Shown: positions 1 through 64,000 of the stretch, piece by piece | Position numbering within the stretch: position 1 is the first letter of the stretch | Layout of the letters: the number at the start of each line of letters is the position of its first letter | From: Patescibacteria group bacterium | Lineage (GTDB): Bacteria; Patescibacteriota; Microgenomatia; Levybacterales; UBA12049 | Length of the DNA: 64,000 nt | NCBI GenBank assembly: GCA_038062115.1 | Contig: JBBTXS010000012.1 | Coordinates: 23,141 to 87,140 of the forward strand | Direction: 5' to 3' | Program-made: the position numbers and the translations under genes | Notes under the pieces: generated by a model | Database searches by the model: none | Told to the model about the DNA's origin: nothing | The model's input: only the letters and a program-made list of their open reading frames with translations

Positions 1-674
1 TTATATCCCTTTTATGTGGACTTCAATCTGAAATAATCGGAGAAAGGGAAATCTTTCTGCAGGCACGAAAAGCTGTTTATAATGCCGTGCAAAATAGATC
101 GTTATCAAAAGAATGTTTCTGGAAAATTAACTCACTGTTTGACATAGCAGAGCAAATTAGAAATAAGCATAGCCTTACTCAGCTGGAAAATTATTCAACA
201 ATAGGCGCAGATCTACTTAATAGAAAAATTAAAAGCCCGGCAGTTATAGCAATTATTGGGGGAGGATATATGGCGGAAATTTTTTTCAAAAAAGTAAATA
301 TGTCTAAAATTAAAAAAATTATATGGATTAATAGAAGTCTTGATAAGGTAAAAAAAATTGTCAATGACCAGAATAATATTTTAAAAGATTTTTTTGAGTT
401 CTACAATTTTGAAAACGTAGAGGAAAAATTACGTAGTGCTGACTTTATTTTCTCCGCGGCTCATAATTGTGGCGGATTATTTTCATCGTTGCGTTTGGAA
501 AAGACGAAATGTGTAATTGATATTTCTTATCCGGCATTATTTTCCGATAAAGTTTCATGCGAATTTTATTCGATTAACAATACATATTTTGAAAATTTAT
601 TGAAGAATCCTGTACCAAAAATGTCTGTACTTGCAGCAGAAAAGGAAATAGATGCCTTGTTTAAATTTTTATGA
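1..674 (+). CDS. Glutamyl-tRNA reductase-like NAD(P)-binding protein; N-terminus lies outside the window. The ORF track starts it at a GTG at 87, but the frame is open from position 3.
   Basis: The frame translates from position 3 as ...EIIGEREIFLQARKAVYNA..., which resembles the HemA ETQILGQVK motif. A Rossmann motif AVIAIIGGGYMAE is followed by NRS, consistent with the NRT motif of the HemA family. Confidence 0.45.
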   Translation, partial: ISLLCGLQSEIIGEREIFLQARKAVYNAVQNRSLSKECFWKINSLFDIAEQIRNKHSLTQLENYSTIGADLLNRKIKSPAVIAIIGGGYMAEIFFKKVNMSKIKKIIWINRSLDKVKKIVNDQNNILKDFFEFYNFENVEEKLRSADFIFSAAHNCGGLFSSLRLEKTKCVIDISYPALFSDKVSCEFYSINNTYFENLLKNPVPKMSVLAAEKEIDALFKFL

Positions 675-1336
675 AAACAAATTGGATTGAAAAAGAATTG
701 GAGAAATTTGTAGAGCGAGGGAGCATATTGTTTGTTACGGCCCAAGGTGCAGATAAAAGTTCCGATATCGATATATATTGTGTTATTAAAAATGGATTAA
801 AATCCCAAATTCATATTTATAAAAAGAATAATTGTTGGATTGAAGTTTTTATTGATACGTGGGATGACATGGCTAGTAAGATAAAAAACTTTGATGAGAT
901 TGCAGTTGGTTTTATTTCAAAAATGGATCCATTAGCTCGCTTGAGCAACGTTTACTACCATCGTAAAGCTTTAAAACTTATTGGGGCAAAATATAAACTT
1001 CCCAATGAACGAAAAAGGCTATTACAATATCGCATCAAAGTGTTAGCATCAAAATATTATTCATCAGTTAATGAAAAGAATGAGCATTTTTTTGTTGGAC
1101 AGTTAATGCCATTTCTAATAATGGCTGTTTTTAGTAAATATGGAGTTTGGCCTAAGTCGCCAAAAAAATGGATTTGGCAATTGGAACAGATTAAAAAACC
1201 AGAATCAAAACAATTACTCAAAATTCTAGACGGCAAAGCAAAAGTTGATAATTTAATTGAGGAATTGACGTTAGATTTTGAAGGAATTTCTCTAGAAAAA
1301 AACAAGGAAAATAATAAAATTACTTATTTAGGATAA
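671..1336 (+). CDS. Nucleotidyltransferase-domain protein (Pol-beta-like NTase fold; ANT/Lnu-like or MNT-like)
   Basis: GSILFVTAQGADKSSDIDIYCV matches the GS-x9-13-DxD nucleotidyltransferase signature, and the C-terminal part is helical. The gene overlaps the upstream gene by 4 bp. Confidence 0.55.
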   Translation: MKTNWIEKELEKFVERGSILFVTAQGADKSSDIDIYCVIKNGLKSQIHIYKKNNCWIEVFIDTWDDMASKIKNFDEIAVGFISKMDPLARLSNVYYHRKALKLIGAKYKLPNERKRLLQYRIKVLASKYYSSVNEKNEHFFVGQLMPFLIMAVFSKYGVWPKSPKKWIWQLEQIKKPESKQLLKILDGKAKVDNLIEELTLDFEGISLEKNKENNKITYLG

Positions 1337-1648
1337 GCATATATTAAATGAATAAGACACTAACGACAGATATCTCTAATTTACTGAAACTTCCTTTATT
1401 CTCCGTTAGGGATAAAAAAATTAAAAATGAATATGAAAGACGGTTTTTTAATGGTCGTTTTGGACAGATCCGAGAGGGCTTGATCATGCCAGAGCGGCCA
1501 TTTGAATTTGGAAAAATTTTTGCGTTTTTTCTGAGCTGACAGTTTTTGGAGCGAGTTGGAAGGCCGAGCAATATAAAATAGTAGGAGGGAGCGGAAGCGA
1601 CCGACTACAATGATAACATGAAAGAAGTCCGAACTTTTTCGTAAAGGA

Positions 1649-1751
1649 GCTCACATTGGGACTTTTCAAAAGCCTGCGTTTGGGGACTTTGGACGAGAGA
1701 TTGCGTTTGGAGGTCTGCAAAGCCCAAATTGTAGGATGGGAAAAGTTGCCG
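1649..1751. repeat. Left arm of a perfect 103-bp inverted repeat flanking the serine recombinase gene
   Basis: Its reverse complement is identical to 3198..3300. It contains sub-repeats gcgtttgggg and gcgtttggagg. Confidence 0.9.
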
Positions 1752-1799
1752 GTTAAAAGAGAAGAAAAAAACGCAAAAATTAATAAGAAATAAACTGCC

Positions 1800-3362
1800 A
1801 TGAAATATATAGGATATTGCAGGAAATCAACGGATGAAAAAGATAGACAGATTTTATCTATAGAAGCTCAAATAGCAGAGCTGACCGAATTTGCTAGACG
1901 CGAAGGTCTGGAAATTTCAGAATTTATTACAGAGGCAAAGACAGCAAAAATTCCAGGCCGTGAACAATTTGACAAACTCTTAATGCTGCTTGAAAAAGGA
2001 AAAGCTCAAGGAATTATCTCATGGCATCCCGACCGCTTAGCTCGTAATTCCATTGATGGCGGAAAGATTATTTACTTACTCGATACAGGAAAACTTCTTG
2101 ACCTAAAATTCCCATCACATTGGTTTGAGAATACACCGCAAGGGAAATTTATGCTTAGTATCGCTTTTAGTCAGTCGAAATATTATATTGACAATCTTTC
2201 CGAGAATGTTAAAAGAGGTTTAAGACAAAAATTAAGAAACGGTGTTTATCCCGGAAAAGCATTTTGGGGATATGCGAACAATAAAGAGTTGGGAATTATT
2301 GAGGTTGATGTGACAGAGTCCAAGATTATCAAAAAGGCTTTCCAGTTATTTGCTAGTGGCGGAAAAACTTTTATGGATATTTCCCGCTTCTTACATAAGC
2401 ATGGACTTACCCAAAAAAACGGCAAAGATCTAAAAATAGACAGGATAAAAGAAATTCTTTCAAATAAATTTTACATTGGCATCATCTTTTACGCAGGAGA
2501 ATACTACGAAGGAAAACATAAGTTGTTTATTTCGAAAACATTATTTGACCGAGCGCAAAAACAGTTCAAATTCACTGAAAGATCAAAGCCCAATAACAAA
2601 CACAATTTATCTTTCTTAGGACTGTTGAAATGCGGTGAATGTAAAGCAAGTATTACCGGAGAAATGAAAATAAAATATTACAAAGAAACCCAAAGAAAAG
2701 CTGAATATATTTATTACAGTTGTACTAAAAAACTGGGAAACTGTTTGCAGAAACCAATTCCAGAGCCGGAACTGGAATTACAAATAAGAAAAGCGGTTAG
2801 CGATGTGGCCTTGCCCGAAAGTTGGGCTAGCGATTGGTATAAATGGCTTGAAAGAGATGAGATAACAGAAAAACAATTGAAAGAAGAAAATTTACAGAAA
2901 TTAAATGAAGAAATAAAAGCTCTGGATCAAAAATTAAATTTTCTTTTAGATAGTTACTTGGACAGCGTTATTGATGCCGATATCTACAAGAAAAAGAAAA
3001 ATGAATTATTCGAGGAGAAACTAAGAAAACAAGAAGAAATTACCAAGTTGCAGACCAATGGTTCAAGTTGGCTCGAACCTTTCAAGGAATTCGTAGATAG
3101 CGCATTACAATGCGGAAAAATTGCGCGCGAAAAAAAAACAAAAGAAGAATTGGCATTCTTCGCAAAAACTGTCGGCTCGAACTTCTTTTTAACTGATCGG
3201 CAACTTTTCCCATCCTACAATTTGGGCTTTGCAGACCTCCAAACGCAATCTCTCGTCCAAAGTCCCCAAACGCAGGCTTTTGAAAAGTCCCAATGTGAGC
3301 GGGATACGGGAGTCGAACCCGTCTTTTCAGATTGGAAATCTGACGTTGAACCGCTCAACTAA
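1800..3362 (+). CDS. Large serine recombinase (resolvase/invertase N-terminal domain, recombinase domain and zinc ribbon). The ORF has no stop until it has read through the right inverted repeat and tRNA-Gly, so the true 3' end is uncertain.
   Basis: The N-terminus YCRKSTDEKDRQILSIEAQ...RLARN is a serine-recombinase catalytic motif. The Cys cluster CGECKASITGEMK...YYSCTKKLGNC is a zinc ribbon typical of large serine recombinases, followed by a coiled-coil region. Confidence 0.8.
   Translation: MKYIGYCRKSTDEKDRQILSIEAQIAELTEFARREGLEISEFITEAKTAKIPGREQFDKLLMLLEKGKAQGIISWHPDRLARNSIDGGKIIYLLDTGKLLDLKFPSHWFENTPQGKFMLSIAFSQSKYYIDNLSENVKRGLRQKLRNGVYPGKAFWGYANNKELGIIEVDVTESKIIKKAFQLFASGGKTFMDISRFLHKHGLTQKNGKDLKIDRIKEILSNKFYIGIIFYAGEYYEGKHKLFISKTLFDRAQKQFKFTERSKPNNKHNLSFLGLLKCGECKASITGEMKIKYYKETQRKAEYIYYSCTKKLGNCLQKPIPEPELELQIRKAVSDVALPESWASDWYKWLERDEITEKQLKEENLQKLNEEIKALDQKLNFLLDSYLDSVIDADIYKKKKNELFEEKLRKQEEITKLQTNGSSWLEPFKEFVDSALQCGKIAREKKTKEELAFFAKTVGSNFFLTDRQLFPSYNLGFADLQTQSLVQSPQTQAFEKSQCERDTGVEPVFSDWKSDVEPLN
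3198..3300. repeat. Right arm of the 103-bp perfect inverted repeat
   Basis: It is the exact reverse complement of 1649..1751 and overlaps the 3' end of tRNA-Gly by about 3 bp. Confidence 0.9.
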
Positions 3363-3368
3363 TCCCGC
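3298..3368 (-). tRNA. tRNA-Gly (anticodon UCC)
   Basis: Manual fold of the reverse complement gives acceptor GCGGGAT/ATCCCGC, D-stem GTTG/CAAC, anticodon stem TCAGA/TCTGA with loop TTTCCAA, and T-stem ACGGG/CCCGT with loop TTCGACT. Confidence 0.85.
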
Positions 3369-3521
3369 GCATATTGATTTTATCAAATGCGATCAGTATT
3401 GTGCAAATGGAAAATTTAAGCTAAAATAACTGTGAACGTCGGGGTGGCGGAATTGGAGCGGAGTCCCGACGAGTCGGGACGAGCTCGCTTGCGAGCGTAG
3501 CGCGAGACAAGCGTGGAAGAC

Positions 3522-3605
3522 GCCGCGGTGGTGGAATGGTAGACACGAAGGCCTTAAGAGCCTTTGTTCCAAAAGAACGTGAGAGTTCGACTCTCTCCCG
3601 CGGCA
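3522..3605 (+). tRNA. tRNA-Leu (anticodon UAA), class II with a long variable arm
   Basis: Acceptor GCCGCGG/CCGCGGC, anticodon stem AAGGC/GCCTT with loop CTTAAGA, variable-arm hairpin GTTC-CAAAA-GAAC, T-stem GAGAG/CTCTC with loop TTCGACT. Confidence 0.8.
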
Positions 3606-3607
3606 CT

Positions 3608-3681
3608 CGGGGAGTAGCTCAGTTGGCTAGAGCGCACGGTTTGGGACCGTGAGGTCGGAGGTTCAAGTCCTCTCTCCCCGA
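3608..3681 (+). tRNA. tRNA-Pro (anticodon UGG)
   Basis: Acceptor CGGGGAG/CTCCCCG, D-stem GCTC/GAGC, anticodon stem CACGG/CCGTG with loop TTTGGGA, T-stem GGAGG/CCTCT with loop TTCAAGT. Confidence 0.85.
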
Positions 3682-3699
3682 CCCCATACTCATTTCTAA

Positions 3700-4515
3700 T
3701 CAATCTCTAATAGAGAATATTGTGCCAGTTTTTGGCAATGTCAATCTTGGAAGCGAAAAAGGTTCGGGGTTTGAATCTTCTTCTTTAATTTTTGCATTAG
3801 GACAGTTTTTTAAATGACAATCAACTTCTTGGCAAAGTCCGCAGAGGTATTTTTTTTCGTGCTTTTTTTCTATCGCAACATATGTAATTTTATACATATT
3901 ATTTGGAAACGTGTCTATAATGGTACGGGTTTGGGATTCTTCCTTACGTAAAGTTGGAGTGTTGATAACTAAACTATCATGTATTCCTTTTCGCGCATTC
4001 GCCTCAACTTGCGCTCTCATAAGAATTAACGCAAGCTGATCTCCTGAAACTTCACGCAAAAATGCAATAATCTCTGCAGCTATGCTTCGCACATCTGTGG
4101 AATATTTTGATATAACGCTTGCCGCCAAACTTCCCGCAGTTTCCCAGTCGTGTCCACCATGATAACAATGCATCATGTCAACTTTATATTTGTCGCTTCC
4201 AAAGCCTCGGGCACGACCTTCATGCGTATCAACTCCTCCTCCAGCAGCAATCACTTTCATCCTCTCAAGAGAAACCAAACCGCTAATCGTAGTTCTTCCC
4301 AAAGAATCGCCTGTTGGTATAACAGAAATGCTTTCAATGGGTACCCCATACGCCAGAGCTACAAGTGCGTGATTTAATTCATGCGAAGCAACACTTATCG
4401 ACTCTCGTGAAACCAAACCCGAACGATTTTCCGGAACAAAAGAAAGAGGCATCGCCTTTTGGAGAGGCGTTTCAACTAATTGCTGTGTAGGGCGACTTAA
4501 CTCTGCTGCCGCCAT
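3700..4515 (-). CDS. Stand-alone FtsH-like (peptidase M41) zinc-metallopeptidase domain protein with a C-terminal Cys4 zinc-ribbon-like tail and no AAA ATPase domain
   Basis: SVASHELNHALVALAYG...KVIAAGGGVDTHEGRARGFGSDKYKVD matches the FtsH protease-domain pattern vAyHEaGHAlva...GGraAE...GasnD. The C-terminus has CGLCQEVDCHLKNCP. Local GC content is visibly higher than the surrounding sequence. Confidence 0.55.
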   Translation of the reverse strand: MAAAELSRPTQQLVETPLQKAMPLSFVPENRSGLVSRESISVASHELNHALVALAYGVPIESISVIPTGDSLGRTTISGLVSLERMKVIAAGGGVDTHEGRARGFGSDKYKVDMMHCYHGGHDWETAGSLAASVISKYSTDVRSIAAEIIAFLREVSGDQLALILMRAQVEANARKGIHDSLVINTPTLRKEESQTRTIIDTFPNNMYKITYVAIEKKHEKKYLCGLCQEVDCHLKNCPNAKIKEEDSNPEPFSLPRLTLPKTGTIFSIRD

Positions 4516-4530
4516 AGTAAGCAGATTTTA

Positions 4531-5136
4531 TCACTTATGGCGGATATATAAAAGATATGGCAAAATGCCTACAAAATTAACAACCGATGCTAATATAAAC
4601 AAAAAATTAAATCCATAAGCGCTTGCTATAAAACCACCAAGCGCTGCAGTTGATGCCATTCCTATAAAGGTAACAGCATCATAGATGCCCCATTCTGTTG
4701 TTTCTTTGTTTTTATCTAGATGAGTTGCAAATAAAGAGTTTTTTACAGGAGATGCTATTCCTAGTCCCATTCCAACGATACCAAAAAATACAAAAAGCGA
4801 CATTACGCCATTGGAAAAAGCAAAACCTAAATACCCCAAACTAATAAACAACATGCCAGCCATTGTAGTAATAAATTTATTAAACTCGTTACTCCTTCCA
4901 AAATATTTACATGTAATCAGTTCGAATACCACTCTAACTATCAAGAAAAAACTGTAGGCACTGGCTGCGATTTGCACGTTTCCGCCTCTTATGTTATTAA
5001 GAACAAAGACGGCAAAAAGTGGAATAACAAAATTATATGCAGACCACAAAAATGCCTCCGAAACTATAAATGCCTTGACGATAGGATTTACCTGAAAATG
5101 CGTTGGATTTCTGCCAAGAAATTGTTCTTTCAACAT
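4531..5136 (-). CDS. Six-TM membrane protein resembling the C-terminal half of an MFS transporter
   Basis: Six predicted hydrophobic helices with Gly-rich helices, e.g. GIVGMGLGIASP. It is only about half the length of a full MFS transporter. Confidence 0.4.
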   Translation of the reverse strand: MLKEQFLGRNPTHFQVNPIVKAFIVSEAFLWSAYNFVIPLFAVFVLNNIRGGNVQIAASAYSFFLIVRVVFELITCKYFGRSNEFNKFITTMAGMLFISLGYLGFAFSNGVMSLFVFFGIVGMGLGIASPVKNSLFATHLDKNKETTEWGIYDAVTFIGMASTAALGGFIASAYGFNFLFILASVVNFVGILPYLLYIRHK

Positions 5137-5189
5137 TTATTGCCTATAAATAATTTTGCAACAGATTTTCTAAAAAAGCAAGACCTCTT

Positions 5190-5993
5190 CTAGCCACTCT
5201 TAAAATAATTTACTGCTCCAAAAACATTATCGGTAACAATATCTATGATTCCAGATTGCTTAAAATACTTAAATCCCGATTCTCTATTTATAACCCCTGC
5301 CATAACTTTAAAACCATTTTCTTCGTAAAATTCTCTTAACTTAGTTAAACGGCTAACAGATATTAATCTTCTAAATAACCGTTCGCTCCCATGCCAATTA
5401 TCAATCCACCCCAGCATTACTCCATAACTTTTGCGAGGCTTTCTAACATAAGAATAAAGAGGAATATTTATGATCTGCAATACCCTAAGTTTAGGATATT
5501 TGGATTGCATACGCAATGCGGTACCAATAAAAAAAGAAAATCCAATAATGTTTACCTGTAACCACAAAGACTTCTCTTCGATTTTTTTTACAATTTTTTC
5601 AACTAGAATTTTAGATGAACTTTTGATTTCTAAAAAAAACTGTATGTGTTTATTATTTGTGATATAAACAAACAACTCATCAAGAAGTAATGGTTCATAC
5701 AATTGTTTCTTATAAAAAGAAGCAAGATCTGTGAATAAAATATTTGAGATTGCAACTTTTTTGTTAGCAATCATTATTCTTTTGTCGTGATGGAGTACAA
5801 TTTTATTATCCAAGGTTAATTGTAGATCGCACTCAACGCCTTTCGCACCCATTTCCAAAGCTTGCTCAAAGGCTACAATTGTATTCTCTTTATTATTAGT
5901 ATTTCTGCCTCTATGAGTAATAATCATGTCCTTATTCCAAACCGTTTCTTTTGTTGGGTTTATATTTCTTATAGATATAATATATCGAGGCAA
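5190..5993 (-). CDS. Glycerophosphodiester phosphodiesterase family protein
   Basis: HRG...ENTIVAFEQALEMGAKGVECDLQLTLDNKIVLHHD is the GDPD catalytic motif (HR..ENT..E.D...T.D..V.HD). Confidence 0.7.
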   Translation of the reverse strand: MPRYIISIRNINPTKETVWNKDMIITHRGRNTNNKENTIVAFEQALEMGAKGVECDLQLTLDNKIVLHHDKRIMIANKKVAISNILFTDLASFYKKQLYEPLLLDELFVYITNNKHIQFFLEIKSSSKILVEKIVKKIEEKSLWLQVNIIGFSFFIGTALRMQSKYPKLRVLQIINIPLYSYVRKPRKSYGVMLGWIDNWHGSERLFRRLISVSRLTKLREFYEENGFKVMAGVINRESGFKYFKQSGIIDIVTDNVFGAVNYFKSG

Positions 5994-6591
5994 TTGTCAA
6001 CAAAGCAATAACTGCAACAAATACGCTCTTGCCAAATATTTTTTTATAAACTTCTTCTCCAATATAAAATATAAAAATATCTGGAACAGACGCAAATAGT
6101 GTAGCAAGCATAAATTTTTTATAACTTATTTTTGTTAGCCCAGCGATATAAGAAGAAAAATCCATAACTGGGACTGTAAATAGCCTAAGCGCCACTATTG
6201 CAAGAAATTGTTTCTTTTTGGATATTTCGCCTTCGAGTTTGTGAATCTTTTGAAGGGGCATAAATCTTTGGACAAGTTTCTCCCTAAAAGTTCTAGCAAG
6301 AAAAAATGCAACTGAAGTTCCAACAAGAATTCCCGAAAGAGTATAAATATACGTGTGAAGCCATCCAAATATTGGCACCACTGCAAAAGAAATTACACCA
6401 GCGGGCAAAGCTGGAAATACTATTCCTAAAATCCGCCAAACAATAAGAAGCAGAGGTCCAATCACTGTGTGTCTTCCTACAAAATCAATCCCAGCATCAA
6501 TATTTGAAGGTCTTGAAAGTATAACTACAACTACTAGAGAAAACAACAATAAAACAACCGCTAAACTAATAAATATATGCTTTTTACGCAT
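5932..6591 (-). CDS. TVP38/TMEM64 (DedA-related, SNARE-associated) family membrane protein
   Basis: Multi-TM protein carrying the characteristic VFPALPAGVISFAVVPIFGW motif. Confidence 0.6.
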   Translation of the reverse strand: MRKKHIFISLAVVLLLFSLVVVVILSRPSNIDAGIDFVGRHTVIGPLLLIVWRILGIVFPALPAGVISFAVVPIFGWLHTYIYTLSGILVGTSVAFFLARTFREKLVQRFMPLQKIHKLEGEISKKKQFLAIVALRLFTVPVMDFSSYIAGLTKISYKKFMLATLFASVPDIFIFYIGEEVYKKIFGKSVFVAVIALLTIASIYYIYKKYKPNKRNGLE

Positions 6592-6724
6592 TAATAAATT
6601 CCTCTATAGATTATATAGCATATAGATATGTATTGCACACCTCCGATGTATGCGGCTACACGGCGCAAAAGCAAATCTATTACATCTCCTTCGCAATTAT
6701 GATATATTAAAAACAGAGTTCAAA

Positions 6725-7498
6725 ATGAAAACACTAAATCTTCTTCTTACATTGTCTTCCCTAAACGTCATTTTAGTTACAATAGAAAGATTTTCTTTCA
6801 CAACAAAAATTATCTTACAACCATATAGTTTTCTAAGACTTCATGAAGTATTCCAAATAACAGTGCTAATACTTATAACTATTGTTATCCCCTTTTTTCT
6901 ATTAAAAGAAATTACTCATAATTTTGATTCGCTAAAAACTGCAAAAGGCACAATCTTAGGACTTTTTTTCGTAGTTGGCGTTTATTTATATGGCACTGGA
7001 AACGGGGTACACGAACTCGCAAGCTACTTATTTAATACATTTTGTCCTATAAAAAATTTTTCATCCTTACAATGCCAAAGCATGTATTTTAATGATTACT
7101 ATTTTGGAAACATATTGTATTTTGTAGGAGCGTTCTTAATAAATATATCTTTGATAATTTTTGAGCGAATAAAACCTAACATTAATTTCTCTAAGAAAGA
7201 TTTAGCCGTAACTTCTATAAATAGTCTTATTCTTGCATTTGCAATTTTTGCTTATTCAGCTTTTGATCGGGTGTTAGTTGGTCTTGTCTATTCTATGTTT
7301 ACTATGATTGTAGCCTATTTCTTTTTATTTACCGCGCACCACAATGCCCCGCTCGTCAGGACAATGCCCCGCCCGTTAGGTCGTGGTGCGGGGTTTACTT
7401 GGAAGAAAAAGTATATTTATATTCCATTTACTTTGTATATAACAATCGCCTATACAATTGGAACCCTAGCCTCAATAGCGATTCGATTTATTCGATAA
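6725..7498 (+). CDS. Polytopic membrane protein of unknown function; its C-terminal region carries an in-frame small repeat element
   Basis: Multiple hydrophobic helices. The ORF could start at 6650, but 6725 (MKTLNLLL) looks more plausible. Residues ...TAHHNAPLVRTMPRPLGRGAGFT... are encoded by the repeat at 7332..7399. Confidence 0.45.
   Translation: MKTLNLLLTLSSLNVILVTIERFSFTTKIILQPYSFLRLHEVFQITVLILITIVIPFFLLKEITHNFDSLKTAKGTILGLFFVVGVYLYGTGNGVHELASYLFNTFCPIKNFSSLQCQSMYFNDYYFGNILYFVGAFLINISLIIFERIKPNINFSKKDLAVTSINSLILAFAIFAYSAFDRVLVGLVYSMFTMIVAYFFLFTAHHNAPLVRTMPRPLGRGAGFTWKKKYIYIPFTLYITIAYTIGTLASIAIRFIR
7332..7399. repeat. Small GC-rich hairpin repeat (family C, ends in GGTGCGGGGTTTACT); related to 26621..26724
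   Basis: Terminal inverted repeat cgcaccac/gtggtgcg, tandem sub-units (a)caatgccccgc, and the same 3' terminus ggtgcggggtttact as the copy at 26.7 kb. Confidence 0.7.
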
Positions 7499-8267
7499 TA
7501 GTATCTTGGCTCCCTCCCAACGCATGAACCCAATCTAATAATGGAGCCCTACGGCTAAAGCCGTGGTGCATATTTAATGCCCTCCTTCGTCCCGCTCAGC
7601 GGGACTACGGAGGGTTATCCGCCACTAGCCGAGGCGACATCCGCCGTAGCTTACCCCACATTCATCCACGACTAAAGTCGTGGTTTTCTGCGAAGGCGGA
7701 TTAATTAAGGAAATAAAACTGCTTAAATGAGATGATGTTATGAGTAGGGGAAAAGATACGAATCTAAAAAAATGTGTAATGCTTATTATCTTTACCTGAT
7801 CTAATCAGAAACTTTTCAAAATTAAGCAGATTTATTACTTTAATCTGCTAGACTAGGAATGAGTATATCAGAAAATGCATGGAATGTCAATAATCACTAT
7901 AGGATAGTAATTAAAGAGGTGTTGAGTCAAGCCACCATTCGGCAATACCCATGGTTTAAGCATGGAGGGCGGAATAGATTTGCAAAAGAGGAAAGATTTC
8001 CCTCAGGGTAAATAATTGATTTCCACTGTTGCAGTGAAGCATAAATTTGGTTCCAATTCTGAAACATTTGGGCTACAGCACGTAATAGTTCACTCTTCTG
8101 ACATGAATTTTATTCTTCGATCCGTCAGCTGACGGAGAGAAGTTTTCAATGATTCTAGTTCTCTCGGCCTTTGGCGGATCGAACAATAATTTTTATGTCA
8201 GAAGTCTGAGTAGTTACTACATCACCTGTAGTTGATTTTGACTAACTCCTCATATATAATCCAAATT

Positions 8268-8606
8268 ATGACAATCAAGCGAATTAGCTATCCAAATGGA
8301 AAAGCCCTTCCTCTTGATGTCCCTGCAGCAGTAAGCTTAGGTCAATTCGTACTGAAAGATCGTAATCTAGCAAGAGATGTACCAGAAGGAGAGTGTGATA
8401 TAACACCAGCAGGATTAACAAAAGATGTCTATGGTTATTCTTTGAAAGTCAATGAGGACGGTTCTGGAGTTTTAGAAATGACAGTAAAAGATACAGACGA
8501 TGCAAGAGAAGCAAGAAAAGTTCGCCCAACTGAGGATCGAACTATTAGAATTCCACAAGACAAACCATCATTTGCCTTAGTAGGACCAAAAAAAGATAAT
8601 CCTTAA
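8268..8606 (+). CDS. Hypothetical protein with no recognisable domain
   Basis: Intact ORF following a ~730-bp region with no ORFs. I see no known motif. Confidence 0.3.
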   Translation: MTIKRISYPNGKALPLDVPAAVSLGQFVLKDRNLARDVPEGECDITPAGLTKDVYGYSLKVNEDGSGVLEMTVKDTDDAREARKVRPTEDRTIRIPQDKPSFALVGPKKDNP

Positions 8607-8746
8607 ATTCATGTATTTGAAGTACTTTACCATGAACCAGGAAGAAGTCCACGAAGATATAGAGAGCGATAATATTCGTTACCTAGAAGACTTTAACAAA
8701 GCCAATCAATACCGAGTGTTAATAATTTATTCATCCACGCAACTAA

Positions 8747-9706
8747 TTACAGCAGATTCTCGAACTCGTTTTTTAAGATGTCCAGGCTTTTTTGATCGTA
8801 AATCGAAGAACTGATGACTTTCTTTCCTTTTTTCTTCAGAATCTTTATGTTGTTTTTGATTGTCTTTTCATCTGCAAGATCGGATTTTGTAAGTAGTATT
8901 ATTTCAGGTTTGTCTAGCAATGAGATATTATATTGCGCAAATTCATGGCGGACAGTTTCGTATGCTTTTTCCGCATTTTCATCTGTAGCGTCTATGCAAT
9001 GAACTAAAACTTTCGTTTTTTCAATATGCTTTAAAAATGCAATTCCCAAGCCACGCCCCTTTGATGCTCCTTCAATAAGTCCTGGAATATCTGCAATTGG
9101 ATAATTTCCCAACATTCCAATATTCGGCTCAAGCGTGGTAAAAGGATAATCACCAATTTTTGGCCTCGCATTTGTCAAAACAGAAAGAAGACTGCTTTTT
9201 CCGGAATTTGGCAACCCAATCAGTCCGACGTCTGCGATTAGCCGAAGTTCGAGAAGTAATTTTTTTTCTTCACCCAATGTGCCCTTCTCAGCATAGCGCG
9301 GAGTCTGATTGGTAGCAGACTTAAATTCGGTATTGCCCCGCCCGCCTTTTCCGCCCATTGCCAAAAGAATGCGAGTAGTAGTGTCTGTTATTTCAATCAC
9401 ACTTCCTAGAGCAGTATCAGTGATTCGTGTACCAAGAGGTAAATAAATGGTTAAATGAGGTGCGTTTTTCCCAAACAATTTTTTGTGTTTGCCGGAGGTG
9501 CCATCTTCTGCAATAATTTTTTTCTGAAAGCGGAATTGCCGAAGATCATTGATATTAGTTGATCCCTGAAAATATATATTTCCTCCGTTTCCGCCATTGC
9601 CCCCATCTGGTCCGCCTTTGGCTGTAAGAGCGTTTCGCAAAAAAGTTGCTGCACCATCGCCACCCTTGCCCGCTTTAATATGTAAGGTAATATTGTCTAC
9701 TAACAT
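8747..9706 (-). CDS. obg: GTPase Obg/CgtA (short form without the C-terminal TGS domain)
   Basis: N-terminal Gly-rich Obg fold (KAGKGGDGAATF...GGPDGGNGGNGGNIYF) followed by a GTPase domain with GLIGLPNSGKSSLL and DIPGLIEGA. Confidence 0.85.
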   Translation of the reverse strand: MLVDNITLHIKAGKGGDGAATFLRNALTAKGGPDGGNGGNGGNIYFQGSTNINDLRQFRFQKKIIAEDGTSGKHKKLFGKNAPHLTIYLPLGTRITDTALGSVIEITDTTTRILLAMGGKGGRGNTEFKSATNQTPRYAEKGTLGEEKKLLLELRLIADVGLIGLPNSGKSSLLSVLTNARPKIGDYPFTTLEPNIGMLGNYPIADIPGLIEGASKGRGLGIAFLKHIEKTKVLVHCIDATDENAEKAYETVRHEFAQYNISLLDKPEIILLTKSDLADEKTIKNNIKILKKKGKKVISSSIYDQKSLDILKNEFENLL

Positions 9707-9766
9707 GTTGTAGGCATTGTACCATTTTTCGGTGGTACGACTTTTTGTTGCAATGACTTAGATTTT

Positions 9767-10192
9767 TTGGTAGCATTTAAAACACCTATGAAGACAATCG
9801 TAAGAAATATTGGCATTTATTCTTTTTCTCTTTTTATCTTAACGCAAGTATTAAGTGGCATAAAAGTATCAGGAGGAGTAACGACCTATATCATCGCAGG
9901 AGTAGTGCTGTCAATTATGTTTTTAATAATAAAACCAATTCTTAGCATTATTACTTTACCTCTAAATATTATTACTCTAGGTTTATTTTCTTTTTTGATA
10001 AATGCAATTATTCTTTATCTTCTTACAGTCTTAGTTAAAGGCATTTCCGTGAGCCACTTTGTATTTAAGGGTTTTTCTTTTGCGGGGTTTGTAGTTCCAA
10101 GTGTAACTCTTAATACTTTCTTTGCCTTTATTATTGCATCGCTATTTCTTTCTATTTTTGTTGGATTTTTAACATGGTTGATAAAAAAATAG
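9767..10192 (+). CDS. Small four-TM membrane protein, YvlD/holin-4 superfamily-like
   Basis: 141 aa with four hydrophobic helices and the pattern IIAGVVLSIMFLIIKPILSIITLPLNIITLGLF. Confidence 0.35.
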   Translation: MVAFKTPMKTIVRNIGIYSFSLFILTQVLSGIKVSGGVTTYIIAGVVLSIMFLIIKPILSIITLPLNIITLGLFSFLINAIILYLLTVLVKGISVSHFVFKGFSFAGFVVPSVTLNTFFAFIIASLFLSIFVGFLTWLIKK

Positions 10193-11130
10193 TCTGTCTT
10201 GGAGGAGGCATTGGGACGGTAAATTTAATAATAGGATTGAAAAAATATTTTAGCGATATTACCGTTATTGTTTCTATGGCAGATGACGGTGGGTCTTCGG
10301 GGCGGCTCAGGAGACTTTATAATATCGCGCCTCCCGGTGATTTAGTTTCCTGTATGGCAACGCTTGCTAAGACCGATGATTCATATTTAACAAAGATACT
10401 CACTTATAGATTTGCTGGAGAAAGATATGGTAGGGACGAAGAAATAGGAGGACAAAAACTAGGTAATCTTATAATGGTTGCTATGCGAGATATCACTGGA
10501 AGTTTTGATAAAGCTATAGCGTTATTTCAGAAGACTTTTAACGTTAAAGGAGACTTTTTTCCAGCCACAACTGGGAATGTTACAATTTCTGCAAAAACAA
10601 TAGAGGGGAAAAGAATATTTGGAGAAGAAAAAATTGATATGGGTAGATATGCAGGCAAAAGAATTTTAGAAAAAGTTTTCTTAGAACCTGCTAATGCAAA
10701 AACTAGTTCAAAAGTCTTAAAAAGCATTAAAGAAGCAGACGCTATTATTGCAGGTCCTGGAGACTTATATACAACAATTTTGCCTGTTCTGATAGTAAAA
10801 GATATAAAAGAAGAGTTAAAAAAGAGTAAGGCTTTAAAAATCTTTCTAGTGAATGTTGCTAACAAGCCGTTTGAGACCAAAGGATACAGTGTTAATGATT
10901 ATATTACAGCTCTTAAAAGACACTTAGGGTCTTTTCCTTTTGATAAGATAATCGCAAACAGTAATTTTAGCGTCGGAATTCCCAAAAAATATAAATATCA
11001 GTATGTGGCTCTTACAGCACCTAAAAAACTAAATGGCGTTAAACTTATAACAAGCGACATAGTGAATGAGAATTTTCCTCTATATCATAATTCTTCTAAA
11101 CTTGCAAAAACGATAATAGAAAATATATAA
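10174..11130 (+). CDS. yvcK: YvcK/UPF0052 gluconeogenesis-factor family protein (CofD-like fold)
   Basis: IVCLGGGIGT...SMADDGGSSGRLRR...PPGDL is the family signature. Confidence 0.8.
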   Translation: MVDKKIVCLGGGIGTVNLIIGLKKYFSDITVIVSMADDGGSSGRLRRLYNIAPPGDLVSCMATLAKTDDSYLTKILTYRFAGERYGRDEEIGGQKLGNLIMVAMRDITGSFDKAIALFQKTFNVKGDFFPATTGNVTISAKTIEGKRIFGEEKIDMGRYAGKRILEKVFLEPANAKTSSKVLKSIKEADAIIAGPGDLYTTILPVLIVKDIKEELKKSKALKIFLVNVANKPFETKGYSVNDYITALKRHLGSFPFDKIIANSNFSVGIPKKYKYQYVALTAPKKLNGVKLITSDIVNENFPLYHNSSKLAKTIIENI

Positions 11131-11139
11131 TATGCTTAC

Positions 11140-11355
11140 ATGCTTCTTAATATACTAGAAATTATTGTTGCTGTATTTCTTATTATTGTGATTCTTTTGC
11201 AGGTACAAGGAGGTGGATTGTCTGGAGCATTTGGCGCAGGTAAGGGAGAATTTTATCGAAGTAAAAGAAGTTTTGAAAAACTACTAGTTTGGATAACTAT
11301 TATCCTCTCGGCTTTATTTGGTGTTTTGTCGATTGTCCTTCTAATTCCTCGTTAG
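11140..11355 (+). CDS. secG: Preprotein translocase subunit SecG
   Basis: 71 aa, two TM helices, and the SecG motif LLQ..GGGLSGAFG. Confidence 0.75.
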   Translation: MLLNILEIIVAVFLIIVILLQVQGGGLSGAFGAGKGEFYRSKRSFEKLLVWITIILSALFGVLSIVLLIPR

Positions 11356-11362
11356 AGAATAT

Positions 11363-12718
11363 ATGATTACCATAAGACGTCGCCTAATCATTTGGCTTAT
11401 AAGAGCATATATTAGGAAAATGGGCAAAACGATCCTTATTTATTTTGCAGTTGGACTGTTGGTATTTTTTGTACTTCGCTTGTCTTTTAAACACATTCTT
11501 CCTAAATATCACTCTTATCAGAAAGAAACTATAGGTGTAGTTGGAGCTTACACAACCGATGATTTGCCTCCAAGTATTTTATATAAAATTTCCAGAGGAC
11601 TAACAACTATTGCCCAAGATGGGACTGTAAAACCAGACGTTGCTAGATATTGGAAACTAGAAAATGATGGTAAAACTTATATTTTTTACCTAAAAACCAA
11701 TATTTATTTTAGCGATGGTAAAGAACTAACTTCTGACCTTATCCATTACGATTTCTCCGACGTAATTACAGATCGGCCAGACAAATATACAATTATATTT
11801 AAATTAAAAGGAACATATTCTCCTTTTTTAGTCACAGTTGCAAGGCCTATTTTTAAAAAAGGCTTTATTGGATTAGGAGGTTATAAAATTAAAAATATAG
11901 AATTAAATGGAAATTTTGTCAAATCAATGGAATTAGTTTCTACCAATAACAAAAAGAGTTTGATTTATGAGTTTTATCCAACTGTTGCTTCGTCAAAAAC
12001 TGCTTTTGTTCTTTCGGACGTATCAAAGATTATTGACATGCCAGATGTAAACTTTAAAAAAACTTCTTTTTACAACTTTAAAAATGCTAACGTTAGTAAA
12101 AACATAAATTATAAACAGTTGGTTACACTATTTTACAATACAGAAGACAAAAACCTTTCTTCCAAAACCTTAAGAGAAGCTCTGTACTATACGATTCCTA
12201 ATCATTTTGATGAGGGCTTGAGGCATTTTGGTCCTTTCTCTCCTTTTTCTTTTGCGGTACAGGAGGGGTTGTACACATATCAACAAGACATATCACATGC
12301 ACAGCTACTTCTTGATAAATTTAAAAATGCAAGCCTTGGTGCAAAGCTTTCTTTAACAATAGATACTCTACCTCAATATAATGGTGTTGCCGAAACAATT
12401 TCAAAAATCTGGAACAGTCTTGAAATAGAAACTAGGATACAAATTACGGATAAGGTGCCTTCAAATTTCCAAGTTTTTCTTGGAGAATTTAGCCTGCCGC
12501 CAGATCCAGACCAATATGTTTTGTGGCATTCAGATCAAATAAACAATATTACACATTATAGTAATCTTCGCATAGATAAGTTATTGGAAGATGGAAGACA
12601 AACAAATGATATCGAAAAACGTAAAAAAATTTATGCTGATTTTCAAAAATACATTTTGTCCGATCCGCCAGCATCGTTCTTGTTTTTCCCATACACCTAT
12701 GACGTTGCCAGAAAATAG
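11363..12718 (+). CDS. Membrane-anchored solute-binding protein, SBP family 5-like (OppA/DppA fold), shortened
   Basis: N-terminal TM anchor. DGTVKPDVARYWKLENDGKTYIFYLKTNIYFSDGKELTSDLIHYDFS resembles the SBP_bac_5 core. Confidence 0.45.
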   Translation: MITIRRRLIIWLIRAYIRKMGKTILIYFAVGLLVFFVLRLSFKHILPKYHSYQKETIGVVGAYTTDDLPPSILYKISRGLTTIAQDGTVKPDVARYWKLENDGKTYIFYLKTNIYFSDGKELTSDLIHYDFSDVITDRPDKYTIIFKLKGTYSPFLVTVARPIFKKGFIGLGGYKIKNIELNGNFVKSMELVSTNNKKSLIYEFYPTVASSKTAFVLSDVSKIIDMPDVNFKKTSFYNFKNANVSKNINYKQLVTLFYNTEDKNLSSKTLREALYYTIPNHFDEGLRHFGPFSPFSFAVQEGLYTYQQDISHAQLLLDKFKNASLGAKLSLTIDTLPQYNGVAETISKIWNSLEIETRIQITDKVPSNFQVFLGEFSLPPDPDQYVLWHSDQINNITHYSNLRIDKLLEDGRQTNDIEKRKKIYADFQKYILSDPPASFLFFPYTYDVARK

Positions 12719-12721
12719 ACA

Positions 12722-14107
12722 TTATTTGTATAGAATATTTGATCTCAACTTGCGGTGATAGAAAATTGCAAATCTGTGAGCTTCGTCGCGGATTCGCTGT
12801 GTAAGATGGAGGACTGGCGAGTCCTTTGGAAGGAAAATTTCGACAAAGCTTGCTCTGTCGTCATTCTGAGGAGCGTTAACGACTCCAGAATCTCTCCTTT
12901 CAGTGTAATTAAAGGAGACTCTGGACGCGCTCGTTCCTCGCTTGCCAGAATGACGGTTTAAGCTTAGGGGAATAATAATTGTCTCCTCCCTTTTTGCAAG
13001 TCCTATAACTGGAATTTGCATACCCTTTTCTTTTAAAGCCATAAGAGCAGAGGATACTTGACCTTTTCCCCCATCAACTATTATTAAATCGGGCATTGGC
13101 CATTCTTTGTGATTGAGCCTTCGTCCTATAACTTCTTTAATCATTGCAAAATCGTTTGGAACAGGATAAAAATTTTTAATTTTAAACCTTCTATATAAAG
13201 ATGAATCTTTGTCTCCATTAATAAAAACTACCATAGATCCAGTAGCAGATTTTCCTTGGATATTAGATATATCGTAGCATTCTATTCTTTCTAATTTTTC
13301 AGCATGTATTCCATTTTGGGAGAGTAAGCATCGTAGACTAGACAACTGATTATCTAGTGTGTCTTGAGTTAAGTTTGGGTTAACTTTATGATCAAATTGA
13401 TTGTAGGCTGGATTTGTAATTAGTTTTATGGCATCTAGTTTTTTTTGAATTAGAGCTGCTTTTTCAAATTCTTCAAGTTTACTTAAATTATCTCTTTCTT
13501 TTTTAAGATCTTTAACAACTTTTTTTGTTTTGCCATTTAAGAAAGTAATAAGATGATTAATGTTTGATCTATATTCCTTATTGCCAACAACCTCTGGACA
13601 TGGGCAAAGTCCTAAATGGTAGTATAGGCAAAGCTTTTTTTGGTGATTTATGGTGGATTGAAACGGAAAAATTTTTCGTACAGTTTTTAAGACTAAGCGT
13701 AATGCCTGAGCGTTTGGAAATGGGCCAAAATATATAGATTTTTTGTCCTGAGCTTTCCTTGCAATTAAAACTTTAGGATATTTATCTACAGTAATTCGTA
13801 TAAGGGGATATGCTTTTCCATCAGTAAGCCGTACATTATATTTTGGCTTATATTTTTTAATGTAATTTGCTTCTAACAATAGTGCTTCTATTTCTGAGGC
13901 AACTGAAATTGTTTTTATTTTTTTGATCTTTGAAATCAAAATTTTTGTCTTTGGGCTAAGCAAGTTTAGATTAGTAAAATAAGAACTAACCCGCTTTTTA
14001 AGACTTTTTGCTTTTCCAACGTACAAGACTTCATTGTTTTGGTTTAAAAATAGATATACCCCAGGCCCTTGGGATAATGATCGATAAAAGTATGCTGATA
14101 GTAACAA
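12722..14107 (-). CDS. uvrC: Excinuclease ABC subunit C (UvrC), short form; carries an in-frame palindromic-element insertion near the C-terminus
   Basis: GIY-YIG domain (GPGVYLFLNQNNEVLYVGKAKSLKKRVSSYF), UvrBC motif, LAKREE...RIRDEAHRFAIFYHRK. An insert of about 35 aa (RHSGKRGTSASRVSFNYTERRDSGVVNAPQNDDRASF) lies between LAKREE and EIFLP. Confidence 0.85.
   Translation of the reverse strand: MLLSAYFYRSLSQGPGVYLFLNQNNEVLYVGKAKSLKKRVSSYFTNLNLLSPKTKILISKIKKIKTISVASEIEALLLEANYIKKYKPKYNVRLTDGKAYPLIRITVDKYPKVLIARKAQDKKSIYFGPFPNAQALRLVLKTVRKIFPFQSTINHQKKLCLYYHLGLCPCPEVVGNKEYRSNINHLITFLNGKTKKVVKDLKKERDNLSKLEEFEKAALIQKKLDAIKLITNPAYNQFDHKVNPNLTQDTLDNQLSSLRCLLSQNGIHAEKLERIECYDISNIQGKSATGSMVVFINGDKDSSLYRRFKIKNFYPVPNDFAMIKEVIGRRLNHKEWPMPDLIIVDGGKGQVSSALMALKEKGMQIPVIGLAKREETIIIPLSLNRHSGKRGTSASRVSFNYTERRDSGVVNAPQNDDRASFVEIFLPKDSPVLHLTQRIRDEAHRFAIFYHRKLRSNILYK
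12859..12955. repeat. Palindromic element, family A (termini GTCATTCTGAG...CAGAATGAC), in frame inside uvrC
   Basis: Terminal inverted repeat gtcattctg/cagaatgac, internal imperfect palindrome tccagaatctctccttt/aaaggagactctgga, GC-rich relative to the flanks. Confidence 0.75.
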
Positions 14108-15854
14108 TTAATATCCCTCCTATAATTCGTAAATCTAAAAATAAAGGGTAAACTTTTATATTTTTAGAAATAGATTGATTATCAAGATGTATTGTAAGCA
14201 CATCTGTTTTGTTTGTCAAAATTGGAGTTTTGTTAAAGGCAATAGGTATTGTTAAAGATCCAAAAGGTGGTATTTTGTCAAGATTAATTTTTTGATAGGA
14301 AGGAGAAAGATGTTTTGTAGTAATAATTGCGGTTTGGGGATTTGCTACTCGTTTTCCAATATTTTTAATAACTATATTACCTTTTATTGGAAGATTAGAA
14401 AAATAGCCTTTATAAAAAGTATCCGAAATTGAAAGCATTGAACCTGCTTCTTCAAAATTACTAGAAAATTTTACATCAACATCTTTGGTTGTTGTGTCTT
14501 CTGGCAACTTATATCCTCCTGCAGAAACTGGATATTGGCTGTCTATGCCTTTTATTACAAAAGCGAAATGGTCAAAGTCAAGAGTTTGGAAATAATCTAC
14601 TCCTCCTGTTGTGTTTCCCCAAGTAGGATCAATCATTACCCATGTTTTGAGAGTGTAATCGTAATACTCTGGCCATGCGTGTAAGACGTCTTTTACAAGC
14701 GATAGCGGTCTTTCTTTAGAATTTTGAGTATAGGCAAAACCATTTACTTCTCTTGCTGGAACTCCTAAAGATCGGGCAAGTGCAATAAATAAGTCTGTAA
14801 ACTCAAGACAAACCGCGGAAGATGGATTTTTTAGTGTGTCGAGTGCTCCTAGTCTTTTTTTGCCATCTGTTACTCTTGTAAGATCATATTTTAGGTTCTT
14901 AACTAAATATTCATAAATAGCATGAGGTGTTTTTAATGTGTTTGCTAAGTTTTTAATATCTTCATTTGATGTTTGCCAATAAGGCTGCTCTTTAAGGTAA
15001 ACTTTTAGTAGATCTTTGGAAGTAACTTCTTCCTTTGGAGTAAGAGATATTTTTGCTTTCCCAATTACTTTTATATTAACTTTTTGAGAAGGAGAAAGTA
15101 CATATTGCGCAAGCCAATTGCCATCTTTATCTGCTACAACTTCTATAGGTTTGGGGGTTATGTCCAGAATTTGTATTTCTTGGTAGTTGGTGGTGGGAGG
15201 GATGGCTATTTCGGTTTTTATTGGAAATAGATTTCTATTCGCAAGGTGATATAAAAGACTAAATTCGTAGATTTGCTCTTTGCCATATGCAATTGATATT
15301 CCAGATTTTCCAAGTTGGTCTTTAGAAAAGACTAAGTTGTCTGTCTCCAAACCTTTTATACTCGGCTTTATATAAACTGGATTTTTTAGAAAACTTGGAA
15401 CCTTAACGCTGACATTAAAGGAATTAAAATCGTTTTGACTGGCCAAGCCAGGAATATCGATTTGCCAAATTTTTCCATTTTTTTGAGCTACGTCTATGGT
15501 ATCAAAAGACAATCTAAAATTGAGTTTATTATCAATTCCAACCACCTTTTTATTAAAAGTTAAGGCAATACTTCTGCCGTCATCATTTTCGTTAATAGTA
15601 GGCGTTATTGGTCCATCGGGATCGTTGGCAGTAAGGTTGTCTATATTTTCAAAACCAATTTGGATATTATAGGATGAAGCATAATATTGGCTGGTTTTGT
15701 TAGTTAAGGTAATATCAAAAACTACATGCGTTTTGGCATCGTCTCCTACTGTATAAATAACATTGTAGTCAGTTGCAAAATTAGAAGAAGCAAAAGCAGG
15801 AGGTGTAACAAAAAGGATAAGAAGGAAAATTAGACAGAATATTATTTTTTTCAT
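14031..15854 (-). CDS. Secreted, membrane-anchored transglutaminase-like cysteine-protease-domain protein
   Basis: Signal peptide, then SSAVCLEFTDLFIALARSLGVPAREVNGFAY and HAWPEYYD (transglutaminase-like Cys/His core), then a C-terminal TM helix. Confidence 0.6.
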   Translation of the reverse strand: MKKIIFCLIFLLILFVTPPAFASSNFATDYNVIYTVGDDAKTHVVFDITLTNKTSQYYASSYNIQIGFENIDNLTANDPDGPITPTINENDDGRSIALTFNKKVVGIDNKLNFRLSFDTIDVAQKNGKIWQIDIPGLASQNDFNSFNVSVKVPSFLKNPVYIKPSIKGLETDNLVFSKDQLGKSGISIAYGKEQIYEFSLLYHLANRNLFPIKTEIAIPPTTNYQEIQILDITPKPIEVVADKDGNWLAQYVLSPSQKVNIKVIGKAKISLTPKEEVTSKDLLKVYLKEQPYWQTSNEDIKNLANTLKTPHAIYEYLVKNLKYDLTRVTDGKKRLGALDTLKNPSSAVCLEFTDLFIALARSLGVPAREVNGFAYTQNSKERPLSLVKDVLHAWPEYYDYTLKTWVMIDPTWGNTTGGVDYFQTLDFDHFAFVIKGIDSQYPVSAGGYKLPEDTTTKDVDVKFSSNFEEAGSMLSISDTFYKGYFSNLPIKGNIVIKNIGKRVANPQTAIITTKHLSPSYQKINLDKIPPFGSLTIPIAFNKTPILTNKTDVLTIHLDNQSISKNIKVYPLFLDLRIIGGILIVTISILLSIIIPRAWGISIFKPKQ

Positions 15855-15924
15855 TCCATGTCTATCTTATCACAAAAGCCCTCGTTTGCCTGACCGTACA
15901 TGAGTCATACTCACTACATTTTTG

Positions 15925-18804
15925 CTATAATACTTTTCTCAAAAACTGGCCTGTATAAGAGCCTTTGTTTTGAGCAATTTCCCAAGGTGTTCCAATAGCA
16001 ACTACTTTCCCACCTTTTTCTCCCCCATCAGGTCCTAAGTCTATTATAAAATCTCCGTTTTTAATTACATCTAAATTATGTTCTATTACAATAACTGTGT
16101 TGCCAGAATCAACTAAGCGCCTAAGCACCATTAGCAGTTTTTCAAGATCGGCGAAATGTAAGCCTGTGGTTGGTTCATCAAGCAAATACAATGAACCTTG
16201 TCCTCTTTTGGATAATTCATGTGAAAGTTTTACTCTTTGAGCCTCTCCTCCAGATAAAGTTGGTGCTGGTTGGCCTAATTTTATGTAAGAGAGCCCTACA
16301 TCATTGAGCGTTTGTAATTTGTGAGAAAGAGCAGCGTAAAATGAGAAAAATTGCAAAGCCTCTTGTACGCTCATACCAAGAATTTCTGCTATGTTTTTCC
16401 CCTTAAATAAAACCTCCAACGCTTCCCTATTGTATTGTAGTCCGTTGCATTCCTCACAAGTTATATAAACATCTGGTAAAAATTGCATCTCGATTTTTAT
16501 TTGCCCTTCTCCTTCACACGTCTCACATCTCCCACCTTTTACATTAAAAGAAAACCTTCCTGGTTTATAACCCTTTGCTCTTGCTTCTTTTGTTTGAGCA
16601 AAGAGATCGCGAATATAAGTAAATGCGCCAGTATAGGTTGCTGGGTTACTTCTTGGTGTTCTACCAATAGGAGATTGATCGATTAAATAAACCCTTCTTA
16701 TATTTTCGTATCCAACAAGCGCTTCATGAATTCCAGGTGTCTGCCTATGATATGGATTTTGTAATTGCATTAGGGCATGATATAAGATATCATTTATTAA
16801 AGTTGATTTTCCCGATCCTGAAACTCCAGTTACTACTACAAATTTATTTAGAGGGAAGCTTACGTCTATATTTTTTAAGTTGTGCTCCTTTGCTCCTTTT
16901 ACAAGGATACTCTTTGTGTAAAGAGTATCCTTGTTGTTATCTTTAATTATTTTTATTTCTCTTTTTCCAGACAAATACTGTCCAGTGAGTGAATTTGGGT
17001 CTTTTTTTATATCCTCAATAGTTCCCTTGGCAACAATTTTCCCACCATTAAAACCCGCGCCCGGTCCAAAATCTATTAAAAAGTCTGCCTGTTCCATTGT
17101 TTCCTTATCGTGTTCGACAACCAAGACTGTATTCCCAAGGTCCCTTAACTTCTTGAGAGTCTCAATTAGCTTTTTATTATCTTTTTGGTGGAGCCCAATT
17201 GATGGCTCGTCCAAAACATAAAGTACTCCAGTTAAGCCACTTCCTATTTGGCTGGCTAGGCGAATTCTTTGTGCTTCTCCTCCTGCAAGAGTTTGTGCGC
17301 CTCGTCCCAAAGTAAGATAATCAAGGCCAACATCTATTAAAAACGAAAGTCTAAGTTTTATTTCTTTAACAATAACTTTACTTATTTCACTTTCCCGAAA
17401 ACTTAAAATATTTTGAATATTATTTATAAACTTTAGGCAATCAATAATAGACATATTAGATACGTCAGCTATCGATTTGTTATTTATGGTAACTGCCAGT
17501 GCTTCTTTTTTGAGTCGATTACCACTACAAGAGTCGCATATTTCGTAGCGCATAAATCTCTCTATTCTTGTTTTTAAAAACATTGATTCTGTTGTACTAT
17601 GCCTTTGCTTTAGCTCCCAAAGTATTCCGCGAAACTGTTCGTAAATTTCTGTTTGTCTTCCCCACCTGTTGTTTCCAATCACACGATATTTTTTGTCTCC
17701 AGTTCCTTCTAGCAATAAATCTTTTTTTGAGTTACTGATTTCAGATAGTCTAATGTTAATCGGGATATCATTCTCTTTGCAGAAAGCAATAAAAGTTCTT
17801 GAGAACCAAGTATCGTTTTCAAAAAGATTGGAAAAAGGCAGAATTCCTCCTTCGGAAATTGTGAGGTTGTTGTTAAAGACTAAATCTTTATCAACTGTTA
17901 ATATAGTTCCTAGTCCATTACATCTTGGACACGCGCCGTGGGGCGTATTGAAAGAAAATAGACGAGGTTCAATTTCTGCAATAGATATGCCGCAAACCGG
18001 ACAAGCAAACTTTTCCGAAAAAAACTCGTCTTGCATTTTTTTGGGTTTTTGAGGCATAGAAAATCCTAGATCTTTAATAATCGATACTAGCAACTCCCCA
18101 TTACCAAACCTAAGTCCAGTTTCTACATCTTGGGAAATTCTTGATTTGTCGGTTTCGTTAGATAAAACGATCTCGTCTATCACAAGTTCGATTGTGTGTT
18201 TGTTTGTTTTTATAAGAACAAAATCTTCGTTTAAAGAAAAAATTTCTTTATCTATTCTTACTTTTTTGTATCCACGTTTTTTTAGATCAAAAAAAAGTTC
18301 CAAATATTCACCTTTTCTGTCTTTCACAATAGGAGCTAATATTAAAATTTTTATTTTTTGTACAGAAGAAGTTTTTAAAAGACCAAAAATAGAACTTGTT
18401 ATTTGTTCTTTGGATTGATGAGATATTTCCCTATTACAATTTGGGCAATGGGGATGACCTACTCTTGCAAACAAGAGCCTAAAATAATCATAAATTTCTG
18501 TAACAGTACCAACAGTGCTTCTTGGATTATGAGAAGTTGACTTTTGATCAATTGATATTGCTGGAGAAAGGCCTTCGATTAAATCAACATCGGGTTTTTT
18601 CATTACCCCTAAGAATTGTCTTGCATACGAAGACAAGCTTTCGACGTAGCGCCTCTGTCCTTCGGCATAAATTGTGTCAAAGGCAAGAGAAGACTTGCCG
18701 CTCCCAGATAAACCAGTAAAAACTACAAGTTTATTTTTGGGAATTTCAAGATTGATGTTTTTTAAATTATGCTCTCGTGCGCCTCTAATGACGATACTAT
18801 CCAT
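15925..18804 (-). CDS. uvrA: Excinuclease ABC subunit A (UvrA)
   Basis: 959 aa, two ABC ATPase modules (GLSGSGKSSLAFDT..., GVSGSGKSTLIND...) and zinc-finger Cys pairs. Confidence 0.95.
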   Translation of the reverse strand: MDSIVIRGAREHNLKNINLEIPKNKLVVFTGLSGSGKSSLAFDTIYAEGQRRYVESLSSYARQFLGVMKKPDVDLIEGLSPAISIDQKSTSHNPRSTVGTVTEIYDYFRLLFARVGHPHCPNCNREISHQSKEQITSSIFGLLKTSSVQKIKILILAPIVKDRKGEYLELFFDLKKRGYKKVRIDKEIFSLNEDFVLIKTNKHTIELVIDEIVLSNETDKSRISQDVETGLRFGNGELLVSIIKDLGFSMPQKPKKMQDEFFSEKFACPVCGISIAEIEPRLFSFNTPHGACPRCNGLGTILTVDKDLVFNNNLTISEGGILPFSNLFENDTWFSRTFIAFCKENDIPINIRLSEISNSKKDLLLEGTGDKKYRVIGNNRWGRQTEIYEQFRGILWELKQRHSTTESMFLKTRIERFMRYEICDSCSGNRLKKEALAVTINNKSIADVSNMSIIDCLKFINNIQNILSFRESEISKVIVKEIKLRLSFLIDVGLDYLTLGRGAQTLAGGEAQRIRLASQIGSGLTGVLYVLDEPSIGLHQKDNKKLIETLKKLRDLGNTVLVVEHDKETMEQADFLIDFGPGAGFNGGKIVAKGTIEDIKKDPNSLTGQYLSGKREIKIIKDNNKDTLYTKSILVKGAKEHNLKNIDVSFPLNKFVVVTGVSGSGKSTLINDILYHALMQLQNPYHRQTPGIHEALVGYENIRRVYLIDQSPIGRTPRSNPATYTGAFTYIRDLFAQTKEARAKGYKPGRFSFNVKGGRCETCEGEGQIKIEMQFLPDVYITCEECNGLQYNREALEVLFKGKNIAEILGMSVQEALQFFSFYAALSHKLQTLNDVGLSYIKLGQPAPTLSGGEAQRVKLSHELSKRGQGSLYLLDEPTTGLHFADLEKLLMVLRRLVDSGNTVIVIEHNLDVIKNGDFIIDLGPDGGEKGGKVVAIGTPWEIAQNKGSYTGQFLRKVL

Positions 18805-18877
18805 ATTTAATGACCTTCTATTATATGTAATTTTTTGCTACTTGACAAATATAGTTTTTAGTGGCTATCATAGATTT

Positions 18878-19579
18878 ATGATAATAAAATCATTTTCATT
18901 AGTGTTAGGTGTAGCATCGTTTCTTGTCTTTACTGTTAGCGCTTTAGCTGGGACTGCGTCGATAACTGGAACTACAGATTCTGCTGTTACTATAAGAAAG
19001 CCGATACAAGCGATTCAAGAGCAACGAGAGATGATGCTTAAAAATAGGCAAGAAACTAAAGCTATGTTGAAAGACACGAAAGAGGATCTTAAAGAAAAGC
19101 TTAATGTAATTCGAGACGAGAAGAAAAAAGTTTTAGTTGAAAAGATTGATGATAAGATTACCACAATGAATAAAACTCATACCGCAAAATTTTCTGCTGT
19201 GTTAGAAAAGCTCATGATGATTCTAAATAAAATTACCGACAGAGCCCAAAATGCAAAATTAAAAGGAGTTGATACCTCTACGGTTGATTCCGCTATTGAG
19301 GCTGCTAAAAAGGCAATAGATGTTGCAAAAGCCGCAGTTACTACGCAATCTGCAAAAACTTATAGCATAGAGGTGACTAGTGAAACCACATTAAAAACAA
19401 AGGTTGGAAGGGTAGTTAGTATGTTTAGAAAAGACCTAAGAGATGTGCATAAAATTGTAGTTGATGCAAAACAAGCTGTACAAAAAGCAGAAAGAGAATT
19501 AGCTAAAGCTCACGGAGAACAAATAGAAAAAAAGGCTCTGGATAATCGGATTAAAGAAATACCCAGTGTAAATGAATAA
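18878..19579 (+). CDS. Secreted coiled-coil protein of unknown function
   Basis: Signal peptide MIIKSFSLVLGVASFLVFTVSALA followed by Lys/Glu-rich helical repeats. Confidence 0.4.
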   Translation: MIIKSFSLVLGVASFLVFTVSALAGTASITGTTDSAVTIRKPIQAIQEQREMMLKNRQETKAMLKDTKEDLKEKLNVIRDEKKKVLVEKIDDKITTMNKTHTAKFSAVLEKLMMILNKITDRAQNAKLKGVDTSTVDSAIEAAKKAIDVAKAAVTTQSAKTYSIEVTSETTLKTKVGRVVSMFRKDLRDVHKIVVDAKQAVQKAERELAKAHGEQIEKKALDNRIKEIPSVNE

Positions 19580-19913
19580 TAATATGGAGCAAAATACAAA
19601 TCAAGTTACAACACAAGCAAATACCATAACCACAACTGATACTAAAAAAAGCAGGAGTAATGTTTTAATGTTACTGATATTGGTAGTATTATTTGCAATA
19701 TATGGCATACTAATTTATGGAATAAAAATGAGTAATGAAGTAGATTATATAACTACAATGAAACTAGAAAATGTTTCAAATTTAGATAGACCAGTTGTAA
19801 ACCGGTTACCTACGCCTTCGCCTCAAGAACAAATTGAAGGAATAGATAGCATAGATGTTGGAGATGTAGATACAGAGCTTCAGGATTTGAATGCTGACGT
19901 GCAGGGTTTGTGA
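19572..19913 (+). CDS. Small single-pass membrane protein
   Basis: 113 aa with one TM helix (VLMLLILVVLFAIYGILIYGI). It overlaps the upstream gene by 8 bp and the downstream gene by 4 bp, so the three are probably co-transcribed. Confidence 0.35.
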   Translation: MNNNMEQNTNQVTTQANTITTTDTKKSRSNVLMLLILVVLFAIYGILIYGIKMSNEVDYITTMKLENVSNLDRPVVNRLPTPSPQEQIEGIDSIDVGDVDTELQDLNADVQGL

Positions 19914-20668
19914 TGAAGAAGACCTCGTGGGGAGATTTTGCGGGCTGGTATAACGATCTAATCGAAAAAGAAAAGAACACTTATCAGAAAGAACTTATAC
20001 TTCCTAATCTTTTAAGACTTTTAGCTATAAAGAAAAATGATGTAATTTTAGATATAGCTTGCGGGCAAGGATTTTTTCCCCGTGAGTTTGCAAAGTTAGG
20101 TGCAAAAATTATAGGGGTTGATATATCTCAAGAATTGATTGACATTGCAAAAAAGAAATCTTCTTCTATAACGTATTACGTTAGTTTGGCAGAAAACATG
20201 CCCTTTTTAACAGGCTCAAGTATAGATAAAATTACAATAATTTTATCTATCCAAAATATAGAGAATGCTAATGATGTTTTTAAAGAATGTAATAGAGTGT
20301 TAAATTCTCAAGGACAAATGTATCTTATCTTAAATCACCCTGCCTTTAGGATTCCTAAGGAAACTTCGTGGGGGTGGGATGGGAAAAGAAAAATTCAGTA
20401 TAGACGTATCGATAGTTACCTTAGTGAATCAAAAGCGAAGATTCAAATGCATCCAGGTAGCAGTCCCAATGAGTTTAGTTGGTCCTTCCACCGTCCAATG
20501 CAATTTTATTCTAAAGCTCTATTAAAGAATAACTTTTGTATTTCAAGAATTGAGGAATGGAATTCTCATAAAAAAAGCGAGCCAGGCCCTAGGGCTATTG
20601 CCGAAGATCGTGCTCGCAGGGAAATTCCCCTTTTTCTTTTTATAGAAGCAAAACGTAGTAACTGTTAA
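19910..20668 (+). CDS. Class I SAM-dependent methyltransferase
   Basis: Motif I VILDIACGQGFF, motif II KIIGVDIS, and the rest of a Rossmann MTase fold. Confidence 0.7.
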   Translation: MMKKTSWGDFAGWYNDLIEKEKNTYQKELILPNLLRLLAIKKNDVILDIACGQGFFPREFAKLGAKIIGVDISQELIDIAKKKSSSITYYVSLAENMPFLTGSSIDKITIILSIQNIENANDVFKECNRVLNSQGQMYLILNHPAFRIPKETSWGWDGKRKIQYRRIDSYLSESKAKIQMHPGSSPNEFSWSFHRPMQFYSKALLKNNFCISRIEEWNSHKKSEPGPRAIAEDRARREIPLFLFIEAKRSNC

Positions 20669-21231
20669 GTTTGTTTTTCGGCCCGGCTAGTGTAGCTTCC
20701 ATCCCTAGTATCTAGTATTATTTGGTCTCCTATGTTTATAAATAGTGGAACTTTTGTTTTGAGGCCGTTTTCAAGTAGGGCTTCTTTATAAACATTTGTT
20801 GCTGAATTTCCGCGAACCCCAGGATCTGTGTCTGTAACTTTAAGTTTAATTTTTGGCGCTAGGATCATGCTTAGCGCTTCGTCTTTGTAAAACCCTATGG
20901 TAACTGTTTGTCCCTCTTTTAAAAACAAATGTCCTTCTAAGTTTTTAAGAGGAATACTTACCTGATCAAAGGTTTGGGGGTCCATAAAATAGCAACCTTC
21001 ATTGTCTTTATAAAGGTATTGAAGATTTTTTTTCTCAACCCTTACTTGGTTTACTTGGCCATTGCTTGCAAAACTTTTTTCAATTGTCATGCCTTTTCGC
21101 AAACTTCTTACCTTGAGTTTAACAACGGAGCTTGTTTTTCTCAAATGTACATTATTGTAGGTGATGACCTCAAAAATATCTCCATTGTCTTCAAAAGTAG
21201 TGCCTGGCCGCAATGTTGTAACTGGAATCAT
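20665..21231 (-). CDS. efp: Elongation factor P
   Basis: Three OB/KOW-like domains and an EF-P-like N-terminus (MIPVTTLRPGTTFEDNGDIFEV). The ORF extends to 21276, but 21231 is the likelier start. Confidence 0.75.
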   Translation of the reverse strand: MIPVTTLRPGTTFEDNGDIFEVITYNNVHLRKTSSVVKLKVRSLRKGMTIEKSFASNGQVNQVRVEKKNLQYLYKDNEGCYFMDPQTFDQVSIPLKNLEGHLFLKEGQTVTIGFYKDEALSMILAPKIKLKVTDTDPGVRGNSATNVYKEALLENGLKTKVPLFINIGDQIILDTRDGSYTSRAEKQT

Positions 21232-21241
21232 AGATGATATT

Positions 21242-22132
21242 TTACCATTTTTCCTTTCTATTTTGAAAATAGTCATAAACTGCTTTTGACACTTCTGCTA
21301 TCCGTTCTTTGGCTTGAGGAGGCGAATCACTTTCTGACAAAACTATAATAAGATAATCCCCTTTAGGGGAATAAACTATACCTGCGTCATGAGTAAAAAA
21401 ATCTATCTCACCAGTCTTATGAGCAATAATAGTGTCTTGTGGTAGATATTTAGGTAACTTGTCATTGAGTTTTTGCTCTTTTAGTAGACCCAACATTTTA
21501 TTGCTATACTCTAGATTGGTAAGTTCCTCCTTGTATAACTTTTCAAAGAAAAGGGCTATATCATAAGGAGTGGTCTTAGGAGGTTCTCCTAGTGATGATT
21601 CACGAAAACCATTTTGAGTTAAAAAAGATCTGACAGAAGAATGCTTAACCCTTGCCGTAAGAAGAAATGATGCATAGTTGTGAGAAATTGTAAGCATTTG
21701 TCTCAAAGCGTGACTAACAACAAGAGTTATTGTTCCTTCTGTCATTTCTGCTTCCTCGGAAGCAATGTTGAACTTATCGTTTAGTACTGTTACATCTTCG
21801 CTTAATACCTCATCTTCTTTTAATTTTCCGTTCTTAATTTGATCAAAAGCTGTTGCCATAATCCAAATTTTATAAAGACTTCCAGGTTGATAAACTCTGT
21901 GTTCATTTGTAAAATATGCTTCACCTGTTTTTAGATTTTTAATAACAATTCCATATATTCCTTTAGTTCCTTTTAGCGTATTTTGGACAACATATTCTAA
22001 CGATCTGTCCACGCGTTGGTTATTATTATTTTTTGTAAATCTATTAAACAGAATAAGCACGATAAGTCCTACTACTAAAATAAATCCTAAAGATTTGATA
22101 TTTTTCTTTGCTGAATTTCGCTGATTTCTCAT
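21242..22132 (-). CDS. Membrane-anchored serine hydrolase with a class A beta-lactamase / PBP-like fold
   Basis: N-terminal TM helix, SxxK (GSLYK), SxN-like SHN, and KTG (AHKTGE) motifs. Confidence 0.6.
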   Translation of the reverse strand: MRNQRNSAKKNIKSLGFILVVGLIVLILFNRFTKNNNNQRVDRSLEYVVQNTLKGTKGIYGIVIKNLKTGEAYFTNEHRVYQPGSLYKIWIMATAFDQIKNGKLKEDEVLSEDVTVLNDKFNIASEEAEMTEGTITLVVSHALRQMLTISHNYASFLLTARVKHSSVRSFLTQNGFRESSLGEPPKTTPYDIALFFEKLYKEELTNLEYSNKMLGLLKEQKLNDKLPKYLPQDTIIAHKTGEIDFFTHDAGIVYSPKGDYLIIVLSESDSPPQAKERIAEVSKAVYDYFQNRKEKW

Positions 22133-22219
22133 TATTCGTACCGTAATACTTCAATAAGAAGAAAGCTTACAAATAAACTGAATGTAAATCTTATTAGTTT
22201 TGTGTGAGGTAAGACTTAG

Positions 22220-22293
22220 TACCGCCAAGGGGATTCGAACCCCTGATTCTTGGGCTGAAAACCCAATGTCCTGGGCCACTAGACGATGGCGGC
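22220..22293 (-). tRNA. tRNA-Glu (anticodon UUC)
   Basis: Reverse complement GCCGCCATCGTCTAGTGGCCCAGGACATTGGGTTTTCAGCCCAAGAATCAGGGGTTCGAATCCCCTTGGCGGTA folds as a cloverleaf with anticodon loop TTTTCAG. Confidence 0.85.
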
Positions 22294-22400
22294 ATAAAAA
22301 ACTATTAACTTACACACAATTATATCTAAAATTGATCCGTTAGACAAATTGGAATCCTTCGATTTCTCTCAGGATAAAATAAAAATTAAGTCTTTAATTT

Positions 22401-23075
22401 TTATTTTAGCTTTTTTTTAAGCTCCGCCAAAATCTCACTGGCGCTGTCTTTTCCGCCCAATCCAAACGCTATTCCCCCAGCAATTGCAACCATTGCGACA
22501 AATCCAGTAAATAGGATCCTAATTAAATCTGACGCAACACCAAGCTGAGTCAGAATTGCCAGTATTACAAATACGTTGATAGCCCAACGAGTTACCGATG
22601 CAATCGCATTGGCAGCATCTAGAGATATACCTTTTGCCGATGCCAAAATAACATCGTGGGAAAGTCTGGCAAATACAAATCCAACTATTGCAATTATTGC
22701 TGCAACAAAGACATTTGGCAAATAGAGCAAAAATTCATTTAATATCGTAACCACTCTTGGCAAACCCCAAACATCTGCTGTTGGGATTAAGAAAACTATT
22801 ATTACAAACCATCTTGCTATTTCGGCTATTATGTTTGTCCAAGTAAATTCTTCTTTGGCCTCTGGAACCCCGTATTTTCTAAGCACACTTTCTATCTTTA
22901 GTGCTCTAAAGATTCCGACCACTACCTGTCTAAGTAGAGAGGCTATAATTATTCCTAAAAGAAGAATTATTCCTCCAACAATAAATTTTGGGACAAAACC
23001 AACAACAGCCGTAATGCCATTATTAATAGAGATAATTAGAGTTTGACCAATATCTGTTGTCATTTCTTTTTTCAC
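22401..23075 (-). CDS. Conserved-TM-helix family membrane protein (mechanosensitive-channel-like repeats)
   Basis: Repeated amphipathic TM segments typical of the TM_helix family, e.g. VVGFVPKFIVGGIILLLGIIIASL. Confidence 0.45.
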   Translation of the reverse strand: MKKEMTTDIGQTLIISINNGITAVVGFVPKFIVGGIILLLGIIIASLLRQVVVGIFRALKIESVLRKYGVPEAKEEFTWTNIIAEIARWFVIIVFLIPTADVWGLPRVVTILNEFLLYLPNVFVAAIIAIVGFVFARLSHDVILASAKGISLDAANAIASVTRWAINVFVILAILTQLGVASDLIRILFTGFVAMVAIAGGIAFGLGGKDSASEILAELKKKLK

Positions 23076-23178
23076 CCCCTTTCTTTTAATCTTTTAAAGG
23101 GTCCAAGATTAGTCTATATTGCATCTAGTTACCTTGTCAAGAGTTGATCTTGTTGTTATAATTACACTGGGTCATTTT

Positions 23179-23253
23179 GGTCCGGTAGCTCAGTGGTAGA
23201 GCAGGAGCCTTTTAAGCTCTTGGTCCAGGGTTCGAATCCCTGCCGGATCACCA
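23179..23253 (+). tRNA. tRNA-Lys (anticodon UUU) with CCA encoded
   Basis: GGTCCGGTAGCTCAGTGGTAGAGCAGGAGCCTTTTAAGCTCTTGGTCCAGGGTTCGAATCCCTGCCGGATCACCA; anticodon loop CTTTTAA. Confidence 0.85.
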
Positions 23254-23481
23254 TAAGAGATTTTTGAGTGGTATTAGTCCATTTTGGCTCGATACAGTAA
23301 GCTAATTTAGTGGTTTCAAATTTTACACCGTCAAAAGGTAGCCCTTGAGGAAACAGGAACTTTTGGAACCGTTTCTTAATCTCTAAATCCACTCGCATCC
23401 ATACTACGCTTATATCCTCAAGAATAGATATGCTATGCCTTACTACCTTCATTACATCCTCTTGGTTTTCTTGGTAGCCAT

Positions 23482-24294
23482 TTAACTTCTAAGAAATGCT
23501 GCTATTTTATCTAATATTAATGCACCTTCAACTGGATGATCAATAATCCAAGGCACAACCCCATGATCACTCCCTGGAATAATAATCATTTCGCGCCTTT
23601 CAGGTGAAACTGCATGATAGATCATCTCCATTACCTCTTTTGGTATTGGGCTATAGTAGCCCTTGTTATCTATCTCTACTTTTCCTGCAGACGTGCCTTG
23701 TGGTTTGCCATAGGCTACAGGATCTAAAGCATCATACTCTCCCTTTATTAGCAGTAGCTTACCATGGAAAGCTTCAAGATTTGCAATGACATCGTTTTCA
23801 TGATAACTAAAAGGTTCCGAAATTATCCTTCTAAATTCCTTCCCGAAGGGCTTATCGTAAGCTTGCGCTGAATAAAAAGCTGGGCCAAATAAGACAATTT
23901 TATCAACTTGGTCTAAATGCATGCCAAGAATCTTAAGGGCTGGTGTAGCTCCAAGGCTATATGCAAGAATTTTTTTCTTTCGTTGCGGATCTAGGTATGA
24001 ATAAAATGCCTCAGTTTCTTTCACATTATTGCCAAGCGTGGTTTGTTCCAAGGAAATTTTACTGGCAGGATTATGTCCCGACATATTGAAACCTAAAATC
24101 GAATATCCTCGCTCTTGCAGTCCAACTGTTACAGCGTCAGACTTGGTATAGTCAGACCTTGCCCCATGTACAGATACTAGCCACGGTTCCTCATGTCTAT
24201 TGTTATATAATATACGTCCCCCTAGAGAATACTTGCCAAAGTTATGTTCAAAGTAAAAACTATTTTCTAATCGCGATTTTTTCCTTATTTTCAT
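23482..24294 (-). CDS. Alpha/beta-hydrolase fold protein (esterase/lipase-like)
   Basis: A nucleophile-elbow-like AYSLGA, and a downstream HG and acidic residues consistent with an a/b hydrolase triad. Confidence 0.5.
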   Translation of the reverse strand: MKIRKKSRLENSFYFEHNFGKYSLGGRILYNNRHEEPWLVSVHGARSDYTKSDAVTVGLQERGYSILGFNMSGHNPASKISLEQTTLGNNVKETEAFYSYLDPQRKKKILAYSLGATPALKILGMHLDQVDKIVLFGPAFYSAQAYDKPFGKEFRRIISEPFSYHENDVIANLEAFHGKLLLIKGEYDALDPVAYGKPQGTSAGKVEIDNKGYYSPIPKEVMEMIYHAVSPERREMIIIPGSDHGVVPWIIDHPVEGALILDKIAAFLRS

Positions 24295-24390
24295 AATTCA
24301 TACTCATAATGAAAGTTTTACTCCTAATCCAGTTATATACAGCTTTTGCGTTTACTCCTGTCTCTTGGGATACTGGAATACCATCATTTT

Positions 24391-24586
24391 TGTCCTGTCT
24401 AATATTGTTAAACAAGAATAGAAATGTCCGCTTTTTTGTCATTCCGAGTGCAGTGAAACGGAGTCGAGGAATCTGATCCCTCCACTCCGCTATCGCTACG
24501 GTCGGGATGACAAACCATGTAACTTATTGTGTCTCTTAAATAGGACATTTCTATTCTTGTCTGACATGTCCTGTCTAATATTTGTT
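24391..24586. repeat. Composite palindromic element: family A core (24436..24513) nested inside an 18-bp outer inverted repeat and a ~16-bp direct repeat
   Basis: Core termini ttgtcattccgag...cgggatgacaa. Outer inverted repeat acaagaatagaaatgtcc/ggacatttctattcttgt. Direct repeat tgtcctgtctaatatt on both sides. Confidence 0.75.
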
Positions 24587-24780
24587 TCTTTATTTCTTTT
24601 GGTATAAATGTAACAGTACCCATTATATTTTATCACATCCTCACTCCTGACTTTAGAAGCCCATGATCAAGTTTCTGAACCACATGAAGATGAAGTCTTG
24701 TAATAAAATTCTCAACTGCATCTACAAACTTCTGAGAATCGCCATTAAAAGTCTCAACTTTAATGATAGCTGAAAAGTGC

Positions 24781-25764
24781 TTAATTAAAGGTATAGATTG
24801 TCTTCTCATAGTTTCCATGAATAAGTGATTTTGTTTTTGGCGTTACTTCACAAACAAATAATGTACTTGTGTTACCAATAGATTCTGCGCCTTTATACCT
24901 ATTGAATTTATCAAATACCCACCTTATCATTAAACCCAAGTCAAGAAATGCACGGTAGATAGGAAGAAATCTCTCTTTGGCTTTATCGCTAGTCCCATAA
25001 CATACATAGACCCTTGCCGACTGGTTTGTTTTATCAAGCGAATCAATGGCTCTTGAAACAAAAAGTGTTATTCCGTTTGGTGTATAGGGAGGATCCGTAA
25101 ATACCACATCAAACTTTCCCGAAAGCTTCTTAGGAAATTGCTTCCGAGCATCATAAGCGACAGTTGTTATATTGAAGCTTTGTTGTTTTGATGCCTTTCC
25201 TATGTTGTTTAAGATTCTAGTATCTATATCAAGAACTGCTATCTCTGCTGCTCTTCTATATCTAGAAATAGCCACAGAGGTAAAATCGTTATCTCCCAAA
25301 AACAATATTCTTTTCCCCGCAATGTCTTCAAAAAACTGAAGTAGTACGGCTCTTTTAGCTGTTGTTTCTATAGTTGCGGTAAATTGATCATATTCTCGTT
25401 TTGCTGCGGGGCGAAGGTCGGAACATTTCTCTAGAAGATTAATGATTTTTTCAAAACTCTCGCCACCCAAAGCAGAATATAACTCGTCTTCTATTTTGTA
25501 ATCAGTAGCAAATAGAGTCTGCATATCTTGACGCACATTTTTTTTCAATTGAGTATTCCTAGACACATCATTTAACAAAGATCTCAAAGCTTTCTTTATT
25601 TGATTTATAGCATTTTTTGAAATGCCAACTTTCATAAGCAGTTCGTGATTATCGACAGGTTTCCCCGTATGCAAAAAATAAAAAATATCCATTACCTTTT
25701 TTGTTGGAATACCAGTCTCTTTAGATACCTGCAAAATTTTCAAATATATTTGATTTCTACCCAT
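24781..25764 (-). CDS. DUF43-family protein (BpsA-like branched-chain polyamine aminopropyltransferase / MTase fold) with an N-terminal HTH-like region
   Basis: KRILFLGDNDFTSVAISRY...AVLDIDTRIL...GKFDVVFTDPPYTPNGITLFVSRAIDSL matches the DUF43 core, including the DPPYT motif. Confidence 0.5.
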   Translation of the reverse strand: MGRNQIYLKILQVSKETGIPTKKVMDIFYFLHTGKPVDNHELLMKVGISKNAINQIKKALRSLLNDVSRNTQLKKNVRQDMQTLFATDYKIEDELYSALGGESFEKIINLLEKCSDLRPAAKREYDQFTATIETTAKRAVLLQFFEDIAGKRILFLGDNDFTSVAISRYRRAAEIAVLDIDTRILNNIGKASKQQSFNITTVAYDARKQFPKKLSGKFDVVFTDPPYTPNGITLFVSRAIDSLDKTNQSARVYVCYGTSDKAKERFLPIYRAFLDLGLMIRWVFDKFNRYKGAESIGNTSTLFVCEVTPKTKSLIHGNYEKTIYTFN

Positions 25765-25833
25765 TGTTTATTAATTATAGCTACTTTCGAACTTTTTTTC
25801 ACTATGGCATTTATGCAGATCAAAACAAAACAG

Positions 25834-25965
25834 TGTAGCCGTTCAGGGTTTGACAAAACATCTGTCATCTCGAGCCTAAGCGAGAGATCTCCTTGAGATT
25901 TCTCACCTACTTCGTAGCTTCGAAATGACAATTCTTTGACAACTCCTGAACGGCTACAAAACAGT
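25834..25965. repeat. Composite palindromic element: family A core (25863..25931, tgtcatctcgag...cgaaatgacaa) with a 14-bp perfect outer inverted repeat
   Basis: Outer inverted repeat tgtagccgttcagg/cctgaacggctaca. The core resembles the other family A copies. Confidence 0.7.
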
Positions 25966-26159
25966 TTATTGATTTGCTTTTATGATCTATACTAGTATAA
26001 CTTCGTCAGGAAGATCGCAGTTATTTTGATGATTTAAAACACTTGATAGTATTTAATTAAATAAATAATATTCTTAAAGATTACAATGTACAAGATAATA
26101 AGATAAAACACGAATTAATAATCTAATAATCCATTTTTGTTCTAAAAAGAATTTATACG

Positions 26160-26345
26160 GTCGGAAAAATTACAGTAGATATTTTGTGGCGGCGTCCGCC
26201 GCCCCCGCCCAATCATGGAGTCATAGCATTAAAGGAGGGCTACCGTCAGAGAAACTTTAACCTAAGATATATTTTGGGGAGGTAGCCCGACCAACGCGAG
26301 AGCCGAACTCGGCTCGATCCGATGTGTCTGGGTTTTCCCACCTTT
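26160..26345. ncRNA. Candidate structured RNA of unknown class, or a degenerate repeat, in a GC-rich intergenic stretch
   Basis: Several strong hairpins within ~185 bp in an otherwise AT-rich intergenic region: ggcggcgtccgccgcc, gggctacc...ggtagccc, gagccgaactcggctc. No ORF is present. Confidence 0.25.
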
Positions 26346-26359
26346 CACGTAGCGATCTT

Positions 26360-26624
26360 TTACACTGTTATTGCTTCTCCAGTTTGTATGCCATAGAATT
26401 TTATTCCAAATTGTTTAAAATACTTAGTTAGTCTTTCATAAAAAGTTTCTCTTACTTTATCTCTCCAGTGCCAGTCATGGATTGGAATTATTACTTTTGG
26501 CTTTAGATAAACTGCAATTTCTACTGTTTCAACAAGACTTCCCCATGGCGCTTGTACTGGAAGAGCAAGAACTGCTTTGGTTGCACCAAAATGGAATGAA
26601 TCTCCATTTTCCTCATTTACCCCG
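26360..26624 (-). pseudogene. C-terminal fragment (~88 codons) of a metallo-beta-lactamase-fold hydrolase, with no N-terminal catalytic half, abutting a repeat element
   Basis: The minus-strand translation GDSFHFGATKAVLALPVQAPWGSLVETVEIAVYLKPKVIIPIHDWHWRDKVRETFYERL...* resembles the C-terminus of UPF0173/MBL-fold hydrolases. No HxHxDH region lies upstream. The frame is broken at the repeat at 26621..26724. Confidence 0.5.
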
Positions 26625-26724
26625 TACCCAGAATGCCCTGACCGTAAGGTCAGGGATGAATGGGTTATTTCCGCGAAGCGAACCCCTAATGCCCCGAGCG
26701 TAAGCTCGGGGTGCGGGGTTTACT
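26621..26724. repeat. Family C hairpin repeat (ends GGTGCGGGGTTTACT) with two GTAA-tetraloop hairpins
   Basis: Hairpins ccctgacc-gtaa-ggtcaggg and ccccgagc-gtaa-gctcgggg. The terminus is shared with 7332..7399. Confidence 0.7.
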
Positions 26725-26755
26725 AAAAGACACGAATGTATGTGTTTAGATATTT

Positions 26756-27085
26756 TCATTGCTCGATATTTGGTTGGAAAATTCCAGGCGGTTGCTTGCA
26801 TCCCGTTCTCTCATTTAGTATCCCAATAATTAGCCCAAGTGGCGCTCTGCACACTCCCATTGTTGTATCTATTCCTGACGACAGAGTTTCTTTTCCAAAG
26901 GGTCGATTATTTACATTCTTGGGATCAAACAACTTACAATTGCCGCAAACCTTTTCCAAACCTTCCTGACCTTGCGATGTTTCAGGTGACCCCATAATTT
27001 TAATAATATCAAACTGCCACATCTTAGGCAATATAATATCCTTTGGAAAATAACAGGAAGAGAATAAATAGTAAGATAATACCAA
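26756..27085 (-). CDS. Hypothetical small protein containing a CxxC pair
   Basis: Intact 109-aa ORF. It overlaps the upstream membrane-protein gene by 62 bp in a different frame. Confidence 0.25.
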   Translation of the reverse strand: MVLSYYLFSSCYFPKDIILPKMWQFDIIKIMGSPETSQGQEGLEKVCGNCKLFDPKNVNNRPFGKETLSSGIDTTMGVCRAPLGLIIGILNERTGCKQPPGIFQPNIEQ

Positions 27086-28208
27086 CTATTGAGTAGACAG
27101 TTTTTATTGTTTTACTTTTTACTAGAGCCAAAGCGATAAAAATTGGAAATAAAACTAAGGAGTATCTTGGCAGCCCTGTAAAAGTGCCGCTTGATATTGG
27201 AATGAAGAAACATATAATTGCAAAAATAATATAAGAGAGGCGAAGCCTCTTCTTCCACGCTACAAAAAGCATAAAAGCTACAAACATAAATGTCGAGATT
27301 TCAAGCAGCGCTATCCACCATTCATAATGAGATAATGAAACACTTGTTAGAATTTTTATATATCGATATATTGTTTGGGGAATAAGTATAAGGGTAGCCA
27401 CAGATCTATTGTTTAAGAAGCTTCCCTGAGCTTGAATAAAATAGAAAATATCTCCCCATTTTAAAAAATTAAACAACATGTATCCTAAGATTCCTAAAGG
27501 CGTAAAAAGTAAAAATAAACTTTTAGCTTTAAACAATGTTCTTCTTGCCCCCAGGAGCTTTAGCGAAGAATGGTCTTGTTTTATAAATTCATATATAAGA
27601 GCTGGAATTATTGCAATCCCAACTAGTCTTGTTGCTGTTAGCAATCCTCCGCATAAAGAGGCTAAAATCCATCTTTTTTTTCTTGCAAAATAAAATGCTA
27701 AGACCGATAAAAGCAAAAAAAGGCTTTCAGAATAAATGGAAGCGAAGAAAAATGATGTTGGAAAAAGAAGCATAAAAACAATCGTCGATAAAGCTACACT
27801 ATCTTTATAGTCAATTCTCAAAAGCTTGTATATTATGATAAGAGCTATTAAAAAGTATAAGCCAACAAGTAAAAGTGCAGTAAAATATTGTATTGGGTGG
27901 AAGGGTAATTCCGCCGAGGCGGGAGCAAAAATAGAAGTTGTTAAATGTAAAAATAAAGGAAACAATGGAAAGAAACCAGCATTTACAGTATAACCGTTGG
28001 CTGCAATTAGAAGGTAGTAAACTCCATCGAAATTTGCCCAAGGCGACAGAAAAAAATTAGAGATTAGACTATGCTTATCGCTTAAAAAATATAAAGGCGA
28101 CGTATATGCATAACCTTGGCGAAATTCAACGAATGCTTGAGCAATAAAAAGAGGAATAAATAAAAAAAATCTCCAAAATAAGAAAAACAAAACAATTTTT
28201 TTAAACAT
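27024..28208 (-). CDS. Polytopic membrane protein, glycosyltransferase-like (GT39/GT87/DUF2029-type fold)
   Basis: About 11 predicted TM helices with Arg/Lys-rich loops. I have no catalytic motif to confirm the assignment. Confidence 0.35.
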   Translation of the reverse strand: MFKKIVLFFLFWRFFLFIPLFIAQAFVEFRQGYAYTSPLYFLSDKHSLISNFFLSPWANFDGVYYLLIAANGYTVNAGFFPLFPLFLHLTTSIFAPASAELPFHPIQYFTALLLVGLYFLIALIIIYKLLRIDYKDSVALSTIVFMLLFPTSFFFASIYSESLFLLLSVLAFYFARKKRWILASLCGGLLTATRLVGIAIIPALIYEFIKQDHSSLKLLGARRTLFKAKSLFLLFTPLGILGYMLFNFLKWGDIFYFIQAQGSFLNNRSVATLILIPQTIYRYIKILTSVSLSHYEWWIALLEISTFMFVAFMLFVAWKKRLRLSYIIFAIICFFIPISSGTFTGLPRYSLVLFPIFIALALVKSKTIKTVYSIVGIILLFILFLLFSKGYYIA

Positions 28209-28317
28209 AGCGTAATCAATAGTATTTTACTATTTGAATAACTTCTACACAAATTTACGCATAGAGTATTATCTTATGCTATTGCGTAGTATATATTGTC
28301 TTTCGTATAATTATTTC

Positions 28318-29472
28318 ATGTTGTACTTGTATAATTCATTAATGCGGACAAAAGAAAAATTTATTCCGAATGACAACAAAAAAGTTAAAATGTATGTCTG
28401 TGGCATTACGCCTTACGATACAACTCATTTAGGCCATGCGTTTACTTATGTCTCTTTCGATGTGTTAGTAAGATATCTTCAATATAAAGGCTACGAAGTT
28501 ATTTATACCCAAAATGTTACCGACATAGACGATGATATTTTACTAAAAGCCAAACAAGAAGATAGAGATTGGAGGGAATTGGGAGATTTTTGGACAAAAA
28601 AATTTCTTGATGACATGAAATCTCTTAACGTTTTACCTCCCACTCATTTCGTAAAAGCAACTAACTCCATCGCTCTAATGATACGTATCATTAGAATGTT
28701 GATTGATAAAGGAATCGCTTACGAAAAAGATGGGAACGTATATTTTGAGACTAAGAAGTTTAAAAATTATGGAAATTTATCCAAGTTTAATGATAGACAA
28801 ATGAAGATTTTACTTAAGGAACGGGGTGGCAACCCTGACGATCCATTGAAAAAAGACCCATTAGATTTTCTACTTTGGCAAAAAACAAAGCCAGATGAGC
28901 CTTTTTGGGAAAGTCCATGGGAGAAAGGAAGACCGGGATGGCACATTGAATGTTCTTCGATGATAAAAAACTATCTTGGAGACCAAATAGATATTCATGG
29001 TGGAGGCAGAGATCTTATTTTCCCTCATCACGAAAGCGAAATCGCGCAGAGTGAAAGTTTCACAAATAAAAAACCATTTGCAAAATTTTGGGTTCATACG
29101 GCTATGGTTTTGTATCAAGGTGAAAAAATGGCAAAATCGCTTGGAAATTTAGTAATGGTTTCTAATCTATTAAAGTATAATAATGCTAACGAAATTAAAT
29201 GGCTCTTGCTTTCTCATCACTATAGAAAACCATGGGAGTTTGAAAAAGAAGAATTGGAGTTAATAAAGAAAAAACTTTTAATGATTAAAAAAGTCATAAA
29301 AACTAATAAAAATCAGAAAATAAATACTTTGTACGTCAGGAAATTTATAACGATTATGGATAATGACTTAAATACTCCACAAGCTCTAAATTTTATATTA
29401 GATATTGTAAAAAAACCAAACCTATCTCCTACCATTCTAAAATGTTTGTCGATATTAGGTATTGAACTCTAA
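28318..29472 (+). CDS. cysS: Cysteinyl-tRNA synthetase, compact form
   Basis: MYVCGITPYDTTHLGHA (HIGH region) and KMAKSLGN (KMSKS region). 28318 is chosen as the start (MLYLYNSLMRTKEKF) by analogy with the N-termini of other CysRS proteins. Confidence 0.85.
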   Translation: MLYLYNSLMRTKEKFIPNDNKKVKMYVCGITPYDTTHLGHAFTYVSFDVLVRYLQYKGYEVIYTQNVTDIDDDILLKAKQEDRDWRELGDFWTKKFLDDMKSLNVLPPTHFVKATNSIALMIRIIRMLIDKGIAYEKDGNVYFETKKFKNYGNLSKFNDRQMKILLKERGGNPDDPLKKDPLDFLLWQKTKPDEPFWESPWEKGRPGWHIECSSMIKNYLGDQIDIHGGGRDLIFPHHESEIAQSESFTNKKPFAKFWVHTAMVLYQGEKMAKSLGNLVMVSNLLKYNNANEIKWLLLSHHYRKPWEFEKEELELIKKKLLMIKKVIKTNKNQKINTLYVRKFITIMDNDLNTPQALNFILDIVKKPNLSPTILKCLSILGIEL

Positions 29473-29500
29473 GAGTCTGTTTGAAAAGTGTTACACAATC

Positions 29501-29595
29501 TGTCATTGCGATCAGTCAGGCTTAGCCTGACTGAGAAGCAATCTCTCATCAATGGGATTGCCACGTCGCTCGTTCCTCGCTCCTCGCAATGACAC
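29501..29595. repeat. Palindromic element, family A (tgtcattgcga...ctcgcaatgacac)
   Basis: Termini plus internal palindromes tcagtcaggcttagcctgactga and gcaatc...gattgc. Intergenic between cysS and the glycoside-hydrolase-like gene. Confidence 0.8.
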
Positions 29596-29625
29596 AACTG
29601 ATCTGAAGCAAAATGGTATACTGTA

Positions 29626-30792
29626 TTGATGAAATCAATTTTCAAAATATTAATTTTATTTCTTGTGTATTTATTTCTGTTTCAACTTGTACCTAGTGTA
29701 TATTCGGTAGATCCACTGTCTTTCCCAAATAACAAATTTGGCGTCCATATCCTATTTTCTTCAGAAATCGGTGACGCCGCCAAATTAGTAAACTCAAGTG
29801 GCGGCGATTGGGGATACGTTACTATTCCGATTCAAGCTGGAGATAAAAACCTTGTAAAATGGCAAAAATTTATGGATAAAGCCCGCGAATTGCATGTGAT
29901 TCCTATTATCCGCATTGCAACAGAGGGCGATTTTTTTAATAAAAAAGTTTGGAGAAAACCGATAGATGAAGACATTATAGATTTTGCCAATTTTCTTAAT
30001 TCTTTAGACTGGCCTACAAAAAACCGCTATGTTGTAATTTTAAATGAGGTCAATAGGTCGGATGAATGGGGGCAAGACCCAAATCCGAAAGCCTACGCTG
30101 AAATCTTGCAATATGCGCTAGCGGTTTTTAAGTCAAAACACAGCGATTTCTTTATAATTTCGGCAGGCTTGGACAATGCTGCGGCTAATATTTCAAAAGA
30201 ATCTATGGATGAGTACAAGTTTATGACGGAAATGAATAATGCAGTGCCTGGCATATTCAATCAAATTGACGGATTAGGAAGTCATTCTTACCCTAATCCA
30301 GCATTTCTACAGCCTCCATCGGTAGATACTCCCAAAAGTATTAGTAGCTTTAAATACGAAAAAGATTTAGCAGAGAAATTATCTAACAAAAGCCTGCCAG
30401 TCTTTATAACAGAAACTGGTTGGTCATTAGATATGGTAAATGAATCTAAAATGGCATCGTATTACGAAGAAGCATTTAAAACTGTTTGGAATGACGAAAA
30501 CATCGTGGCTGTAACACCCTTTTTGCTTAAGGCTGGAACAGGACCTTTTTCTCAATTTTCGTTAATAAATATCCATGGTGCCCCAACTTTAGGCTATAAG
30601 GCTTTAGAAAAAATTCAAAAAGTGAAAGGCAATCCTAAACTTCCTGATGATTATATAAAAATTGGCATAGATAACCCTCAAAGCAATTTGATTCCAAAAA
30701 AAGATTTTCTAGATGATCCAACAAGCAAAAAAGATAGTTTCATACAGCTTGATACTGTAAAAACCATCCTAAAATGGCTCATAAAATCTTAA
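29626..30792 (+). CDS. Secreted glycoside hydrolase, clan GH-A (GH5-like)
   Basis: Signal peptide, an acid/base NE motif (VVILNEVN), and a nucleophile TE motif (VFITETGWS). Confidence 0.55.
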   Translation: MMKSIFKILILFLVYLFLFQLVPSVYSVDPLSFPNNKFGVHILFSSEIGDAAKLVNSSGGDWGYVTIPIQAGDKNLVKWQKFMDKARELHVIPIIRIATEGDFFNKKVWRKPIDEDIIDFANFLNSLDWPTKNRYVVILNEVNRSDEWGQDPNPKAYAEILQYALAVFKSKHSDFFIISAGLDNAAANISKESMDEYKFMTEMNNAVPGIFNQIDGLGSHSYPNPAFLQPPSVDTPKSISSFKYEKDLAEKLSNKSLPVFITETGWSLDMVNESKMASYYEEAFKTVWNDENIVAVTPFLLKAGTGPFSQFSLINIHGAPTLGYKALEKIQKVKGNPKLPDDYIKIGIDNPQSNLIPKKDFLDDPTSKKDSFIQLDTVKTILKWLIKS

Positions 30793-30831
30793 AATATGAT
30801 ATAATACACGCAGTTTTTACTCCTCAAACTT

Positions 30832-31356
30832 ATGGATAGAGAAGATTATGCTTGGAACGATAAGCTCGAAAGTATTACTCATGGTAGCGTAAAGATCTAC
30901 GAGGCAATAAAGATTATAAAAATGTTTTTGGACGAAGATCCTTCTGCTGACTATAGTTTGGTTATTGGTACAGATTCTCATGAGAAAAATACCGCCAAAA
31001 ATAAAACTAAAGTTATTAGTCTTGTAACTGCTATTCTAGTACACAGACGTGGATTTGGGGGAAAATATTTTTGGAAAAGAAAAGAAGTTGAAAATATCCA
31101 TACACTTCGCGAAAAAATCTATGTTGAAACAATGAGTTCTATAAACTTTGCGTCTAAATTTGTGCCTTTACTTAAAAAAACTTTAAACGGAAGGACTCCT
31201 AAATACAACTTAGAGATTCATATTGATGTTGGCGAACACGGCGACACACGTGATATGATAAAAGAAGTGGTTGGAATGGTAACTGGAAATGGCTATGTTG
31301 CTAAAACAAAACCAGAGGCATACGGAGCAACGTATATTGCCGACAAGCACACGTAA
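30832..31356 (+). CDS. DUF458 / YkuK-like protein (predicted RNase H-like fold)
   Basis: 174 aa with LVIGTDSHEK, which resembles the DUF458 conserved core. The length matches YkuK-type proteins. Confidence 0.45.
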   Translation: MDREDYAWNDKLESITHGSVKIYEAIKIIKMFLDEDPSADYSLVIGTDSHEKNTAKNKTKVISLVTAILVHRRGFGGKYFWKRKEVENIHTLREKIYVETMSSINFASKFVPLLKKTLNGRTPKYNLEIHIDVGEHGDTRDMIKEVVGMVTGNGYVAKTKPEAYGATYIADKHT

Positions 31357-31365
31357 AAAACCAAG

Positions 31366-31797
31366 ATGCCAAAACTCAAAAGTCATGACCCTGAGCGAAG
31401 TCGAACGGGTCAAAAGTTAGAATGGCAGGAAGCAAAAGAGGTAAAAAAAAATATAGAAAATATTCTTAAGGTTTTAAATTTGCCTCACATCGATTCTTCT
31501 AGAATTTTTTGTTTTAGAACCAAAGGATCAAAATCAAGATCATATGCACGCATTTGGTCTATGCCAAAAATCTTTCAGACAGTTCTTAATGTAAAACCAG
31601 CTTATGTAATAGAAGTGATAGCCCGGCATTTTGATAGATTAGATACAGACGGAAAGAAAAAAGTATTAATTCACGAACTTTTGCATATTCCTAAAAATTT
31701 TTCTGGAGCGCTCTTACCTCACCGTAGTCGCAATCGGCATCTTGGAGCATTGGTGAATAGATTGTTTAAAGAATATAAGAAAATTTCTAATTCCTAA
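31366..31797 (+). CDS. Small HExxH zinc-metallopeptidase-like protein (DUF45/YgjP-, WLM- or SprT-like)
   Basis: VLIHELLHIPKNFSGALLPH contains HExxH plus a downstream His. It starts 10 bp after the DUF458 gene. Confidence 0.4.
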   Translation: MPKLKSHDPERSRTGQKLEWQEAKEVKKNIENILKVLNLPHIDSSRIFCFRTKGSKSRSYARIWSMPKIFQTVLNVKPAYVIEVIARHFDRLDTDGKKKVLIHELLHIPKNFSGALLPHRSRNRHLGALVNRLFKEYKKISNS

Positions 31798-31912
31798 TTA
31801 ACCTAATTTCTAAATAAATCCCAAAAACTAAGTTCCAATTGGGTTATTTAGACATTTAGGAATTGATTAGGTCAATTAGAAATTAGTAATTAGAAATTTA
31901 TATGATTACTAT
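31775..31912. repeat. First copy of a 138-bp perfect direct repeat (second copy at 32114..32251)
   Basis: Identical to 32114..32251. It spans the last 23 bp of the HExxH gene, the intergenic region, and ATGATTACTAT (the first 11 bp of the holA-like gene). Confidence 0.9.
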
Positions 31913-32115
31913 CCTGAGTTTCCCATTTTCGAGTAGCAAAATTAAAAAGCTTGATTTGACAATCTTTTTTTGAAAAAATTTAGTGCGAAACCGCACTACC
32001 GAAAGATTTCAAAGACAAAAGCTAATAGAAGAAATGCTATGGTTTCTAGCAGACTTTCGAGCCTAGAAATGGTTTTTTGCTAAAATTAAACCGCACTAAT
32101 TGGGAAACTCAGGAT
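31911..32115. mobile_element. 205-bp MITE-like non-autonomous element with 15-bp perfect terminal inverted repeats
   Basis: Terminal repeats atcctgagtttccca / tgggaaactcaggat, internal hairpin tagtgcg-aaa-ccgcacta, and no ORF. Confidence 0.7.
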
Positions 32116-32251
32116 AAGAAAATTTCTAATTCCTAATTAACCTAATTTCTAAATAAATCCCAAAAACTAAGTTCCAATTGGGTTATTTAGACATTTAGGA
32201 ATTGATTAGGTCAATTAGAAATTAGTAATTAGAAATTTATATGATTACTAT
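32114..32251. repeat. Second copy of the 138-bp direct repeat; contains the functional start of the holA-like gene
   Basis: Identical to 31775..31912. Confidence 0.9.
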
Positions 32252-32936
32252 TATTCATGGAGAAGACATTGTAAATTCAAGAAAATTTTTTATTGACGAG
32301 CGGAAAAGATCATCGTATCCAATAACGTTTTTGAGCGATAATCTTAATCTAACAGATCTTACTCAAACACTTGAGGGCGGCAGTTTGTTTGACATTAAAG
32401 ATAAAGAAATATTTATCGAAGATTTTTTTTCAAAAAAACGAAGTCAAGAATTTGATAGCATTATTTCTTATTTGCAAAAACATGGTAAAAATGTAAATAT
32501 AAAAATTTGGGAATCAAGAGAGGTGTCTAAAAAACAATTAAATAATCTTAAAAATACTACAATCAAGCTGTTTAGTCTCCCTAAACCCCTTTTTTTATTT
32601 TTGAATAAACTCGCGCCTCATAACAGTAAAAGACTGATCTATCTCTTCCATAAAACACTAGAAAGCATAGAGGCTGAATTAGTATTTTATATGATGATTC
32701 GCCAATTTAGATTATTATTGGCTATTTTTGGGGAATCCCAGAATAATCAAATAGACGAAATAAAAAATATACAGCCATGGCAAAAAGCAAGGCTTAAGAA
32801 ACAAGTAAGTTTTTTTTCGGAAACTCATCTTAAAAATATATACAATAAAATTTGTACTATAGAAATTTCGCAAAAGACTGGTAGTAGTATTTTGTCTCTC
32901 CCTCAAGCCATTGACTTTTTATTGCTCTCTATCTAA
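32241..32936 (+). CDS. holA: DNA polymerase III delta subunit-like protein (HolA-like, short)
   Basis: An N-terminus IIHGEDIVNSRKF and a C-terminal helical region (ELVFYMMIRQFRLLL) resemble delta-subunit features. Confidence 0.45.
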   Translation: MITIIHGEDIVNSRKFFIDERKRSSYPITFLSDNLNLTDLTQTLEGGSLFDIKDKEIFIEDFFSKKRSQEFDSIISYLQKHGKNVNIKIWESREVSKKQLNNLKNTTIKLFSLPKPLFLFLNKLAPHNSKRLIYLFHKTLESIEAELVFYMMIRQFRLLLAIFGESQNNQIDEIKNIQPWQKARLKKQVSFFSETHLKNIYNKICTIEISQKTGSSILSLPQAIDFLLLSI

Positions 32937-32979
32937 GATAATATAAATCCAGCATCTTAGAAAAGGTGCTGGATAAAAT

Positions 32980-34374
32980 ATGCCACTTTTAAAAAAGACC
33001 ATGTTTCGCGAGTACGACATTCGAGGCATAGAAACTCGCGATGAGCTTAACGACTCAAGCATGTATTTTATTGGACGCGGTTTTGGCACATATCTGAGAC
33101 ATCTTAATATTACAAAGGCTGTTGTTGGTTGCGACGCAAGGGCTACGTCTGAAAGCTTTAAAAACAGTGCGATTAAAGGCATAAGAGAATCTGGGATAAA
33201 TGTTATAGACATTGGAACTGTTACAACCCCAATGAGTTATTGGGCTCAGTACTTTCTTAAAGTTAAAGGGCTTGTTTGTGTTACTGCTAGTCACAATCCA
33301 TCTGGATGGAATGGAGTAAAACTTGGTACAAATTTTTCATCAACCCTTCTTACACAAGAATTGCAAGATCTATATAGTATAATAGCAAAAGAAGAATTTT
33401 TAAGTGGTCAAGGTAACATACAAAAAAAAGATATTGCGGATGTATACATAAAAGACTTAATTTCAAAAGCAACAATTACTAAAAAATTTAAGATTTTAGT
33501 TAATACTGGCAATGGGACAGCGGGTTTGTATATTCCCAAACTATTAAAGTTGGCAGGTTGCGAAGTAGTAGAACATTTTACAAATATAGACCCAACTTAC
33601 CCTAACTATACTCCAAACCCCGATGGTATAGCTATGATGGAAGATACAGGATTGCAAACTGTTAAAAACAATTGCGATTTGGGTTTTGCATATGATGGAG
33701 ATGGAGACAGGCTTGGTTTGGTAGATGAAAATGGAAATATTATTTGGCCAGATCGGTACATTATTTTACTTTCAAGACTTGTGCTTTCAAAACATAAGGG
33801 TGCTAAAATTGTTTTTGATGTAAAAGTGTCCGAAGCAGTTCCCGAAGACATAAAAGCTCATGGAGGAATCCCAATCATGTGGAAAACAGGCCATTCATAC
33901 ATTAAATCAAAATTAGCCAAAGAAAAGGCTGCCATGGCAGGAGAGATGAGCGGACATATTTTTTTTGTGGATGATTTTTATGGTTTTGACGATGCTTTTT
34001 TTGCTGGCCTAAAGCTTTTGGAATATCTTTCTACCCAAAATAAACCATTGTCCCAAATAATAGCAACAACTCCTTACTATGTTTCAACACCAACCATTCA
34101 GGTTAAAACAACTGATGAGGAAAAATATAAAGTCGTTGAGTCTTTAACAGACGAATTCAAAAAAGAAGGTTATAAAATTATCGATATTAATGGAGCAAGG
34201 GTTTATATGGAGGGTGGATGGGGTTTGGTTAGAGCATCCTCTAATACCCCAACGCTTGTTCTACGGTTTGAAGCAAAAACTCAAAATGATTTAGATAAAA
34301 TTAAATCTGTCTTTAGGGAAAAATTAGAAAAATTTGACGTTGTTAATAAAGATTGGGATATGAGCGGTAGATAA
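32980..34374 (+). CDS. Phosphoglucomutase/phosphomannomutase (alpha-D-phosphohexomutase)
   Basis: Active-site TASHNPSGWNGVK, metal-binding DGDGDR, and the sugar-binding loop GEMSGHIFF. Confidence 0.85.
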   Translation: MPLLKKTMFREYDIRGIETRDELNDSSMYFIGRGFGTYLRHLNITKAVVGCDARATSESFKNSAIKGIRESGINVIDIGTVTTPMSYWAQYFLKVKGLVCVTASHNPSGWNGVKLGTNFSSTLLTQELQDLYSIIAKEEFLSGQGNIQKKDIADVYIKDLISKATITKKFKILVNTGNGTAGLYIPKLLKLAGCEVVEHFTNIDPTYPNYTPNPDGIAMMEDTGLQTVKNNCDLGFAYDGDGDRLGLVDENGNIIWPDRYIILLSRLVLSKHKGAKIVFDVKVSEAVPEDIKAHGGIPIMWKTGHSYIKSKLAKEKAAMAGEMSGHIFFVDDFYGFDDAFFAGLKLLEYLSTQNKPLSQIIATTPYYVSTPTIQVKTTDEEKYKVVESLTDEFKKEGYKIIDINGARVYMEGGWGLVRASSNTPTLVLRFEAKTQNDLDKIKSVFREKLEKFDVVNKDWDMSGR

Positions 34375-34378
34375 AAAT

Positions 34379-34816
34379 ATGTTTGACTTAAATCGATTCG
34401 ATAAATCTAAATTCACCAATAAGCCACACGAGAAAAAAATTGAAAAGCCTTGGGGATACGAAATTCTTCTTACTCCTCCAAATTTACCATACACTGCTAA
34501 GATAGTACATGTAAATTTAGGTCATAGACTTAGTCTTCAGGTGCATGACGCAAAACAAGAAACTATGACTTTGGTCTCTGGAGGGGCAAACCTTCTTATT
34601 GATGGCAAGGATGGAGAAATTAAAAAAATCCAAATGCAGCTTCGTAAAGGCTATACAGTTCGAGTTGGACAAAGACATAGGGTTCAAGCAGTAACCGATT
34701 GTGAAATCCTCGAGGCATCAACGCCAGAAATTGGTACAACTTATCGGTTAGAAGATGATTATTCTAGGGGAGATGAAACAGAAGAGATAAGAAAAGAAGA
34801 AAGAAGCAAAATGTAA
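34379..34816 (+). CDS. Cupin-domain protein, mannose-6-phosphate isomerase type II C-terminal-like
   Basis: KPWGYEILL...LSLQVHDAKQETMTLVSGGANLLIDG...GQRHRVQAV matches the PMI type II cupin pattern. Confidence 0.55.
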   Translation: MFDLNRFDKSKFTNKPHEKKIEKPWGYEILLTPPNLPYTAKIVHVNLGHRLSLQVHDAKQETMTLVSGGANLLIDGKDGEIKKIQMQLRKGYTVRVGQRHRVQAVTDCEILEASTPEIGTTYRLEDDYSRGDETEEIRKEERSKM

Positions 34817-34817
34817 A

Positions 34818-36185
34818 ATGAGAATCGCAAGTTATATTACTTGGTTTTCCGAAGTAGACAAAGAAGATGTTGCTCTTGTTGGAGGCAAAGGAGCAGCTCT
34901 TGGCGAGGCAACAAGAGCGGGTTTTTCTGTTCCTAACGGCTTTATTGTTACGTCATATGCATATTATGATTTTATTTTAGAAAATAACCTTGCTGCCAAA
35001 ATTAAGCATTTGTTAAAGACTGTTGACTTTTTTAATCCAGACTCTTTAGAACACGTATCTTTGGATATTAGAAAAGAGATAATTAAATCAAAAATATCGC
35101 AAGAACTTGCTTACCAAGTGAATAGGGCGTATAGAAGATTAAGCGGTACATTGTCTGATGCTCTTGTTGCAGTAAGGTCATCCTCAACTATCAAAGATCA
35201 GGCTTATGCTCCATTTGCTGGACAACTTGGTACTTTTCTAAATGTCAAAGGAGATGCAAGCGTTATTTTAAAAATAAAAGAAGTCTGGGCTTCTCTTTTT
35301 AGTGGTCGTGCAATTTTTTATAGACACGAAAACAAATTAGATCACTTAAGAATAGGTGTTGCTGTACCAGTTCAAAAAATGATTGAGTCGGAAAAATCTG
35401 GAGTTATGTTTACAATAGATCCTGTTACAGGAGATAAAACAACAATTGTTATTGAAGCTATATATGGGTTAGGTGAGTTAATCGCACAAGGAGAGGTTAC
35501 GCGAGACCATTACAAAGTTAACAAAATTAAAGATTTAATAATAGAGAAAAATATAGTAAGCCAAAAATTTTATCTAAAAAAAGTAGGGATCAAGAATAAA
35601 ATAATTAAGGTAGCAAGTGTAAAGGCAGAAAAACAAAAAATTTCAAACGATAAGATTTTGGAACTTGCAAGAATTGGTAAAAAGTTAGAAAAACACTACT
35701 ATTTTCCACAAGATGTAGAATGGGCAATAGAAAAAGGAAAGATCTATATTATTAAGATACGGCCGGTGACAACAGTTAAAAGTGCAAGGTTCAACCCAAC
35801 GACAAAGCTTGGGGCAAGAGTTCAGGGTGTCAGTAAGCACGAAGTATTGGTCGGTGGATACGCGGCATCTCCCGGAATTGCCTCGGGTTATACAAAAGTT
35901 ATTAAAAATCTGAAAGAAATAAATAGAGTAAGTATTGGCGATGTACTAGTTGTAGATCAAACAAACACAGATTATGTTGCTGCAATGAAGAAAGCGATTG
36001 CTATTGTTACAGAAAGAGGAGGAAGAGTCTCGCATGCCGCAATAGCTGCTCGCGAACTTGGAATCCCAGCAATAGTTGGGGCAGAATTTGCAACAAAAAT
36101 ACTAAAAACTGGAATTGTAATAACAGTAAATGGAACAAAAGGGCAAGTTTATAAAGGCGGTTACTTACAAAATATCACAGTTTAA
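34818..36185 (+). CDS. PEP-utilising enzyme with a PpsA/PPDK-like N-terminal nucleotide-binding domain and a phosphohistidine swivelling domain, but no C-terminal PEP/pyruvate TIM-barrel domain
   Basis: GGKGAALGE (PPDK_N ATP-grasp) and GGRVSHAAIAARELGIPAIVG (mobile-domain His). The protein ends after the mobile domain. Confidence 0.65.
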   Translation: MRIASYITWFSEVDKEDVALVGGKGAALGEATRAGFSVPNGFIVTSYAYYDFILENNLAAKIKHLLKTVDFFNPDSLEHVSLDIRKEIIKSKISQELAYQVNRAYRRLSGTLSDALVAVRSSSTIKDQAYAPFAGQLGTFLNVKGDASVILKIKEVWASLFSGRAIFYRHENKLDHLRIGVAVPVQKMIESEKSGVMFTIDPVTGDKTTIVIEAIYGLGELIAQGEVTRDHYKVNKIKDLIIEKNIVSQKFYLKKVGIKNKIIKVASVKAEKQKISNDKILELARIGKKLEKHYYFPQDVEWAIEKGKIYIIKIRPVTTVKSARFNPTTKLGARVQGVSKHEVLVGGYAASPGIASGYTKVIKNLKEINRVSIGDVLVVDQTNTDYVAAMKKAIAIVTERGGRVSHAAIAARELGIPAIVGAEFATKILKTGIVITVNGTKGQVYKGGYLQNITV

Positions 36186-36189
36186 TTTT

Positions 36190-37449
36190 ATGGCAAAAAT
36201 AAAACAAGTAAAAGCTCGCGAAATATTAAACTCAAAGGGAGTCCCAACTGTTGAAACAAGTGTAATTTTAAGCGATGGGAGCGTTGGAACGTCTTCTTAT
36301 CCAATAGGAACATCCGTTGGCTCCTATGAGGCTTGGCAACTTAAAGACAGCGAGCAGAAACGTTATCAAGGCCAAGGAGTACAAAAGGCTATTCAAAACA
36401 TAGAATCTCAAATCGCACCAAACATTGTCGGACTAGAGGCCGATAGACAACAAGAGATCGACAAAATAATGATCGACCTTGACGGTACCCAAAATAAAGG
36501 TCGTTTTGGAGTAAATGCGATTTTGTCTGTTTCTATGAGTGTAGCGAAAGCCGCATCCACAAGTTCTGTTTTGCCTCTTTTTCTTTATCTTAGAGAATTT
36601 ATAAAAAAAGAAAATTTGTTACTCAAAATCCCAACTCCAGCTTTTAATCTACTAAATGGGGGTAAACACGCTAGGGGAACTTTGAATTTTCAGGAATTTC
36701 TTGTAATTCCAGCTTCTTCAAAGACGTACAGCGAATCTTTAGAGATTGGCGTGTCTATTTATAGAGCCTTAGGAAAAACATTAGAGTTTAAAAGTCTCTC
36801 TACTCTTACTGGAGATGAAGGAGGGTATTCTCCCAGTGTTGCTAACAATATAGATGCTTTTTCTCTTTTAAGAGAAAGTATAGAAAGAACTTCAATTCAA
36901 CTAGAATTTGATGTTTTTTTTGGACTAGATAGCTCCGCTTCAAATTTTTTTAGCGATAAAAAATATTATATTAAAGATAAACCAGCAGGTCTATCGTCAA
37001 ATGAGCTTATGTCTTACTACGAAGAGTTAAACAGAAACCATCACCTTTTATATATAGAAGATCCTCTAGCAGAAGATGATTGGGGTGCATGGTCAGATCT
37101 TTGTTCTCGGATGTCGCAAACAACAATCATTGCCGGGGGTGATTTGGTTGCAACAAATCCTTATAGACTTCAAATTGCTCTAAACAAAAAAGCAATAACT
37201 GCAATTGTTATTAAGCCTAGCCAAATAGGCACTGTTATAGAGGCTTTGGCTGTTGTTGAAATAGCAAGGCAATCAGGCCTTAAGATAATTGTTTCCAATA
37301 GAGGGGGTGAAACAAACGACAATTTTATCGCAGACTTTGCAGTTGCTGTGTCGGCTGATTATGTTAAGTTTGGAGCACCAGCCCGTGGAGAAAGAGTCGA
37401 AAAATACAATAGGCTTTTACAAATAGAAGATGAGATAAATGCTTTATAA
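36190..37449 (+). CDS. eno: Enolase
   Basis: MAKIKQVKAREILNSKGVPTVE at the N-terminus, the enolase signature region, and SNRGGETND near the C-terminus. Confidence 0.9.
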   Translation: MAKIKQVKAREILNSKGVPTVETSVILSDGSVGTSSYPIGTSVGSYEAWQLKDSEQKRYQGQGVQKAIQNIESQIAPNIVGLEADRQQEIDKIMIDLDGTQNKGRFGVNAILSVSMSVAKAASTSSVLPLFLYLREFIKKENLLLKIPTPAFNLLNGGKHARGTLNFQEFLVIPASSKTYSESLEIGVSIYRALGKTLEFKSLSTLTGDEGGYSPSVANNIDAFSLLRESIERTSIQLEFDVFFGLDSSASNFFSDKKYYIKDKPAGLSSNELMSYYEELNRNHHLLYIEDPLAEDDWGAWSDLCSRMSQTTIIAGGDLVATNPYRLQIALNKKAITAIVIKPSQIGTVIEALAVVEIARQSGLKIIVSNRGGETNDNFIADFAVAVSADYVKFGAPARGERVEKYNRLLQIEDEINAL

Positions 37450-37454
37450 AAATA

Positions 37455-38108
37455 ATGGCAAATTTAATTTTAGTTAGACACACAGAATCTGTGTGGAATA
37501 AAAAAGGGATTTGGACAGGATTAACAGACATACCTCTAAGTAAAAAAGGTAGAAAAGAAGCAAAAGACGTTGCAAATTTACTTAAGAACATGAAGCTAGA
37601 TATTGCTTATACTTCGGTTTTAAGTCGCGCAACAGAGACTCTTGGTATTATAAAAAATGTTTTGCATCTCGATTCTATCCTAATCGTAGGAAATAAAGCT
37701 TTAAATGAACGGGATTACGGAGAACTTACTGGTAAAAATAAATGGGAAATCAAAAAATTATACGGAGAACAAAAATTTCTTAACATAAGAAGAGGTTGGG
37801 ATTATCCAATTCCAAATGGCGAGACGTTAAAAGATGTTTATGAGCGAGTAATTCCCTATTATAAACGTGAAATTTTGCCAAAATTAAAGATGGGCAAAAA
37901 CGTTATTATTGTTGCACACGGAAATTCTTTAAGAGCTCTTGTTAAATATCTCGAAAATATTTCAGACGAAGATATTTCTAAAATAGAGATTGCAACTGGA
38001 GAAATTTATATATATAAGCTCGATAAAAAGGCCAACATTACCTCAAAGCAAATAAAAATTTATAAGCCTAACTTTCCAAATGAAACAAAACTACAAATTC
38101 ACCTTTAG
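37455..38108 (+). CDS. gpmA: Histidine-phosphatase-family phosphoglycerate mutase
   Basis: LILVRHTESVWNKKGIWTG (RHGE-type catalytic His motif) and a downstream AHGNSLRAL. Confidence 0.75.
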   Translation: MANLILVRHTESVWNKKGIWTGLTDIPLSKKGRKEAKDVANLLKNMKLDIAYTSVLSRATETLGIIKNVLHLDSILIVGNKALNERDYGELTGKNKWEIKKLYGEQKFLNIRRGWDYPIPNGETLKDVYERVIPYYKREILPKLKMGKNVIIVAHGNSLRALVKYLENISDEDISKIEIATGEIYIYKLDKKANITSKQIKIYKPNFPNETKLQIHL

Positions 38109-38778
38109 GCAAAACTTTACTAAAATGTTCAATGGATTCAGAAATTTTCTCTCGCCTTATTTCCTCATGGATTTTGGTAAGTTCGCGAGCTAAAACAATG
38201 TCAATGTTTCCAAAGGCTTCTTGTAACTCCTGTAAGGTCTTAAGCAGTTTGTGTGGAGCTTCAAATAGAATATAGGTTACTTTAATACTGCGCTGTATTA
38301 TAGTAAGTGACCGAAAAAGTTTTTTACGGCGACCTTCTTTGTTTAGCGGATATCCTAAGAATAAAAACTTGTCTGTTGGCAAACCAGAAACTACAAGTGC
38401 TGATATCAAAGAAGAAGGTCCTGGTATTGATTCTACTCTTATTCCATTCTTAATACACTCTCTAACTAGCTTAAATCCAGGATCAGAAATTGTTGGTGTA
38501 CCAGCATCAGAAACTAGAGCCACATCGAGTCCATTGCTTAGGGCATTTAGAACCTGAGGAATTCTTTTAAATTCATTCTGTTCGTAATATGAAAGAAGTG
38601 TTGGCTCAACTACATTTTGGGTACTTAGCTTATTTTCTCTAATGTATTTAAGAAGAAGTCCAGTATGCCTAGTGTCTTCGCACGCAATAATTTTTACTCT
38701 AGTTAATATATCTATTGCTCGTAAACTTAGATCTTGCAAGTTGCCAATTGGTGTTGCTACAATGTACAAAGTACCCAT
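38068..38778 (-). CDS. rsmI: 16S rRNA (cytidine1402-2'-O)-methyltransferase RsmI
   Basis: GTLYIVATPIGNLQDLSLRAIDIL...ACEDTRHT matches the N-terminus of the tetrapyrrole-methylase-family RsmI. Confidence 0.8.
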   Translation of the reverse strand: MGTLYIVATPIGNLQDLSLRAIDILTRVKIIACEDTRHTGLLLKYIRENKLSTQNVVEPTLLSYYEQNEFKRIPQVLNALSNGLDVALVSDAGTPTISDPGFKLVRECIKNGIRVESIPGPSSLISALVVSGLPTDKFLFLGYPLNKEGRRKKLFRSLTIIQRSIKVTYILFEAPHKLLKTLQELQEAFGNIDIVLARELTKIHEEIRREKISESIEHFSKVLPKGEFVVLFHLES

Positions 38779-38782
38779 GTAA

Positions 38783-39409
38783 TTATTTTTTAAAAAGCTT
38801 TAGGGATAAAGATAAAAGTTGTTTTCTGTTATTCTTTTCTTTTAACAGATGAATAGCTTGCGGCAGGAGTGACATAACAATAATTAATACAATTATTGGC
38901 AAAAGGTAACGATCTATATCTGGAATAATACTGCCTAAAAAATATCCTATAATAGGCAGTAAAACCGCCCACAAAAATCCTCCAATAACATTATACGTTA
39001 GAAATGTTTTGTAGTGCATATTGCCGATTCCAGCGACAATTGGCGCGAACGTTCGCACAATTGGCAGAAAACGAGCTAAAACAATAGTTTTTTTTCCATG
39101 CTTCTCGTAAAATCTTTGGGCTTTTATGAGATGGTCTGGATGAAACAAGAAAGACTCCTTCTTTCTAAATAATCTTCTTCCTAGTTTTCTCCCAATAGCA
39201 TATCCAGCACTATCTCCTAAGACCGCAGCAAAAAAACAAACAAGAACTAATGATTTAATTTCGAATGCTCCTTGTGAAGCAAGAACCCCGGCGGTAAAAA
39301 GAAGACTGTCTCCTGGAAGAAAAAAACCAAATAAAAGTCCAGACTCGGCAAAAATTATGGCAAATATTCCTAAAAGTCCAAGTGTAGGAAGGATGGTTTC
39401 TAAATGCAT
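38783..39409 (-). CDS. DedA-family membrane protein
   Basis: GLLFGFFLPGDSLLFTAGVLASQG is the DedA/SNARE-associated signature. Multi-TM. Confidence 0.7.
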   Translation of the reverse strand: MHLETILPTLGLLGIFAIIFAESGLLFGFFLPGDSLLFTAGVLASQGAFEIKSLVLVCFFAAVLGDSAGYAIGRKLGRRLFRKKESFLFHPDHLIKAQRFYEKHGKKTIVLARFLPIVRTFAPIVAGIGNMHYKTFLTYNVIGGFLWAVLLPIIGYFLGSIIPDIDRYLLPIIVLIIVMSLLPQAIHLLKEKNNRKQLLSLSLKLFKK

Positions 39410-39483
39410 AGAATTATATTATACATATTTTACAAATAGTTTTCATTGGAGCTTTAGCAAGACGAAGAATGTTATGGTAGAGG

Positions 39484-40110
39484 TTAAAAACGTCGTACCA
39501 ACCCTACAGCTTTTCCCTGCACTATCAAGGAGTTTGGATAAATAGGTTCCATTTCTGCATTGGCTGGTTTAAGAACGACTTTGCCGTTTTCTTTAAAAAA
39601 ACGTTTAAGTGTAGCTAGGTTATTATCTACAAGAGCAACAACAATGTCTCCATTTACTGCTTCTTCTGTTCTTTCAATAATCATATAATCGCCATCCAAA
39701 ATTCCATCTTCAATCATAGAATGTCCTTTTACCTGCAATACATAAGCAGTCTTTTTGCCAGAAAGCATACTAGCAGAAACTAAAAATGTTGCATTTGGAT
39801 CACTGTGTGGTTCTAATGGTTTTCCAGCGGCAATGTAGCCCATTAAAGGAAGAGTTATAGACGGTTGACTGCCCATTAATGCGTATGTAACTTTCTCGTC
39901 TATAATCTTTAATACTCTTTTATTGCCTTCTACTTTTTGAATATATCCTTTATCCACCAAACCGCCAATTAACGAATGGACTGTAGAATTGCTTTTGTGC
40001 CCGGTAGCAACTGCTATCTCTGTAAGAGTTGGAGAATATCCGTACTGTCTTTGGAATTGAGCTAAGTAGTCTAATACTTCTCTTTCTTTTTTGTATAAAA
40101 CTCCCGCCAT
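39484..40110 (-). CDS. lexA: LexA repressor (winged-helix domain plus S24 peptidase domain)
   Basis: N-terminal HTH (LTEIAVATGHKSNSTVHSLIGGL), an Ala-Gly cleavage site (AAGKP), and S24 Ser/Lys (KGHSM ... K). Confidence 0.8.
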   Translation of the reverse strand: MAGVLYKKEREVLDYLAQFQRQYGYSPTLTEIAVATGHKSNSTVHSLIGGLVDKGYIQKVEGNKRVLKIIDEKVTYALMGSQPSITLPLMGYIAAGKPLEPHSDPNATFLVSASMLSGKKTAYVLQVKGHSMIEDGILDGDYMIIERTEEAVNGDIVVALVDNNLATLKRFFKENGKVVLKPANAEMEPIYPNSLIVQGKAVGLVRRF

Positions 40111-40125
40111 ATACAATATTTTATA

Positions 40126-40136
40126 CGAAATATTCG
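40126..40136. promoter_or_regulatory. Palindrome CGAAATATTCG in the divergent lexA/uvrB intergenic region; candidate SOS operator
   Basis: A perfect dyad in the lexA promoter region, similar in spirit to CGAAC-N4-GTTCG LexA boxes. I have no other instances with which to build a motif. Confidence 0.25.
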
Positions 40137-40210
40137 AGAATTTTGTCAATAGGACAATCACGTACAAACTAGGTCAATTTTTGTAATCCTCATGTGTTAA
40201 AATAGTTTCT

Positions 40211-42196
40211 ATGAATTTTAAGCTTGTATCAAGTTTTAAACCAACCGGCGATCAGCCCCAAGCTATAGAAAAGTTGGTTAAAAATCTTAATAAAAATATA
40301 AGATACCAAGTGCTTTTAGGTGTTACAGGGAGCGGAAAGACTTTTACTATGGCAAACGTTATAAACATCGTCCAAAGACCAACGCTTGTAATTTCGCACA
40401 ATAAAACTTTGGCTGCCCAGCTATATCAAGAATTTAGGGACTTTTTTCCGCATAATGCAGTTTGCTACTTTGTTTCATACTACGATTATTATCAACCAGA
40501 AGCCTACATTCCCCAAAGCGATACTTATATAGAAAAGGAAGCAGAAATAAACGAAGAAATAGATAAATTGAGACTTTCGGCAACGGCAAACCTTTTAACT
40601 AGAAATGATGTTATAGTTGTTGCGTCAGTCTCGTGCATTTATAATTTGGGCTCCCCTATTGAATATGGAAAATTCATTTTGGAATTAAGAACTGGGGTTT
40701 CCATCAATCAAAAGTCAGTTTTGCTTCGATTAACAGATTTGCAATACGAAAGAAACGAGTATAATTTTAAGAGAGGAACTTTTAGAGTACGTGGCGAATC
40801 AATTGATTTATTTCCCAGCTATTCAGATAACGGAATTAGAATAGAAATATTTAACGGAAAAGTCAAACAACTTTTAGAGTTTAGTCCATTAACTGGAGAA
40901 ACAATATCCTCATTAAATGCCGTAGTAATATACCCTGCAAAACACTACATGACTGATCCAAAATCGTACAACAGCGTTTTTGAGCAGATTCGAAACGACC
41001 TGAAACTACAAGTTGAAAAATTTAAAAAACGAGGAAAATTTTTAGAAGCGCAAAGAATAGAAGACAGAACAAATTTCGATCTTGAGATGATTAGGGAAAC
41101 AGGTTATGTAAATGGAATCGAAAATTATTCTCGTTATTTTGACGGCAGAAATATAGGTGAGGCACCATATACACTTTTAGATTATTTCCGAGAATGCTCA
41201 AAAGATTTTTTGTGTATGATCGATGAATCGCACATGACAGTACCCCAACTAAGAGGCATGTACAATGGCGATCGCGCGCGAAAAGAAACATTAATTGAGT
41301 ATGGCTTTAGACTTCCATCTAGCTTAGACAACCGACCTCTTCGTTATATTGAGCTACTTGGAAGACTTAATCAAATAGTATTTGTTAGTGCAACACCTAG
41401 TGACTACGAAATTTCTTTATCTTTAGAAAAAAATGCGGTTGTTGAACAATTGGTTCGTCCAACCGGTCTTGTTGATCCAGAAGTTGTTGTGCGGCCAACT
41501 CAAGGCCAAATTCTAGACTTAATTTCCGAAATAGAAAAAAGAGTATCAAAAAAACAAAGAGTCTTAGTAACAACTCTTACAAAGCGTATGGCAGAAGAAT
41601 TATCATCGTATTTAGAAGAAAAAGGAATTAAAGTATCGTATCTTCATTCTGATATTCAAACTCTTAATCGTCAAGATGTGCTAGATAAACTAAGAAGTGG
41701 AGATTATGATGTTATTGTTGGAATTAACCTACTTCGCGAGGGTTTAGATTTACCCGAAGTTTCTCTTGTTGCAATTTTAGATGCCGACAAAGAAGGATTC
41801 TTGCGTAGCAAGACTTCTTTAGTACAAACAATGGGGAGAGCTGCTAGGCACATAGACTCAATGGTAATCATGTATGCAGATATTGTTACAAAATCAATGG
41901 AGTTTGCAATAAAAGAAGTAGAACGTCGCAGAAAAATTCAGATCAAATACAATAAAGAACACAACATAACGCCCCTTGGGATTAAAAAATCAATCCGCGC
42001 AAAATTGATTGAGCAGGATAATACAGAACGCGCAGATTTCCTGCAAGTTTTAGAAAGAAAAGAGATTTTATTGCCAGATGAAAAAGAAGTTCTTATTAAA
42101 AAATTGAGAAAAGAAATGATTTATGCAGCAAGGGATCTCGACTTTGAGAAAGCTGCAATTTTAAGGGATAGAATAAGGCTTCTTAAAAACCGCTGA
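40211..42196 (+). CDS. uvrB: Excinuclease ABC subunit B (UvrB)
   Basis: Walker A GVTGSGKT, helicase motifs, and the C-terminal UVR domain (ILRDRIRLLK). Confidence 0.95.
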   Translation: MNFKLVSSFKPTGDQPQAIEKLVKNLNKNIRYQVLLGVTGSGKTFTMANVINIVQRPTLVISHNKTLAAQLYQEFRDFFPHNAVCYFVSYYDYYQPEAYIPQSDTYIEKEAEINEEIDKLRLSATANLLTRNDVIVVASVSCIYNLGSPIEYGKFILELRTGVSINQKSVLLRLTDLQYERNEYNFKRGTFRVRGESIDLFPSYSDNGIRIEIFNGKVKQLLEFSPLTGETISSLNAVVIYPAKHYMTDPKSYNSVFEQIRNDLKLQVEKFKKRGKFLEAQRIEDRTNFDLEMIRETGYVNGIENYSRYFDGRNIGEAPYTLLDYFRECSKDFLCMIDESHMTVPQLRGMYNGDRARKETLIEYGFRLPSSLDNRPLRYIELLGRLNQIVFVSATPSDYEISLSLEKNAVVEQLVRPTGLVDPEVVVRPTQGQILDLISEIEKRVSKKQRVLVTTLTKRMAEELSSYLEEKGIKVSYLHSDIQTLNRQDVLDKLRSGDYDVIVGINLLREGLDLPEVSLVAILDADKEGFLRSKTSLVQTMGRAARHIDSMVIMYADIVTKSMEFAIKEVERRRKIQIKYNKEHNITPLGIKKSIRAKLIEQDNTERADFLQVLERKEILLPDEKEVLIKKLRKEMIYAARDLDFEKAAILRDRIRLLKNR

Positions 42197-42566
42197 TGTT
42201 TTTTATAAGTTCTATGTTCCCGACTTTGTTATTAATTCCCAAAGTGACGGCGACTGCATCAACTCTCATGCTATCTGGAAGATTTGGGTGAATCAATTTG
42301 TAAAATTGCGCTGCTTTTATAAGTGATTTTAGCTTCCATGGAGTGATTGCTTCAAGCGGACTGCCAAAGCTGTTAGATTTTCTTGTTTTCACTTCTATAA
42401 AAGCTAACACCTTTTCATGTTGGTTAGAAGAAGAGTCAATACCAATAATATCTATTTCTCCATAACCTTTTCTAAAATTTCGCTCGATTATTTTGAAGCC
42501 ATTTTTTTTAAGGAAGTTACACGCCTTATCTTCTCCCGCTTTCGCAGTTGGGTTTACTATTTTCAT
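42183..42566 (-). CDS. yraN: YraN-family (UPF0102) endonuclease
   Basis: GEDKACNFLKKNGFKIIERNFR...GEIDIIG...LAFIEVKTRK matches the family signature. Confidence 0.7.
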   Translation of the reverse strand: MKIVNPTAKAGEDKACNFLKKNGFKIIERNFRKGYGEIDIIGIDSSSNQHEKVLAFIEVKTRKSNSFGSPLEAITPWKLKSLIKAAQFYKLIHPNLPDSMRVDAVAVTLGINNKVGNIELIKNISGF

Positions 42567-42844
42567 TTAGTATTAAATAGATAGTAAAGCTTTGCTCTTT
42601 TTACTTTTTTCTTTGGATGTTCTTTAACTACGACTTTTTCAATATTCGGAGAAATAAATGGCCAAATTCTTTCAACCAAGACGTCTCTAACCAATTTTCT
42701 AACCCTAAAGCTCTTATTTTTCCCCCTACCCCTTATTCCCAAAACCGTTCCCTCAAAAACTTGAGTACGAGTCTTTTCTCCATCTTTGATCTTTTCAAAA
42801 ACCTTTACTATGTCTCCTGGGGCAAAATCAATCTGAGCTATCAT
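42563..42844 (-). CDS. rplS: 50S ribosomal protein L19
   Basis: FAPGDIVKVFEKIKDGEKTRTQVFEGTVLGIRGRG...RAKLYYL resembles L19. The ORF could extend to 42877, but that extension runs into the upstream repeat. Confidence 0.8.
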   Translation of the reverse strand: MIAQIDFAPGDIVKVFEKIKDGEKTRTQVFEGTVLGIRGRGKNKSFRVRKLVRDVLVERIWPFISPNIEKVVVKEHPKKKVKRAKLYYLFNTK

Positions 42845-42857
42845 AAACAGTATTGTG

Positions 42858-42965
42858 GCTGGGTCATAAATACCCATTTGTCATTCCGAGCGAGTGTAGC
42901 GAGTCGAGGAATCTCGTTGAAGGAGATTTCTCGGCAAGCTCGAAATGACAATTGTGACCCAGTCA
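42858..42965. repeat. Family A palindromic element with the extended terminal inverted repeat (c)tgggtcat...tgacccagtca; near-identical to 52151..52260
   Basis: Its core ttgtcattccgagcgagtgtagcgagtcgaggaatctcgttgaaggagatttctcggcaagctcgaaatgacaa differs by one base from the copy at 52.2 kb. Confidence 0.85.
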
Positions 42966-42998
42966 TAAACAGTATTATAGCAAATATTTACACCCATA

Positions 42999-43061
42999 TC
43001 ATGCTGAACTTGTTTCGGCATGAAGAGCAGGTTAGATCCTGAAATGAATTCAGGATGACAC
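42999..43061. repeat. Family B palindromic element (TCATGCTGAA...TTCAGGATGACAC); related to 61038..61089
   Basis: catgctgaacttgtttcggcatg hairpin plus atcctgaaatgaattcaggat hairpin, and a shared terminus ggatgacac. Confidence 0.7.
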
Positions 43062-44717
43062 ATTTTTGCACGCTTCAATAAAACCCAAAAATATTGGATG
43101 GGGAAGAAGAGGCTTGCTTTTGTACTCTGGATGGCCTTGTGTGCCTAAATAAAATGGATGCGTGCTATTTGGTAGTTCGATTATTTCTACAAGATTTTCT
43201 ATGACAGATCTAGCGGATATTACAAGACCAGCTTTTTCTAAATCTTTTGTATACCTTTCGTTAAATTCGTATCTGTGTCTGTGTCGCTCGTTTGTTAAGC
43301 CTTGAGAAATATTTATAAAACCACCGTATATTTCGTAAAGGCTAAATGTTCTTGTTTTAGGTTTAACAATTGCTTCCCATCCGCCCAGTCGCATAGTTCC
43401 ACCGTATGCTCTCCTTTTCATGATATTTTCTTGTTTTGGCATAAGATGTATAACTGGATGGGATGTTTTGGGATTATTCTCTGTGGTATCAGCGTCTTTC
43501 CAACCCAATACGTCGCGAGCGAAAGCAACAACTGCAAGCTGCATTCCATAGCAAAGCCCAAGATAAGGAATTTTATTAATCCTAGCGTAGGATGCAGCTT
43601 TAATCATTCCTTCAGCGCCTCGTTCTCCCCAACCTATAGGAACGATAATACCATCTGGACGTCCAAGTATACTTTCCAATTCTTCTTTATGAGATTCAAC
43701 CTTTTCTGCGTCTATCCAACGTGTTCTGACACTAACGTTCAACTGCCAGCTTGCGTGATCAATAGCGTCAAATAAAGCAGCATAAGAATCTCGAAGCTGA
43801 TAATCTCCAGTGCCAAAATATTTACCTAGAATTGCAATCTCTATGTGTTTCTTGTTGGTTTTCTTAATGCTAGATAATAAATTCTCCCAATCTTTAAGAT
43901 GAGGTGCTTTTACTTTTAAATGAAGTTTTTGCAATATTTTTTTGTCTAAATTTTGTTTATGCAGAATAAGTGGAATTTCATAAATAGAAGAAAGGTCTGG
44001 ATTAGAAATTATGTCTTCTTTATGCATATTGCAAAAAAGAGCAAATCTATCTCTTCTTCTTTGATCTAAATATTTTTCCGATCGTGCAATAATAAAATCT
44101 GGCTGAATTCCCATGGAATTTAAAGTTCTAACAGAAAGCTGAGTTGGTTTTGTTTTTGGTTCTCCAATGTGGGGCGGAGTTGGAACATAGCTTACGTGAA
44201 TATGTAAAACATCCCCTGGATTTTTAAGCGTTAATATTCTCGATGCTTCGTAGTAAAAAATATTTTGATATTCTCCTGCTGTTCCGCCTAGCTCTATAAT
44301 TACAAAGTCAGCGTTTTTTTTATGACCCAAAGTCACAATACGACGAATAATCTCATCAGTTATATGAGGTATAGCCTCAACATCTTCTCCGTTGTATTCA
44401 AAGCGCCTTTCACGATCAATAACGGTTTTGTAAATCTGCCCCATGGTAACAAAATTATCCCTCCCCATGGGCTCGCCCAAAAACTTTTCGTAACTTCCTA
44501 TATCCATATCAGACTCTGTTCCGTCTTCGCATAGGAAAGGATCACCATGCTCAATGGGATTAATAGTTCCAGCGTCCATATTAAGATAGTTTTCAAATTT
44601 AATTGGAGCGACTTTAAACCCTCTAGATTTAAGAAGAAGGGCAATTGAGGCAACTGTAGTACCTTTTCCTATTCCCGAAATAACACCACCTGAGACAAAG
44701 ATATATTTAGTGCGCAC
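43050..44717 (-). CDS. pyrG: CTP synthase
   Basis: N-terminal synthetase domain (FVSGGVISGIGKG) and a C-terminal GATase domain (GLCYGMQ). Confidence 0.95.
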   Translation of the reverse strand: MRTKYIFVSGGVISGIGKGTTVASIALLLKSRGFKVAPIKFENYLNMDAGTINPIEHGDPFLCEDGTESDMDIGSYEKFLGEPMGRDNFVTMGQIYKTVIDRERRFEYNGEDVEAIPHITDEIIRRIVTLGHKKNADFVIIELGGTAGEYQNIFYYEASRILTLKNPGDVLHIHVSYVPTPPHIGEPKTKPTQLSVRTLNSMGIQPDFIIARSEKYLDQRRRDRFALFCNMHKEDIISNPDLSSIYEIPLILHKQNLDKKILQKLHLKVKAPHLKDWENLLSSIKKTNKKHIEIAILGKYFGTGDYQLRDSYAALFDAIDHASWQLNVSVRTRWIDAEKVESHKEELESILGRPDGIIVPIGWGERGAEGMIKAASYARINKIPYLGLCYGMQLAVVAFARDVLGWKDADTTENNPKTSHPVIHLMPKQENIMKRRAYGGTMRLGGWEAIVKPKTRTFSLYEIYGGFINISQGLTNERHRHRYEFNERYTKDLEKAGLVISARSVIENLVEIIELPNSTHPFYLGTQGHPEYKSKPLLPHPIFLGFIEACKNVSS

Positions 44718-44777
44718 GATTTATATTAGCAAAACAAATAGTTGCCGTCAACTACTAAAACTTGTAGAATTACCTAA

Positions 44778-45062
44778 ATGCACAAGGCCATTCTACTACT
44801 TAGAAAAATTCCAAAAGGGAAAGTGTCAACGTATAAAGAGATGGCGAGAGTTTGCAAAACATCGCCCCGAGCTATTGGACAAATAATGTCAAAAAATCCC
44901 TATCCTATTAATTATCCATGCTACAAAGTAGTTGCAGCAAATGGAGAACTTCGCGGTTATAGTGGACGTGGCGGATTGGAGGCAAAGAAAAAACTTTTGG
45001 AAAAAGATGGAATAGAAGTTATAAACGGCAAAGTAGACAAAAAATATTTTTATAAATTTTGA
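44778..45062 (+). CDS. Stand-alone 94-aa Ogt/MGMT C-terminal DNA-binding-domain protein (ATL/Ogt-like)
   Basis: KVSTYKEMARVCKTSPRAIGQIMSKNPYPINYPCYKVV is the MGMT helix-turn-helix and active-site region. The Cys is retained (PCYKV versus canonical PCHRV). No N-terminal domain is present. Confidence 0.55.
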   Translation: MHKAILLLRKIPKGKVSTYKEMARVCKTSPRAIGQIMSKNPYPINYPCYKVVAANGELRGYSGRGGLEAKKKLLEKDGIEVINGKVDKKYFYKF

Positions 45063-45178
45063 ACAAAACTAAGATTTGGGGACGGTCATGAGAAAGATTG
45101 TTGTAGCACGCTGAAAATAAAACACTTTGATTTATCGCCCCTCCAGAGGCGGGCAGGCATCAACAGGATTATTTTTTG

Positions 45179-45250
45179 AGCCGTCAGTCGGACTTGAACC
45201 GACAACCTGTGGTTTACGATACCACTGCTCTACCATTGAGCTAAGACGGC
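45179..45250 (-). tRNA. tRNA-Thr (anticodon CGU)
   Basis: Reverse complement GCCGTCTTAGCTCAATGGTAGAGCAGTGGTATCGTAAACCACAGGTTGTCGGTTCAAGTCCGACTGACGGCT; anticodon loop ATCGTAA. Confidence 0.8.
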
Positions 45251-45277
45251 ATAATGTGTGGGATTATTCTATGAAAT

Positions 45278-45940
45278 TCAGGAAGAAAGCGCAAGGGATG
45301 CCCATGATGAAGGGTCTTTAAACCATAAATCAACACTTTTCTTTTGTTTATCGTTTAATACTTTATTTTTGTAGGATTGCTCTACAATTGTTTTTCCATC
45401 AGTTAAAGCAAAAAGAGTTATTTTATTGTTTTTTAAAAGATCATCTGACTCTTTTGTATCATAGGTTGTTGTTGCAACTGCATAAGAAACTTTTCCTCCT
45501 AATTCTCTAACAGTTTCTGCATTATTAACAATACTTGTTGCAGTTGAGACATGGTCTTCAATAATAACAAGTTTTGCACTTTTTTTTAAGTATCCTTCCA
45601 ACTTGTTTCCTTTTCCGTATGATTTTGTTGAGGGTCTGATATATACCATTGGCAAATCTAAAATTCCTGCAACCCATGAAGCTTGGGGGATTGCTGCGCT
45701 TGCGGTTCCTGAGATGTAGTCAATATTTGAAAGTCCGATTTTTTCCTTAATTATTTGAACATAGAACTCGACAATCTTACGGCGTACTGCTGGGTATGAC
45801 ATAACAATACGATTGTCCAAATATATTGGGCTTTTCATGCCTGTTGTGTAGGTAAAAGGAGGGTTAAATCGAAAAGAAACTGCATCTATTTTTAACAAAA
45901 GCTGTGCAGTCTTTTTGGCAATGTTTTTATTTACAATCAT
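45278..45940 (-). CDS. pyrE: Orotate phosphoribosyltransferase
   Basis: Type I PRTase PRPP-binding loop VIIEDHVSTATS, in operon context with pyrF and pyrD. Confidence 0.7.
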   Translation of the reverse strand: MIVNKNIAKKTAQLLLKIDAVSFRFNPPFTYTTGMKSPIYLDNRIVMSYPAVRRKIVEFYVQIIKEKIGLSNIDYISGTASAAIPQASWVAGILDLPMVYIRPSTKSYGKGNKLEGYLKKSAKLVIIEDHVSTATSIVNNAETVRELGGKVSYAVATTTYDTKESDDLLKNNKITLFALTDGKTIVEQSYKNKVLNDKQKKSVDLWFKDPSSWASLALSS

Positions 45941-45947
45941 GATTTGA

Positions 45948-46841
45948 TCAAGTTCGAAATTTATTAATAAGAACTTTTAATTTTACAGCTTCCTCTCGTG
46001 CTTTTTGAGCAAAATCTTCTTTTTTTGATGCATATATTATCTCACGACTCGTGTGAATTATCAGTCCAGACCTTTCTTTTGTCAGACCATTTTTTAGTGT
46101 TTTTTCAACATCCCCTCCTTGTGCGCCAATACCAGGAACTAAGAAGAAAATGTCAGGCGCGATATCTCGAATTTTTTTCAATTCTTCTTGCCATGTTGCG
46201 CCAACAACCAGAAGACAGTTTTGGTATTTTTTATTCCATTCAACAATTTTTTTTGCAACTTTTATATAAAGCGGTTCTAAAAAAAAATCCCTAGGTGTTC
46301 TATCTGATTCACCACCGAGGTGAGATCCTATTTGTATCTCGGTATCTTGTAGGTCTTTTGCACCAGAATTAGATGTTCTACAAAGAATGATAATTCCTTT
46401 ATTTTTCCATTTAAGGAACGGTTCAACCGAGTCATATCCCATGTATGGATTAACTGTTACTGCATCTGCATCCCAGTACTCAAACACAGCTTTTGCGTAC
46501 ATTTTGGAAGTGTTCGCAATATCAGCGCGTTTGGCATCTAAAATAACTGGAATTTCTGGGTGCTCTATTTTTAAATACGCAATTGTTTTTTTAAGAGATA
46601 GAAGTGTTTTTTCGCCATATGCTTCATAGAAAGCGGAGTTAAGTTTATAAGAGCAGATGAGATCGAATGTGTTGTCGATAATCAGCTTGTTGAAAGTAAA
46701 TACAGGATCATTTTCTTTTAGTAAGTGCTTGGGAATTTTCTCTAAATCTGTATCAAGACCAATGCAAAGAAGAGAATTATTTTTTTTTACAATTTTTTCT
46801 AGCTTTTGTTTAAAATTCATATTTAGTTTTCTCTTTTCCAA
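45948..46841 (-). CDS. pyrF: Orotidine 5'-phosphate decarboxylase (long type 2 form)
   Basis: LCIGLDTD...ILDAKRADIANT (DxKxxDI catalytic motif). Confidence 0.75.
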   Translation of the reverse strand: MEKRKLNMNFKQKLEKIVKKNNSLLCIGLDTDLEKIPKHLLKENDPVFTFNKLIIDNTFDLICSYKLNSAFYEAYGEKTLLSLKKTIAYLKIEHPEIPVILDAKRADIANTSKMYAKAVFEYWDADAVTVNPYMGYDSVEPFLKWKNKGIIILCRTSNSGAKDLQDTEIQIGSHLGGESDRTPRDFFLEPLYIKVAKKIVEWNKKYQNCLLVVGATWQEELKKIRDIAPDIFFLVPGIGAQGGDVEKTLKNGLTKERSGLIIHTSREIIYASKKEDFAQKAREEAVKLKVLINKFRT

Positions 46842-47903
46842 ATTTCATATGCAAGATAGGGATTCCACATTGCGCCAGTTGCAGATTGAACAATATCTGC
46901 CCCCGACTTTTTATACTCAAAATAATCATCTGGGGTTAATACTCCGCCAATTCCTATTATTTGGAATTTATAATTTTTATTTTGTCTAATTTTATTTAAC
47001 ATTTTGACCATTTTAAGCCCAGCCCATCGTATTGCGTATCCACATACACCGCTTTTCAGTCTGTTTGCACCCGGGAGCGCCTGATTTCCATTTTTACCTA
47101 CTATTTCTGCCTGAATTGTGTTTATTGCCGCAATTGCATTAGCATATTCATTGGCAATTTCTGCAAGTTTTTCAAGGTCTTTGTAGGTCTTATAATATCC
47201 AATTTTAAGAATAAGAGGAGTATTGCCAATTGCTTTTCTTACCATTTGACATACTTTTTTGGTTACGTCTTGGTTATAGCAGACTAACCCTTCATTTCCA
47301 ATATTAGGACAAGATAGGTTTGCTTCTAATACTTTTGCTTGAGTCTGTTTGGCAAGCTTGCCTGCTTTTGCAAAATCATCAATAAATTCTTGTTGAGTTT
47401 GGTTCTTTTTAACAGTGCCCATAAAGCTTAGTATCATAAGACTTCCCTTTTTTTGACAAGCTAAGGCTCTTTTTACGTCTTTTTGCCAGAATCTCGAATC
47501 TTTCGATGGAACTCCAAATGAATTAGTTATCGTTAAATTTTTTGAAACTTTTGCACCACTTCTAACTTTTAGACGAGATATTTTTGAAGGGTCAAATTTG
47601 TTAGGAGAATCCAAAAATACAATATTGGGATATGGATGACAGGGAAAAGAGTCTGTCCTAACAGTTTTATATGTGGATACTGCGAATCCAAAATCAAATG
47701 CTTCTTTTATAAATTTAGAATTCAATAAGGGGCCTGCCGGAATACCAAATGGGATATTTATTGGAAATCCTAAAAACTTATAGGAATGATTACTTTTTTT
47801 AAAAATGGGTTTTTTAAGATTCCTACTCCCAAGTGGGCCTTTTTTAAAATTCTCATCGTATGATTCATAAATGTTGTAGAGCAATGCATTCATAGAGGAT
47901 TTA

Positions 47904-49737
<1,834 letters not shown>

Positions 49738-50601
49738 TTACATAATTGTAGTAAAAGTTGCGCTGCTAATATCTAATATTTCGTTTGTTATTCTCTCTTG
49801 CCTGGCTTTATTATACTCAAGCCTAATTTCATTTGTAATTTCAATTGCATTATTCGTTGCATTTTGCATTGACAACATTCGAGCTGCCTGTTCGGATGCA
49901 TAACTTTCCAAAGAAATGTGAAATATTACAGTTTCTAAATAGTGTTGCAAAAGAGGAGACAGCAGTATTTGGGGCGATGGTTCAAAAATAGTAGTCTGAC
50001 TCATAGGTTTTGCTGTTTCTTTAGAAGGAAATTCAATTGGCAATAAATCAGCAATTTCTTGTTGTTGGGAAAACACATTCAAGAATTTAGAATATAAAAT
50101 TTTGACACTTTTAACTTTTTTTCCTTGGAAAAAACTATTAATAATTGTTATAAGAGGGTAAACTTTGTCGAATTGGGGTCGAGTAGTACCGAAGTTAAAC
50201 GAGGCAACAATCTCTTTGTTAAGACTCGAAACATATTTTTCGATTTTTTTACCAACTGTTATATAAATTGTATTTGGGTTTTTGGAATCAAAATTAAAAA
50301 TTTCATCAATTATATTTCCTATTAATCCTCCACAAAGCCCTTTATCTGGAGCAAAAATAATTAGGAGATTGCTCTTTACCTGTTTTGGAGTTTTCATATA
50401 GTCATGATAAAATTTTTCTTCTAATTTGCTTACAATATTTTGTAGTAGTTGCACCAATTTGTCAGCGTAGGGCCTGGATTTTAGCGCTAAATCTTGGCCG
50501 CGTTTTAACTTTGAGGCGGCAATCATTTGCATTGCTTTTGTTGTTTTCGAAACATTTTGAGCTGCTGTTATCCTTCTTTTTAAAGATAAAATGTTTGCCA
50601 T
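49738..50601 (-). CDS. atpG: ATP synthase F1 gamma subunit
   Basis: Conserved gamma N- and C-terminal helices (ITKAMQMIAASKL..., ...ITNEILDI). Confidence 0.9.
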   Translation of the reverse strand: MANILSLKRRITAAQNVSKTTKAMQMIAASKLKRGQDLALKSRPYADKLVQLLQNIVSKLEEKFYHDYMKTPKQVKSNLLIIFAPDKGLCGGLIGNIIDEIFNFDSKNPNTIYITVGKKIEKYVSSLNKEIVASFNFGTTRPQFDKVYPLITIINSFFQGKKVKSVKILYSKFLNVFSQQQEIADLLPIEFPSKETAKPMSQTTIFEPSPQILLSPLLQHYLETVIFHISLESYASEQAARMLSMQNATNNAIEITNEIRLEYNKARQERITNEILDISSATFTTIM

Positions 50602-50611
50602 ATTTATTTTT

Positions 50612-52126
50612 TTAAAAGGTTTTCCTAAATTCTTGGGTTGCTTTTTGGACTTGTTTTAAGGTTGCCTCAGATGGTCTTTCGCCACTAGTTAAATTCTCAA
50701 TGATTTTTGGATGATGTCTTTTTATAAAAGCATGATATTTATTTTCGAATTCTTGAATTTTATCAACTGGAATATCATCCAAAAATCCACTTACCGCAGA
50801 GTTTATGCTCAAAAATTGTAATGGTTCTGCTAATGGCGCAAATCGCGGCTGCTTTAAAATTTCTGTTATTCTTTTTCCTCTTTCTATTTGGGCTGTGGTT
50901 GCTGGATCAAGCTCTCCTCCAAATTGAGCAAAAATAGCAAGTTCTCGATATTGTGCAAGCTCAAGTCTTAGTTTTCCAGATACAGATTTTATCGTGGCAG
51001 TTTGAGCGGCTCCTCCAACTCTTGAAACTGAATTTCCAACATTGACCGCTGGTCTTATCCCTGCATTAAAAAGATCTAATTGTAGATAAATTTGTCCGTC
51101 AGTGATTGAGATAACATTTGTTGGAATATAGGTAGAAATATCATTCGCTTGTGTTTCTATAATAGGTAGGGCAGTAATTGATCCGCCACCGTTTTGACTA
51201 TTTAATTTAACTGCTCGTTCAAGAAGTCTGCTATGCAAATAAAAAATGTCTCCTGGATAAGCTTCGCGACCTGCGGGACGTCGTAATACCAAGGATATTT
51301 GCCTATATGCCCATGCATGCTTGGAAAGATCGTCATAAATTATTAAAACATCTCTTCCTTTTTCCAAAAAATATTCTGCAACAGCGCATCCTGCATAAGG
51401 GGCAAGATACTGTAGGGAAACAGGACTAGATGCGCCCGCGTTTACAACCATAGAGTAGTCAAGAGAGTTTGTTTGAGACAGTTTATCTATAACCTGAGCA
51501 ACAGTACTTTGTTTTTGACCTATTGCTACATAAATGCAAATAACCGGTTTCTTATCTTTGGTCGTTGATTTTTGGTTGATGATTGTATCGATTGCTATAG
51601 AAGTTTTTCCTGTTTGGCGGTCCCCAATTATAAGTTCGCGTTGGCCCCGTCCTATTGGAATCATTGTGTCGATAGCTTTTATTCCAGTTTTAAGAGGCGT
51701 GTTAACCGATTCTCGTTCAACAACACCTGGTGCTATCCGTTCAAGAGGCATACTTTTACCGTTCTTGATTTTTGGTTTTCCATCCAATGGTTCTCCAAGC
51801 GGATTTATTACCCTTCCCAAAAGTGCGTCTGATGCATCAATACTTAGTATTGTTCCACTCGTTTTAACTTCGTTTCCTTCTTTTATGGTTTCTCCTTTTC
51901 CAAGAAGTATTATGGAGACATAGTCTTCCTCTAGATTTAATACAACTCCAGTCGTACCTTCTTCAAAGTGTACTATTTCTCCGATTCTAGCCTGTGATAA
52001 CCCAGAAGCAACTATTACACCGTCTGTATTTTTAATCACCCTACCAATATTTTTAACCCTTAGGTCCTCCCCAAATGTCATTAATCTTTCTTCCAATTTC
52101 TTTATAATATTCTCGTTATCAATCAT
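50612..52126 (-). CDS. atpA: ATP synthase F1 alpha subunit
   Basis: Walker A GDRQTGKTSIA and the alpha signature region. Confidence 0.95.
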   Translation of the reverse strand: MIDNENIIKKLEERLMTFGEDLRVKNIGRVIKNTDGVIVASGLSQARIGEIVHFEEGTTGVVLNLEEDYVSIILLGKGETIKEGNEVKTSGTILSIDASDALLGRVINPLGEPLDGKPKIKNGKSMPLERIAPGVVERESVNTPLKTGIKAIDTMIPIGRGQRELIIGDRQTGKTSIAIDTIINQKSTTKDKKPVICIYVAIGQKQSTVAQVIDKLSQTNSLDYSMVVNAGASSPVSLQYLAPYAGCAVAEYFLEKGRDVLIIYDDLSKHAWAYRQISLVLRRPAGREAYPGDIFYLHSRLLERAVKLNSQNGGGSITALPIIETQANDISTYIPTNVISITDGQIYLQLDLFNAGIRPAVNVGNSVSRVGGAAQTATIKSVSGKLRLELAQYRELAIFAQFGGELDPATTAQIERGKRITEILKQPRFAPLAEPLQFLSINSAVSGFLDDIPVDKIQEFENKYHAFIKRHHPKIIENLTSGERPSEATLKQVQKATQEFRKTF

Positions 52127-52150
52127 AACGTTTTGTAATATATGAGATTA

Positions 52151-52260
52151 TGACTGGGACATAAATACTCATTTGTCATTCCGAGCGAGTGTAGCGAGTC
52201 GAGGAATCTCTTTGAAGGAGATTTCTCGGCAAGCTCGAAATGACAATTATGACCCAGTCA
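52151..52260. repeat. Family A palindromic element (near-identical to 42858..42965), between atpA and atpH
   Basis: Same core with one mismatch, extended terminal repeat tgactggg.../...cccagtca, and a flanking direct repeat atatgagatta. Confidence 0.85.
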
Positions 52261-52591
52261 CATATGAGATTATATCATCTAGCCTACTTTTTAGATTGAA
52301 TTCGTAAACATTGTCGTTATCTACGATTTTTACCCCTAACATTAAAGATGGATCAATTTTGTAAACTATTTTTTTATTAGGAAATAATTTTTCAAATCCT
52401 ATGTTACTGTATGCCTTAAAAGGTGTAGTAACTATAATGTTTTTTTTATCTTCGTAATTTTTAAGCGCATCAATATACTGTTTAAGTTCGAATCTTGTAA
52501 AACAGTTTACAATGGCATATACTTTGTTGCTGTCTAAAATATCATTTTTATAACTTTCTGCCACCAAATTTTTTAGTTTGTTTCTGGTCAT
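52247..52591 (-). CDS. atpH: ATP synthase F1 delta subunit (OSCP), short form
   Basis: Operon position between atpF and atpA, and a C-terminus (DPSLMLGVKIVDNDNVYEFNLKSRL) that resembles delta. Confidence 0.6.
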   Translation of the reverse strand: MTRNKLKNLVAESYKNDILDSNKVYAIVNCFTRFELKQYIDALKNYEDKKNIIVTTPFKAYSNIGFEKLFPNKKIVYKIDPSLMLGVKIVDNDNVYEFNLKSRLDDIISYVTGS

Positions 52592-52597
52592 AAAGTT

Positions 52598-53101
52598 TTA
52601 AACTAATATTTTTATCTTTTTTAAGGCCTTTTCCACAACTTCTTTTTGATCTCTTTCCGAAAATAACTGTTCAACAGATTTTTGTAAAAATTTTATTGCC
52701 AAACTACTAACATTTTCCATTAATCTTTTTTCGGTCTCACTTCTCTCTTTTTCTATTTGTAGTCTTACTTCTTTTAGAATCTTTTCGGATTGCTTTTTAG
52801 CGTTTTCCTGTATTTCTTTTGAGGCTTCTATAGATTGAAGAGTTGCATCCTCGACAATTTTTTTTGCCTGAATTTGGGCATTTCGTAGAATATTTTTTTC
52901 TTCTTGCAATACTTTCTCCATCCGCTTTTGAGCTTCTTCCGCGGTTTTTAACCCCTCTATTATAGTATCTTTTCTCTTTTGCAAAAGTTGAGTAATGGGT
53001 TTGTACAATAACTTACGAAGAATAAATAAAACTATTAAAAAATTAACAACCTGAGCACCTAATAGTATAGGGTTAATTCCAAAATTTTTGATAAGTTCCA
53101 T
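52598..53101 (-). CDS. atpF: ATP synthase F0 subunit b
   Basis: N-terminal TM helix then a long charged helix, in operon context. Confidence 0.8.
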   Translation of the reverse strand: MELIKNFGINPILLGAQVVNFLIVLFILRKLLYKPITQLLQKRKDTIIEGLKTAEEAQKRMEKVLQEEKNILRNAQIQAKKIVEDATLQSIEASKEIQENAKKQSEKILKEVRLQIEKERSETEKRLMENVSSLAIKFLQKSVEQLFSERDQKEVVEKALKKIKILV

Positions 53102-53106
53102 AATAC

Positions 53107-53313
53107 TTATTTGGTAAATGCTAAAATTAAGGAATAAATTGCGATAGCCTCAGCAAATGCCATTGCAAGAAGCATGGCTGGCAGGATTCTTCCCGAAGCT
53201 TCTGGATTTCTCCCAAGTGCTTCCATTGCCTTGCTTCCAATAAGGCCAATTGCTAAAGCTGGTAATGCTCCGCCCAAGGCAATAATCAGTCCTCCTGAAA
53301 TGCTAAAACTCAT
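53107..53313 (-). CDS. atpE: ATP synthase F0 subunit c
   Basis: 68-aa hairpin proteolipid with a loop RNPE... and a conserved acidic residue in helix 2 (AFAEAIAIY). Confidence 0.9.
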   Translation of the reverse strand: MSFSISGGLIIALGGALPALAIGLIGSKAMEALGRNPEASGRILPAMLLAMAFAEAIAIYSLILAFTK

Positions 53314-54044
53314 GTTGTCGTCACCTCCTTTGGCTTGTGGTGTGTAGTTAATATAGCCATAAAAGCCATTGTTAGCATTGCAAAAACAAGTGCTTGTACC
53401 ATACCTATTATAATCTCAAGCAATAAGAAAGGGGTAGGAAAAATAAAAGCAAAAATCGAAGATACAGTTAGAAGAACTACTTCGCCAGCAAAAATATTGC
53501 CAAAGAGACGGAAAGACAAAGAAATTACTTTGGTTATCTCCGAAATTACTTCTAATATTCCTATAAAAAGATTTATTGGGTTTAGAGACAAGTATCGACT
53601 TAAATAGTCCCCAAAGCCAACTACTCTAATACTTAATATGTGAGTAGCAACTGACGATACAATTGCGAGTGCAAGAGTTAGATTTAAATCGCTTGTTGCG
53701 CTTCTTAAAAGCGGAATAAGCTTTTCGTCTCTAAATAACCCTATTGTGCCAACCCCAGGAATTAACCCGCTCCAATTCGCAACGAGAATAAAAAGAAAAA
53801 AAGTCATAACATAAGGAAAAATTAGTGATGCTCGATTTTGAGCAACAGATTCTATTAAACTATAGAATATTTCTATTATATATTCACTCACGTTTTGGAA
53901 AAAGTTGGGAATAGCGGACAATTTTTTTGTTATAAATACAGAACTTCCTATTAGAATTATATCGACCAATAATGTACCTAATAAAGTGTTTGTGATGCTA
54001 ATTGATCCTAAGCTAAAAATTGATTCAGGTGTAAACGAAACCAT
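53310..54044 (-). CDS. atpB: ATP synthase F0 subunit a
   Basis: Multi-TM protein with a conserved Arg in the penultimate helix (SLSFRLFGNIFAGE). Confidence 0.85.
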   Translation of the reverse strand: MVSFTPESIFSLGSISITNTLLGTLLVDIILIGSSVFITKKLSAIPNFFQNVSEYIIEIFYSLIESVAQNRASLIFPYVMTFFLFILVANWSGLIPGVGTIGLFRDEKLIPLLRSATSDLNLTLALAIVSSVATHILSIRVVGFGDYLSRYLSLNPINLFIGILEVISEITKVISLSFRLFGNIFAGEVVLLTVSSIFAFIFPTPFLLLEIIIGMVQALVFAMLTMAFMAILTTHHKPKEVTTT

Positions 54045-54094
54045 AGAATTACCTTTTATTCTTAATCTAAGTGTAGACTTAATTATATATTAAG

Positions 54095-57000
54095 TCAAGA
54101 CGAAAAATGATTTTTTGTAGATATTTTTTCTGCAATAACGGTTGGCTTGTCATTCTTTGTATCAAGCTTTCCTTCTATAATTACAACAGAATCTTTTATT
54201 AATAAATTTTTGTGTCGTTCATAAATTCTTGGAAAAATAACACATTCTACAGATAGTCCTTTTTCGTCGCCAACTGTTGAAAATGCCATTTCGTTCCCGC
54301 TTTTAGTAAATATTCTTTTAGTTGTTTCTATAATTCCGCCTATTTTAACTCTTGTGCCTTCTTTTTCTTCTGTCAAAAGATCAATCTCATGGGAAATTAC
54401 TGATTTTAAAGATAATAAGTTATCAAGTTGTGGATGGGATGTTAAATAAAGTCCTAAAAATTCTTTCTCAAAAGCTAGTTTTTCATTGGACGAAAAATCA
54501 TCTACATTTGAAACAGTTCTTTTAAGATTATCCATGCCTAAACTATCGCCAAAAAGGCTAGATTGTCCAACCTGAGCCTGTTTTCGTTTTCTATGAGCAT
54601 TCTCGGCAATCTCTGGATACGAGATTAAAAGATTTGCTCTGTTTCCAAAAGAATCCATAGCACCTGCTTTTATAAGACTCTCAACTGTTTTTTTATTCAC
54701 TGGACCAGGGTCAACTCGATCATAAAAATCTACAAGACTTTTAAACAAACCAGTTCTTCGTGCGGTAAGAATGCTATTTATGGCTGCTTCTCCAACATTT
54801 TTTATAGCAGAAAGCCCAAACCGAATGTTTTTTTTATCCTCAATAGTAAAATCGCTAGCAGATTTATTAACGTCTGGAGACAAAACTGTAAGTTTTAATC
54901 TTTTACACTCTGCAACAGCTTGAGCGATTTTTTCGTTTTTTGTTGGACCAGTAGTGCCCCGAGACTCTGCGGTTAATAAGGCAGTCATAAATTCTACTGG
55001 AAAATGCGCCTTAAGATACGCAGTTCTAAAAGCAATGGTTGCGTAACCCGCAGCATGTGCCTTATTAAAACCGTATCCCGCAAACGGCTCAAATAAATTC
55101 CATAAATTTTGAGCATTATCCTTTTTCATTCCGCCTGCTACGCATCCTTGTACAAACTTGTCATGTTGTTTTTTCATCTCTGATGGGATTTTTTTACCAA
55201 TCGCTTTTCTTAGTTTGTCTGTCTCAAGCCAAGAGTATCCTGCTACTTTTATTGCAGTCAACAAAACATCATCTTGGAAAGTAATAACGCCATATGATTC
55301 TTTTAATATCTCTTTAAGTCGAGGATCAGGATATTTGATGTGAGATGCACTATGCTTACGTTTAACAAACTCTGGAATATTTGCCATAGGTCCTGGTCTA
55401 TACAAAGCAACCATGGCCTGAAGATCAAATATAGAGGTTGGCTTTAATTCTTTTATATATCTTCTCATTCCAGAAGATTCCAACTGGAATATTCCAGTAG
55501 TTTCTCCCGAAGAAAGCAACTCAAATGTCTTTTTGTCATCAAAAGATGCCTGAGACAAATCAATATTTATTACTTGGTTTTCTTTAATGAATCGTAAAGC
55601 TTCTTCTATGATTGCTAAATTTCTAAGCCCCAAGAGATCAATCTTTAAAAGTCCCACGCCATCTTCTCCAACAGTGTACATGTCGTACTGAGTAACTATT
55701 TTCTCTCCGTTAGTTTCTCGTTGTAGAGGAGTGTATTCAGTAAGAGGCCTATCTGCAATTACAACTCCAGCAGCATGCATAGATGCATGTCTGACAACAC
55801 CTTCCAATCTTGTCGCAAGATCCAATAGTTTTTTGGCGTCTGGTTCTGTAGCATAGACAGTTTTGAGATCAGTACTCTGTTCAAGAGCTTTTTCTATGGT
55901 CATTGCATGGCCTTGCCAACCAGGAGGAATCATCTTTGCTATTCTATCGCAAACTGCATATGGCATGCCAAGCGCCCGGCCAGTATCTCTTACAGAACCC
56001 CTTGCTTCCATTGTTCCAAATGTAATAATCTGAGCAACTTTATCCCGACCGTATTTTTGAGTTACATATTCTATAACTTCATCTCGTCTGTTATCGGCAA
56101 AATCAAGATCAATATCTGGAGGAGAAGGCCGCATTGGATTAAGAAACCTTTCAAATGGAAGCTTAAAAAACAAAGGATCTATATCCGAAATGCCTAAGGC
56201 ATAAGACACTATAGAGCCAGCATTAGATCCTCGGCCTGGACCAACCGTAATCCCATGGTTTTTTGCCCAATTGACAAAATCTGCAACAATAAGAATATAC
56301 GTTTCGTAGCCTTTCTTTAAAATGATAGACAGCTCATATTCAGCTCGCTCTCTTATTTCACGAGTTATTTCTTTGTATCTATTCTTTAGCCCTTCTTCTA
56401 CTTTATTTTTCATGAATTCTTGTGGCGTTTTATTGTTTGGTACATCAAAAATAGGCATAATCCACTTGCCAAGAGATATTTCTACGTTACACATATCTGC
56501 AATTCTAGAAGTGTTTTCTAGGGCTGTTTGTGTTTGAATAAAGAGACCCTTCATTTCTTCTTGAGACTTCATATAGAAATCAGGAGAAGAGATCATAGAA
56601 AGCTTACGGTTTGGCGTATTTAAGGCTGTTTGTGTTTGAATACAAAGCAAGATTTCTTGTGCTTCTGCATCTGTATTATAAATATAATGATTATCGTTAG
56701 TTGCAACCAAAGGTAAACCCATTTTTTTGGAAAGAGCAATTAATTTTTCGTTTAGAATATCTTGATCCTCAACGTTTATGTGTTTTTGGAGTTCTAAATA
56801 AAAGTTGCCTTCTCCAAATATTTTATATAAAACCTCTGCTCTTTTTACCGCTGTTTCTTCTTGGTTTTGTATCAGTGGATCAGAGATATACCCATTGACG
56901 CATGCGCTTAAACATATTAAGCCGTTGCTAAATTGCCGAAGAAGTTCAATATCGGTTCTTGGTCTGTAATAATATCCCTCTAAGTTTGCAATAGAAATTA

Positions 57001-57313
57001 TTTTAATAAGATTTTTGTATCCTGTATTATTTTTTGCCAAAAGTATTAGATGGTTTGAGTCGTTGTCAACTCCCGCCTCTTTATCGTGTCTTGATCTTTT
57101 GGATATGTAGATTTCGCATCCAATAATTGGTTTAATACCTAAAGCTTGGCATGTTTTATAAAAGGTAATCGTTCCGTACATATTTCCATGATCTGTAATC
57201 GCTAACGCTTTCATATTAAGTTCTTTGGCACGCTTGACCATTTCTGGGATTTTTGAAAGCCCATCTAAAAGAGAATATTCACTATGATTATGAAGGTGAA
57301 CAAAATTTGCCAT
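54095..57313 (-). CDS. dnaE: DNA polymerase III alpha subunit
   Basis: PHP domain (FVHLHNHSEYSLLDG), polymerase core, and an OB domain; 1072 aa. Confidence 0.95.
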   Translation of the reverse strand: MANFVHLHNHSEYSLLDGLSKIPEMVKRAKELNMKALAITDHGNMYGTITFYKTCQALGIKPIIGCEIYISKRSRHDKEAGVDNDSNHLILLAKNNTGYKNLIKIISIANLEGYYYRPRTDIELLRQFSNGLICLSACVNGYISDPLIQNQEETAVKRAEVLYKIFGEGNFYLELQKHINVEDQDILNEKLIALSKKMGLPLVATNDNHYIYNTDAEAQEILLCIQTQTALNTPNRKLSMISSPDFYMKSQEEMKGLFIQTQTALENTSRIADMCNVEISLGKWIMPIFDVPNNKTPQEFMKNKVEEGLKNRYKEITREIRERAEYELSIILKKGYETYILIVADFVNWAKNHGITVGPGRGSNAGSIVSYALGISDIDPLFFKLPFERFLNPMRPSPPDIDLDFADNRRDEVIEYVTQKYGRDKVAQIITFGTMEARGSVRDTGRALGMPYAVCDRIAKMIPPGWQGHAMTIEKALEQSTDLKTVYATEPDAKKLLDLATRLEGVVRHASMHAAGVVIADRPLTEYTPLQRETNGEKIVTQYDMYTVGEDGVGLLKIDLLGLRNLAIIEEALRFIKENQVINIDLSQASFDDKKTFELLSSGETTGIFQLESSGMRRYIKELKPTSIFDLQAMVALYRPGPMANIPEFVKRKHSASHIKYPDPRLKEILKESYGVITFQDDVLLTAIKVAGYSWLETDKLRKAIGKKIPSEMKKQHDKFVQGCVAGGMKKDNAQNLWNLFEPFAGYGFNKAHAAGYATIAFRTAYLKAHFPVEFMTALLTAESRGTTGPTKNEKIAQAVAECKRLKLTVLSPDVNKSASDFTIEDKKNIRFGLSAIKNVGEAAINSILTARRTGLFKSLVDFYDRVDPGPVNKKTVESLIKAGAMDSFGNRANLLISYPEIAENAHRKRKQAQVGQSSLFGDSLGMDNLKRTVSNVDDFSSNEKLAFEKEFLGLYLTSHPQLDNLLSLKSVISHEIDLLTEEKEGTRVKIGGIIETTKRIFTKSGNEMAFSTVGDEKGLSVECVIFPRIYERHKNLLIKDSVVIIEGKLDTKNDKPTVIAEKISTKNHFSS

Positions 57314-57322
57314 AGCTCAATA

Positions 57323-57412
57323 TGTCATTGCGAGCGAACTTTAGTTCGCGCGGCAATCTCTTTTGATGGGGATTGCTTCGTCTCAGGCTTCGCCTGATCC
57401 TCGCAATGACAC
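57323..57412. repeat. Family A palindromic element between dnaE and gatB
   Basis: tgtcattgcgag...ctcgcaatgacac with internal palindromes gcgaactttagttcgc, gcaatc...gattgc and tcaggcttcgcctga. Confidence 0.8.
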
Positions 57413-58857
57413 TATAATAATTGCTTTTTAATCTCTCTTTTTACTATATTAGGATCTATACTTTTTAAAATTTTTCTTAATACCATTCCTACCAAAAACA
57501 TAATCACATTTGCTTTACCTTTTTTATAATCGCTTATTGCTCTTGGATTGTCAAGAATTACTTGTTTTACTGTTTTTTCAAGGTACTTCTGATCAACAGT
57601 CGTTTTTTGCGTTGACGTAATAATACTTCGAACTAACTGCGCTGGCATTGTTTTTTCTAAATCTACTTTTTTATTGATAATCCAGTTAGCAATAACCTTT
57701 GTATTTATAGATTCCTGATTCTTAATTCTTAATTCACGATTCACTTTTACCGCTTCTTCGAAATATTCTGCAATCCCTCTATCTTTTGTTAATATTTCAC
57801 TGTCGTAATCTGACAAACCATAAATTTTTGTGAATCGTTGAAACTTTTGATCGGGTAGTTCTGTCATTTGAAATTTGAAATTTGAAATTTGTAATTCCAC
57901 CCACCGAATGGGTGGTATATCTGGCTCTGGGAAGTATCTATAATCCATTGTTTCTTCTTTTACTCTTTGAGACACTGTAATTTGTTTTTTGCTATCCCAA
58001 CCCCTTGTTTCTTGGATTGGAGTTTTTCCTGATTCTAAAATCTTTTTCTGCCTTTCTATCTCGTAATTTATTGCCTTTTCGACAAAACGGAAAGAATTAA
58101 TATTTTTTACTTCGACTTTATAGGTAGGCAACCTCTCACTGTCATTGCGAGCGAAGCGAAGCAATCCCTCTACTTTTGAGATTGCTTCGTCGCCGCGTCT
58201 GACGCGGCTTCCTCGCAATGACATTTCAGATAGTGAAATGTTAGGCTCCAACCGCATCTGCCCTCTCTCCATGTCTGCGTCTGACACGTCTAAGTATCTA
58301 ACGATTTGCTGGAGTTTTTTTAGATATTCAACGACCTCTGTTGCAGATTCAAAATCAGGTTCAGTAACTATTTCAACAAGCGGAACTCCTGATCGATTAA
58401 AATCTATCAGCGTTACTTTTTCCCCTTTTACAATAGAATGAATTAGCTTACCAGTATCTTCCTCCATGTGAACCCGACGTATCCGAATTATTTTTTTACC
58501 CTCACCTCGAAGGTGTTTATCCGTTTCACCTTCCAGGTGTACATATCCACCGACTGCAAATGGTTGATCGTATTGTGAAATCTGGTATCCCTTAGGAAGG
58601 TCTGGGTAAAAATAATTTTTCCGATCAAACTTTGAAAATAGAGGAATCTTGCAATTTAATGCAAGCCCAATCATCACACACCACTCAATTGCTTTTTTGT
58701 TTGGAACTGGTAGGGCTCCAGGGAGCCCTAAGCAGACTGGACAAACGTGAGTATTTGGGTCTTTACCAAAATAATCCACAGAACAGCCACAAAACATTTT
58801 AGATTTTGTTTTTAACTCAACATGAACCTCAAGACCTATGACTGGTTTGTACCCCAT
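57412..58857 (-). CDS. gatB: Asp/Glu-tRNA(Asn/Gln) amidotransferase subunit B, with an in-frame palindromic-element insertion
   Basis: MGYKPVIGLEVHVEL..., a zinc-binding CGCS, and KNINSF. An extra ~28 aa (EMSLRGSRVRRGDEAISKVEGLLRFARNDSE) sits in the loop before KVEVKNINSF. Confidence 0.9.
   Translation of the reverse strand: MGYKPVIGLEVHVELKTKSKMFCGCSVDYFGKDPNTHVCPVCLGLPGALPVPNKKAIEWCVMIGLALNCKIPLFSKFDRKNYFYPDLPKGYQISQYDQPFAVGGYVHLEGETDKHLRGEGKKIIRIRRVHMEEDTGKLIHSIVKGEKVTLIDFNRSGVPLVEIVTEPDFESATEVVEYLKKLQQIVRYLDVSDADMERGQMRLEPNISLSEMSLRGSRVRRGDEAISKVEGLLRFARNDSERLPTYKVEVKNINSFRFVEKAINYEIERQKKILESGKTPIQETRGWDSKKQITVSQRVKEETMDYRYFPEPDIPPIRWVELQISNFKFQMTELPDQKFQRFTKIYGLSDYDSEILTKDRGIAEYFEEAVKVNRELRIKNQESINTKVIANWIINKKVDLEKTMPAQLVRSIITSTQKTTVDQKYLEKTVKQVILDNPRAISDYKKGKANVIMFLVGMVLRKILKSIDPNIVKREIKKQLL
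58140..58224. repeat. Family A palindromic element inserted in frame within gatB
   Basis: tgtcattgcgagcgaagcgaagcaatc...gattgcttcg...ctcgcaatgacat. The reading frame stays open through the element. Confidence 0.8.
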
Positions 58858-59596
58858 TACTTCTCCTTTCCTTAACAAAATTTTGAACTTCTTGATAACT
58901 TTTCTGCCATGGCCAATAAAGCGAACCTGATAGACCATATACAGGAATACAAAAGTTAGGTCGATCTCTATTTATTGATGTCATTTCCGAAACAACAATA
59001 TCTACCGTTTCTTGTACAGTCGTACTTTTAAGATCAACACATTCTGAGAAACGGATAGAACTTAGTATTTGATCAAGTACAACAATGCCTTTAAATAATT
59101 GTGGACCTACTCTATTTTTTGCTAATTCTTCTACGGGGTTTCTTTTAGCATAAGGCTTATTTTCAACAAGAATAACACACAGATTCTCTCGGGGGATCAC
59201 GATCCTATTGAAGTTATACTTAAGATCATGCGTCGCGCTCAAAATAGCAGTTTCAAAAGATTTCTCCAACGTTACATCTGTATTAGAAAGGGATATACTA
59301 GTCTTATTTACGGGATCTACCCAGTTTCTGCTAAAAAGTATCCCTTTTTTTCTTGCAAAACTCTCAGCCACTAATCCATGGAGAAGAATTCCCCGTAGTC
59401 TATCTACTGGTAAATTTGTGAGGCCATTATTGTTATGAATATCCCCTAAGCGGATAAAGCCATGCTTAAATAACAACGGCTCAGTGTGGATGTCTACAAC
59501 TTTATTTATTGCTGCTTCTTGTGCCATTTCAATAAAGCTGGATGAATGTTCAGGACTTACTTCGACATTCATAGTATAGGTTTTTGTTTGTGCCAC
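58829..59596 (-). CDS. Hypothetical protein located between gatA and gatB
   Basis: Intact 255-aa ORF within the gat cluster. It has a weak GDIH motif but no complete metallophosphoesterase signature. Confidence 0.35.
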   Translation of the reverse strand: MAQTKTYTMNVEVSPEHSSSFIEMAQEAAINKVVDIHTEPLLFKHGFIRLGDIHNNNGLTNLPVDRLRGILLHGLVAESFARKKGILFSRNWVDPVNKTSISLSNTDVTLEKSFETAILSATHDLKYNFNRIVIPRENLCVILVENKPYAKRNPVEELAKNRVGPQLFKGIVVLDQILSSIRFSECVDLKSTTVQETVDIVVSEMTSINRDRPNFCIPVYGLSGSLYWPWQKSYQEVQNFVKERRSNGVQTSHRS

Positions 59597-61023
59597 TCTG
59601 TTTCTTGTTCGTATTTATAAGCAACGTTTAGTATTAACGCTTCCGAAAACTGGGGGCCGATGATTTGCATGCCAATGGGTAGACCTTGTTTTGAAAATCC
59701 GCAGGGAACACTGATGCCAGGAAGCCCTGCGATAGAGGACGGTTCTACCAATACATCTGCCATTTCGCCAAACATAGGATGATTTTTGCTAGAGCCAAGA
59801 GGTAACGCTGTTGATGGACTTGTTGGCCCTATAATTACATCTACTCCGCCAGTTGACGGATTAAATGCTTTTTCAAAGTCTTGAATTATAAGTGTTCTAA
59901 CTTTTTGTGCTTTATTGTAATATTGGTCATAGTACCCAGCAGACAATGTATATGTTCCAAGCATTATTCTCCGTTTTGCCTCATCGCCAAAGTAAGATCG
60001 ATCATTACCATACCTAATCCCATCGTATCGCGCAAGATTTGAAGAGACTTCCGAACGCTGAAGAATCGTATATACTGCGATTGCATATTTTGGTGGAAAA
60101 AGTTTAATAGTTTTTATTATTGCACCCTTTTTTTCTAAAACTTTTAAAGCATTATGTACTCCATTTTGAACTTCTTGATCAACACCCTCGAAATAATCAT
60201 TAGAAACTCCTATCTTGACTTTCTCAATCGATCGATTGAGATTTTTGGTATAGTATGGTACTTTTTTGGGAGAAGTAGTGGCATCAAAAGAATCTTTTCC
60301 TGCTAATACTTGTAAAATTAATGCACTATCTTCTACAGTTTTTGTAATTGGGCCAGGAGAATCAAGAGAAGACGCCATTGCGATAAGGCCATATCTACTT
60401 ACCCTTCCATAAGTTGGCTTAAGACCTACAACTCCACACCAAGATGCTGGTTGTCGAATAGAACCAGCAGTTTCTGATCCAATTCCAGCAATTGCTTGAT
60501 TAGCTGCAACGCTTGCCGCAGCGCCGCCTGATGATCCACCAGGTAAAAAATTCGTATTCCAAGGATTTTTTGTAGTTCCATAATCAGAAGTTTCGGTTGA
60601 TGATCCATGCGCCCACGCATCCATGTTGGTTTTTCCAAGCATTATCATCCCAGCATCTTTGAGTCGGTTTACAACTGTAGCATCATATGGTGGAATAAAA
60701 TCATCAAGTACCTTACTTGACGCAGTTGTTCGAATACCTTTTGTACAAAAATTATCTTTTATGCTAATAGGGATGCCAAGAAGGGGAAGAGTATTTAATT
60801 GCTCAATTGTTAAATTGTTAAATTGTTTGTCTGCCATTTTTGCAGCTCCGATTGCTTCTTTTTCGCAAACTGTAATAAACGCATTTATCTTTGAGTCGAG
60901 TTTTTTAATTTGGTCTAGGCAGTCTTCGGTAAGTTCGAAAGATGAAAATTTTTTATTCCTTAATCCTTCTTGTGCTTGTTTAATTGTTAGTTGATTTAGT
61001 TTCATAGTTTCTCTCAATGTCAT
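59569..61023 (-). CDS. gatA: Glutamyl-tRNA(Gln) amidotransferase subunit A (amidase signature family)
   Basis: GGSSGGAAASVAA (amidase signature) with the Ser-cisSer-Lys triad context. Confidence 0.9.
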   Translation of the reverse strand: MTLRETMKLNQLTIKQAQEGLRNKKFSSFELTEDCLDQIKKLDSKINAFITVCEKEAIGAAKMADKQFNNLTIEQLNTLPLLGIPISIKDNFCTKGIRTTASSKVLDDFIPPYDATVVNRLKDAGMIMLGKTNMDAWAHGSSTETSDYGTTKNPWNTNFLPGGSSGGAAASVAANQAIAGIGSETAGSIRQPASWCGVVGLKPTYGRVSRYGLIAMASSLDSPGPITKTVEDSALILQVLAGKDSFDATTSPKKVPYYTKNLNRSIEKVKIGVSNDYFEGVDQEVQNGVHNALKVLEKKGAIIKTIKLFPPKYAIAVYTILQRSEVSSNLARYDGIRYGNDRSYFGDEAKRRIMLGTYTLSAGYYDQYYNKAQKVRTLIIQDFEKAFNPSTGGVDVIIGPTSPSTALPLGSSKNHPMFGEMADVLVEPSSIAGLPGISVPCGFSKQGLPIGMQIIGPQFSEALILNVAYKYEQETEWHKQKPIL

Positions 61024-61037
61024 GCTGAATTTATTTC

Positions 61038-61089
61038 AGCATCTATTTTCTGTCATGAGTAAGATTCTGAAACAAGTTCAGGATGACAC
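61038..61089. repeat. Family B palindromic element between gatA and gatC
   Basis: catgctgaatttatttcagcatc hairpin plus gattctgaaacaagttcaggatgacac. Confidence 0.7.
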
Positions 61090-61093
61090 AGAA

Positions 61094-61375
61094 CTATCCA
61101 TCTAGTATTGTTTTTACTTTAAATAAACCATTATGTACAGACTTTGCATTTTTTAAAACTTCTTCTTGAGAAAGCGAGGGTTTTGCTTCATCTTCTCTTG
61201 TAACATTTTCCAGGCCTGTTACTTGACTTGTAGGTTCAATATTTTCTGTAGCAACTTCTTTTAGTTTGTTTATATACTGTAAGATTGAAAAGAGTTGTTT
61301 TTGAAATTTTTCCTTTTTATCTTCTTTTATCTGTAGATTCGCAAGTTTTGCAATATGGGAAACATCTATTTTCAT
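61094..61375 (-). CDS. gatC: Glutamyl-tRNA(Gln) amidotransferase subunit C
   Basis: ~93 aa: MKIDVSHIAKLANLQIKEDKKEKF...PTSQVTGLENVTREDE... resembles GatC. The ORF could extend to 61540, but only by crossing a palindromic intergenic region. Confidence 0.7.
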   Translation of the reverse strand: MKIDVSHIAKLANLQIKEDKKEKFQKQLFSILQYINKLKEVATENIEPTSQVTGLENVTREDEAKPSLSQEEVLKNAKSVHNGLFKVKTILDG

Positions 61376-61491
61376 AAATTTGCCTTTCCCCCGAGTTTTG
61401 TTAATTAATGATGCAAAGGATCTCTTTTCTAGGAGATCCCTCTGCCTGCTGACCTCGGGATGAGTCTGAAATAACATTCCAGACTCAGTTA

Positions 61492-62358
61492 TTATACCGA
61501 AATACCCAAGCGTTTCGCAATTGTCTCGTGGGCTTGCCATTCAAGGGAGTCGTTAAGAGAGGAGAGGTTGATAGATTTTTTGTACTTTCTCTTAAGAGCA
61601 AGTTTTATTAGGTAATCTGCAAAATGGGGATTTTTTGGGAGGATTGGGCCGTGTAAATAGCTTCCAAAACTGTTTTTATAAACTACTCCTTCTGTTTTAT
61701 CTTCTCCATTATTCCCAAAACCCTTAAGAACTTTACCCAAAGGTTTTATCTCTTTGCCAAGATAAGTTCTACCCCCATGATTCTCGAACCCAACCAGATA
61801 ATCCTTTTTGTCATTGCGAGGAGTTCTGAGCTTGTCGAAGGACGACGAAGCAATCCCATTGATTTGAGATTGCTTCACTTCGTTCGTAATGACATCTGTT
61901 TTGATGACAACATTTCCAATAAGTCTCGGTACTTTTTCTCCCCGGTTTTCTGTACATAAATCTAGGATACATAGTCCATCGATAATATTTCCGTCTGCTT
62001 CTTTGTAGTATTTGCCTAAAAACTGATAAGCGCCGCAAATATAAAGGCCTGTAACCCCATCCTCTATAATCTCTTTTAGCGCTTTTACCTTTTCTTTGCT
62101 AAAATCATGGGAAACGATTTTTTGCTGCGTATCTTGTGCTCCGCCCATAAATAGAAAATCACAAGATCTTAAATCTTGAATCTTAAATCCTAAATCTAAA
62201 TGTTTTACCTTAGTCTCAATCTTTCGCCATTCACATCGCTTTTGAAGACAAATAATATTACCTCTATCGCCATAGGTACTCATTAACTCTGGATACAACC
62301 AACCAATAACCAACTTATAATTCATACACTTATTGTCATCCCGAGCGAAGGGATGCAC
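61492..62358 (-). CDS. gatD: GatD-like glutamine amidotransferase (CobB/CobQ-type GATase partner of MurT), with an in-frame palindromic-element insertion
   Basis: It is adjacent to murT, has a GATase-like Cys context (LYICGAYQFLG), and ends in HGP. An inserted ~29 aa (DVITNEVKQSQINGIASSSFDKLRTPRNDKKD) is encoded by 61809..61895. Confidence 0.7.
   Translation of the reverse strand: MHPFARDDNKCMNYKLVIGWLYPELMSTYGDRGNIICLQKRCEWRKIETKVKHLDLGFKIQDLRSCDFLFMGGAQDTQQKIVSHDFSKEKVKALKEIIEDGVTGLYICGAYQFLGKYYKEADGNIIDGLCILDLCTENRGEKVPRLIGNVVIKTDVITNEVKQSQINGIASSSFDKLRTPRNDKKDYLVGFENHGGRTYLGKEIKPLGKVLKGFGNNGEDKTEGVVYKNSFGSYLHGPILPKNPHFADYLIKLALKRKYKKSINLSSLNDSLEWQAHETIAKRLGISV
61809..61895. repeat. Family A palindromic element inserted in frame within gatD
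   Basis: tgtcattgcgag...gaagcaatcccattgatttgagattgcttc...cgtaatgacat. Confidence 0.8.
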
Positions 62359-62443
62359 CAGACGGTGCGTCCCGAAGTCGAGGGATCTCCTGCAATTGCG
62401 ATGAAAGAGATTTCTCTCAGGCTTCGCCTGATCGAAATGACAA
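62333..62443. repeat. Family A palindromic element (111 bp) between murT and gatD
   Basis: ttgtcatcccgag...cgaaatgacaa. It shares the module tctcaggcttcgcctgatc with the copy at 57.3 kb and has an internal palindrome gggatgcaccagacggtgcgtccc. Confidence 0.8.
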
Positions 62444-62459
62444 ATGAACTAAATAAAAA

Positions 62460-63830
62460 TTACAATATTTTCTTTCCTGTTAATATTTTTCTAACTTCAA
62501 GCATTGCAGAATATGTCGGCAAGATATATAAGATATCACTTTTATTCATTTCTTCTAGCCCTTGCATAATAGCTCGTTTTAAATCTTTAATAATTTTAAA
62601 TTTTACACTTTTATTTTTTATTTTTAATCTTTCATTTTTAATTTCAGAAGAACTCGAATATTTTAGTCTTAAACCCATATCGTAGGCACGCTCTCCGCTT
62701 ATAATAATACTTTTTATTCCATCAGGTTCTTCTGTGTCTACATCCCAAATCCACGAAACATCTCGGCCATCTGGAATGCGATCATTCAAAACAAACACTA
62801 CATTTCTCGCACCTAAACTTGCTACAGTCCTAAGGGATTCGTTAAAGCTTGTTGGGTTTTTGGATAGAAATATTTGTGCTTTTTTACCGTTGATATCAAA
62901 TATTTCTTGCCTGCCAAATGCTGGAATAAATGTTCTTAAGGATTTGTTAATTATCTCATCAGAAACCCCAATCTTTTTAGTAACTAGAACTGTCGCAAGA
63001 ATGTTATAAAGATTATATGTCCCTGTCAACCTGCTTGGTGGGGGAGTCGAAAAAATATTTTTGGGTCGTATATTTTCGCAGTTTTTACATTCCCAATTTC
63101 CAAGATGAGAGTAATAAACTGAATGATAATAAAGTTTCGAGTTACAGTTTGGACAATAAGTTGAGTCAGCTGCGTGTTGATATGCTGTTTGAGCGAGCTT
63201 TTTATCGTTAAGCCCAAAGTAGAACACCAAGGTGTAGCTACGTTTTAACACCCGATGTTCAATCCTATATCTGTTCTGTTGGAATCCTAGGTAGGCAATC
63301 TGCGGATCATCTGCGTTAAGGATAAGTTGAATTTTTGGAAGGAGATGTCGAATGGCATCTCTCCACTTACCAGCAATTGTATTAACTTCGCCATATCTGT
63401 CTAATTGATCTCTAAATAAATTAAGAAGAATTAAATAATCAGGAGTTATCTCTTTTAACGCTAATGGTAAAGTTGCTTCGTCAACTTCAAATATCGCATA
63501 ATCATAATTAATTGTCGAAAGTATATTACTATGTAGTACTATACTTGACGCAATTCCGTTTAAAAGATTTGCACCGGATTCATTTTGAAAAGTTCTATAA
63601 TTAGCATTTTTTAAGATAGTTTGGATGAGTTTACCAGTTGTTGTTTTTCCATTAGTTCCTGCAATTAAAATTATTTTAAGCTGCGGATTTGCTTCAATAA
63701 GTTCTCTGATAAAGTTTTTATTTGCTAAAAGCGCAATATGCCCCGGCCACGTTGATCCATTACCAATGCGAAAAGAAGTACTTATTGAAGAAAGAAGCTT
63801 TCCAATTATTATGAGAAAAAAATTAATCAT
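62460..63830 (-). CDS. murT: MurT (Mur-ligase-family subunit of lipid II isoglutaminyl synthase)
   Basis: Mur ligase P-loop GTNGKTTT and the C-terminal MurT Cys4 ribbon CPNCNSKLYY...CKNCEN. Confidence 0.85.
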   Translation of the reverse strand: MINFFLIIIGKLLSSISTSFRIGNGSTWPGHIALLANKNFIRELIEANPQLKIILIAGTNGKTTTGKLIQTILKNANYRTFQNESGANLLNGIASSIVLHSNILSTINYDYAIFEVDEATLPLALKEITPDYLILLNLFRDQLDRYGEVNTIAGKWRDAIRHLLPKIQLILNADDPQIAYLGFQQNRYRIEHRVLKRSYTLVFYFGLNDKKLAQTAYQHAADSTYCPNCNSKLYYHSVYYSHLGNWECKNCENIRPKNIFSTPPPSRLTGTYNLYNILATVLVTKKIGVSDEIINKSLRTFIPAFGRQEIFDINGKKAQIFLSKNPTSFNESLRTVASLGARNVVFVLNDRIPDGRDVSWIWDVDTEEPDGIKSIIISGERAYDMGLRLKYSSSSEIKNERLKIKNKSVKFKIIKDLKRAIMQGLEEMNKSDILYILPTYSAMLEVRKILTGKKIL

Positions 63831-63832
63831 TA

Positions 63833-64000
63833 CTACATTGAGCGAAGAATTTTAATTCTCTCTTCAATCGGTGGGTGGGTGTTGAAAAGATTTGCAAACC
63901 AGCTACCTGAAATTTTATCTTTAAATGGATTCGCAATATACAAATGTGCAGTCGCATTATTTGCTACTTCCAAGGGTTCCTTATCTTTTGCAATTTTTGA
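63833..64000 (-). CDS. htpX: C-terminal part of an M48/HtpX-like zinc metalloprotease; the 5' end lies beyond the window
   Basis: The minus-strand translation ends ...NTHPPIEERIKILRSM*, matching the HtpX C-terminal THPP..ERI motif. Confidence 0.55.
   Translation of the reverse strand, partial: SKIAKDKEPLEVANNATAHLYIANPFKDKISGSWFANLFNTHPPIEERIKILRSM

Follow-up and report, generated by a model that had tools for sequence, protein, structure and literature searches.

An in-frame palindromic repeat in a Patescibacteria uvrC gene, probably imported with a short recombinant patch

Palindromic repeats that are translated as part of a host protein are best known from Rickettsia. For the Rickettsia palindromic elements (RPEs) we rely on Ogata et al. 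(2000) as summarised in PMC10969869, where in-frame copies are described as translated into extra, surface-exposed segments. The same summary mentions occasional intragenic, in-frame copies of bacterial MITEs.

We found an element resembling the Rickettsia palindromes, and presumably translated, in uvrC of a groundwater Patescibacteria genome, that is, in a different bacterial group. The DNA analysed was a single stretch of 64 kb, referred to as the window. The element belongs to a repeat family that we call family A. We suggest that it is an old, non-autonomous repeat copy that was inserted once, was exchanged by recombination, and was imported into this genome in a patch of ~270 bp. We put the probability of this reading at roughly 70%.

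The host gene encodes a recognizable UvrC, and the cognate UvrA and UvrB are encoded in the same window (15925-18804 and 40211-42196). The protein matches the GIY-YIG (PF01541, E = 1.4e-10, residues 16-91) and UvrC_RNaseH_dom (PF08459, E = 2.9e-46) families in Pfam, and its PDB matches are UvrC chains (2nrr, 2nrt and 8b0q). Its D, D and H motifs (YDISN, VDGGKGQ and RDEAHRF) align to T. maritima UvrC (2nrr). We take the last of these, from the literature on 2NRT, to supply the catalytic His of the RNase H-like nuclease that makes the 5' incision. Canonical UvrC (T. maritima 2NRT, E. coli) shares the GIY-YIG 3'-incision and RNase H-like 5'-incision domains with the window UvrC but also has a C-terminal (HhH)2 DNA-binding domain, which the window UvrC and its clade are without. 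The first-pass annotation had remarked on this absence, and it is real: there was no HhH Pfam match in the window UvrC, and the chain ends 15 residues past RDEAHRF, compared with ~55 residues further in 2nrt. All of the closest homologues (120/120; 355-473 aa) also lack (HhH)2. The missing HhH is a normal, clade-wide trait, unrelated to the element.

Table 1. The uvrC gene, its palindromic insert and the other family A copies (positions in the window).
Feature	Position	Strand	Remarks
uvrC ORF	12722-14107	minus	461 codons, start TTG at 14107; GIY-YIG and RNase H-like endonuclease domains, no (HhH)2
GLAKREETIII, last beta-strand before the insert	12971-13003	minus	From the 2nrr alignment
RDEAHRF motif	12770-12790	minus	Intact, downstream of the insert; its counterpart in T. 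maritima UvrC is IRDETHRFA
Palindromic repeat element, CTG-terminus variant	12860-12954		95 nt; 97 nt (12859-12955) with the flanking C/G pair
Outer left repeat GTCATTCTG	12860-12868	plus	Pairs with outer right repeat
Inner left repeat CCAGAATCTCTCCTTT	12885-12900	plus	AGAAT core the same as in the outer repeats
Inner right repeat AAAGGAGACTCTGG	12911-12924	plus	From sequence and fold
Outer right repeat CAGAATGAC	12946-12954	plus	Pairs with outer left repeat
Putative foreign patch, last ~270 bp of uvrC including the element	12717-12990	minus	Left breakpoint approximate, 12973-12990
Sister copy in gatB	58141-58222		In frame in gatB (57412-58938, minus); R1 64 bits; read as SLRGSRVRRGDEAISKVEGLLRFARND, in a phase unlike that in uvrC
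Sister copy in CobB/CobQ-like glutamine amidotransferase ORF	61810-61893		ORF 61492-62358, minus; third phase; R1 59.6 bits
Intergenic sister copy, dnaE / gatB	57322-57412		R1 search
Other copies	24436-24513, 25862-25931, 29500-29595		R1 search
Other copies	42878-42951, 52173-52246, 62333-62443		R1 search
Weak copy	61017-61089		R1 search

The element is a nested palindrome (Table 1). The outer stem, GTCATTCTG / CAGAATGAC with the flanking C/G, is a perfect 10 bp. The inner stem, CCAGAATCTC / GAGACTCTGG, is paired at 15/16 positions, and the one exception becomes a G.U wobble when read as mRNA (minus strand). Either strand is predicted to fold at -40 kcal/mol (z = -5.3 and -4.8), and no shuffled sequence (0/200) was as stable. 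The pattern GTCATTCTG...CAGAATGAC has a single match in the window (0/100 shuffles). Translated from the minus strand, the element corresponds to residues 385-416, RHSGKRGTSASRVSFNYTERRDSGVVNAPQND, in the context ...GLAKREETIIIPLSLN-RHSGKRGTSASRVSFNYTERRDSGVVNAPQND-DRASFVEIFLPKDSPVLHLTQRIRDEAHRFA..., in agreement with the peptide in the first-pass annotation. The uvrC copy is open in three of the six frames. Sequence and translation also confirmed the termini (gtcattctg/cagaatgac) and the open frame noted there and, together with a match to the family model R1 (below), the placement of an in-frame family A element between GLAKREE and RDEAHRF.

The stems of the window copy are nearly intact despite its presumed age, which would be unexpected if only the peptide were selected. 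The insertion may have arisen more recently in the donor, the two arms may evolve in concert, or the structure itself may be selected.

The closest orthologue of uvrC is ~95% identical in nucleotide sequence over most of the gene and has an empty site. The span from GLAK to RDEAHRF is 78 aa in the window UvrC, compared with 39 aa in this orthologue and in 92 of 108 homologues, and the 39-aa empty state is the norm even among very distant UvrC proteins. Three loci (L001, L002 and L006) have the empty site, encoding GLAKKQETIITSDFKEAILP..., in full synteny. The first-pass annotation had attributed about 35 extra residues to a family copy, and the closest orthologue, like most UvrC proteins, indeed lacks them. 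The net gain at uvrC is 117 nt, compared with 95-97 nt for the element.

The loop at the insert site is permissive and naturally variable in length. It has 3 residues in T. maritima UvrC (2nrr) and 19 in that of D. radiodurans (8b0q), and is expanded by 39 residues in the window UvrC. Inserts of 5-47 aa occur there in 16 of 108 homologues and include a different palindrome family and an independent GCG-type copy; the GCG-type copy at the loop in L331 is in another phase. In the AlphaFold model, segment 357-391 (P0001 numbering) has pLDDT <50 and no secondary structure, and is flanked by confident strands (349-353 and 394-398, same numbering). The element, presumably translated, apparently adds a floppy loop of ~32 residues without breaking UvrC, which most likely remains an active enzyme.

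The 3' end of uvrC that carries the element differs from the rest of the gene. In the syntenic locus L001, identity to the window is 90-94% on both sides, and the alignment is interrupted over 12717-12972. Downstream of the element, identity to L001 is 64.0%, compared with a background of 94.8% (Fisher p = 7.5e-19), and third positions differ at 20/37 codons there and 42/341 in the background. GC3 is 0.444 in this downstream flank and 0.204 upstream in uvrC; only 0.9% of the window's 45-codon windows have a GC3 as high (window mean 0.254 +/- 0.074). At the protein level, the window UvrC is 89% identical to P0002 in the N-terminal part and 63% in the C-terminal part. The insert-bearing P0029 and P0058 are 79-81% identical to the window UvrC in the C-terminal part, and in a comparison of homologues based on the C-terminal 45 aa the best matches are insert-bearing, distant homologues.

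The patch is not an assembly chimera, since an identical protein (P0001) is found on at least six contigs from independent assemblies. uvrC contains a second mosaic patch (13261-13396), in which L001 looks like the odd one out; recombination is therefore frequent in this gene, and the direction of any one event can be disputed. To judge from these sequence comparisons, the element reached this genome with a swapped-in piece of uvrC (allelic replacement), not by local transposition. We infer that the filled allele was transferred into this genome. The donor lineage of the patch was not found.

We characterized the family with a covariance model, R1. Alignments of the copies show a common layout: GTCATT-NNN / NNN-AATGAC as the outer inverted repeat and, nested within it, a second inverted repeat with the same core. 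The outer TIRs follow the pattern (Y)GTCAT[TC]NNN ... NNN[AG]ATGAC(R), and the inner repeat is ...NNNAATCTC / GAGATTNNN..., with variable loop and spacers. Inner core and outer repeat covary among the GCG, CCG and CTG subfamilies, and 95.9% of cells in the family alignment are paired, compared with 29-47% in slid controls. R1 identified 11 copies in the window, ten of them strong, each 66-107 nt long. The uvrC copy scored 42 bits (E = 8.6e-9, over 12858-12956) in a search run with filters off and with a model whose training alignment included this copy; two copies outside the training set, at 52173-52246 and in L331, scored 50.5 and 48.5 bits. Among the ten strong copies the uvrC score is one of the lower ones (the best are 50-64 bits, and three are at 35-44).

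The first-pass annotation had proposed that avoidance of stop codons would indicate selection for coding compatibility. We checked this and rejected it: family members have 2.79 open frames of six, compared with 2.81 in dinucleotide shuffles, and their lengths are uniform modulo 3 (44/44/37). The three copies within ORFs of the window are read in three different phases. Frame compatibility stems from selection on uvrC, not from the design of the element.

The reading implied by the first-pass annotation is that a resident family copy recently transposed into uvrC. The abundance of copies in the window, three of them in ORFs, and the nearly perfect hairpin are in its favor. However, CTG/CAG termini were found on no other copy in the window, the uvrC copy is among the lower R1 scores, and its flanks are foreign. 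No consistent direct repeat that could be a target-site duplication was found at ten copies examined, and the 117-nt gain does not equal the length of the element. No transposase domain was found by Pfam among the ~60 ORFs of the window, in which the sole recombinase is a large serine recombinase (1800-3362). We therefore consider recent transposition very unlikely. Elsewhere, in L101, L110, L244 and L279, the genes between pairs of copies 0.6-2.3 kb apart are ordinary ones of host or phage. Related Levybacteria-like genomes encode GatB homologues with inserts of the same kind, and no gatB orthologue above 67% identity was found for an empty-site comparison.

Exact termini of the GCG type, the family's commonest, recur in viral contigs and in bacteria of many phyla. 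Plasmid and phage records gave few matches to the family, none annotated. A search of the whole window against Rfam at gathering thresholds returned only tRNAs and noise, and at permissive thresholds two stretches bearing sister copies gave no convincing match. Searching the literature on MITEs or palindromic elements in Patescibacteria or CPR bacteria found no paper on the family, and searches by strings that included GTCATTGCGAG, CTCGCAATGAC and CGAAGCAATCC found primers and unrelated papers.

Several known classes of structure were considered and rejected. The X-X'-X-X' layout suggested an attC-like or dif-like site, but the GTTRRRY/RYYYAAC cores are missing and the copies are solitary. A hammerhead ribozyme was considered on account of CTGAGGAG, which is like CUGAUGA, yet this is missing from the family consensus. 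The element is not an intrinsic terminator: the T-run is missing after the uvrC copy, which a weak terminator-like hairpin adjoins.

The uvrC insert is not confined to this genome. Copies at the same site, in the same phase and with the same rare CTG terminus variant are present in more distant orthologues, with DNA as the basis for P0006, P0013, P0024 and P0075 and peptide as the basis for P0017, P0044 and P0114. The sequence CGTCATTCTG(G/A) is at the identical codon phase in L007, L206, L207 and L208. Among 1.39 Mb of loci the CTG variant is confined to uvrC. These copies are mostly internally deleted: four of the five filled alleles with DNA (L007, L206, L207 and L208) have lost half or more of the palindrome with the frame kept. 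The left linkers of filled alleles are of unequal lengths. In the P0114 peptide all four repeats are legible. Filled alleles are scattered in the N-terminal tree, each beside an empty sister, and in two independent pairs (WIN/L001 and L208/L209) the insert is flanked by divergent tracts. The insert is thus old and patchily shared, not new in this genome. The first-pass annotation held that presence in distant UvrC orthologues would count against its reading. This was partly so: scattered CTG-type, same-phase copies do occur there. The filled alleles probably share a single insertion origin, as their sequences suggest; independent targeting of the same site in these lineages is less probable.

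Occurrence at the same site in several lineages is also expected if the insert is ancestral and vertical here, and if L001, L002 and L006 became empty by loss (precise deletion or replacement by an empty allele). Recombination may remove an insert as well as add one, and L001 uvrC is itself mosaic at 13261-13396. However, it is the window's flank downstream of the element that has the foreign GC3, the C-terminus of L001 is like those of the other close N-terminal relatives P0003 and P0005, and an empty site is usual even among very distant UvrC proteins. We regard vertical inheritance as unlikely.

The patchy distribution with empty sisters, and the divergence tracts beside the insert in both pairs, might also be produced by selfish, homing-like spread with co-conversion after cleavage of the empty site. 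Alternatively, the hairpin might be selected for a role in the uvrC mRNA or DNA, for instance as a pause, stability or recombination signal. The palindrome is intact here, its repeats are legible in P0114, and the only inner-stem mismatch is a G.U pair on the mRNA strand. On the other hand, most filled alleles with DNA (4/5) have lost much of the palindrome in frame, uvrC has a further recombination patch unrelated to the element, and without a T-run the element is not an intrinsic terminator. We know of no nuclease candidate for homing-like spread of this insert, and this too argues against it. Selected structure or selfish spread seems improbable to us. A wider proposal, which we consider unlikely, is that the insert belongs to an undescribed, phage-carried family of many phyla, that its four-repeat hairpin is kept by selection or drive, and that the filled allele is not a neutral fossil: it would last and pass between Patescibacteria lineages by homing-like recombination that co-converts the flanks, or owing to an activity of the hairpin in the mRNA.

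A stable, compact structure inside a conserved domain could also be an intervening sequence, removed before the mature protein as a mini-intron, by translational bypass or in the manner of an intein. Inteins have an N-terminal Cys or Ser and a C-terminal His-Asn followed by Cys, Ser or Thr. These splice-junction residues are missing: R-H-S opens the insert and N-D closes it, with D as the next residue. At the gathering threshold Rfam gave no match for the element, group I and group II intron cores included. Every decayed derivative, down to 33 nt, is in frame, as translation predicts, unlike excision. We give removal almost no credence.

The import of an old, formerly exchanged copy remains our preferred explanation. 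The element would be an old copy, still able to form its hairpin, from a non-autonomous family of palindromes built of four repeats. Within the RNase H-like 5'-incision domain it would occupy the tip of a beta-hairpin, with strand ETIII before it and the strand and helix bearing the catalytic His after it, and would simply be translated into ~32 hydrophilic, disordered residues (39 extra including linkers). Insertion would have occurred once, long ago, in some Levybacteria-like (Microgenomates) uvrC, and selection on uvrC would have weeded out any event that brought in a stop codon or an incompatible length. The filled allele would later have been passed on by descent, worn down by internal deletions that kept the frame, and traded among lineages through homologous recombination. 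This genome would have received it through a ~270-bp replacement of the uvrC 3' end from a GC-richer relative, and its own copies would not have been the source by transposition.

If so, translated palindromic repeats also shape essential proteins of Patescibacteria (UvrC, GatB and a GatD-like amidotransferase). Such inserts could enlarge and diversify the proteins that these small genomes encode, confuse annotation and alignment, and point to loops that tolerate insertions. The uvrC locus would record, down to the nucleotide, the passage of a filled allele from one lineage to another in a short tract of homologous replacement, and such tracts are a route by which non-autonomous repeats could spread without a transposase. 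Family A merits a study of its own, with termini across many phyla and viral contigs and no Rfam entry or paper found.

Family A shares features with several known systems. Like REP/REPIN elements (RAYT, Y1 HUH), its members are abundant hairpin repeats of tens of nucleotides, often paired or nested, without target-site duplication. However, REP/REPIN elements have a GTAG tetranucleotide and a RAYT gene, whereas family A has GTCAT termini, no Y1_Tnp/RAYT match was found in the window, and copies lie in genes. Like bacterial MITEs (ERIC, Correia/NEMIS, BOX and Nezha), family A has terminal inverted repeats, a length below ~300 bp, no ORF or other coding capacity of its own, and many dispersed copies. 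In contrast to MITEs, no target-site duplication is visible at ten copies. The search of the 64-kb window found no IS with matching ends. Exact GCG-type termini in so many phyla and in viral contigs are unusual for a MITE family.

The RPEs are closest by description, with no sequence relationship established, and we did not file the uvrC element as an RPE because the host is a Patescibacteria MAG and not a Rickettsia. Both are short, palindromic, non-autonomous repeats in many copies, some intergenic and some in frame in housekeeping genes whose protein is not destroyed. Family A is in frame and apparently fold-compatible in uvrC, gatB and the GATase ORF, with a disordered loop predicted in UvrC. 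Family A copies are shorter (66-107 nt, compared with ~100-150 nt for RPEs). The peptide encoded by an RPE family is reportedly conserved; family A, by contrast, is read in at least three phases without avoidance of stop codons, and its filled uvrC allele appears to have moved by homologous recombination.

We found that uvrC contains an in-frame palindromic repeat that is probably translated as part of the protein. The element, GTCATTCTG...CAGAATGAC, occupies 12860-12954 (95 nt, or 97 nt including a complementary C/G pair); its pattern matched once in the window and in 0/100 shuffles. The surrounding ORF matches the Pfam families GIY-YIG (1.4e-10) and UvrC RNase H endonuclease domain (2.9e-46) and the solved UvrC fragments 2nrr, 2nrt and 8b0q. 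Its minus-strand translation reads through the element as ...GLAKREETIIIPLSLN RHSGKRGTSASRVSFNYTERRDSGVVNAPQND DRASFVEIFLPKDSPVLHLTQRIRDEAHRFA..., the element supplying residues 385-416. The first-pass annotation had described an in-frame family element here. The unique pattern, the open ORF and the match to the family model confirm that the feature is real.

Two further observations concern this gene. The public annotation of the protein (P0001, 434 aa) places the start at a TTG (14024-14026; Leu if internal), which removes the GIY motif (GVYLF, residues 16-20). A TTG at 14107 regains the motif, with a 77-nt overlap with the upstream transglutaminase-like gene (14027-14107 region). A terminator-like hairpin, CGACAGAGCAAGCTTTGTCG then AAATTTTCCT, lies directly downstream of the element within uvrC coding sequence (12841-12860, minus strand); one such site was found and 0.4 were expected by chance.

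The element belongs to a repeat family represented 11 times in the 64-kb window, by 10 strong matches and a weak one. Copies were collected with a simple terminus pattern and then with a covariance model, R1, built from 9 window copies and 25 from other phyla. All window copies have an outer inverted repeat, (Y)GTCATT-NNN-GAG ... CTC-NNN-AATGAC(R), and a nested inner one with the same core (...NNNAATCTC, loop, GAGATTNNN...); spacers vary and often contain small side hairpins. In alignment A3, 95.9% of cells in the two helices were paired, versus 29-47% with the partner slid, and 8 pairs had two-sided changes. Of the window copies, only the one in uvrC has CTG/CAG cores, the others being GCG or CCG. 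Most copies are intergenic. Three lie within ORFs and are open in frame (uvrC, gatB and a CobB/CobQ-like amidotransferase), in three different reading phases.

Coordinates of uvrC and of the repeat-family copies in the window
Feature	Position	Strand	Details
uvrC ORF	12722-14107	minus	461 codons
Family copy in uvrC	12858-12956		R1, 42 bits, E = 8.6e-9
Family copy	24436-24513		R1
Family copy	25862-25931		R1
Family copy	29500-29595		R1
Family copy	42878-42951		R1
Family copy	52173-52246		R1
Family copy	57322-57412		R1
Family copy, in frame in gatB	58141-58222		R1: 58139-58224
Family copy (weak)	61017-61089		R1
Family copy, in frame in CobB/CobQ-like amidotransferase	61810-61893		R1: 61808-61895
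Family copy	62333-62443		R1; overlaps 5' end of amidotransferase ORF

Five copies fall within ~5 kb (57322-62443) in the dnaE-gatB-gatA-gatC-gatD-murT region. The copies at 42870-42959 and 52165-52254 are nearly identical and have flanks in common (ATACYCATTT ... ATTRTGACC), so the duplicated unit may exceed the element proper. A 50-nt inverted repeat (25808-25984, 70% complementary) brackets the copy at 25864-25929, placing it within a larger palindrome. C.A mismatches on the plus strand, which are G.U on the minus strand, occur at 12885-12924, 42878-42951, 52173-52246, 25862-25931 and 62333-62443. The minus strand is presumably the one transcribed at these copies, since the flanking genes are on it. 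The G.U pairs could reflect RNA-level structure, or simply subfamily ancestry.

Comparison with other UvrC proteins bore out the claim of extra residues. The distance from GLAK to RDEAHRF is 78 residues here and exactly 39 in 92/108 close homologues (those with both motifs). The loop itself is 43 residues long, compared to 3 in T. maritima UvrC and 19 in D. radiodurans. P0002 is the closest homologue (N-terminal 352 residues, 89% identity) and carries an empty site, GLAKKQETIITSDFKEAILP; L001 and L002, the contigs that encode it, show full synteny with the window (uvrA, a transglutaminase-like gene, uvrC, convergent SBP_bac_5, secG, cofD). In the AlphaFold model of P0001, the insert, residues 357-391 of that protein, is unstructured (pLDDT <50) between strands 349-353 and 394-398, which would place it at the tip of a beta-hairpin. 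The RNase H-like domain is confident (pLDDT 80-92), YDISN, VDGGKGQ and RDEAHRF align with the T. maritima enzyme, and at least 6 contigs in independent Hainich groundwater assemblies encode an identical protein. The filled uvrC (with the insert) thus looks functional, and the allele stable. The C-terminal HhH domain is absent, as the annotation had stated, by Pfam and by comparison with solved UvrC. However, this is a clade trait independent of the element: 120/120 of the closest homologues are equally short (355-473 aa).

The element appears to have arrived with a foreign 3' end of uvrC. Over 7 kb the window aligns to L001 at 90-94% identity, except that the alignment collapses exactly at 12717-12972, that is, from ~20-35 nt upstream of the element through the end of uvrC. 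Aligned codon by codon, the 111-nt segment that follows the element in uvrC shares 64.0% identity with L001, versus a background of 94.8% (888 nt; Fisher p = 7.5e-19), with third-position differences at 20/37 versus 42/341 sites. GC3 of this segment is 0.444, whereas that of upstream uvrC is 0.204; of 565 45-codon windows from the window's genes (0.254 +/- 0.074), only 0.9% are as high. The C-terminal 45 residues best match distant insert-bearing homologues (79% to P0029, 81% to P0058; only 63% to P0002). The L001 C-terminus is similar to those of other close relatives, which indicates that the window is the recombinant partner. From these comparisons we infer that the window acquired the last ~270 bp of uvrC, with the element, from a GC-richer relative. 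Local transposition into uvrC is ruled against by the foreign patch (identity collapse, GC3 and C-terminal matches); the earlier interpretation was partly supported, in that the in-frame element and the missing HhH domain stood, and a new local insertion, which it had implied, did not. A second, element-free patch (~13261-13396, ~135 nt) is ~55% identical to L001, versus ~95% for the rest of the gene. In this patch L001 seems to be the recombinant, since P0003, P0005 and P0009 agree with the window. The second patch shows that recombination is common among these lineages.

Related inserts in other UvrC genes argue for a single ancestral insertion. The CTG terminus variant was confined to uvrC among 1.39 Mb of fetched loci, which favours one insertion over several separate hits from various family members. 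Nine of 16 homologues with inserts in the loop begin them with (R/P)HS(G/E), and in four of these the DNA has CGTCATTCTG(G/A) in a shared codon phase, just a few codons past the conserved Pro. A neighbour-joining tree built from the N-terminal part of UvrC scatters the filled alleles, each beside an empty sister (P0001/P0002, P0024/P0005, P0006/P0012, P0114/P0007, P0044/P0082), with filled P0075 in a distant clade. Between loci L208 and L209, a divergent tract lies beside the insert (58% identity over ~60 nt; 81-95% downstream, ~71-75% upstream). The first-pass annotation had named an insert shared with distant orthologues as grounds for refutation. This was partly the case, which leaves a mobile-element origin standing, but not a new insertion in this genome.

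Most other filled alleles are decayed: L007 has only the left half, L208 only the outer-left and inner-left repeats (33 nt), L206 only both outer repeats (33 nt), and L207 a degenerate right side. In contrast, the window copy is a near-perfect hairpin; its inner stem has one mismatch, which becomes a G.U wobble when read as mRNA. Folding gave a long hairpin on both strands (-40 kcal/mol, z ~ -5; equally stable shuffles, 0/200). The near-intact hairpin may have come from a younger copy in the donor, its arms may have evolved in concert, or its structure may be under selection. Its retention is the basis for a reading in which selection or drive keeps the hairpin, to which we assign a low probability.

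The UvrC loop is a permissive hotspot. In a distant clade, L331 (2181-2267) has an independent GCG-type copy in the same loop (R1, 48.5 bits), read in another phase (FIARGEAGKQS...LAMT). L032 (3575-3763) has a different, GC-rich palindrome there (-42 kcal/mol), and P0029 and P0034 have an SLSLRERARVR-type peptide. Element-like peptides are also found at several positions in Levybacteria GatB homologues. In the clade's UvrC homologues, in-frame inserts resembling the element occur at three further sites (columns 170-185, 330-340 and 390-430 of alignment A2), for example LPNFPASPAGRPNLPN and SSEERSDESRSLSSRQART. In another Patescibacteria genome (L101, 3691-3793), a large membrane protein takes its C-terminal tail (…SLRGSLATKQSPVSRNKSEIASLPSVARNDRQF) from a family copy.

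We found no sign that the family is designed for coding compatibility, a possibility that the first-pass annotation had suggested checking. The uvrC copy has 3/6 frames open. The mean was 2.79/6 for 125 copies from other phyla, versus 2.81 for dinucleotide shuffles, and 2.30 versus 2.45 for the ten window copies. Modulo 3, copy lengths are evenly spread (counts of 44, 44 and 37). In-frame copies are therefore survivors of host-gene selection.

The family's termini are widespread. A scan for exact termini (GTCATTGCGAG-N45-75-CTCGCAATGAC) matched at least 120 loci in species-representative genomes from many bacterial phyla; matches listed include Bradyrhizobium, Sphingomonas, Mucilaginibacter, Pedobacter, Flavobacterium, Chloroflexi, Planctomycetota, Microcoleus, Deltaproteobacteria, Patescibacteria and Berkelbacteria. 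A second scan found at least 120 loci in IMG/VR viral contigs. The inner repeat, GAAGCAATC / GATTGCTTC, was outside the search pattern, yet is conserved in almost all copies listed. No Rfam family was found for the repeat, and literature searches by sequence string and by concept found no paper on it. There was no transposase in the window or between paired copies. The sole recombinase in the window is a large serine recombinase (1800-3362; Resolvase, Recombinase and Zn_ribbon_recom domains) adjoining a cluster of three tRNA genes (3298-3681), which may mark an integrated-element boundary.

The repeat differs from REP/RAYT systems in that GTAG is absent and the window has no gene for a Y1 transposase. 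It qualifies as a MITE in the loose sense but for two features: no target-site duplication was found at family copies, and no partner IS is known. PMC10969869, citing Ogata et al. 2000, describes Rickettsia palindromic elements (RPEs) as palindromic repeats translated inside housekeeping proteins, and functionally the uvrC repeat corresponds to these. The uvrC element is not classed as an RPE because the host differs and the likeness lies in function. Unlike RPEs, this family is not read in one common frame, its termini are found in many phyla, and the filled uvrC allele here demonstrably moved by homologous replacement.

Follow-up and report, generated by a model that had tools for sequence, protein, structure and literature searches.

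Unrelated MITEs with one kind of hairpin core flank the DUF43 gene of a Patescibacteria group bacterium

The two nested repeat structures on either side of the BpsA_C/DUF43 gene in the analysed window (the whole 64,000-nucleotide stretch of DNA) are two unrelated MITEs with differing ends, here called C1 and C2. Our main reading, to which we assign a probability of about 0.87, is that these composites are MITEs moved in trans, and that C1 and C2 inserted independently without carrying DUF43. The comparisons below show that outer repeat and core travel as one unit. Judged from its ends, C1 clearly appears to derive from an IS of the IS1202 family (formerly ISNCY), in the subgroup with 15-17-bp duplications.

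C1 and its IS1202-family parent

All outer repeats reported by the initial annotation were recovered in the window. At C1, the 16-bp direct repeat TGTCCTGTCTAATATT (24391-24406 and 24567-24582) and the 18-bp inverted repeat ACAAGAATAGAAATGTCC (24412-24429 and 24543-24560) are perfect, and the arms of the inverted repeat grow to 29 nt at 86% (perfect part 18 bp, imperfect about 24 bp). The 14-bp inverted repeat of C2, TGTAGCCGTTCAGG, is also perfect (25834-25847 and 25945-25958), and a flanking direct repeat absent from that annotation, AAAACAGT, was found at 25827-25834 and 25958-25965. Chance is an improbable source of the outer repeats due to their counts: the 18-mer of C1 has two exact occurrences against 0.22 expected even with three mismatches permitted, and the 14-mer of C2 has two against 0.16. 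The cores of C1 and C2 are members of a single repeat family (family A), the gene between C1 and C2 is BpsA_C/DUF43 (PF01861, E = 1e-46), and the next gene encodes an alpha/beta hydrolase, all as annotated. Additionally, two composites whose outer repeat is of a third kind had been missed (42854-42967 and 52149-52262; C3, copies A and B).

The features at C1 are as follows.

24326..24621, unstranded: 296-nt block including C1, missing in L128 (alignment with the closest available hydrolase ortholog locus)
24391..24406, unstranded: left target-site duplication of C1, 16 bp (perfect direct repeat)
24407..24566, unstranded: MITE C1, 160 bp, two IS1202-family (ISNCY) ends around a family-A core (end alignments)
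24407..24434, plus strand: C1 end like the IS end reading TGTCAGACAAGAATAGAAATGTCCGCTTTT (alignment)
24438..24511, unstranded: family-A core of C1, -38.8 kcal/mol, z = -5.6 (fold)
24512..24566, minus strand: C1 end like the other IS end (alignment)
24567..24582, unstranded: right target-site duplication of C1 (perfect direct repeat)

C1 contains no transposase gene, and the sole ORF crossing it, a 71-aa read-through, matched no family. Of the two IS ends, about 30 nt of one and about 55 nt of the other remain in C1, and its core, made of two inverted imperfect palindromes, occupies the place of the transposase gene. The ends were aligned with the two ends of full-length IS copies of 1.40-1.43 kb (L153, L147, and L140). 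One terminus reads TGTCAGACAAG in both C1 and the IS; the other reads (T)GTTAAAC in C1 and TCTTAGAC/TATTAAAC in the IS copies. The minus-strand end has the terminal TGTCAGACAAGAATAGAAATGTCC and, in decayed form, the subterminal repeat a second time (CACAATAAGTTACATGG).

The 18-mer of C1 was found in 23 genome stretches, mostly of Patescibacteria (Levyibacteriota, Roizmanbacteria, and Hainich bins), and autonomous elements sharing the C1 ends occur in L153, L147, L152, L145, and others. In L153, two inverted copies of the 18-mer, 1.39 kb apart, enclose a 433-aa ORF that scored 381 bits against NF033594 (transpos_ISNCY_2, ISNCY family transposase; cut-off 250), the second-best family being IS481 with 90 bits, under its own cut-off. 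A 15/16-bp duplication brackets this IS. Among the 14 IS copies examined (1.40-1.68 kb), six had flanking duplications of 14-18 bp, exactly 16 bp in four of them, and the remaining eight had no duplication or a mere 4-bp match. Where IS and MITE copies have the repeat, it is mostly 15-17 bp, with outliers of 14 bp (L181) and 18 bp (L139/L175 and L176). None of the 14 IS copies of about 1.4-1.7 kb contained a family-A core.

The published description of the IS1202 family, in its part on the ISTde1 subgroup, gives direct repeats of 15-17 bp and ends starting TGT. C1 and its parent IS resemble this subgroup in their ends, which start 5'-TGT, and in their target repeats of 15-17 bp; the IS partners encode a 433-aa DDE transposase of the ISNCY_2 type, and C1 retains both IS ends and the same 16-bp repeat. 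The differences are that C1 lacks a transposase, that its interior is an unrelated palindromic module, and that the hosts here are Patescibacteria (Microgenomates), outside the phyla named for the subgroup in that part of the description. We infer that an IS1202-type transposase is the enzyme that mobilises C1.

The same MITE as C1 was found at four other loci with different flanks (L157, L185, L159, and L178). The duplications there are perfect over 16-17 bp at L157 and L185 and match at 16/17 bp with one indel at L159, and the copy at L178 has no target-site duplication. C1 itself lies between the end of the DUF43 operon and the hydrolase start, with a conserved upstream segment on one side and the hydrolase ribosome-binding site on the other. 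No precise empty site for C1 was found among the orthologous loci compared (L001-L004 and L126-L131). Three of these, L001-L003, are the same strain as the window and so uninformative on this point, and L004 runs into an IS4-like transposase directly after DUF43. The 296-nt block absent from L128 includes about 120 nt of non-C1 sequence, and its edges bear no clean duplication; a long degenerate duplication (CAGGAGTRA...) at these edges is possible but unconvincing. L126 and L127 were dropped as a filled and empty pair, their sequences being identical.

Empty sites of C2 and C3 and the history of the DUF43 locus

The features at DUF43 and C2 are as follows.

24781..25764, minus strand: BpsA_C/DUF43 gene, between C1 and C2 and outside any mobile unit (Pfam; L004 comparison)
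25815..25978, unstranded: small pre-existing hairpin GCAGATCAA / TTGATTTGC, whose loop holds C2 (uninterrupted in L004)
25827..25834, unstranded: left target-site duplication of C2, 8 bp (L004 empty site)
25835..25957, unstranded: MITE C2, 123 bp (clean 131-nt gap in L004)
25849..25856 and 25935-25942, unstranded: inner direct repeat of C2, TTTGACAA, 8 bp (read from the sequence)
25864..25929, unstranded: family-A core of C2 (repeat-family match and fold)
25958..25965, unstranded: right target-site duplication of C2 (direct repeat and L004 comparison)

C2 sits upstream of DUF43, 71 nt from the gene start, and has terminal inverted repeats that are perfect over 13/14 bp, (T)GTAGCCGTTCAGG. In L004, whose ortholog is 89% identical at the amino acid level, precisely the element and one duplication are missing (131 nt); the empty site reads ...caataaACTATTTTattttgatctg, with homologous flanks on both sides. 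The duplication length is ambiguous, 8 bp or, if the element starts TGTAGCC, 6 bp (AAACAG). C2 was single-copy throughout the collections searched, and no autonomous partner for it was found in the fetched relatives (0.4 Mb) or, with a 20-mer of C2, in metagenome contigs.

The two C3 elements are as follows.

42854..42967, unstranded: MITE C3 copy A, 114 bp, core 42880-42949 (repeat analysis and empty site)
52149..52262, unstranded: MITE C3 copy B, 114 bp, core 52175-52244 (repeat analysis and empty site)

The C3 copies are 96% identical over 107 nt and share a 16-bp terminal inverted repeat, TRTGACTGGGTCATAA, with one to two mismatches. Copy A has perfect 8-bp duplications (AACAGTAT, 42846-42853 and 42968-42975), and its precise empty site was found in the syntenic relatives L193/L194, 1 nt upstream of the rplS-like ATG. 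Copy B, also with perfect 8-bp duplications (TATGAGAT, 52141-52148 and 52263-52270), has its precise empty site in the same relatives, 14 nt upstream of the atpA ATG; it falls within the final codons of the atp ORF that lies upstream and rewrites the end of that gene. A 14-bp duplication was dropped in favour of 8 bp, given ends reading TRTGACTGGG and the L193/L194 empty sites. No partner or further copies of C3 were found in 0.4 Mb of fetched relatives or, with an 18-mer of C3, in viral contigs.

The initial annotation had offered two accounts of the nested repeats, and that of larger composite MITEs with target-site duplications is supported: the C1 ends are IS1202-family ends with the 16-bp duplication length of that family, and C2 and both C3 copies are missing as whole units from precise empty sites. 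All three kinds have terminal inverted repeats, lack a transposase, and measure 160, 123, and 114 bp, and locus-specific target-site duplications accompany the C1 type, C2, and C3. The window ORFs examined included no transposase. Classical bacterial MITEs (Correia/NEMIS, ERIC, RUP, Nezha, and others) measure about 100-230 bp, carry no ORF, and combine terminal inverted repeats with target-site duplications; they are multi-copy, polymorphic among relatives, and often located beside or within operons and co-transcribed. C1-C3 resemble them in kind. The sequences of C1-C3, however, are unrelated to theirs, and whereas classical MITEs usually combine conserved ends with a variable inside, the reverse is seen here, with three unrelated kinds of ends around one kind of module.

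The other account, in which the elements insert into existing hairpins such as terminators, held only in part. What stood is that the whole of C2 landed in the loop of a small hairpin that is also present, unbroken, in L004 (CAGATCAA...TTGATCTG) and is visible in the window as weak 50-nt arms. What is not supported is the reading of the outer repeats as such existing hairpins. Ordinary rho-independent terminators at the orthologous sites should have been left behind there, but the outer repeats are absent from L004 (for C2) and from L193/L194 (for C3), and neither C1 nor C2 has a terminator-like G+C-rich stem followed by a T-run. A reading in which the outer repeats belong to the site itself, as local terminator or operator hairpins, and only the cores were inserted gains something from the native hairpin around C2 and from some IMG/VR cores that lie in long local palindromes without duplications. 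It is nevertheless highly improbable, as the outer repeats are missing at the C2 and C3 empty sites, those of C1 are IS ends present in many genomes, and the stems are unlike terminators. Because of the match to IS ends, the duplications, and the precise empty sites, we regard the outer repeats as transposon ends and not as local terminators.

The suggestion that the flanked gene was mobilised as a unit did not survive comparison. DUF43 was not mobilised by C1 and C2, since their ends differ, each element has its own intact duplication, and L004 has DUF43 with the same upstream flank without C2. A composite transposon made of C1 and C2 that brought DUF43 to this place would fit a gene bracketed by two mobile elements and a DUF43-hydrolase adjacency seen only in this species (window, L001, and L002). 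The loci elsewhere could be read likewise: the sequence upstream of the hydrolase orthologs L126-L131 is different, and L005, the sole DUF43 ortholog with an informative downstream flank, has other neighbours. However, such a transposon requires two copies of the same element, and the C1 and C2 ends are unrelated; duplications stand on both sides of each element and not just at the outer edges of the pair; and in L004, which lacks C2, homology continues upstream for about 190 nt past the C2 site. We hold this origin to be scarcely credible, and C1 and C2 do not account for the neighbour variation at the DUF43 and hydrolase loci.

In the MITE model that we prefer, a transposase encoded elsewhere would recognise the terminal inverted repeats and make staggered cuts in the target, the repair of which would leave the flanking direct repeats. 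C2 and C3 would be MITEs of other parent elements, with ends starting 5'-TGT/TRT and duplications of 6-8 bp, and C1 and C2 would have inserted independently at the DUF43 locus. The family-A core would be a passenger that entered either ready-made MITEs or IS copies that later lost their insides.

The family-A core and its entry into MITEs

The family-A motif GTCATYYCGAG, with at most one mismatch, gave 18 matches in the window against 1.9 expected, and about 10 are full copies. All cores fold strongly (z-scores -3.0 to -7.7), and the structure can be a single long hairpin or a pair of adjacent ones. Every core (12 of 12) repeats the pentamer of positions 4-8 in its interior, both directly and as the reverse complement (one mismatch allowed), which is a REPIN-like architecture, and singlet-like units were found at 43031-43062 and 61059-61090. 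Three ORFs, GatB, UvrC, and GatD, harbor cores in frame; the GatB insert comprises 28 codons and is missing in the relative L193. The head of the family, GTCATTGCGAG, is nearly unchanged in contigs of 34-73% GC. Rfam covariance models at the gathering threshold returned tRNAs only, and nothing meaningful for cores or composites appeared around the cores at E up to 10; literature matches to the core sequence were primer coincidences only. The window ORFs scanned contained no RAYT, and a rough motif search in the fetched loci gave one IS200-like ORF, unlinked to cores. The relative was too diverged between GatB and DnaE to show an empty site for the plain core there, and an interrupted ORF (26343-27085) was dropped as an MBL-fold hydrolase for want of Pfam support.

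The family-A core looks like a REPIN and is widespread and absent from Rfam. It shares with REPINs the two inverted imperfect palindromes with a spacer, the two ways of folding, the singlet-like units, and plain copies without target duplication. It differs in that it is not strictly extragenic, as the three genes with in-frame cores show, and in its near-constant head across contigs of very different GC content, while REPs as a rule are confined to particular lineages. Rickettsia palindromic elements (RPE) are reportedly also palindromic repeats in frame in conserved protein genes, apparently translated; sequence and host are unrelated, and the resemblance is to the family-A core and not to the composites. 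The small dispersed repeats of Nostoc, said to be nested in themselves and in minitransposons, are likewise tiny structured repeats giving nested architectures, but they come from cyanobacteria, measure 21-27 nt, and have unrelated sequences.

The standard MITE model does not account for the same kind of core within three unrelated kinds of ends. Core-bearing MITEs comprise at least three unrelated end kinds and at least three IS1202-type lineages. Two explanations of how cores came to lie in them were weighed, and the first, secondary nested insertion, concerns only the origin of the core inside a MITE and not the identity of the MITE. By that explanation, mobile cores favouring palindrome centres entered ready-made MITEs, whose transposases subsequently amplified the chimeras. 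Several observations point in this direction. The intact IS has no core, and at least three IS1202-type lineages (window type, L137 type, and L132/L164 type) differ in core subfamily and in the distance of the core from the IS ends. C2 and C3, with unrelated ends, likewise carry cores, and the window-type core occupies precisely the dyad centre, with GCTTTT on one side and AAA(A)GC-like sequence on the other. The inner repeat TTTGACAA brackets the core of C2; plain family-A copies have no such repeat, and it is possibly the scar of a nested insertion. Locus-specific inverted repeats enclose 14 of 132 IMG/VR cores, compared with 1.4% when the pairings are shuffled, and 4 of about 10 window cores are inside MITEs, the interiors of which make up about 0.3% of the sequence. 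On the other side, a coreless minimal MITE was not found, the only coreless derivative being a 496-bp deletion form (L179 and L184); plain family-A copies have neither a target duplication nor a conserved target motif; most cores lie outside palindromes; and no enzyme is known for the family-A core. Taken together, we put secondary insertion at slightly less than an even chance.

The second explanation is capture at birth, in which the core entered a full-length IS and deletions on both sides then removed the transposase gene. The cores in GatB, UvrC, and GatD show that insertion into coding genes does occur, and the L132-type MITE retains extra IS sequence on each side of its core. However, at least three lineages would each have had to undergo two deletions, and none of the 14 IS copies contained a core. 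We regard capture as the less probable course, and rather unlikely.

A broader and speculative proposal, which we think doubtful, is that family A is a cross-phylum REPIN-like element with its own mobility, favouring palindrome centres such as MITE interiors as well as tolerant loops in essential proteins, and spread also by borrowed DDE transposases. Such a parasite of parasites would explain the presence of cores in the three end kinds of the window and in at least three IS1202-type MITE lineages of other Patescibacteria.

Implications for Patescibacteria genomes

The nested architecture, seemingly exotic, is that of ordinary transposons. For C1 the parent IS family is now identified, and the idea that DUF43 was mobilised is removed. 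MITEs were found in very tight sites, 14 nt upstream of atpA, 1 nt upstream of rplS, and in front of the hydrolase ribosome-binding site. Elements of the C1-C3 type create spurious ORFs and break assemblies in Patescibacteria genomes. If the parasite-of-parasites proposal were true, family A would gain a second route of spread via the MITEs of several unrelated IS families. A hairpin module that recurs in unrelated MITEs and in essential genes could lead to a new mobilisation mechanism.

Composite elements around the DUF43 gene

The initial annotation had described outer repeats around two family-A cores, palindromic hairpin modules with the head motif GTCATYYCGAG. All of these repeats are present, and each of the two loci, C1 and C2, encloses a member of this one repeat family. 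In shuffled controls, the expected matches for the outer repeats were at most about 0.2, mismatches allowed. A third composite type, C3, was absent from the initial annotation. The features are as follows.

24391-24406 and 24567-24582: C1 direct repeat, TGTCCTGTCTAATATT
24412-24429, reverse complement at 24543-24560: C1 outer inverted repeat, ACAAGAATAGAAATGTCC
24781-25764, minus strand: gene for a BpsA_C/DUF43 protein, between C1 and C2; an alpha/beta hydrolase gene is next
25834-25847, reverse complement at 25945-25958: C2 outer inverted repeat, TGTAGCCGTTCAGG
42854-42967: C3 copy A, core plus a third outer-repeat type, TRTGACTGGGTCATAA
52149-52262: C3 copy B, the same composition

The C1 arms can be extended to 29 nt at 86% identity. 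The nearest named relatives of this Patescibacteria MAG, from the Hainich aquifer, are Levybacteria.

The composites are of a known kind, namely MITEs with terminal inverted repeats and target-site duplications, and one is assignable to the IS1202 family. Between the two readings first offered, composite MITEs or cores inserted into terminators, the former proved right, as C2 and C3 have empty sites and the C1 ends are IS ends. The terminator reading was not borne out: the outer repeats at C1 and C2 are not terminator-like, and those of C2 and C3 are absent at the empty sites. The proposed empty-site comparison gave precise sites for C2 in L004 (a locus with a DUF43 ortholog 89% identical) and for both C3 copies in the syntenic relatives L193 and L194 (atpA 92% identical).

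In L004, both C2 flanks align and exactly 131 nt are missing; hence, the outer repeat belongs to the insertion and not to a native hairpin. On the minus strand of the window, the locus reads caataaACTGTTTT[gtagccgttcagg...core...cctgaacggctac]ACTGTTTTgttttgatctg, and the empty site is caataaACTATTTTattttgatctg. The duplication spans 8 bp; taking TGTAGCC...GGCTACA as the element shortens it to 6 bp. C2 entered a small hairpin (GCAGATCAA/TTGATTTGC) at its loop, and L004 has this hairpin too. The suggested insertion into a pre-existing hairpin thus holds only for C2 as a whole, but not for the outer repeat, which is not itself native.

The C3 copies share 96% identity across 107 nt but have unlike flanks, and neither is present in the syntenic relative. 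At the first site, the window has ATCTCATA[element]ATCTCATA, whereas the relative has ATCTCTTA once; at the second, ATACTGTT[element]ATACTGTT stands against a single ATACTATT. In both cases the empty site is precise and the target-site duplication is 8 bp long, and the C3 outer repeat and core travel as one unit. A 14-bp duplication with one mismatch was rejected because the empty sites show 8 bp. Both C3 MITEs lie within essential-gene operons. Copy A is 1 nt upstream of an rplS-like start codon. Copy B lies 14 nt before the atpA start codon and takes the place of the final codons of the atp ORF upstream; the new stop is a TAA within the terminal repeat, and the C-terminus changes from ISYITKRYD* to ISYVTGS*.

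Affiliation of C1

When one genome per species was scanned, the C1 18-mer turned up in 23 stretches, the majority from Patescibacteria; many are at the ends of contigs, where copies of a repeated IS would be expected. An intact IS (L153) has two inverted 18-mer copies 1.39 kb apart; the 433-aa ORF between them scored 381 bits against NCBIfam NF033594, ISNCY family transposase (cut-off 250 bits), and CACAGCCTGCCCATC(T) borders the IS on both sides. A second scan, Hainich assemblies included, yielded 38 more loci from metagenome contigs. Among 14 examined copies of 1.40-1.68 kb, six had flanking duplications of 14-18 bp (exactly 16 bp in four), eight had none or a 4-bp match only, and none had a family-A core.

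The two ends of C1 align with both IS ends, one as far as GTCCGCTTTT and the other across a second, decayed copy of the subterminal repeat. Four further loci of the H51 assembly carry the same 160-bp MITE, with the flanking duplications GAGGCAAAAAGTATTG (L157), AGAGTGTTTAATTGTT(T) (L185), GTTCTATA(A)TTTAACAT with one indel (L159), and none (L178); in the last two, the apical loop of the core is 24 nt longer. In a published survey of the IS1202 family, the ISTde1 subgroup is defined by 15-17-bp direct repeats, and the ends begin with 5'-TGT. C1 and its IS partners show both traits; therefore, the 16-bp direct repeat, initially noted as resembling a target-site duplication, is a genuine one of a known length class. 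C1 is a MITE derived from an IS1202-family insertion sequence. Elsewhere (L139, 1210-1540, equal to L175), an IS1202-type MITE directly abuts a solo IS end, with the end region directly repeated over 88 nt, a case of such elements landing side by side.

The DUF43 neighborhood

No precise empty site for C1 was found in L001-L004 and L128. L001-L003 are the same strain. L004 diverges from the window immediately after the DUF43 stop and runs into an IS4-like transposase; the C-terminal part of this IS4/ISC1217-like DDE transposase gene (L004 1240-1788) starts about 28 nt past the stop. The DUF43 neighborhood attracts mobile elements. In L128, the closest informative hydrolase locus (86% aa), ...gataaaatataat is joined directly to aggagtaaaac..., and the window has 296 nt between these flanks (24326-24621). 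Of these, C1 and one copy of its duplication make up 176 nt; the other 120 nt show weak inverted similarity at the ends (GGGATACTG.../...CAGTACCC), and a clean duplication was not found for them.

The suggestion that the DUF43 gene was mobilized as a unit did not hold. The C1 and C2 ends are unrelated and therefore not usable as a pair by one transposase, each element carries its own duplication on both sides, and in L004, which lacks C2, DUF43 is present and homology continues for about 190 nt past the C2 site. Gene order near DUF43 and the hydrolase does vary, as the proposed check of the neighbors revealed, but nothing links C1 or C2 to these changes. A SAM_HAT_C gene follows DUF43 in L005, and TreT_GT1 and Asp/Glu racemase genes follow the hydrolase in L126-L131 and in L002, a 99.9%-identical strain variant. 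In the window, a 96-aa ORF and a tRNA (23179-23250) follow the hydrolase stop (~23482), with no TreT_GT1 or racemase; from this arrangement, the exact end of the hydrolase gene is a putative rearrangement or insertion breakpoint. No transposase was found among the window ORFs examined, so the MITEs rely on an enzyme encoded elsewhere.

Other repeats and features of the window were also recorded.

1800-3362: large serine recombinase (Resolvase, Recombinase, Zn_ribbon_recom domains) adjoining a tRNA cluster (3298-3681); possibly one border of an integrated element
7341-7399: related copy of the AATGCCCCGAGCGTAAGCTCGGGGTGCGGGGTTTACT repeat family, in frame in a membrane-protein-like ORF (6650-7498)
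8090-8209: 38-nt inverted repeat (82%) around a palindromic center, probably a further small mobile element
26160-26340, between C2 and the split ORF: GC-rich, hairpin-dense stretch in a region otherwise of 35% GC; Rfam gave nothing for it, at permissive thresholds included, and the equivalent position in L004 holds a different GC hairpin
26343-27085, minus strand: two same-frame ORF pieces parted by a segment (~26630-26758) with three stop codons and GC-rich hairpins of the AATGCCCCGAGCGTAAGCTCGGGGTGCGGGGTTTACT repeat family, distinct from family A; assignment as an MBL-fold hydrolase was rejected for lack of Pfam support
31775-32251: perfect direct repeat of 138 nt, its copies 339 nt apart and containing 19-nt inverted repeats, probably likewise a small mobile element

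The family-A core in MITEs and genes

GTCATYYCGAG (at most one mismatch) has 18 matches in the window against 1.9 expected. About ten full copies are present, all strongly structured (-22 to -48 kcal/mol, z-scores -3.0 to -7.7). The core is an imperfect palindrome occurring twice, inverted, with a variable spacer. The pentamer at positions 4-8 (ATTGC, ATTCC, ATCTC, ATTCT or ATCCC) is repeated in the interior within one mismatch in 12 of 12 cores, once as the reverse complement and once directly; thus, the four half-sites change together between subfamilies. Two folds are possible for the core, a single long hairpin bearing side arms and a pair of neighboring hairpins, the same two that are described for REPINs. 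Singlet-like units (GTTAGATCCTGAA..TTCAGGATGACACA) at 43031-43062 and 61059-61090, right after the stops of CTP synthase and GatC, look like a single half of the core; the former, with about 60 nt, is absent from L193.

Family A had no Rfam match for the window cores, and a literature search by core sequence found no published description. Plain copies have no target duplication, only the flanking motif T|GTCAT...ATGAC|A, and no enzyme was found among the window ORFs and the loci of relatives. The pattern GTCATTSCGAG-N44-74-CTCGSAATGAC occurs in at least 120 IMG/VR viral contigs (L006-L125), with GC contents of 34 to 73% among those listed, so the family is far more widespread than Patescibacteria. 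Tandem arrays occur at some of these loci (L090, L113).

Three cores lie in frame within the unbroken ORFs of conserved proteins.

12860-12955: core in UvrC (12722-14107, minus strand)
58141-58222: core in GatB (57412-58938, minus strand)
61810-61895: core in a GatD-like amidotransferase (61492-62358, minus strand)

The Pfam domains of these proteins are about 27-44 residues longer than the profiles. In GatB, the reading frame continues through the core for 28 codons (84 nt; ...SLRGSRVRRGDEAISKVEGLLRFARND...; ...GLLRFARND...), at a loop that is a short linker in solved GatB structures and in L193, both without the insert. By analogy, such in-frame cores resemble Rickettsia palindromic elements.

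At least three MITE lineages on IS1202-type ends carry cores (the window type, the L137 type, and the L132/L164 types), with differing core subfamily and distance from the IS ends, and the intact IS has none. The only coreless derivative is a 496-bp deletion form (L179, L184). C2 and C3, with ends unlike those of C1, hold cores as well, and an inner 8-bp direct repeat (TTTGACAA) brackets the C2 core. Among the IMG/VR matches listed, locus-specific inverted repeats bracket 14 of 132 cores, versus 1.4% when the pairings were shuffled; some of the 14 pairs are neighboring cores, and the clear cases lack duplications. For the association with MITEs and coding sequences, we offer hypotheses rather than a mechanism: cores may enter ready-made MITEs, perhaps from a preference for palindrome centers, or may insert into IS copies whose interior is later lost. 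What may be new here is that a widespread, undescribed REPIN-like module is found repeatedly in association with unrelated MITEs and with coding sequences.

Follow-up and report, generated by a model that had tools for sequence, protein, structure and literature searches.

A 203-bp derivative of an IS1634-family insertion sequence between two copies of a 136-bp duplication in a groundwater patescibacterium

Introduction

Insertion sequences of the IS1634 family usually produce duplications of 5-6 bp (PMC2266710, the 2008 revision of the IS4 and related families), and in experimentally captured transpositions of ISPfe2 in Paracoccus (PMC3281130) and of ISGka5 in Geobacillus (PMC8024623) duplications of 6 bp were found. 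For IS1634 and IS1549, direct repeats of variable length, ranging from 8 to 514 bp, have been described; the revision credits these long repeats to Vilei et al. 1999 and Plikaytis et al. 1998, and as of 2008 it offered no mechanistic model for them (PMC2266710). Both elements, IS1634 of Mycoplasma mycoides subsp. mycoides SC and IS1549 of Mycobacterium smegmatis, are about 1.5-2 kb long and, like the elements described below, have short terminal inverted repeats (TIRs) and a single-ORF DDE transposase of the IS1634 family.

The stretch of DNA analysed here (64 kb, in the following called the window) contains a short element with TIRs, which lies between two identical copies of a 136-bp segment at codon 4 of a holA-like gene. 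Related copies elsewhere also are flanked by duplications that are long and differ in length from copy to copy (18, 18, 19, 60, 119, 136, about 186 and 316 bp, the window included), as in IS1634 and IS1549; the two sets are likened by description, 8-514 bp there (PMC2266710) against 18-316 bp here. Three differences should be noted: the hosts are groundwater Patescibacteria (candidate phyla radiation, CPR), the copy in the window is a non-coding derivative of 203 bp, whereas IS1634 and IS1549 are the IS itself, and the shortest duplications of the present family cluster at 18-19 bp. ISPfe2 and ISGka5 share the transposase family with the parent IS of our element, but make duplications of a fixed 6 bp. 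Bacterial miniature elements (MITEs) derived from IS630/Tc1-mariner transposons likewise are small, structured, non-coding and bordered by TIRs, and like them the element in the window has TA on both sides; this TA, however, is coincidental, and the transposase family is a different one. What we describe is thus a known peculiarity of the IS1634 family, met here in a lineage new for it and in a miniature element, and no new mechanism; the novelty implied in an earlier note on this DNA is preempted by IS1634 and IS1549, members of the same family whose repeats of 8-514 bp were already on record (PMC2266710).

The direct repeat and the limits of the element

The locus comprises the following features (positions within the window).

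31366-31797, forward strand: upstream gene, a putative metallopeptidase (HExxH) of 143 aa (ORF; Pfam PF18894 PhageMetallopep, 85.3 bits)
31776-31911, forward strand: left copy of the 136-bp target-site duplication, identical to 32115-32250 and found once each in L002 and L003 (empty alleles); contained in it are the metallopeptidase gene's 3' end, a palindromic spacer of 104 bp and the initial 10 nt of the holA-like ORF
31902-31973, forward strand: orphan ORF of 23 codons, MITILSFPFSSSKIKKLDLTIFF followed by a stop, in which the duplicated holA-like start codon runs into the element (from translation)
31912-32114, forward strand: 203-bp non-autonomous IS1634-family element (MITE), its ends alignable to the IS of L049
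31912-31925, forward strand: left TIR, TCCTGAGTTTCCCA, the same 14-mer as at the ends of about 80 related elements
32101-32114, reverse strand: right TIR, TCCTGAGTTTCCCA, with the conserved subterminal motif WTTAGTGCGGTTT on its inner side
32115-32250, forward strand: right copy of the 136-bp target-site duplication, from which the functional holA-like gene has its start and its native upstream spacer
32241-32936, forward strand: intact holA-like (DNA polymerase III delta-like) gene of 231 aa (ORF; Pfam PF21694 DNA_pol3_delta_C)

A perfect direct repeat of 138 nt occupies positions 31775-31912 and 32114-32251, with a spacing of 339, and elsewhere in the window it has one weak self-inverted match only. 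A perfect match of this length cannot arise by chance. Within it lie the terminal 23 bp of the PhageMetallopep/HExxH gene, the spacer of 104 bp and the opening 11 nt (ATGATTACTAT) of the holA-like ORF. The 14-nt TIRs are perfect, and in the window the two ends of the element are the sole matches to them at up to two mismatches. When the ends of about 80 related copies are compared, only these 14 nt are kept and the adjoining outer base is variable; the element therefore extends from 31912 to 32114 (203 bp) and the duplication amounts to 136 bp (31776-31911, identical to 32115-32250). The one additional identical base on each side is element sequence that matches the target by coincidence. Flanking duplications at other copies also are exact only under the limits set by the 14-nt TIR. 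From the earlier note, the perfect TIRs and the perfect 138-bp direct repeat were thus recovered at these positions, whereas the limits given there (an element of 205 bp at 31911-32115 with 15-bp TIRs, and a duplication of 138 bp) shrink to 203 bp, 14 nt and, for the target duplication proper, 136 bp.

The spacer between the metallopeptidase and the holA-like gene is one long imperfect palindrome (31781-31899, with its duplicate at 32120-32238), whose 19-nt arms are 95% complementary; the whole 136-nt segment folds with a z score of -6.7. Possible roles of the palindrome are those of a terminator, an operator or a preferred target.

Neighbouring genes

The duplicated segment begins at 31776, about 21-22 bp inside the end of the metallopeptidase gene, and reaches into the holA-like gene as far as codon 4. 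The metallopeptidase gene, with its stop at 31795-31797, has remained intact because its final 22 bp sit within the left 136-bp copy. To the left of the element the upstream gene is complete, to the right of it both the spacer and the holA-like gene are complete, so that nothing has been inactivated and an insertion at codon 4 has been harmless. The position of a short TIR element at codon 4, the intact 231-aa product of the second copy (ORF 32241-32936) and the regeneration of the gene by the flanking duplication had all been proposed in the earlier note and can be read from the sequence; the peptide ascribed there to the first copy (MITILSFPFSS followed by a stop) has to be replaced by the translated MITILSFPFSSSKIKKLDLTIFF of 23 aa. 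The protein of the holA-like gene is the same in alleles with and without the element. It matches PF21694 DNA_pol3_delta_C with 31.8 bits, just above the cut-off of 27, which makes the label 'holA-like' reasonable. In model bacteria holA is essential, and the holA-like gene of this organism probably is essential, too. A general pattern, by which long duplications would save the genes that they interrupt, was considered and rejected: the other loci are mixed, some insertions lying inside ORFs, others at their ends or between genes.

Filled and empty alleles

Exact matches to the proteins of the locus were found in groundwater metagenomes of the Hainich and in one NCBI MAG record (MEK7534346.1). 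In the following, X and Y denote the outer flanks, A the duplicated segment and B the element. The filled allele is present in L001/L005 (Hainich H41_01um_R3), which are 100% identical over 1700 bp, and in L007 (H41_01um_R2), also 100% identical, where the contig runs through X-A-B and stops after 55 nt of the second A. Two further, short contigs (L004, L008) stop 55 nt into the repeat, and such breaks are to be expected because the repeat is longer than the assembler k-mer. According to the record names, the filled contigs have low coverage (cov 2-5).

Sister sequences, whose comparison the earlier note had proposed, contain the empty site X-A-Y with a single A and no element in wells H51 (L002, H51_02um_R1) and H32 (L003, H32_02um); the flanks of the former are 100% identical, those of the latter carry two mismatches in 248 nt, both in the left flank. 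The empty site of both contigs thus holds one copy of A, the state that corresponds to a duplication arising at insertion. It should also be noted that the direction is ambiguous: recombination between the two copies of A would likewise restore an empty site, and the empty alleles may be ancestral or revertant. With perfect repeats of 136 bp, precise loss of the element by recombination is possible.

Ancestry of the element

In a scan of one genome per species, two related short elements were found, one of them in Candidatus Roizmanbacteria GW2011_GWC1_37_12; a three-way alignment revealed that both ends are common to these and the window element, while the middle differs. With the conserved end CTGAGTTTCCCAWTTAGTGCGGT as query, a metagenome scan yielded 78 loci, 32 of which contain a complete element of 1534-1559 bp, again bounded by these 14-nt TIRs and with one ORF of 484 aa, in accordance with the size and gene content of the IS1634 family (1500-2000 bp, one ORF; PMC2266710). 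This ORF (L049, 176-1630, reverse strand) matches the IS1634 family transposase model NF033559 of NCBIfam with 283.6 bits (E 3.4e-84, cut-off 100); the next family, IS1182, reaches 30.8 bits and stays below its own cut-off, and the Pfam domain DDE_Tnp_1 is matched with 63.2 bits. The name of the transposase cluster is derived from Candidatus Roizmanbacteria.

In the window element, positions 1-98 align with the left end of the L049 IS (the 5' side of the transposase gene) at 79% identity and include the hairpin at the transposase start, where the start codon GTG has become GCG by mutation; positions 170-203 align with the right end at 91% identity, and the central part of about 70 bp has no detectable match in the alignment to this IS. 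Shared ends and TIRs together identify the window element as non-autonomous and as derived from an IS1634-family IS by internal deletion; its membership in the family is by these shared ends, the element itself having no transposase ORF. The parent IS (about 1544 bp) occurs in Patescibacteria/Roizmanbacteria groundwater metagenomes, and L046, from the same well as the filled allele, is a full-length IS whose transposase is 78% identical. No full-length IS was found in the window, and no copy of the element in viral contigs.

Some further observations concern the architecture of these elements. In L049 (161-1704), the start (GTG AAA CCG CAC TAC) and the end (AAA CCG CAC TAA) of the transposase ORF share the 11-nt motif AAACCGCACTA, whose region has counterparts in the window at 31981-31998 and 32088-32098; the motif may serve in binding of the transposase or in the control of translation. 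The start codon lies within a 7-bp hairpin (TAGTGYG-AAAC-CGCACTA), and the stop codon 1 nt before the right TIR. In two contigs from Hainich H41 (L033 and L088, from about 1040 onward), the conserved right end is followed by about 1 kb without similarity to the transposase and without a second TIR, which may represent different cargo or a solo end. Fragments of IS630-like (DDE_3-type) and rve-like transposases adjoin a full-length IS copy in L011 (1528-2127), suggesting nested insertions in that genome.

Nature of the insert

By its anatomy the insert is a MITE: it is 203 bp long and non-coding, with TIRs of the IS type and a duplication of 136 bp, and no ORF of at least 40 aa is listed on either strand, the longest noted being the orphan ORF of 23 codons. 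Near-identical copies within a genome, as would make up a MITE family, were not seen: the window has one copy, and none of the 88 related loci contains a second one with the same interior. Of the designation 'MITE' used in the earlier note, the non-autonomous IS derivative thus is a safe label, whereas a MITE family is not supported by copy number, and decay in situ from a full-length insertion, instead of mobilisation as a MITE, is possible.

Other readings of the insert were rejected. An IS630/mariner-type MITE with TA duplication disagrees with the IS1634-family transposase and with the flanks of 96 unique related ends (67 + 29), which follow no TA rule and have a weak bias only, A(-5)/T(-2)/Y(-1). 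A structured RNA gene was dismissed, since no Rfam family is matched at gathering score; the fold of the insert (z -6.1) is largely due to the TIRs and the conserved hairpin at the transposase start. An internal or outward promoter was considered on account of TTGATT-17-AAAAAT, recognised by eye upstream of the former transposase start, but this is absent from the output of the consensus scan and the promoter is unsupported.

Duplications at related copies

Wherever both flanks were comparable, duplications were scored as a suffix of the left flank identical to a prefix of the right flank. Those found beside the window are the following.

L036, full IS: 19 bp
L043, derivative of 426 bp: 18 bp
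L051, derivative of 620 bp: 18 bp
L048, full IS: 60 bp
L016, derivative of 542 bp: 119 bp, 96.6% identity
L060, full IS: about 186 bp, with just 19 nt of right flank
L026, full IS: 316 bp

All these duplications of 18-316 bp, at unrelated loci, abut the TIRs exactly. The earlier note had reasoned that short duplications (2-10 bp) at other copies would make the long one a secondary event; the opposite was found, and long variable duplication is, as far as the compared flanks tell, a property of the element and not a secondary rescue event. The 119-bp pair of L016 differs by four mismatches, which identifies it as an old and real duplication and not as a collapse of the assembly graph. A duplication of 5-6 bp, typical of the IS1634 family, was seen at none of the copies.

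In three short derivatives (L009/L025, L010, L027), comparison of the flanks revealed that a duplication is truly absent. Many full-length copies also had no flanking duplication, including further ones found via the transposase (L089-L098), in which the flank pairings are swapped. In three groups of contigs (L066/L081/L083; L090/L098; L091/L095/L097), identical left flanks are joined to different right flanks through the 1.5-kb IS, indicating chimeric metagenome assemblies or IS-IS recombination, probably the former. Given these swapped pairings, full-length contigs without duplication are uninformative for scoring duplications.

The lengths look bimodal, with three duplications of 18-19 bp and five of 60-316 bp (window included). 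The contig of 2519 bp with the longest one (L026, Ga0209210_1022960) consists of an IS 3' end (123 nt), the 316-bp flank, a full IS, the same flank and an IS 5' end; it could represent a tandem amplification of IS and duplication, a circle of 1860 bp or an assembler loop. Insertion across the base of a cruciform was rejected as a general rule, since three of the five long duplications are unstructured: the fold z of the duplicated segments is -6.7 in the window and -4.7 in L060, but -1.2 for the 119-bp, -1.65 for the 316-bp and +1.3 for the 60-bp segment.

Origin of the duplication

We regard it as probable, at about 0.85, that the insert is a 203-bp MITE from an IS1634-family IS of about 1.54 kb, which was mobilised in trans and inserted with a wide stagger, giving rise to the 136-bp duplication. 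Most likely, the DDE transposase of a full-length copy would mobilise the 203-bp element in trans, and the two 3' ends of the element would be joined to opposite strands of the target at points separated by 136 bp, where a few bp are usual. Repair synthesis by the host, starting from the 3' ends of the target and proceeding with strand displacement, would then copy the 136 nt on both sides and leave the 136-bp duplication. It is from this product that we infer the wide stagger. Of the two origins offered in the earlier note, the one with cuts about 138 bp apart proved the better option, at about 136 bp and with related copies whose duplications of 18-316 bp abut the TIRs.

The structure could also have been built by homology. 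The element would first have entered at one edge of A with at most a small duplication, either directly ahead of the upstream gene's stop codon or at holA codon 4, and A-B-A would have formed later, by Campbell-type recombination of an excised circle of A and B into an empty A or by recombination between alleles with the element on opposite sides. The order IS-A(316)-IS-A-IS of L026 fits a circle or tandem of IS and flank, empty and filled alleles are found together in the aquifer, and some copies have no duplication. This route is nevertheless improbable: it needs at least two rare events at each of eight unrelated loci, each exact at both TIRs, no allele with the element on one side of A only was recovered among the aquifer contigs, and the duplications of 18-19 bp have the same geometry, but are too short for efficient homologous recombination. 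We give still less weight to an assembly artefact, in which an X-A-Y graph and foreign edges from A to B and from B to A would have been threaded into A-B-A. At 136 bp, A exceeds the overlap of 55 nt at which L004 and L008 break and hence is a collapsed node there, coverage is low, and L026 demonstrates that loops are written into contigs; yet the path A-B-A occurs in the contig of the window and in two further assemblies of different replicates, the junctions A-to-B and B-to-A must exist in the reads regardless, and other loci, also from other projects, have the same architecture, including the 119-bp pair with its four mismatches.

The second origin offered in the earlier note, in which an ordinary MITE insertion broke an essential gene (the holA-like one) that a tandem duplication of 339 bp then restored, is hardly credible. 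It would account for the repeat spacing of 339 bp and draws on holA being essential in model bacteria, but duplication of a 339-bp unit predicts A-B-A-B, whereas the second A runs into holA and not into B, and the empty allele has a single A. Moreover, an intermediate without functional holA would have to be passed, and the same exact geometry is met at non-essential or intergenic places. Insertion with a wide stagger thus remains the preferred reading.

Implications

The odd structure of the locus is explained as the signature of a known, though poorly understood, transposon family, and long variable target duplications are extended to a third lineage of the IS1634 family, in bacteria of the candidate phyla radiation. 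General caution should be taken in annotation, as insertions of this type leave duplicated ends of genes and orphan starts, which can be mistaken for tandem duplications or misassemblies. At the same time, the 203-bp derivative, its perfect 136-bp duplication and the natural empty site form a compact substrate for the study of wide end-joining, over tens to hundreds of bp of target, by a DDE transposase. Only tentatively, and with more doubt than confidence, do we suggest that the transposase of this IS1634 lineage has two modes of duplication, one of about 18-19 bp and one of tens to hundreds of bp, both on derivatives of 200-600 bp and on the full IS; if this is true, the chemistry of long duplication depends only on the transposase and on about 100 bp of end sequence. 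In the gene-dense, streamlined genomes of CPR bacteria, a long duplication could let the element persist, by rebuilding the gene ends and promoters into which it inserts, as for the holA-like gene, and the long direct repeats left behind could permit its precise loss by recombination.

Follow-up and report, generated by a model that had tools for sequence, protein, structure and literature searches.

The families of Rickettsia palindromic elements (RPEs), which range from about 100 to 150 bp in size, were reportedly described by Ogata et al. in 2000 and 2002, and REPINs, which are doublets of GTAG-type REPs, are mobilised by RAYT (HUH Y1) transposases. A length of about 150 bp is given in a review of RPE-1 to RPE-10 (PMC10969869), and the function of the proteins concerned is reported to tolerate RPE inserts in Rickettsia (PMC6649704). 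Coding sequence rarely contains stable hairpins, of which few examples have been reported (PMC6649704). In-frame RPE and REP-dimer inserts of 20-30 amino acids have been documented (PMC10969869; PMC3733652), as have bacterial MITEs creating in-frame fusions, namely ERIC, Correia, Coxiella QMITE1 and the MITEs of Anabaena (PMC10969869). A superfamily of CGTC/TGTC-tagged REPs forming head-to-head dimers was described by Di Nocera et al. in 2013 (PMC3733652); among its members are RPE-4 and RPE-6 of Rickettsia, dRS3 of Neisseria and a Micavibrio family. Its repeats carry a terminal CGTC tag, often altered to TGTC, an 8-9 bp stem starting with A-T, T-A, a loop of 4-5 nt and a 3-nt tail with the consensus CCA; head-to-head dimers predominate, and the intragenic in-frame ones encode 20-30 amino acids, including those in repair genes such as uvr (PMC3733652). 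No transposase is linked to these repeats, and the five phyla listed as their hosts are distant and do not include CPR (PMC3733652).

The window, i.e., the whole 64-kb stretch of Levybacteria (CPR) DNA analyzed in this work, contains the gene string murT-gatD-gatC-gatA-gatB-dnaE. The gatB gene of this string encodes the Asp/Glu-tRNA amidotransferase subunit B and is an essential tRNA-amidotransferase gene. A previous sequence-only reading located in it an in-frame palindromic element at 58140-58224 which added about 28 residues. The element, its membership in a multi-copy family (family A), its hairpin character and its starting position were all reproduced, with the end shifted by one base, since the 28 codons end at 58223. 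Very probably, it is a non-autonomous palindromic repeat which was inserted into the DNA encoding a loop tip of GatB and is translated with the protein, being tolerated rather than required. The gene and the parts of the element are as follows:

57412..58857, minus strand: gatB CDS, 481 aa, starting with MGYKPVIG (based on the ORF list, Pfam and NCBIfam)
58140..58223: family A palindromic element in gatB, 84 nt (28 codons); minus-strand reading MSLRGSRVRRGDEAISKVEGLLRFARND, corresponding to residues 212-239 of GatB
58140..58151, plus strand: left terminal inverted repeat TGTCATTGCGAG, pairing 12/12 with 58212-58223
58212..58223, plus strand: right terminal inverted repeat CTCGCAATGACA, read directly
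58158..58188, plus strand: central hairpin GAAGCAATC - 13-nt loop - GATTGCTTC, 9-bp stem, the family-conserved core
58192..58208, plus strand: copy-specific side hairpin GCCGCGT-CTG-ACGCGGC, 7-bp stem, derived from the fold

On the plus strand the element thus extends from TGTCATTGCGAG to CTCGCAATGACA, and on the minus strand the insert, placed after the strand ...RLEPNISL and before YKVEVKNINSF, reads ...RLEPNISLSE-MSLRGSRVRRGDEAISKVEGLLRFARND-SERLPTYKVEVKNINSF... The central hairpin core recurs in other family A copies, which carry different perfect hairpins at the place equivalent to 58192-58208. The folding energy of the element was -48.6 kcal/mol for the plus and -50.3 kcal/mol for the minus strand (z = -7.4 and -7.5, respectively), none of 200 shuffled sequences being equally stable, and its GC content was 0.548 vs 0.353 in the remaining part of gatB. 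The 28 residues contributed by the element are mostly hydrophilic and would yield tryptic peptides such as GDEAISK, VEGLLR and LEPNISLSEMSLR. The Rfam search of the whole window at the gathering threshold revealed six tRNAs only and no match at the element, and that of 57250-58350 at E <= 10 gave chance-level matches only; judged by Rfam, the family A element is not a described RNA family. Intein, group I/II intron, integron attC and tRNA-like element were rejected as identities of the element, as it is too short, has no Rfam model and possesses different ends.

In the mechanism we propose, a repeat composed of head-to-head TGTC-tagged REP-like arms would have inserted into the DNA for a beta-hairpin loop tip within GatB's catalytic (cradle) domain, where it may form one long hairpin or cruciform, the 28 added residues hanging from the loop as a disordered appendage and leaving the fold and the active site intact. 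Such an appendage would be translated within GatB and tolerated, rather than required, because it spares both. Only two of the six frames of the element are open, and its survival in gatB would be due to the net length being a multiple of three (84 nt) and to the landing phase being one of these two. In the AF2 model of the window GatB (pTM 0.80) the fold matched those of 3ip4_B, 3h0l_B and 3al0_B, pLDDT was below 50 only at residues 115-118 and 214-239, and the insert was positioned between strands 201-211 and 248-251. According to the model, the insert is predicted to be disordered and to lie in a loop between two strands of an otherwise ordinary GatB fold, in agreement with the loop position suggested earlier; its low pLDDT is partly expected, as the alignment had no homologous residues there.

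The element in gatB is not alone in the window. Four family A copies and six related elements were revealed, with fold z values from -4.4 to -8.3; nine of the ten bear the terminal tags TGTCAT...ATGACA, and one bears CGTCAT...ATGACG. The termini pattern GTCATTGCGA N55-80 TCGCAATGAC was found three times in the window vs none in 100 shuffles. The other copies discussed below, and the genes that hold them, are:

57323..57411: family A copy in the gatB-dnaE gap, filling 89 of the 98 nt from the gatB stop to the dnaE start, z = -8.3
29501..29594: family A copy, intergenic, after a cysS-like ORF, recognized by fold and termini pattern
61809..61894: family A copy within gatD, in frame and read as VITNEVKQSQINGIASSSFDKLRTPRND; its right end is degenerate
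61492-62325, minus strand: gatD (GATase_3) ORF
12859..12955: related element CGTCATTCTGAG...CAGAATGACG, an in-frame insert in the RNase H endonuclease domain of uvrC
12725-14107, minus strand: uvrC ORF
61019..61087: related element in the gatC-gatA interval, its left half GTC-ATGCTGAA-TTTAT-TTCAGCAT being a monomer of tag, 8-bp stem and 5-nt loop

Thus, three housekeeping genes within 64 kb (gatB, gatD and uvrC) contain in-frame palindromic elements. Residues 145-176 of the gatD query are unmatched in S. aureus GatD (5n9m_A), as are residues 362-406 of the uvrC query in T. maritima UvrC (2nrr_A). Intergenic positions account for six of the ten elements, even though long stop-to-stop ORFs (a non-overlapping set, which is an upper estimate of the coding content) occupy about 95% of the window. 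The stop codon of gatB (TAG, 57412-57414) directly adjoins the copy in the gatB-dnaE gap.

The murT-to-dnaE string of about 6 kb holds five elements or fragments (62407-62443, 61809-61894, 61019-61087, 58140-58223 and 57323-57411), three of them at gene boundaries. Such clustering, together with the perfectly preserved stems and the supposed modulation of mRNA by REPs located at gene 3' ends (PMC3733652), could indicate that the insert was co-opted, either as an RNA or DNA signal in this string (affecting mRNA stability, processing or pausing) or as a new interaction surface of GatB. We consider co-option improbable, as the loop insert sequences are not conserved between the orthologues, many of which have no insert at all, the peptide is predicted to be disordered, and a recent insertion explains perfect stems equally well.

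In-silico deletion of 58140-58223 reduces the loop to eight ordinary residues, SESERLPT, matching the loops of the same length in the orthologues P0020, P0019 and P0035; at the DNA level exact removal would join ...TCTGAAA to GTGAGAGG... That such removal restores a normal loop, and that the RNA hairpin is very stable (about -50 kcal/mol), might mean that the element is eliminated prior to translation by RNA processing and ligation, or is passed over by ribosomal bypass, the mature GatB being free of the 28 residues; CPR bacteria are noted for insertions in their rRNA genes. However, removal at the RNA level would free the reading frame, yet all three genic copies of the window are stop-free in the frame of their gene, most of their frames containing stops, and stops are likewise missing from the genic copies of the eight orthologues examined. 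Considering also that Rfam detected no intron-like or known RNA family, and that the RPE inserts of Rickettsia are compatible with function (PMC6649704), we regard removal before translation as quite unlikely; the insert would rather be translated and GatB active.

The sequence-only reading also held that GatB is normally short-looped at this place and proposed the alignment of orthologues as a check. Both the claim and the check stood. The baseline loop is 8-10 aa long; it did not exceed 12 aa in 66 of the 74 readable gatB loci from other genomes, all the non-CPR loci examined had a short loop, the phmmer alignments of the window GatB to 3al0_B and 3h0l_B broke at query residues 211-245, and the solved GatB structures have no counterpart for these residues. 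Among 120 Levybacteria-like GatB orthologues, about 25 had the baseline loop, and in approximately 80% (about 95) it was longer, i.e., a long loop is the common state of the clade. The latter would suit an ancestral Levybacteria-specific extension of the GatB loop which merely resembles the repeat, but no sequence relationship links the extensions, many of which are attributable to at least four element families. In the DNA of seven orthologues, structured GC-rich GTCAT...ATGAC elements of different families occupy the same loop, starting 4-9 nt away from the NISL codons and using differing frames. Moreover, the stems of the gatB element are perfect (12/12, 9/9 and 7/7), it has 55% GC within a gene of 35% GC, the same termini occur in intergenic DNA of the window and in unrelated contigs, and the loop is short in about 25 orthologues and in all non-CPR loci. 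An ancestral origin of the segment is hence very improbable: the gatB segment is an insertion. Since about 80% of the orthologues have an extended loop, and several element families are involved, the insertion is recurrent; the same GatB loop received inserts repeatedly and independently in the relatives. Consequently, the event proposed earlier for one gene holds for gatB, but not as a one-off. The search for an empty-site allele was negative. The closest orthologue shares only 66% identity, and in the JGI metagenomes, a collection without the host species, neither the junction pattern nor the left flank alone gave a match.

Repeated filling of one loop probably reflects filtering by selection, inserts being tolerated at loop tips only, and AT-rich targets may in addition be preferred. 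The gatB gene itself looks functional, as judged by its ORF, residues and model. The minus-strand ORF 57412-58857 contains no stops and no frameshifts across the insert, so that the frame stays open as had been claimed; its product has the Pfam domains GatB_N and GatB_Yqey and scores 536.6 bits with the NCBIfam equivalog NF004012 (cut-off 338) and 475.8 bits with TIGR00133 (cut-off 314.8), and all columns invariant in 76 GatB orthologues are retained in it. Identical copies of the protein (P0001) are present in four contigs of the NCBI and ENA assemblies. An insertion in the catalytic domain, a few residues from the conserved active-site strands, could be damaging, but that this gatB is an inactivated pseudogene, or the insert an assembly chimera, is hardly credible with the 481-codon ORF, every invariant residue and both equivalog scores intact, the model folding well, the adjoining gatC and gatA intact and the same sequence recovered in independent NCBI and ENA assemblies.

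Returning to insertion of a tolerated repeat, we infer that the element reached gatB through a transposition-like spread which started from a copy elsewhere in the genome. The motif scan of the 64-kb window revealed no ORF combining HUH-like and YxxNP-like motifs and no transposase or RAYT-like gene, the sole recombinase found being a large serine recombinase (1794-3359) without a link to the elements. Direct repeats, which would represent a target-site duplication, flank none of the ten window copies, nor was any parent IS observed whose ends match. Outside the window, the exact family A termini were found in the Micavibrio locus L034, and copies with the same termini occur in unrelated contigs. 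After the inner arm comes CC(C/A/T): the window copies read GCAATCC, and most of those from IMG/VR read GCAATCCAG. None of the 32 IMG/VR copies on low-GC contigs lay within an ORF of at least 150 aa, those on high-GC contigs being uncountable due to spurious long ORFs.

In their behavior, RPEs resemble the window elements in many respects: they are multi-copy palindromes, often located in frame within unrelated housekeeping genes, they add a fold-compatible peptide, several families coexist in one genome, and neither a transposase nor a target duplication is known for them. Of these features, the gatB locus displays a multi-copy hairpin repeat, an in-frame position with the ORF preserved and, according to the model, a loop position compatible with the fold. 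At the same time, the host belongs to Levybacteria/CPR rather than to the genus Rickettsia, the gatB element comprises 84 nt, one GatB loop is struck repeatedly by different families clade-wide, and the insert peptides have no NCBIfam match (four peptides, none matching at E <= 10). The NCBIfam library presumably includes an RPE1 domain model. Judged by its insert peptides and its host, the gatB element does not belong to the RPE families by sequence, and the RPE-style insertion suggested by the sequence-only reading can be retained for the behavior but not for the sequence family, the host or the anatomy.

Anatomically, family A appears to resemble two TGTC-tagged REP-like repeats joined head-to-head more than it does the RPE families. 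As in the CGTC/TGTC REPs, the (C/T)GTC tags of the window elements face outward, the stem begins with A-T, T-A, the inner arm of family A is followed by a short C-rich tail (GCAAT-CC), and the arms are arranged head-to-head in a large hairpin; the element 61019-61087 fits the stem and loop definition of the monomer exactly. In contrast to these monomers, the family A half-element pairs over 5 bp only (ATTGC/GCAAT), the arms pairing across the dimer, and extra copy-specific hairpins are nested inside family A. The comparison was made with the text definition in PMC3733652, and identity with a named CGTC family is at most possible; the supplements of that paper contained no matching insert peptides. 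REPINs are alike in having two inverted REP-like arms, a long hairpin of about 80-100 nt, many copies and a mostly intergenic location, often directly downstream of stop codons (PMC3733652), whereas the window elements lack the GTAG tag, and no RAYT/Y1-like ORF was found in the 64 kb by the motif scan. MITEs are likewise short and non-autonomous, possess terminal inverted repeats (12 bp in the gatB element) and can lie inside ORFs, but the ten window copies are devoid of target-site duplications and of a visible parent IS. By analogy, the gatB insert matches RPEs and CGTC/TGTC-tagged REP dimers in following the "selfish DNA in genes" pattern.

The literature search with the DNA termini of the element retrieved unrelated primer sequences only, and the search on palindromic, REPIN or RAYT elements in CPR, Microgenomates or Patescibacteria found no paper on such inserts; apparently, the in-frame palindromic-element pattern has not been previously described in the Levybacteria lineage. 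Rickettsia RPEs are the classic case of hairpins in coding sequence, to which the present finding adds a clear example from a CPR bacterium with a reduced genome. Taken as a single locus, it extends a known phenomenon and reveals no new mechanism. More tentatively, and with considerable doubt, (C/T)GTCAT...ATGAC(G/A) REP-like elements may be a major source, so far undescribed, of protein insertions that are lineage-specific in CPR bacteria, with a few loop tips of essential enzymes, such as four GatB sites, serving as recurrent landing pads refilled by different families. Under this same tentative reading, the family with identical 11-nt termini would be shared among CPR, Alphaproteobacteria such as Micavibrio and many viral contigs, and would therefore have spread horizontally, possibly by phage, via a widely conserved mobilising activity. 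If in-frame elements of the kind found here are general, they would account for some of the unusual protein insertions in CPR genomes, their sequence signature would let annotators separate selfish inserts from functional domains, and with the GatB loops one could naturally assay how often the repeat superfamily inserts and which targets it chooses.

The gene that carries the palindromic element is intact. Its ORF is uninterrupted, and the encoded protein possesses the Pfam domains GatB_N and GatB_Yqey, exceeds the curated NCBIfam equivalog cut-offs (NF004012, 536.6 vs 338; TIGR00133, 475.8 vs 314.8) and retains all columns invariant across 76 orthologues, which speaks against a pseudogene. 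An identical protein is recorded on four contigs (NCBI and ENA), one of them from the Hainich groundwater sample ERZ1292624; after these records the best relatives are only ~66% identical, those with a named source being mostly Candidatus Levybacteria (CPR/Microgenomates). The AlphaFold2 model, computed from the alignment of the 76 orthologues (mean pLDDT 83.4, pTM 0.80), matched the GatB chains 3ip4_B, 3h0l_B and 3al0_B in a Foldseek search with TM-scores of 0.68-0.8. Its pLDDT fell below 50 only at residues 115-118 and 214-239, the latter being the insert, which is predicted to form a loop bordered by strands 201-211 and 248-251. The insert peptide is more hydrophilic than the whole GatB (GRAVY -0.69 vs -0.46). 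By sequence and model alike, the gene looks functional. Its coding sequence also contains 4.4 tandem heptamers ATTTGAA (window 57866-57896, 95% matches, translated as ...QISNFKFQM...), where gain or loss of one 7-nt unit would cause a frame shift; akin short arrays are located in gatA (60797-60827, period 8) and gatD (62166-62201, period 7).

gatB, the element within it and the related family A copies
57412-58857, minus strand: gatB, 481-aa GatB (ORF reading)
58140-58223: family A element in gatB, 28 codons, 84 nt
within this element: terminal inverted repeat, 12 bp, TGTCATTGCGAG / CTCGCAATGACA
within this element: central hairpin, GAAGCAATC-13 nt-GATTGCTTC
within this element: side hairpin, GCCGCGT-CTG-ACGCGGC
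29502-29593, 57324-57410 and 58141-58222 (the last being the gatB element itself): family A copies found by the termini pattern
61810-61893: fourth family A copy, right end degenerate

Between two conserved strands (RLEPNISL and YKVEVKNINSF) the GatB loop reads SE-MSLRGSRVRRGDEAISKVEGLLRFARND-SERLPT. The sequence-only reading had located an in-frame palindrome of about 28 extra residues at 58140-58224; the location, the multi-copy palindromic nature and the residue number (28 codons) are confirmed, while the end was set one base too far. On either strand the element folds with approximately -49 to -50 kcal/mol (z ~-7.4), and none of 200 shuffles was equally stable. Only two of its six frames are stop-free, and gatB reads one of these, as expected if insertions are selectively filtered for an open frame.

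The 84-nt segment is an insertion and not an ancestral loop; it represents the derived state. Among 74 gatB loci with a readable loop from GTDB species representatives, the loop does not exceed 12 aa in 66, in line with the short loop initially assumed; loops of non-CPR phyla typically read RPxGxxxFG, those of Levybacteria RKxGExxLPx, and long, strongly structured loops occurred in this survey in CPR loci only. In phmmer alignments, both T. maritima GatB (3al0_B) and A. aeolicus GatB (3h0l_B) show a break precisely at query residues 211-245, which speaks against an ancestral segment of the same length. Removal of the 84 nt leaves the 8-aa loop SESERLPT, resembling SSNSELPK and TINNKLPN of the orthologues P0020 and P0019, and the GC content of the insert is 54.8% vs 35.3% in the remaining gatB.

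Insertion at this loop is recurrent. Only ~25 of 120 aligned orthologues retain the baseline loop; many others bear peptides typical of different palindromic families, and another large share have extensions left unassigned to a family.

Loop peptide types in GatB orthologues
SLRG..EAIS..ARDD
CHPELVSGS..MPKQVRHD
CHPERSEGS..SAQND
VILA..ARPES..GQASMT and RHSG..SWTSQDD (one class)

The loop types are intermingled in a neighbour-joining ordering of the orthologues. At the DNA level, seven orthologues (L001, L011, L082, L203-L206) carry structured GC-rich GTCAT...ATGAC elements at the insert loop, offset from the NISL codons by 4-9 nt and read in differing frames, so at least several of the insertions were independent. 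The same extension behaviour is observed after query residues ~110, 141 and 374, and L016 and L082 have family A copies in frame at other GatB loops; altogether, GatB has four loops that serve as insertion hotspots. The window GatB contains a second small extra segment, ETDKHLRG (residues 111-118, window ~58504-58527, pLDDT <50), in a loop where many orthologues have full palindromic elements, e.g., VIANAASKKQ...SSLAAPH in P0007.

A scan of the window for the termini pattern GTCATTGCGA-N55-80-TCGCAATGAC gave three matches, against none in 100 shuffles. The outer arms and the GCAATC...GATTGC core are common to all family A copies; the inner hairpins vary from copy to copy, each being perfect on its own. 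Six more elements follow the plan GTCAT-NNN-GA...TC-NNN-ATGAC with other arm sequences. The flanks of the ten elements are T|GTCAT...ATGAC|A in nine and C|...|G in one, their inspection revealed no target-site duplication at any of them, and Rfam contained no matching family. Two further genes of the window carry an element in frame. In gatD, which encodes the GATase_3 partner of MurT, it is a family A copy, and S. aureus GatD (5n9m_A) shows no counterpart to query residues 145-176; in the RNase H endonuclease domain of UvrC it is a related CGTCATTCTGAG element, and T. maritima 2nrr_A lacks a counterpart to query residues 362-406. Although non-overlapping long stop-to-stop ORFs cover ~95% of the window, a figure that overestimates its coding content if anything, six of the ten elements lie between genes, in keeping with purifying selection against the majority of insertions into genes.

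Five palindromic elements or fragments crowd the ~6-kb murT-gatD-gatC-gatA-orf-gatB-dnaE string (57323-62443), and the one at 57323-57411 occupies 89 of 98 intergenic bases, immediately abutting the gatB TAG stop codon. The orf of this string (58829-59596, minus strand, 255 aa, no Pfam match) overlaps both gatA and gatB. In L082 and L203-L206, Levybacteria loci with the same synteny, gatB comes directly after gatA, so the orf entered the gatCAB string as a lineage-specific insertion. A 131-nt segment present twice with 90% identity (42852-42982, in a 153-aa ORF without a Pfam match, and 52147-52277) encloses an GTCATTCCGAG...CTCGAAATGAC element in both copies, so the repeated unit exceeds the hairpin alone. 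A separate GC-rich hairpin repeat, AATGCCCCG...CGGGGTTTACT (7341-7399, partly a tandem 20-mer at 7341-7380, and 26688-26724), is unrelated to the GTCAT family. At 31775-31912 and 32114-32251 (339 nt apart) lies a perfect direct repeat of 138 nt, with AT-rich inverted repeats as well as tandem units of 7 nt inside it. Inverted repeats of 118 nt (1649-1766 and 3183-3300, 94% complementary) flank a large serine recombinase (ORF 1794-3359) with Resolvase, Recombinase and Zn_ribbon_recom domains; the region (1649-3368) adjoins a tRNA gene cluster (3298-3681) and may be an element integrated at a tRNA site.

Beyond the window, viral contigs of IMG/VR include at least 120 stretches (L083-L202) with the exact 11-nt family A termini around an interior of 45-75 nt. 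Among the matches listed, 141 copies were extracted, most on contigs with 60-70% GC, where they often form one near-perfect hairpin with ~30-bp arms, GTCATTGCGAGCGAAGCGAAGCAATCCAG...CTGGATTGCTTCGCTTCGCTCGCAATGAC, and 32 on contigs below 50% GC. One copy with the same termini is present in the predator genome of Micavibrio (Alphaproteobacteria; L034, 13356-13453). The sharing of termini by these contigs and Micavibrio suggests one repeat family crossing phyla.

The gatB element behaves like the palindromic elements of Rickettsia, whose in-frame insertions affect numerous unrelated genes (PMC10969869), and the RPE-style interpretation proposed from the sequence is supported as a description of behaviour; coding hairpins of this type belong to a small number of reported examples (PMC6649704). 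The closest anatomical description is that of the CGTC-tagged REP superfamily by Di Nocera et al. (PMC3733652), who describe a terminal CGTC (often TGTC) tag, stems starting with A-T and T-A pairs, a CCA-like 3-nt tail, predominance of head-to-head dimers, in-frame intragenic dimers encoding 20-30 aa, notably in repair genes, and absence of transposase linkage, with Micavibrio, Rickettsia (RPE-4, RPE-6) and distant phyla as hosts. Of these features, the window elements show the tag, the start with A-T, the tail and the dimer organization. The element at 61019-61087 also fits the stem-loop of a REP monomer (8-bp stem, 5-nt loop), whereas the family A half-element does not, with only 5 bp paired within the half and the arms pairing across the dimer. 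The five phyla listed in that description exclude CPR phyla, and our literature searches found no description of such elements in CPR.

The best-supported account is insertion followed by toleration of the appendage. A non-autonomous REP/RPE-like palindrome would have spread from another genomic copy and landed in DNA encoding the tip of the GatB beta-hairpin loop; a motif scan of the 64-kb window revealed no transposase-like gene. The insert would have persisted because it adds a net 3n nucleotides and keeps the frame open, and it is presumably translated as a disordered, tolerated appendage of a GatB that probably retains its enzyme activity. Removal of the element at the RNA level is unlikely, because every genic copy examined (window and eight orthologues) is stop-free in the frame of its gene, though stops occur in the majority of the elements' frames. 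Co-option of the insert as an mRNA signal or interaction peptide is not supported, since the insert sequences are not conserved between orthologues. The insertion in gatB is thus in-frame selfish DNA of the RPE or REP-dimer type, a known phenomenon, here in a CPR lineage; what it adds is a GatB hotspot of repeated insertion, together with a family of elements that seems common to several phyla and viral contigs.
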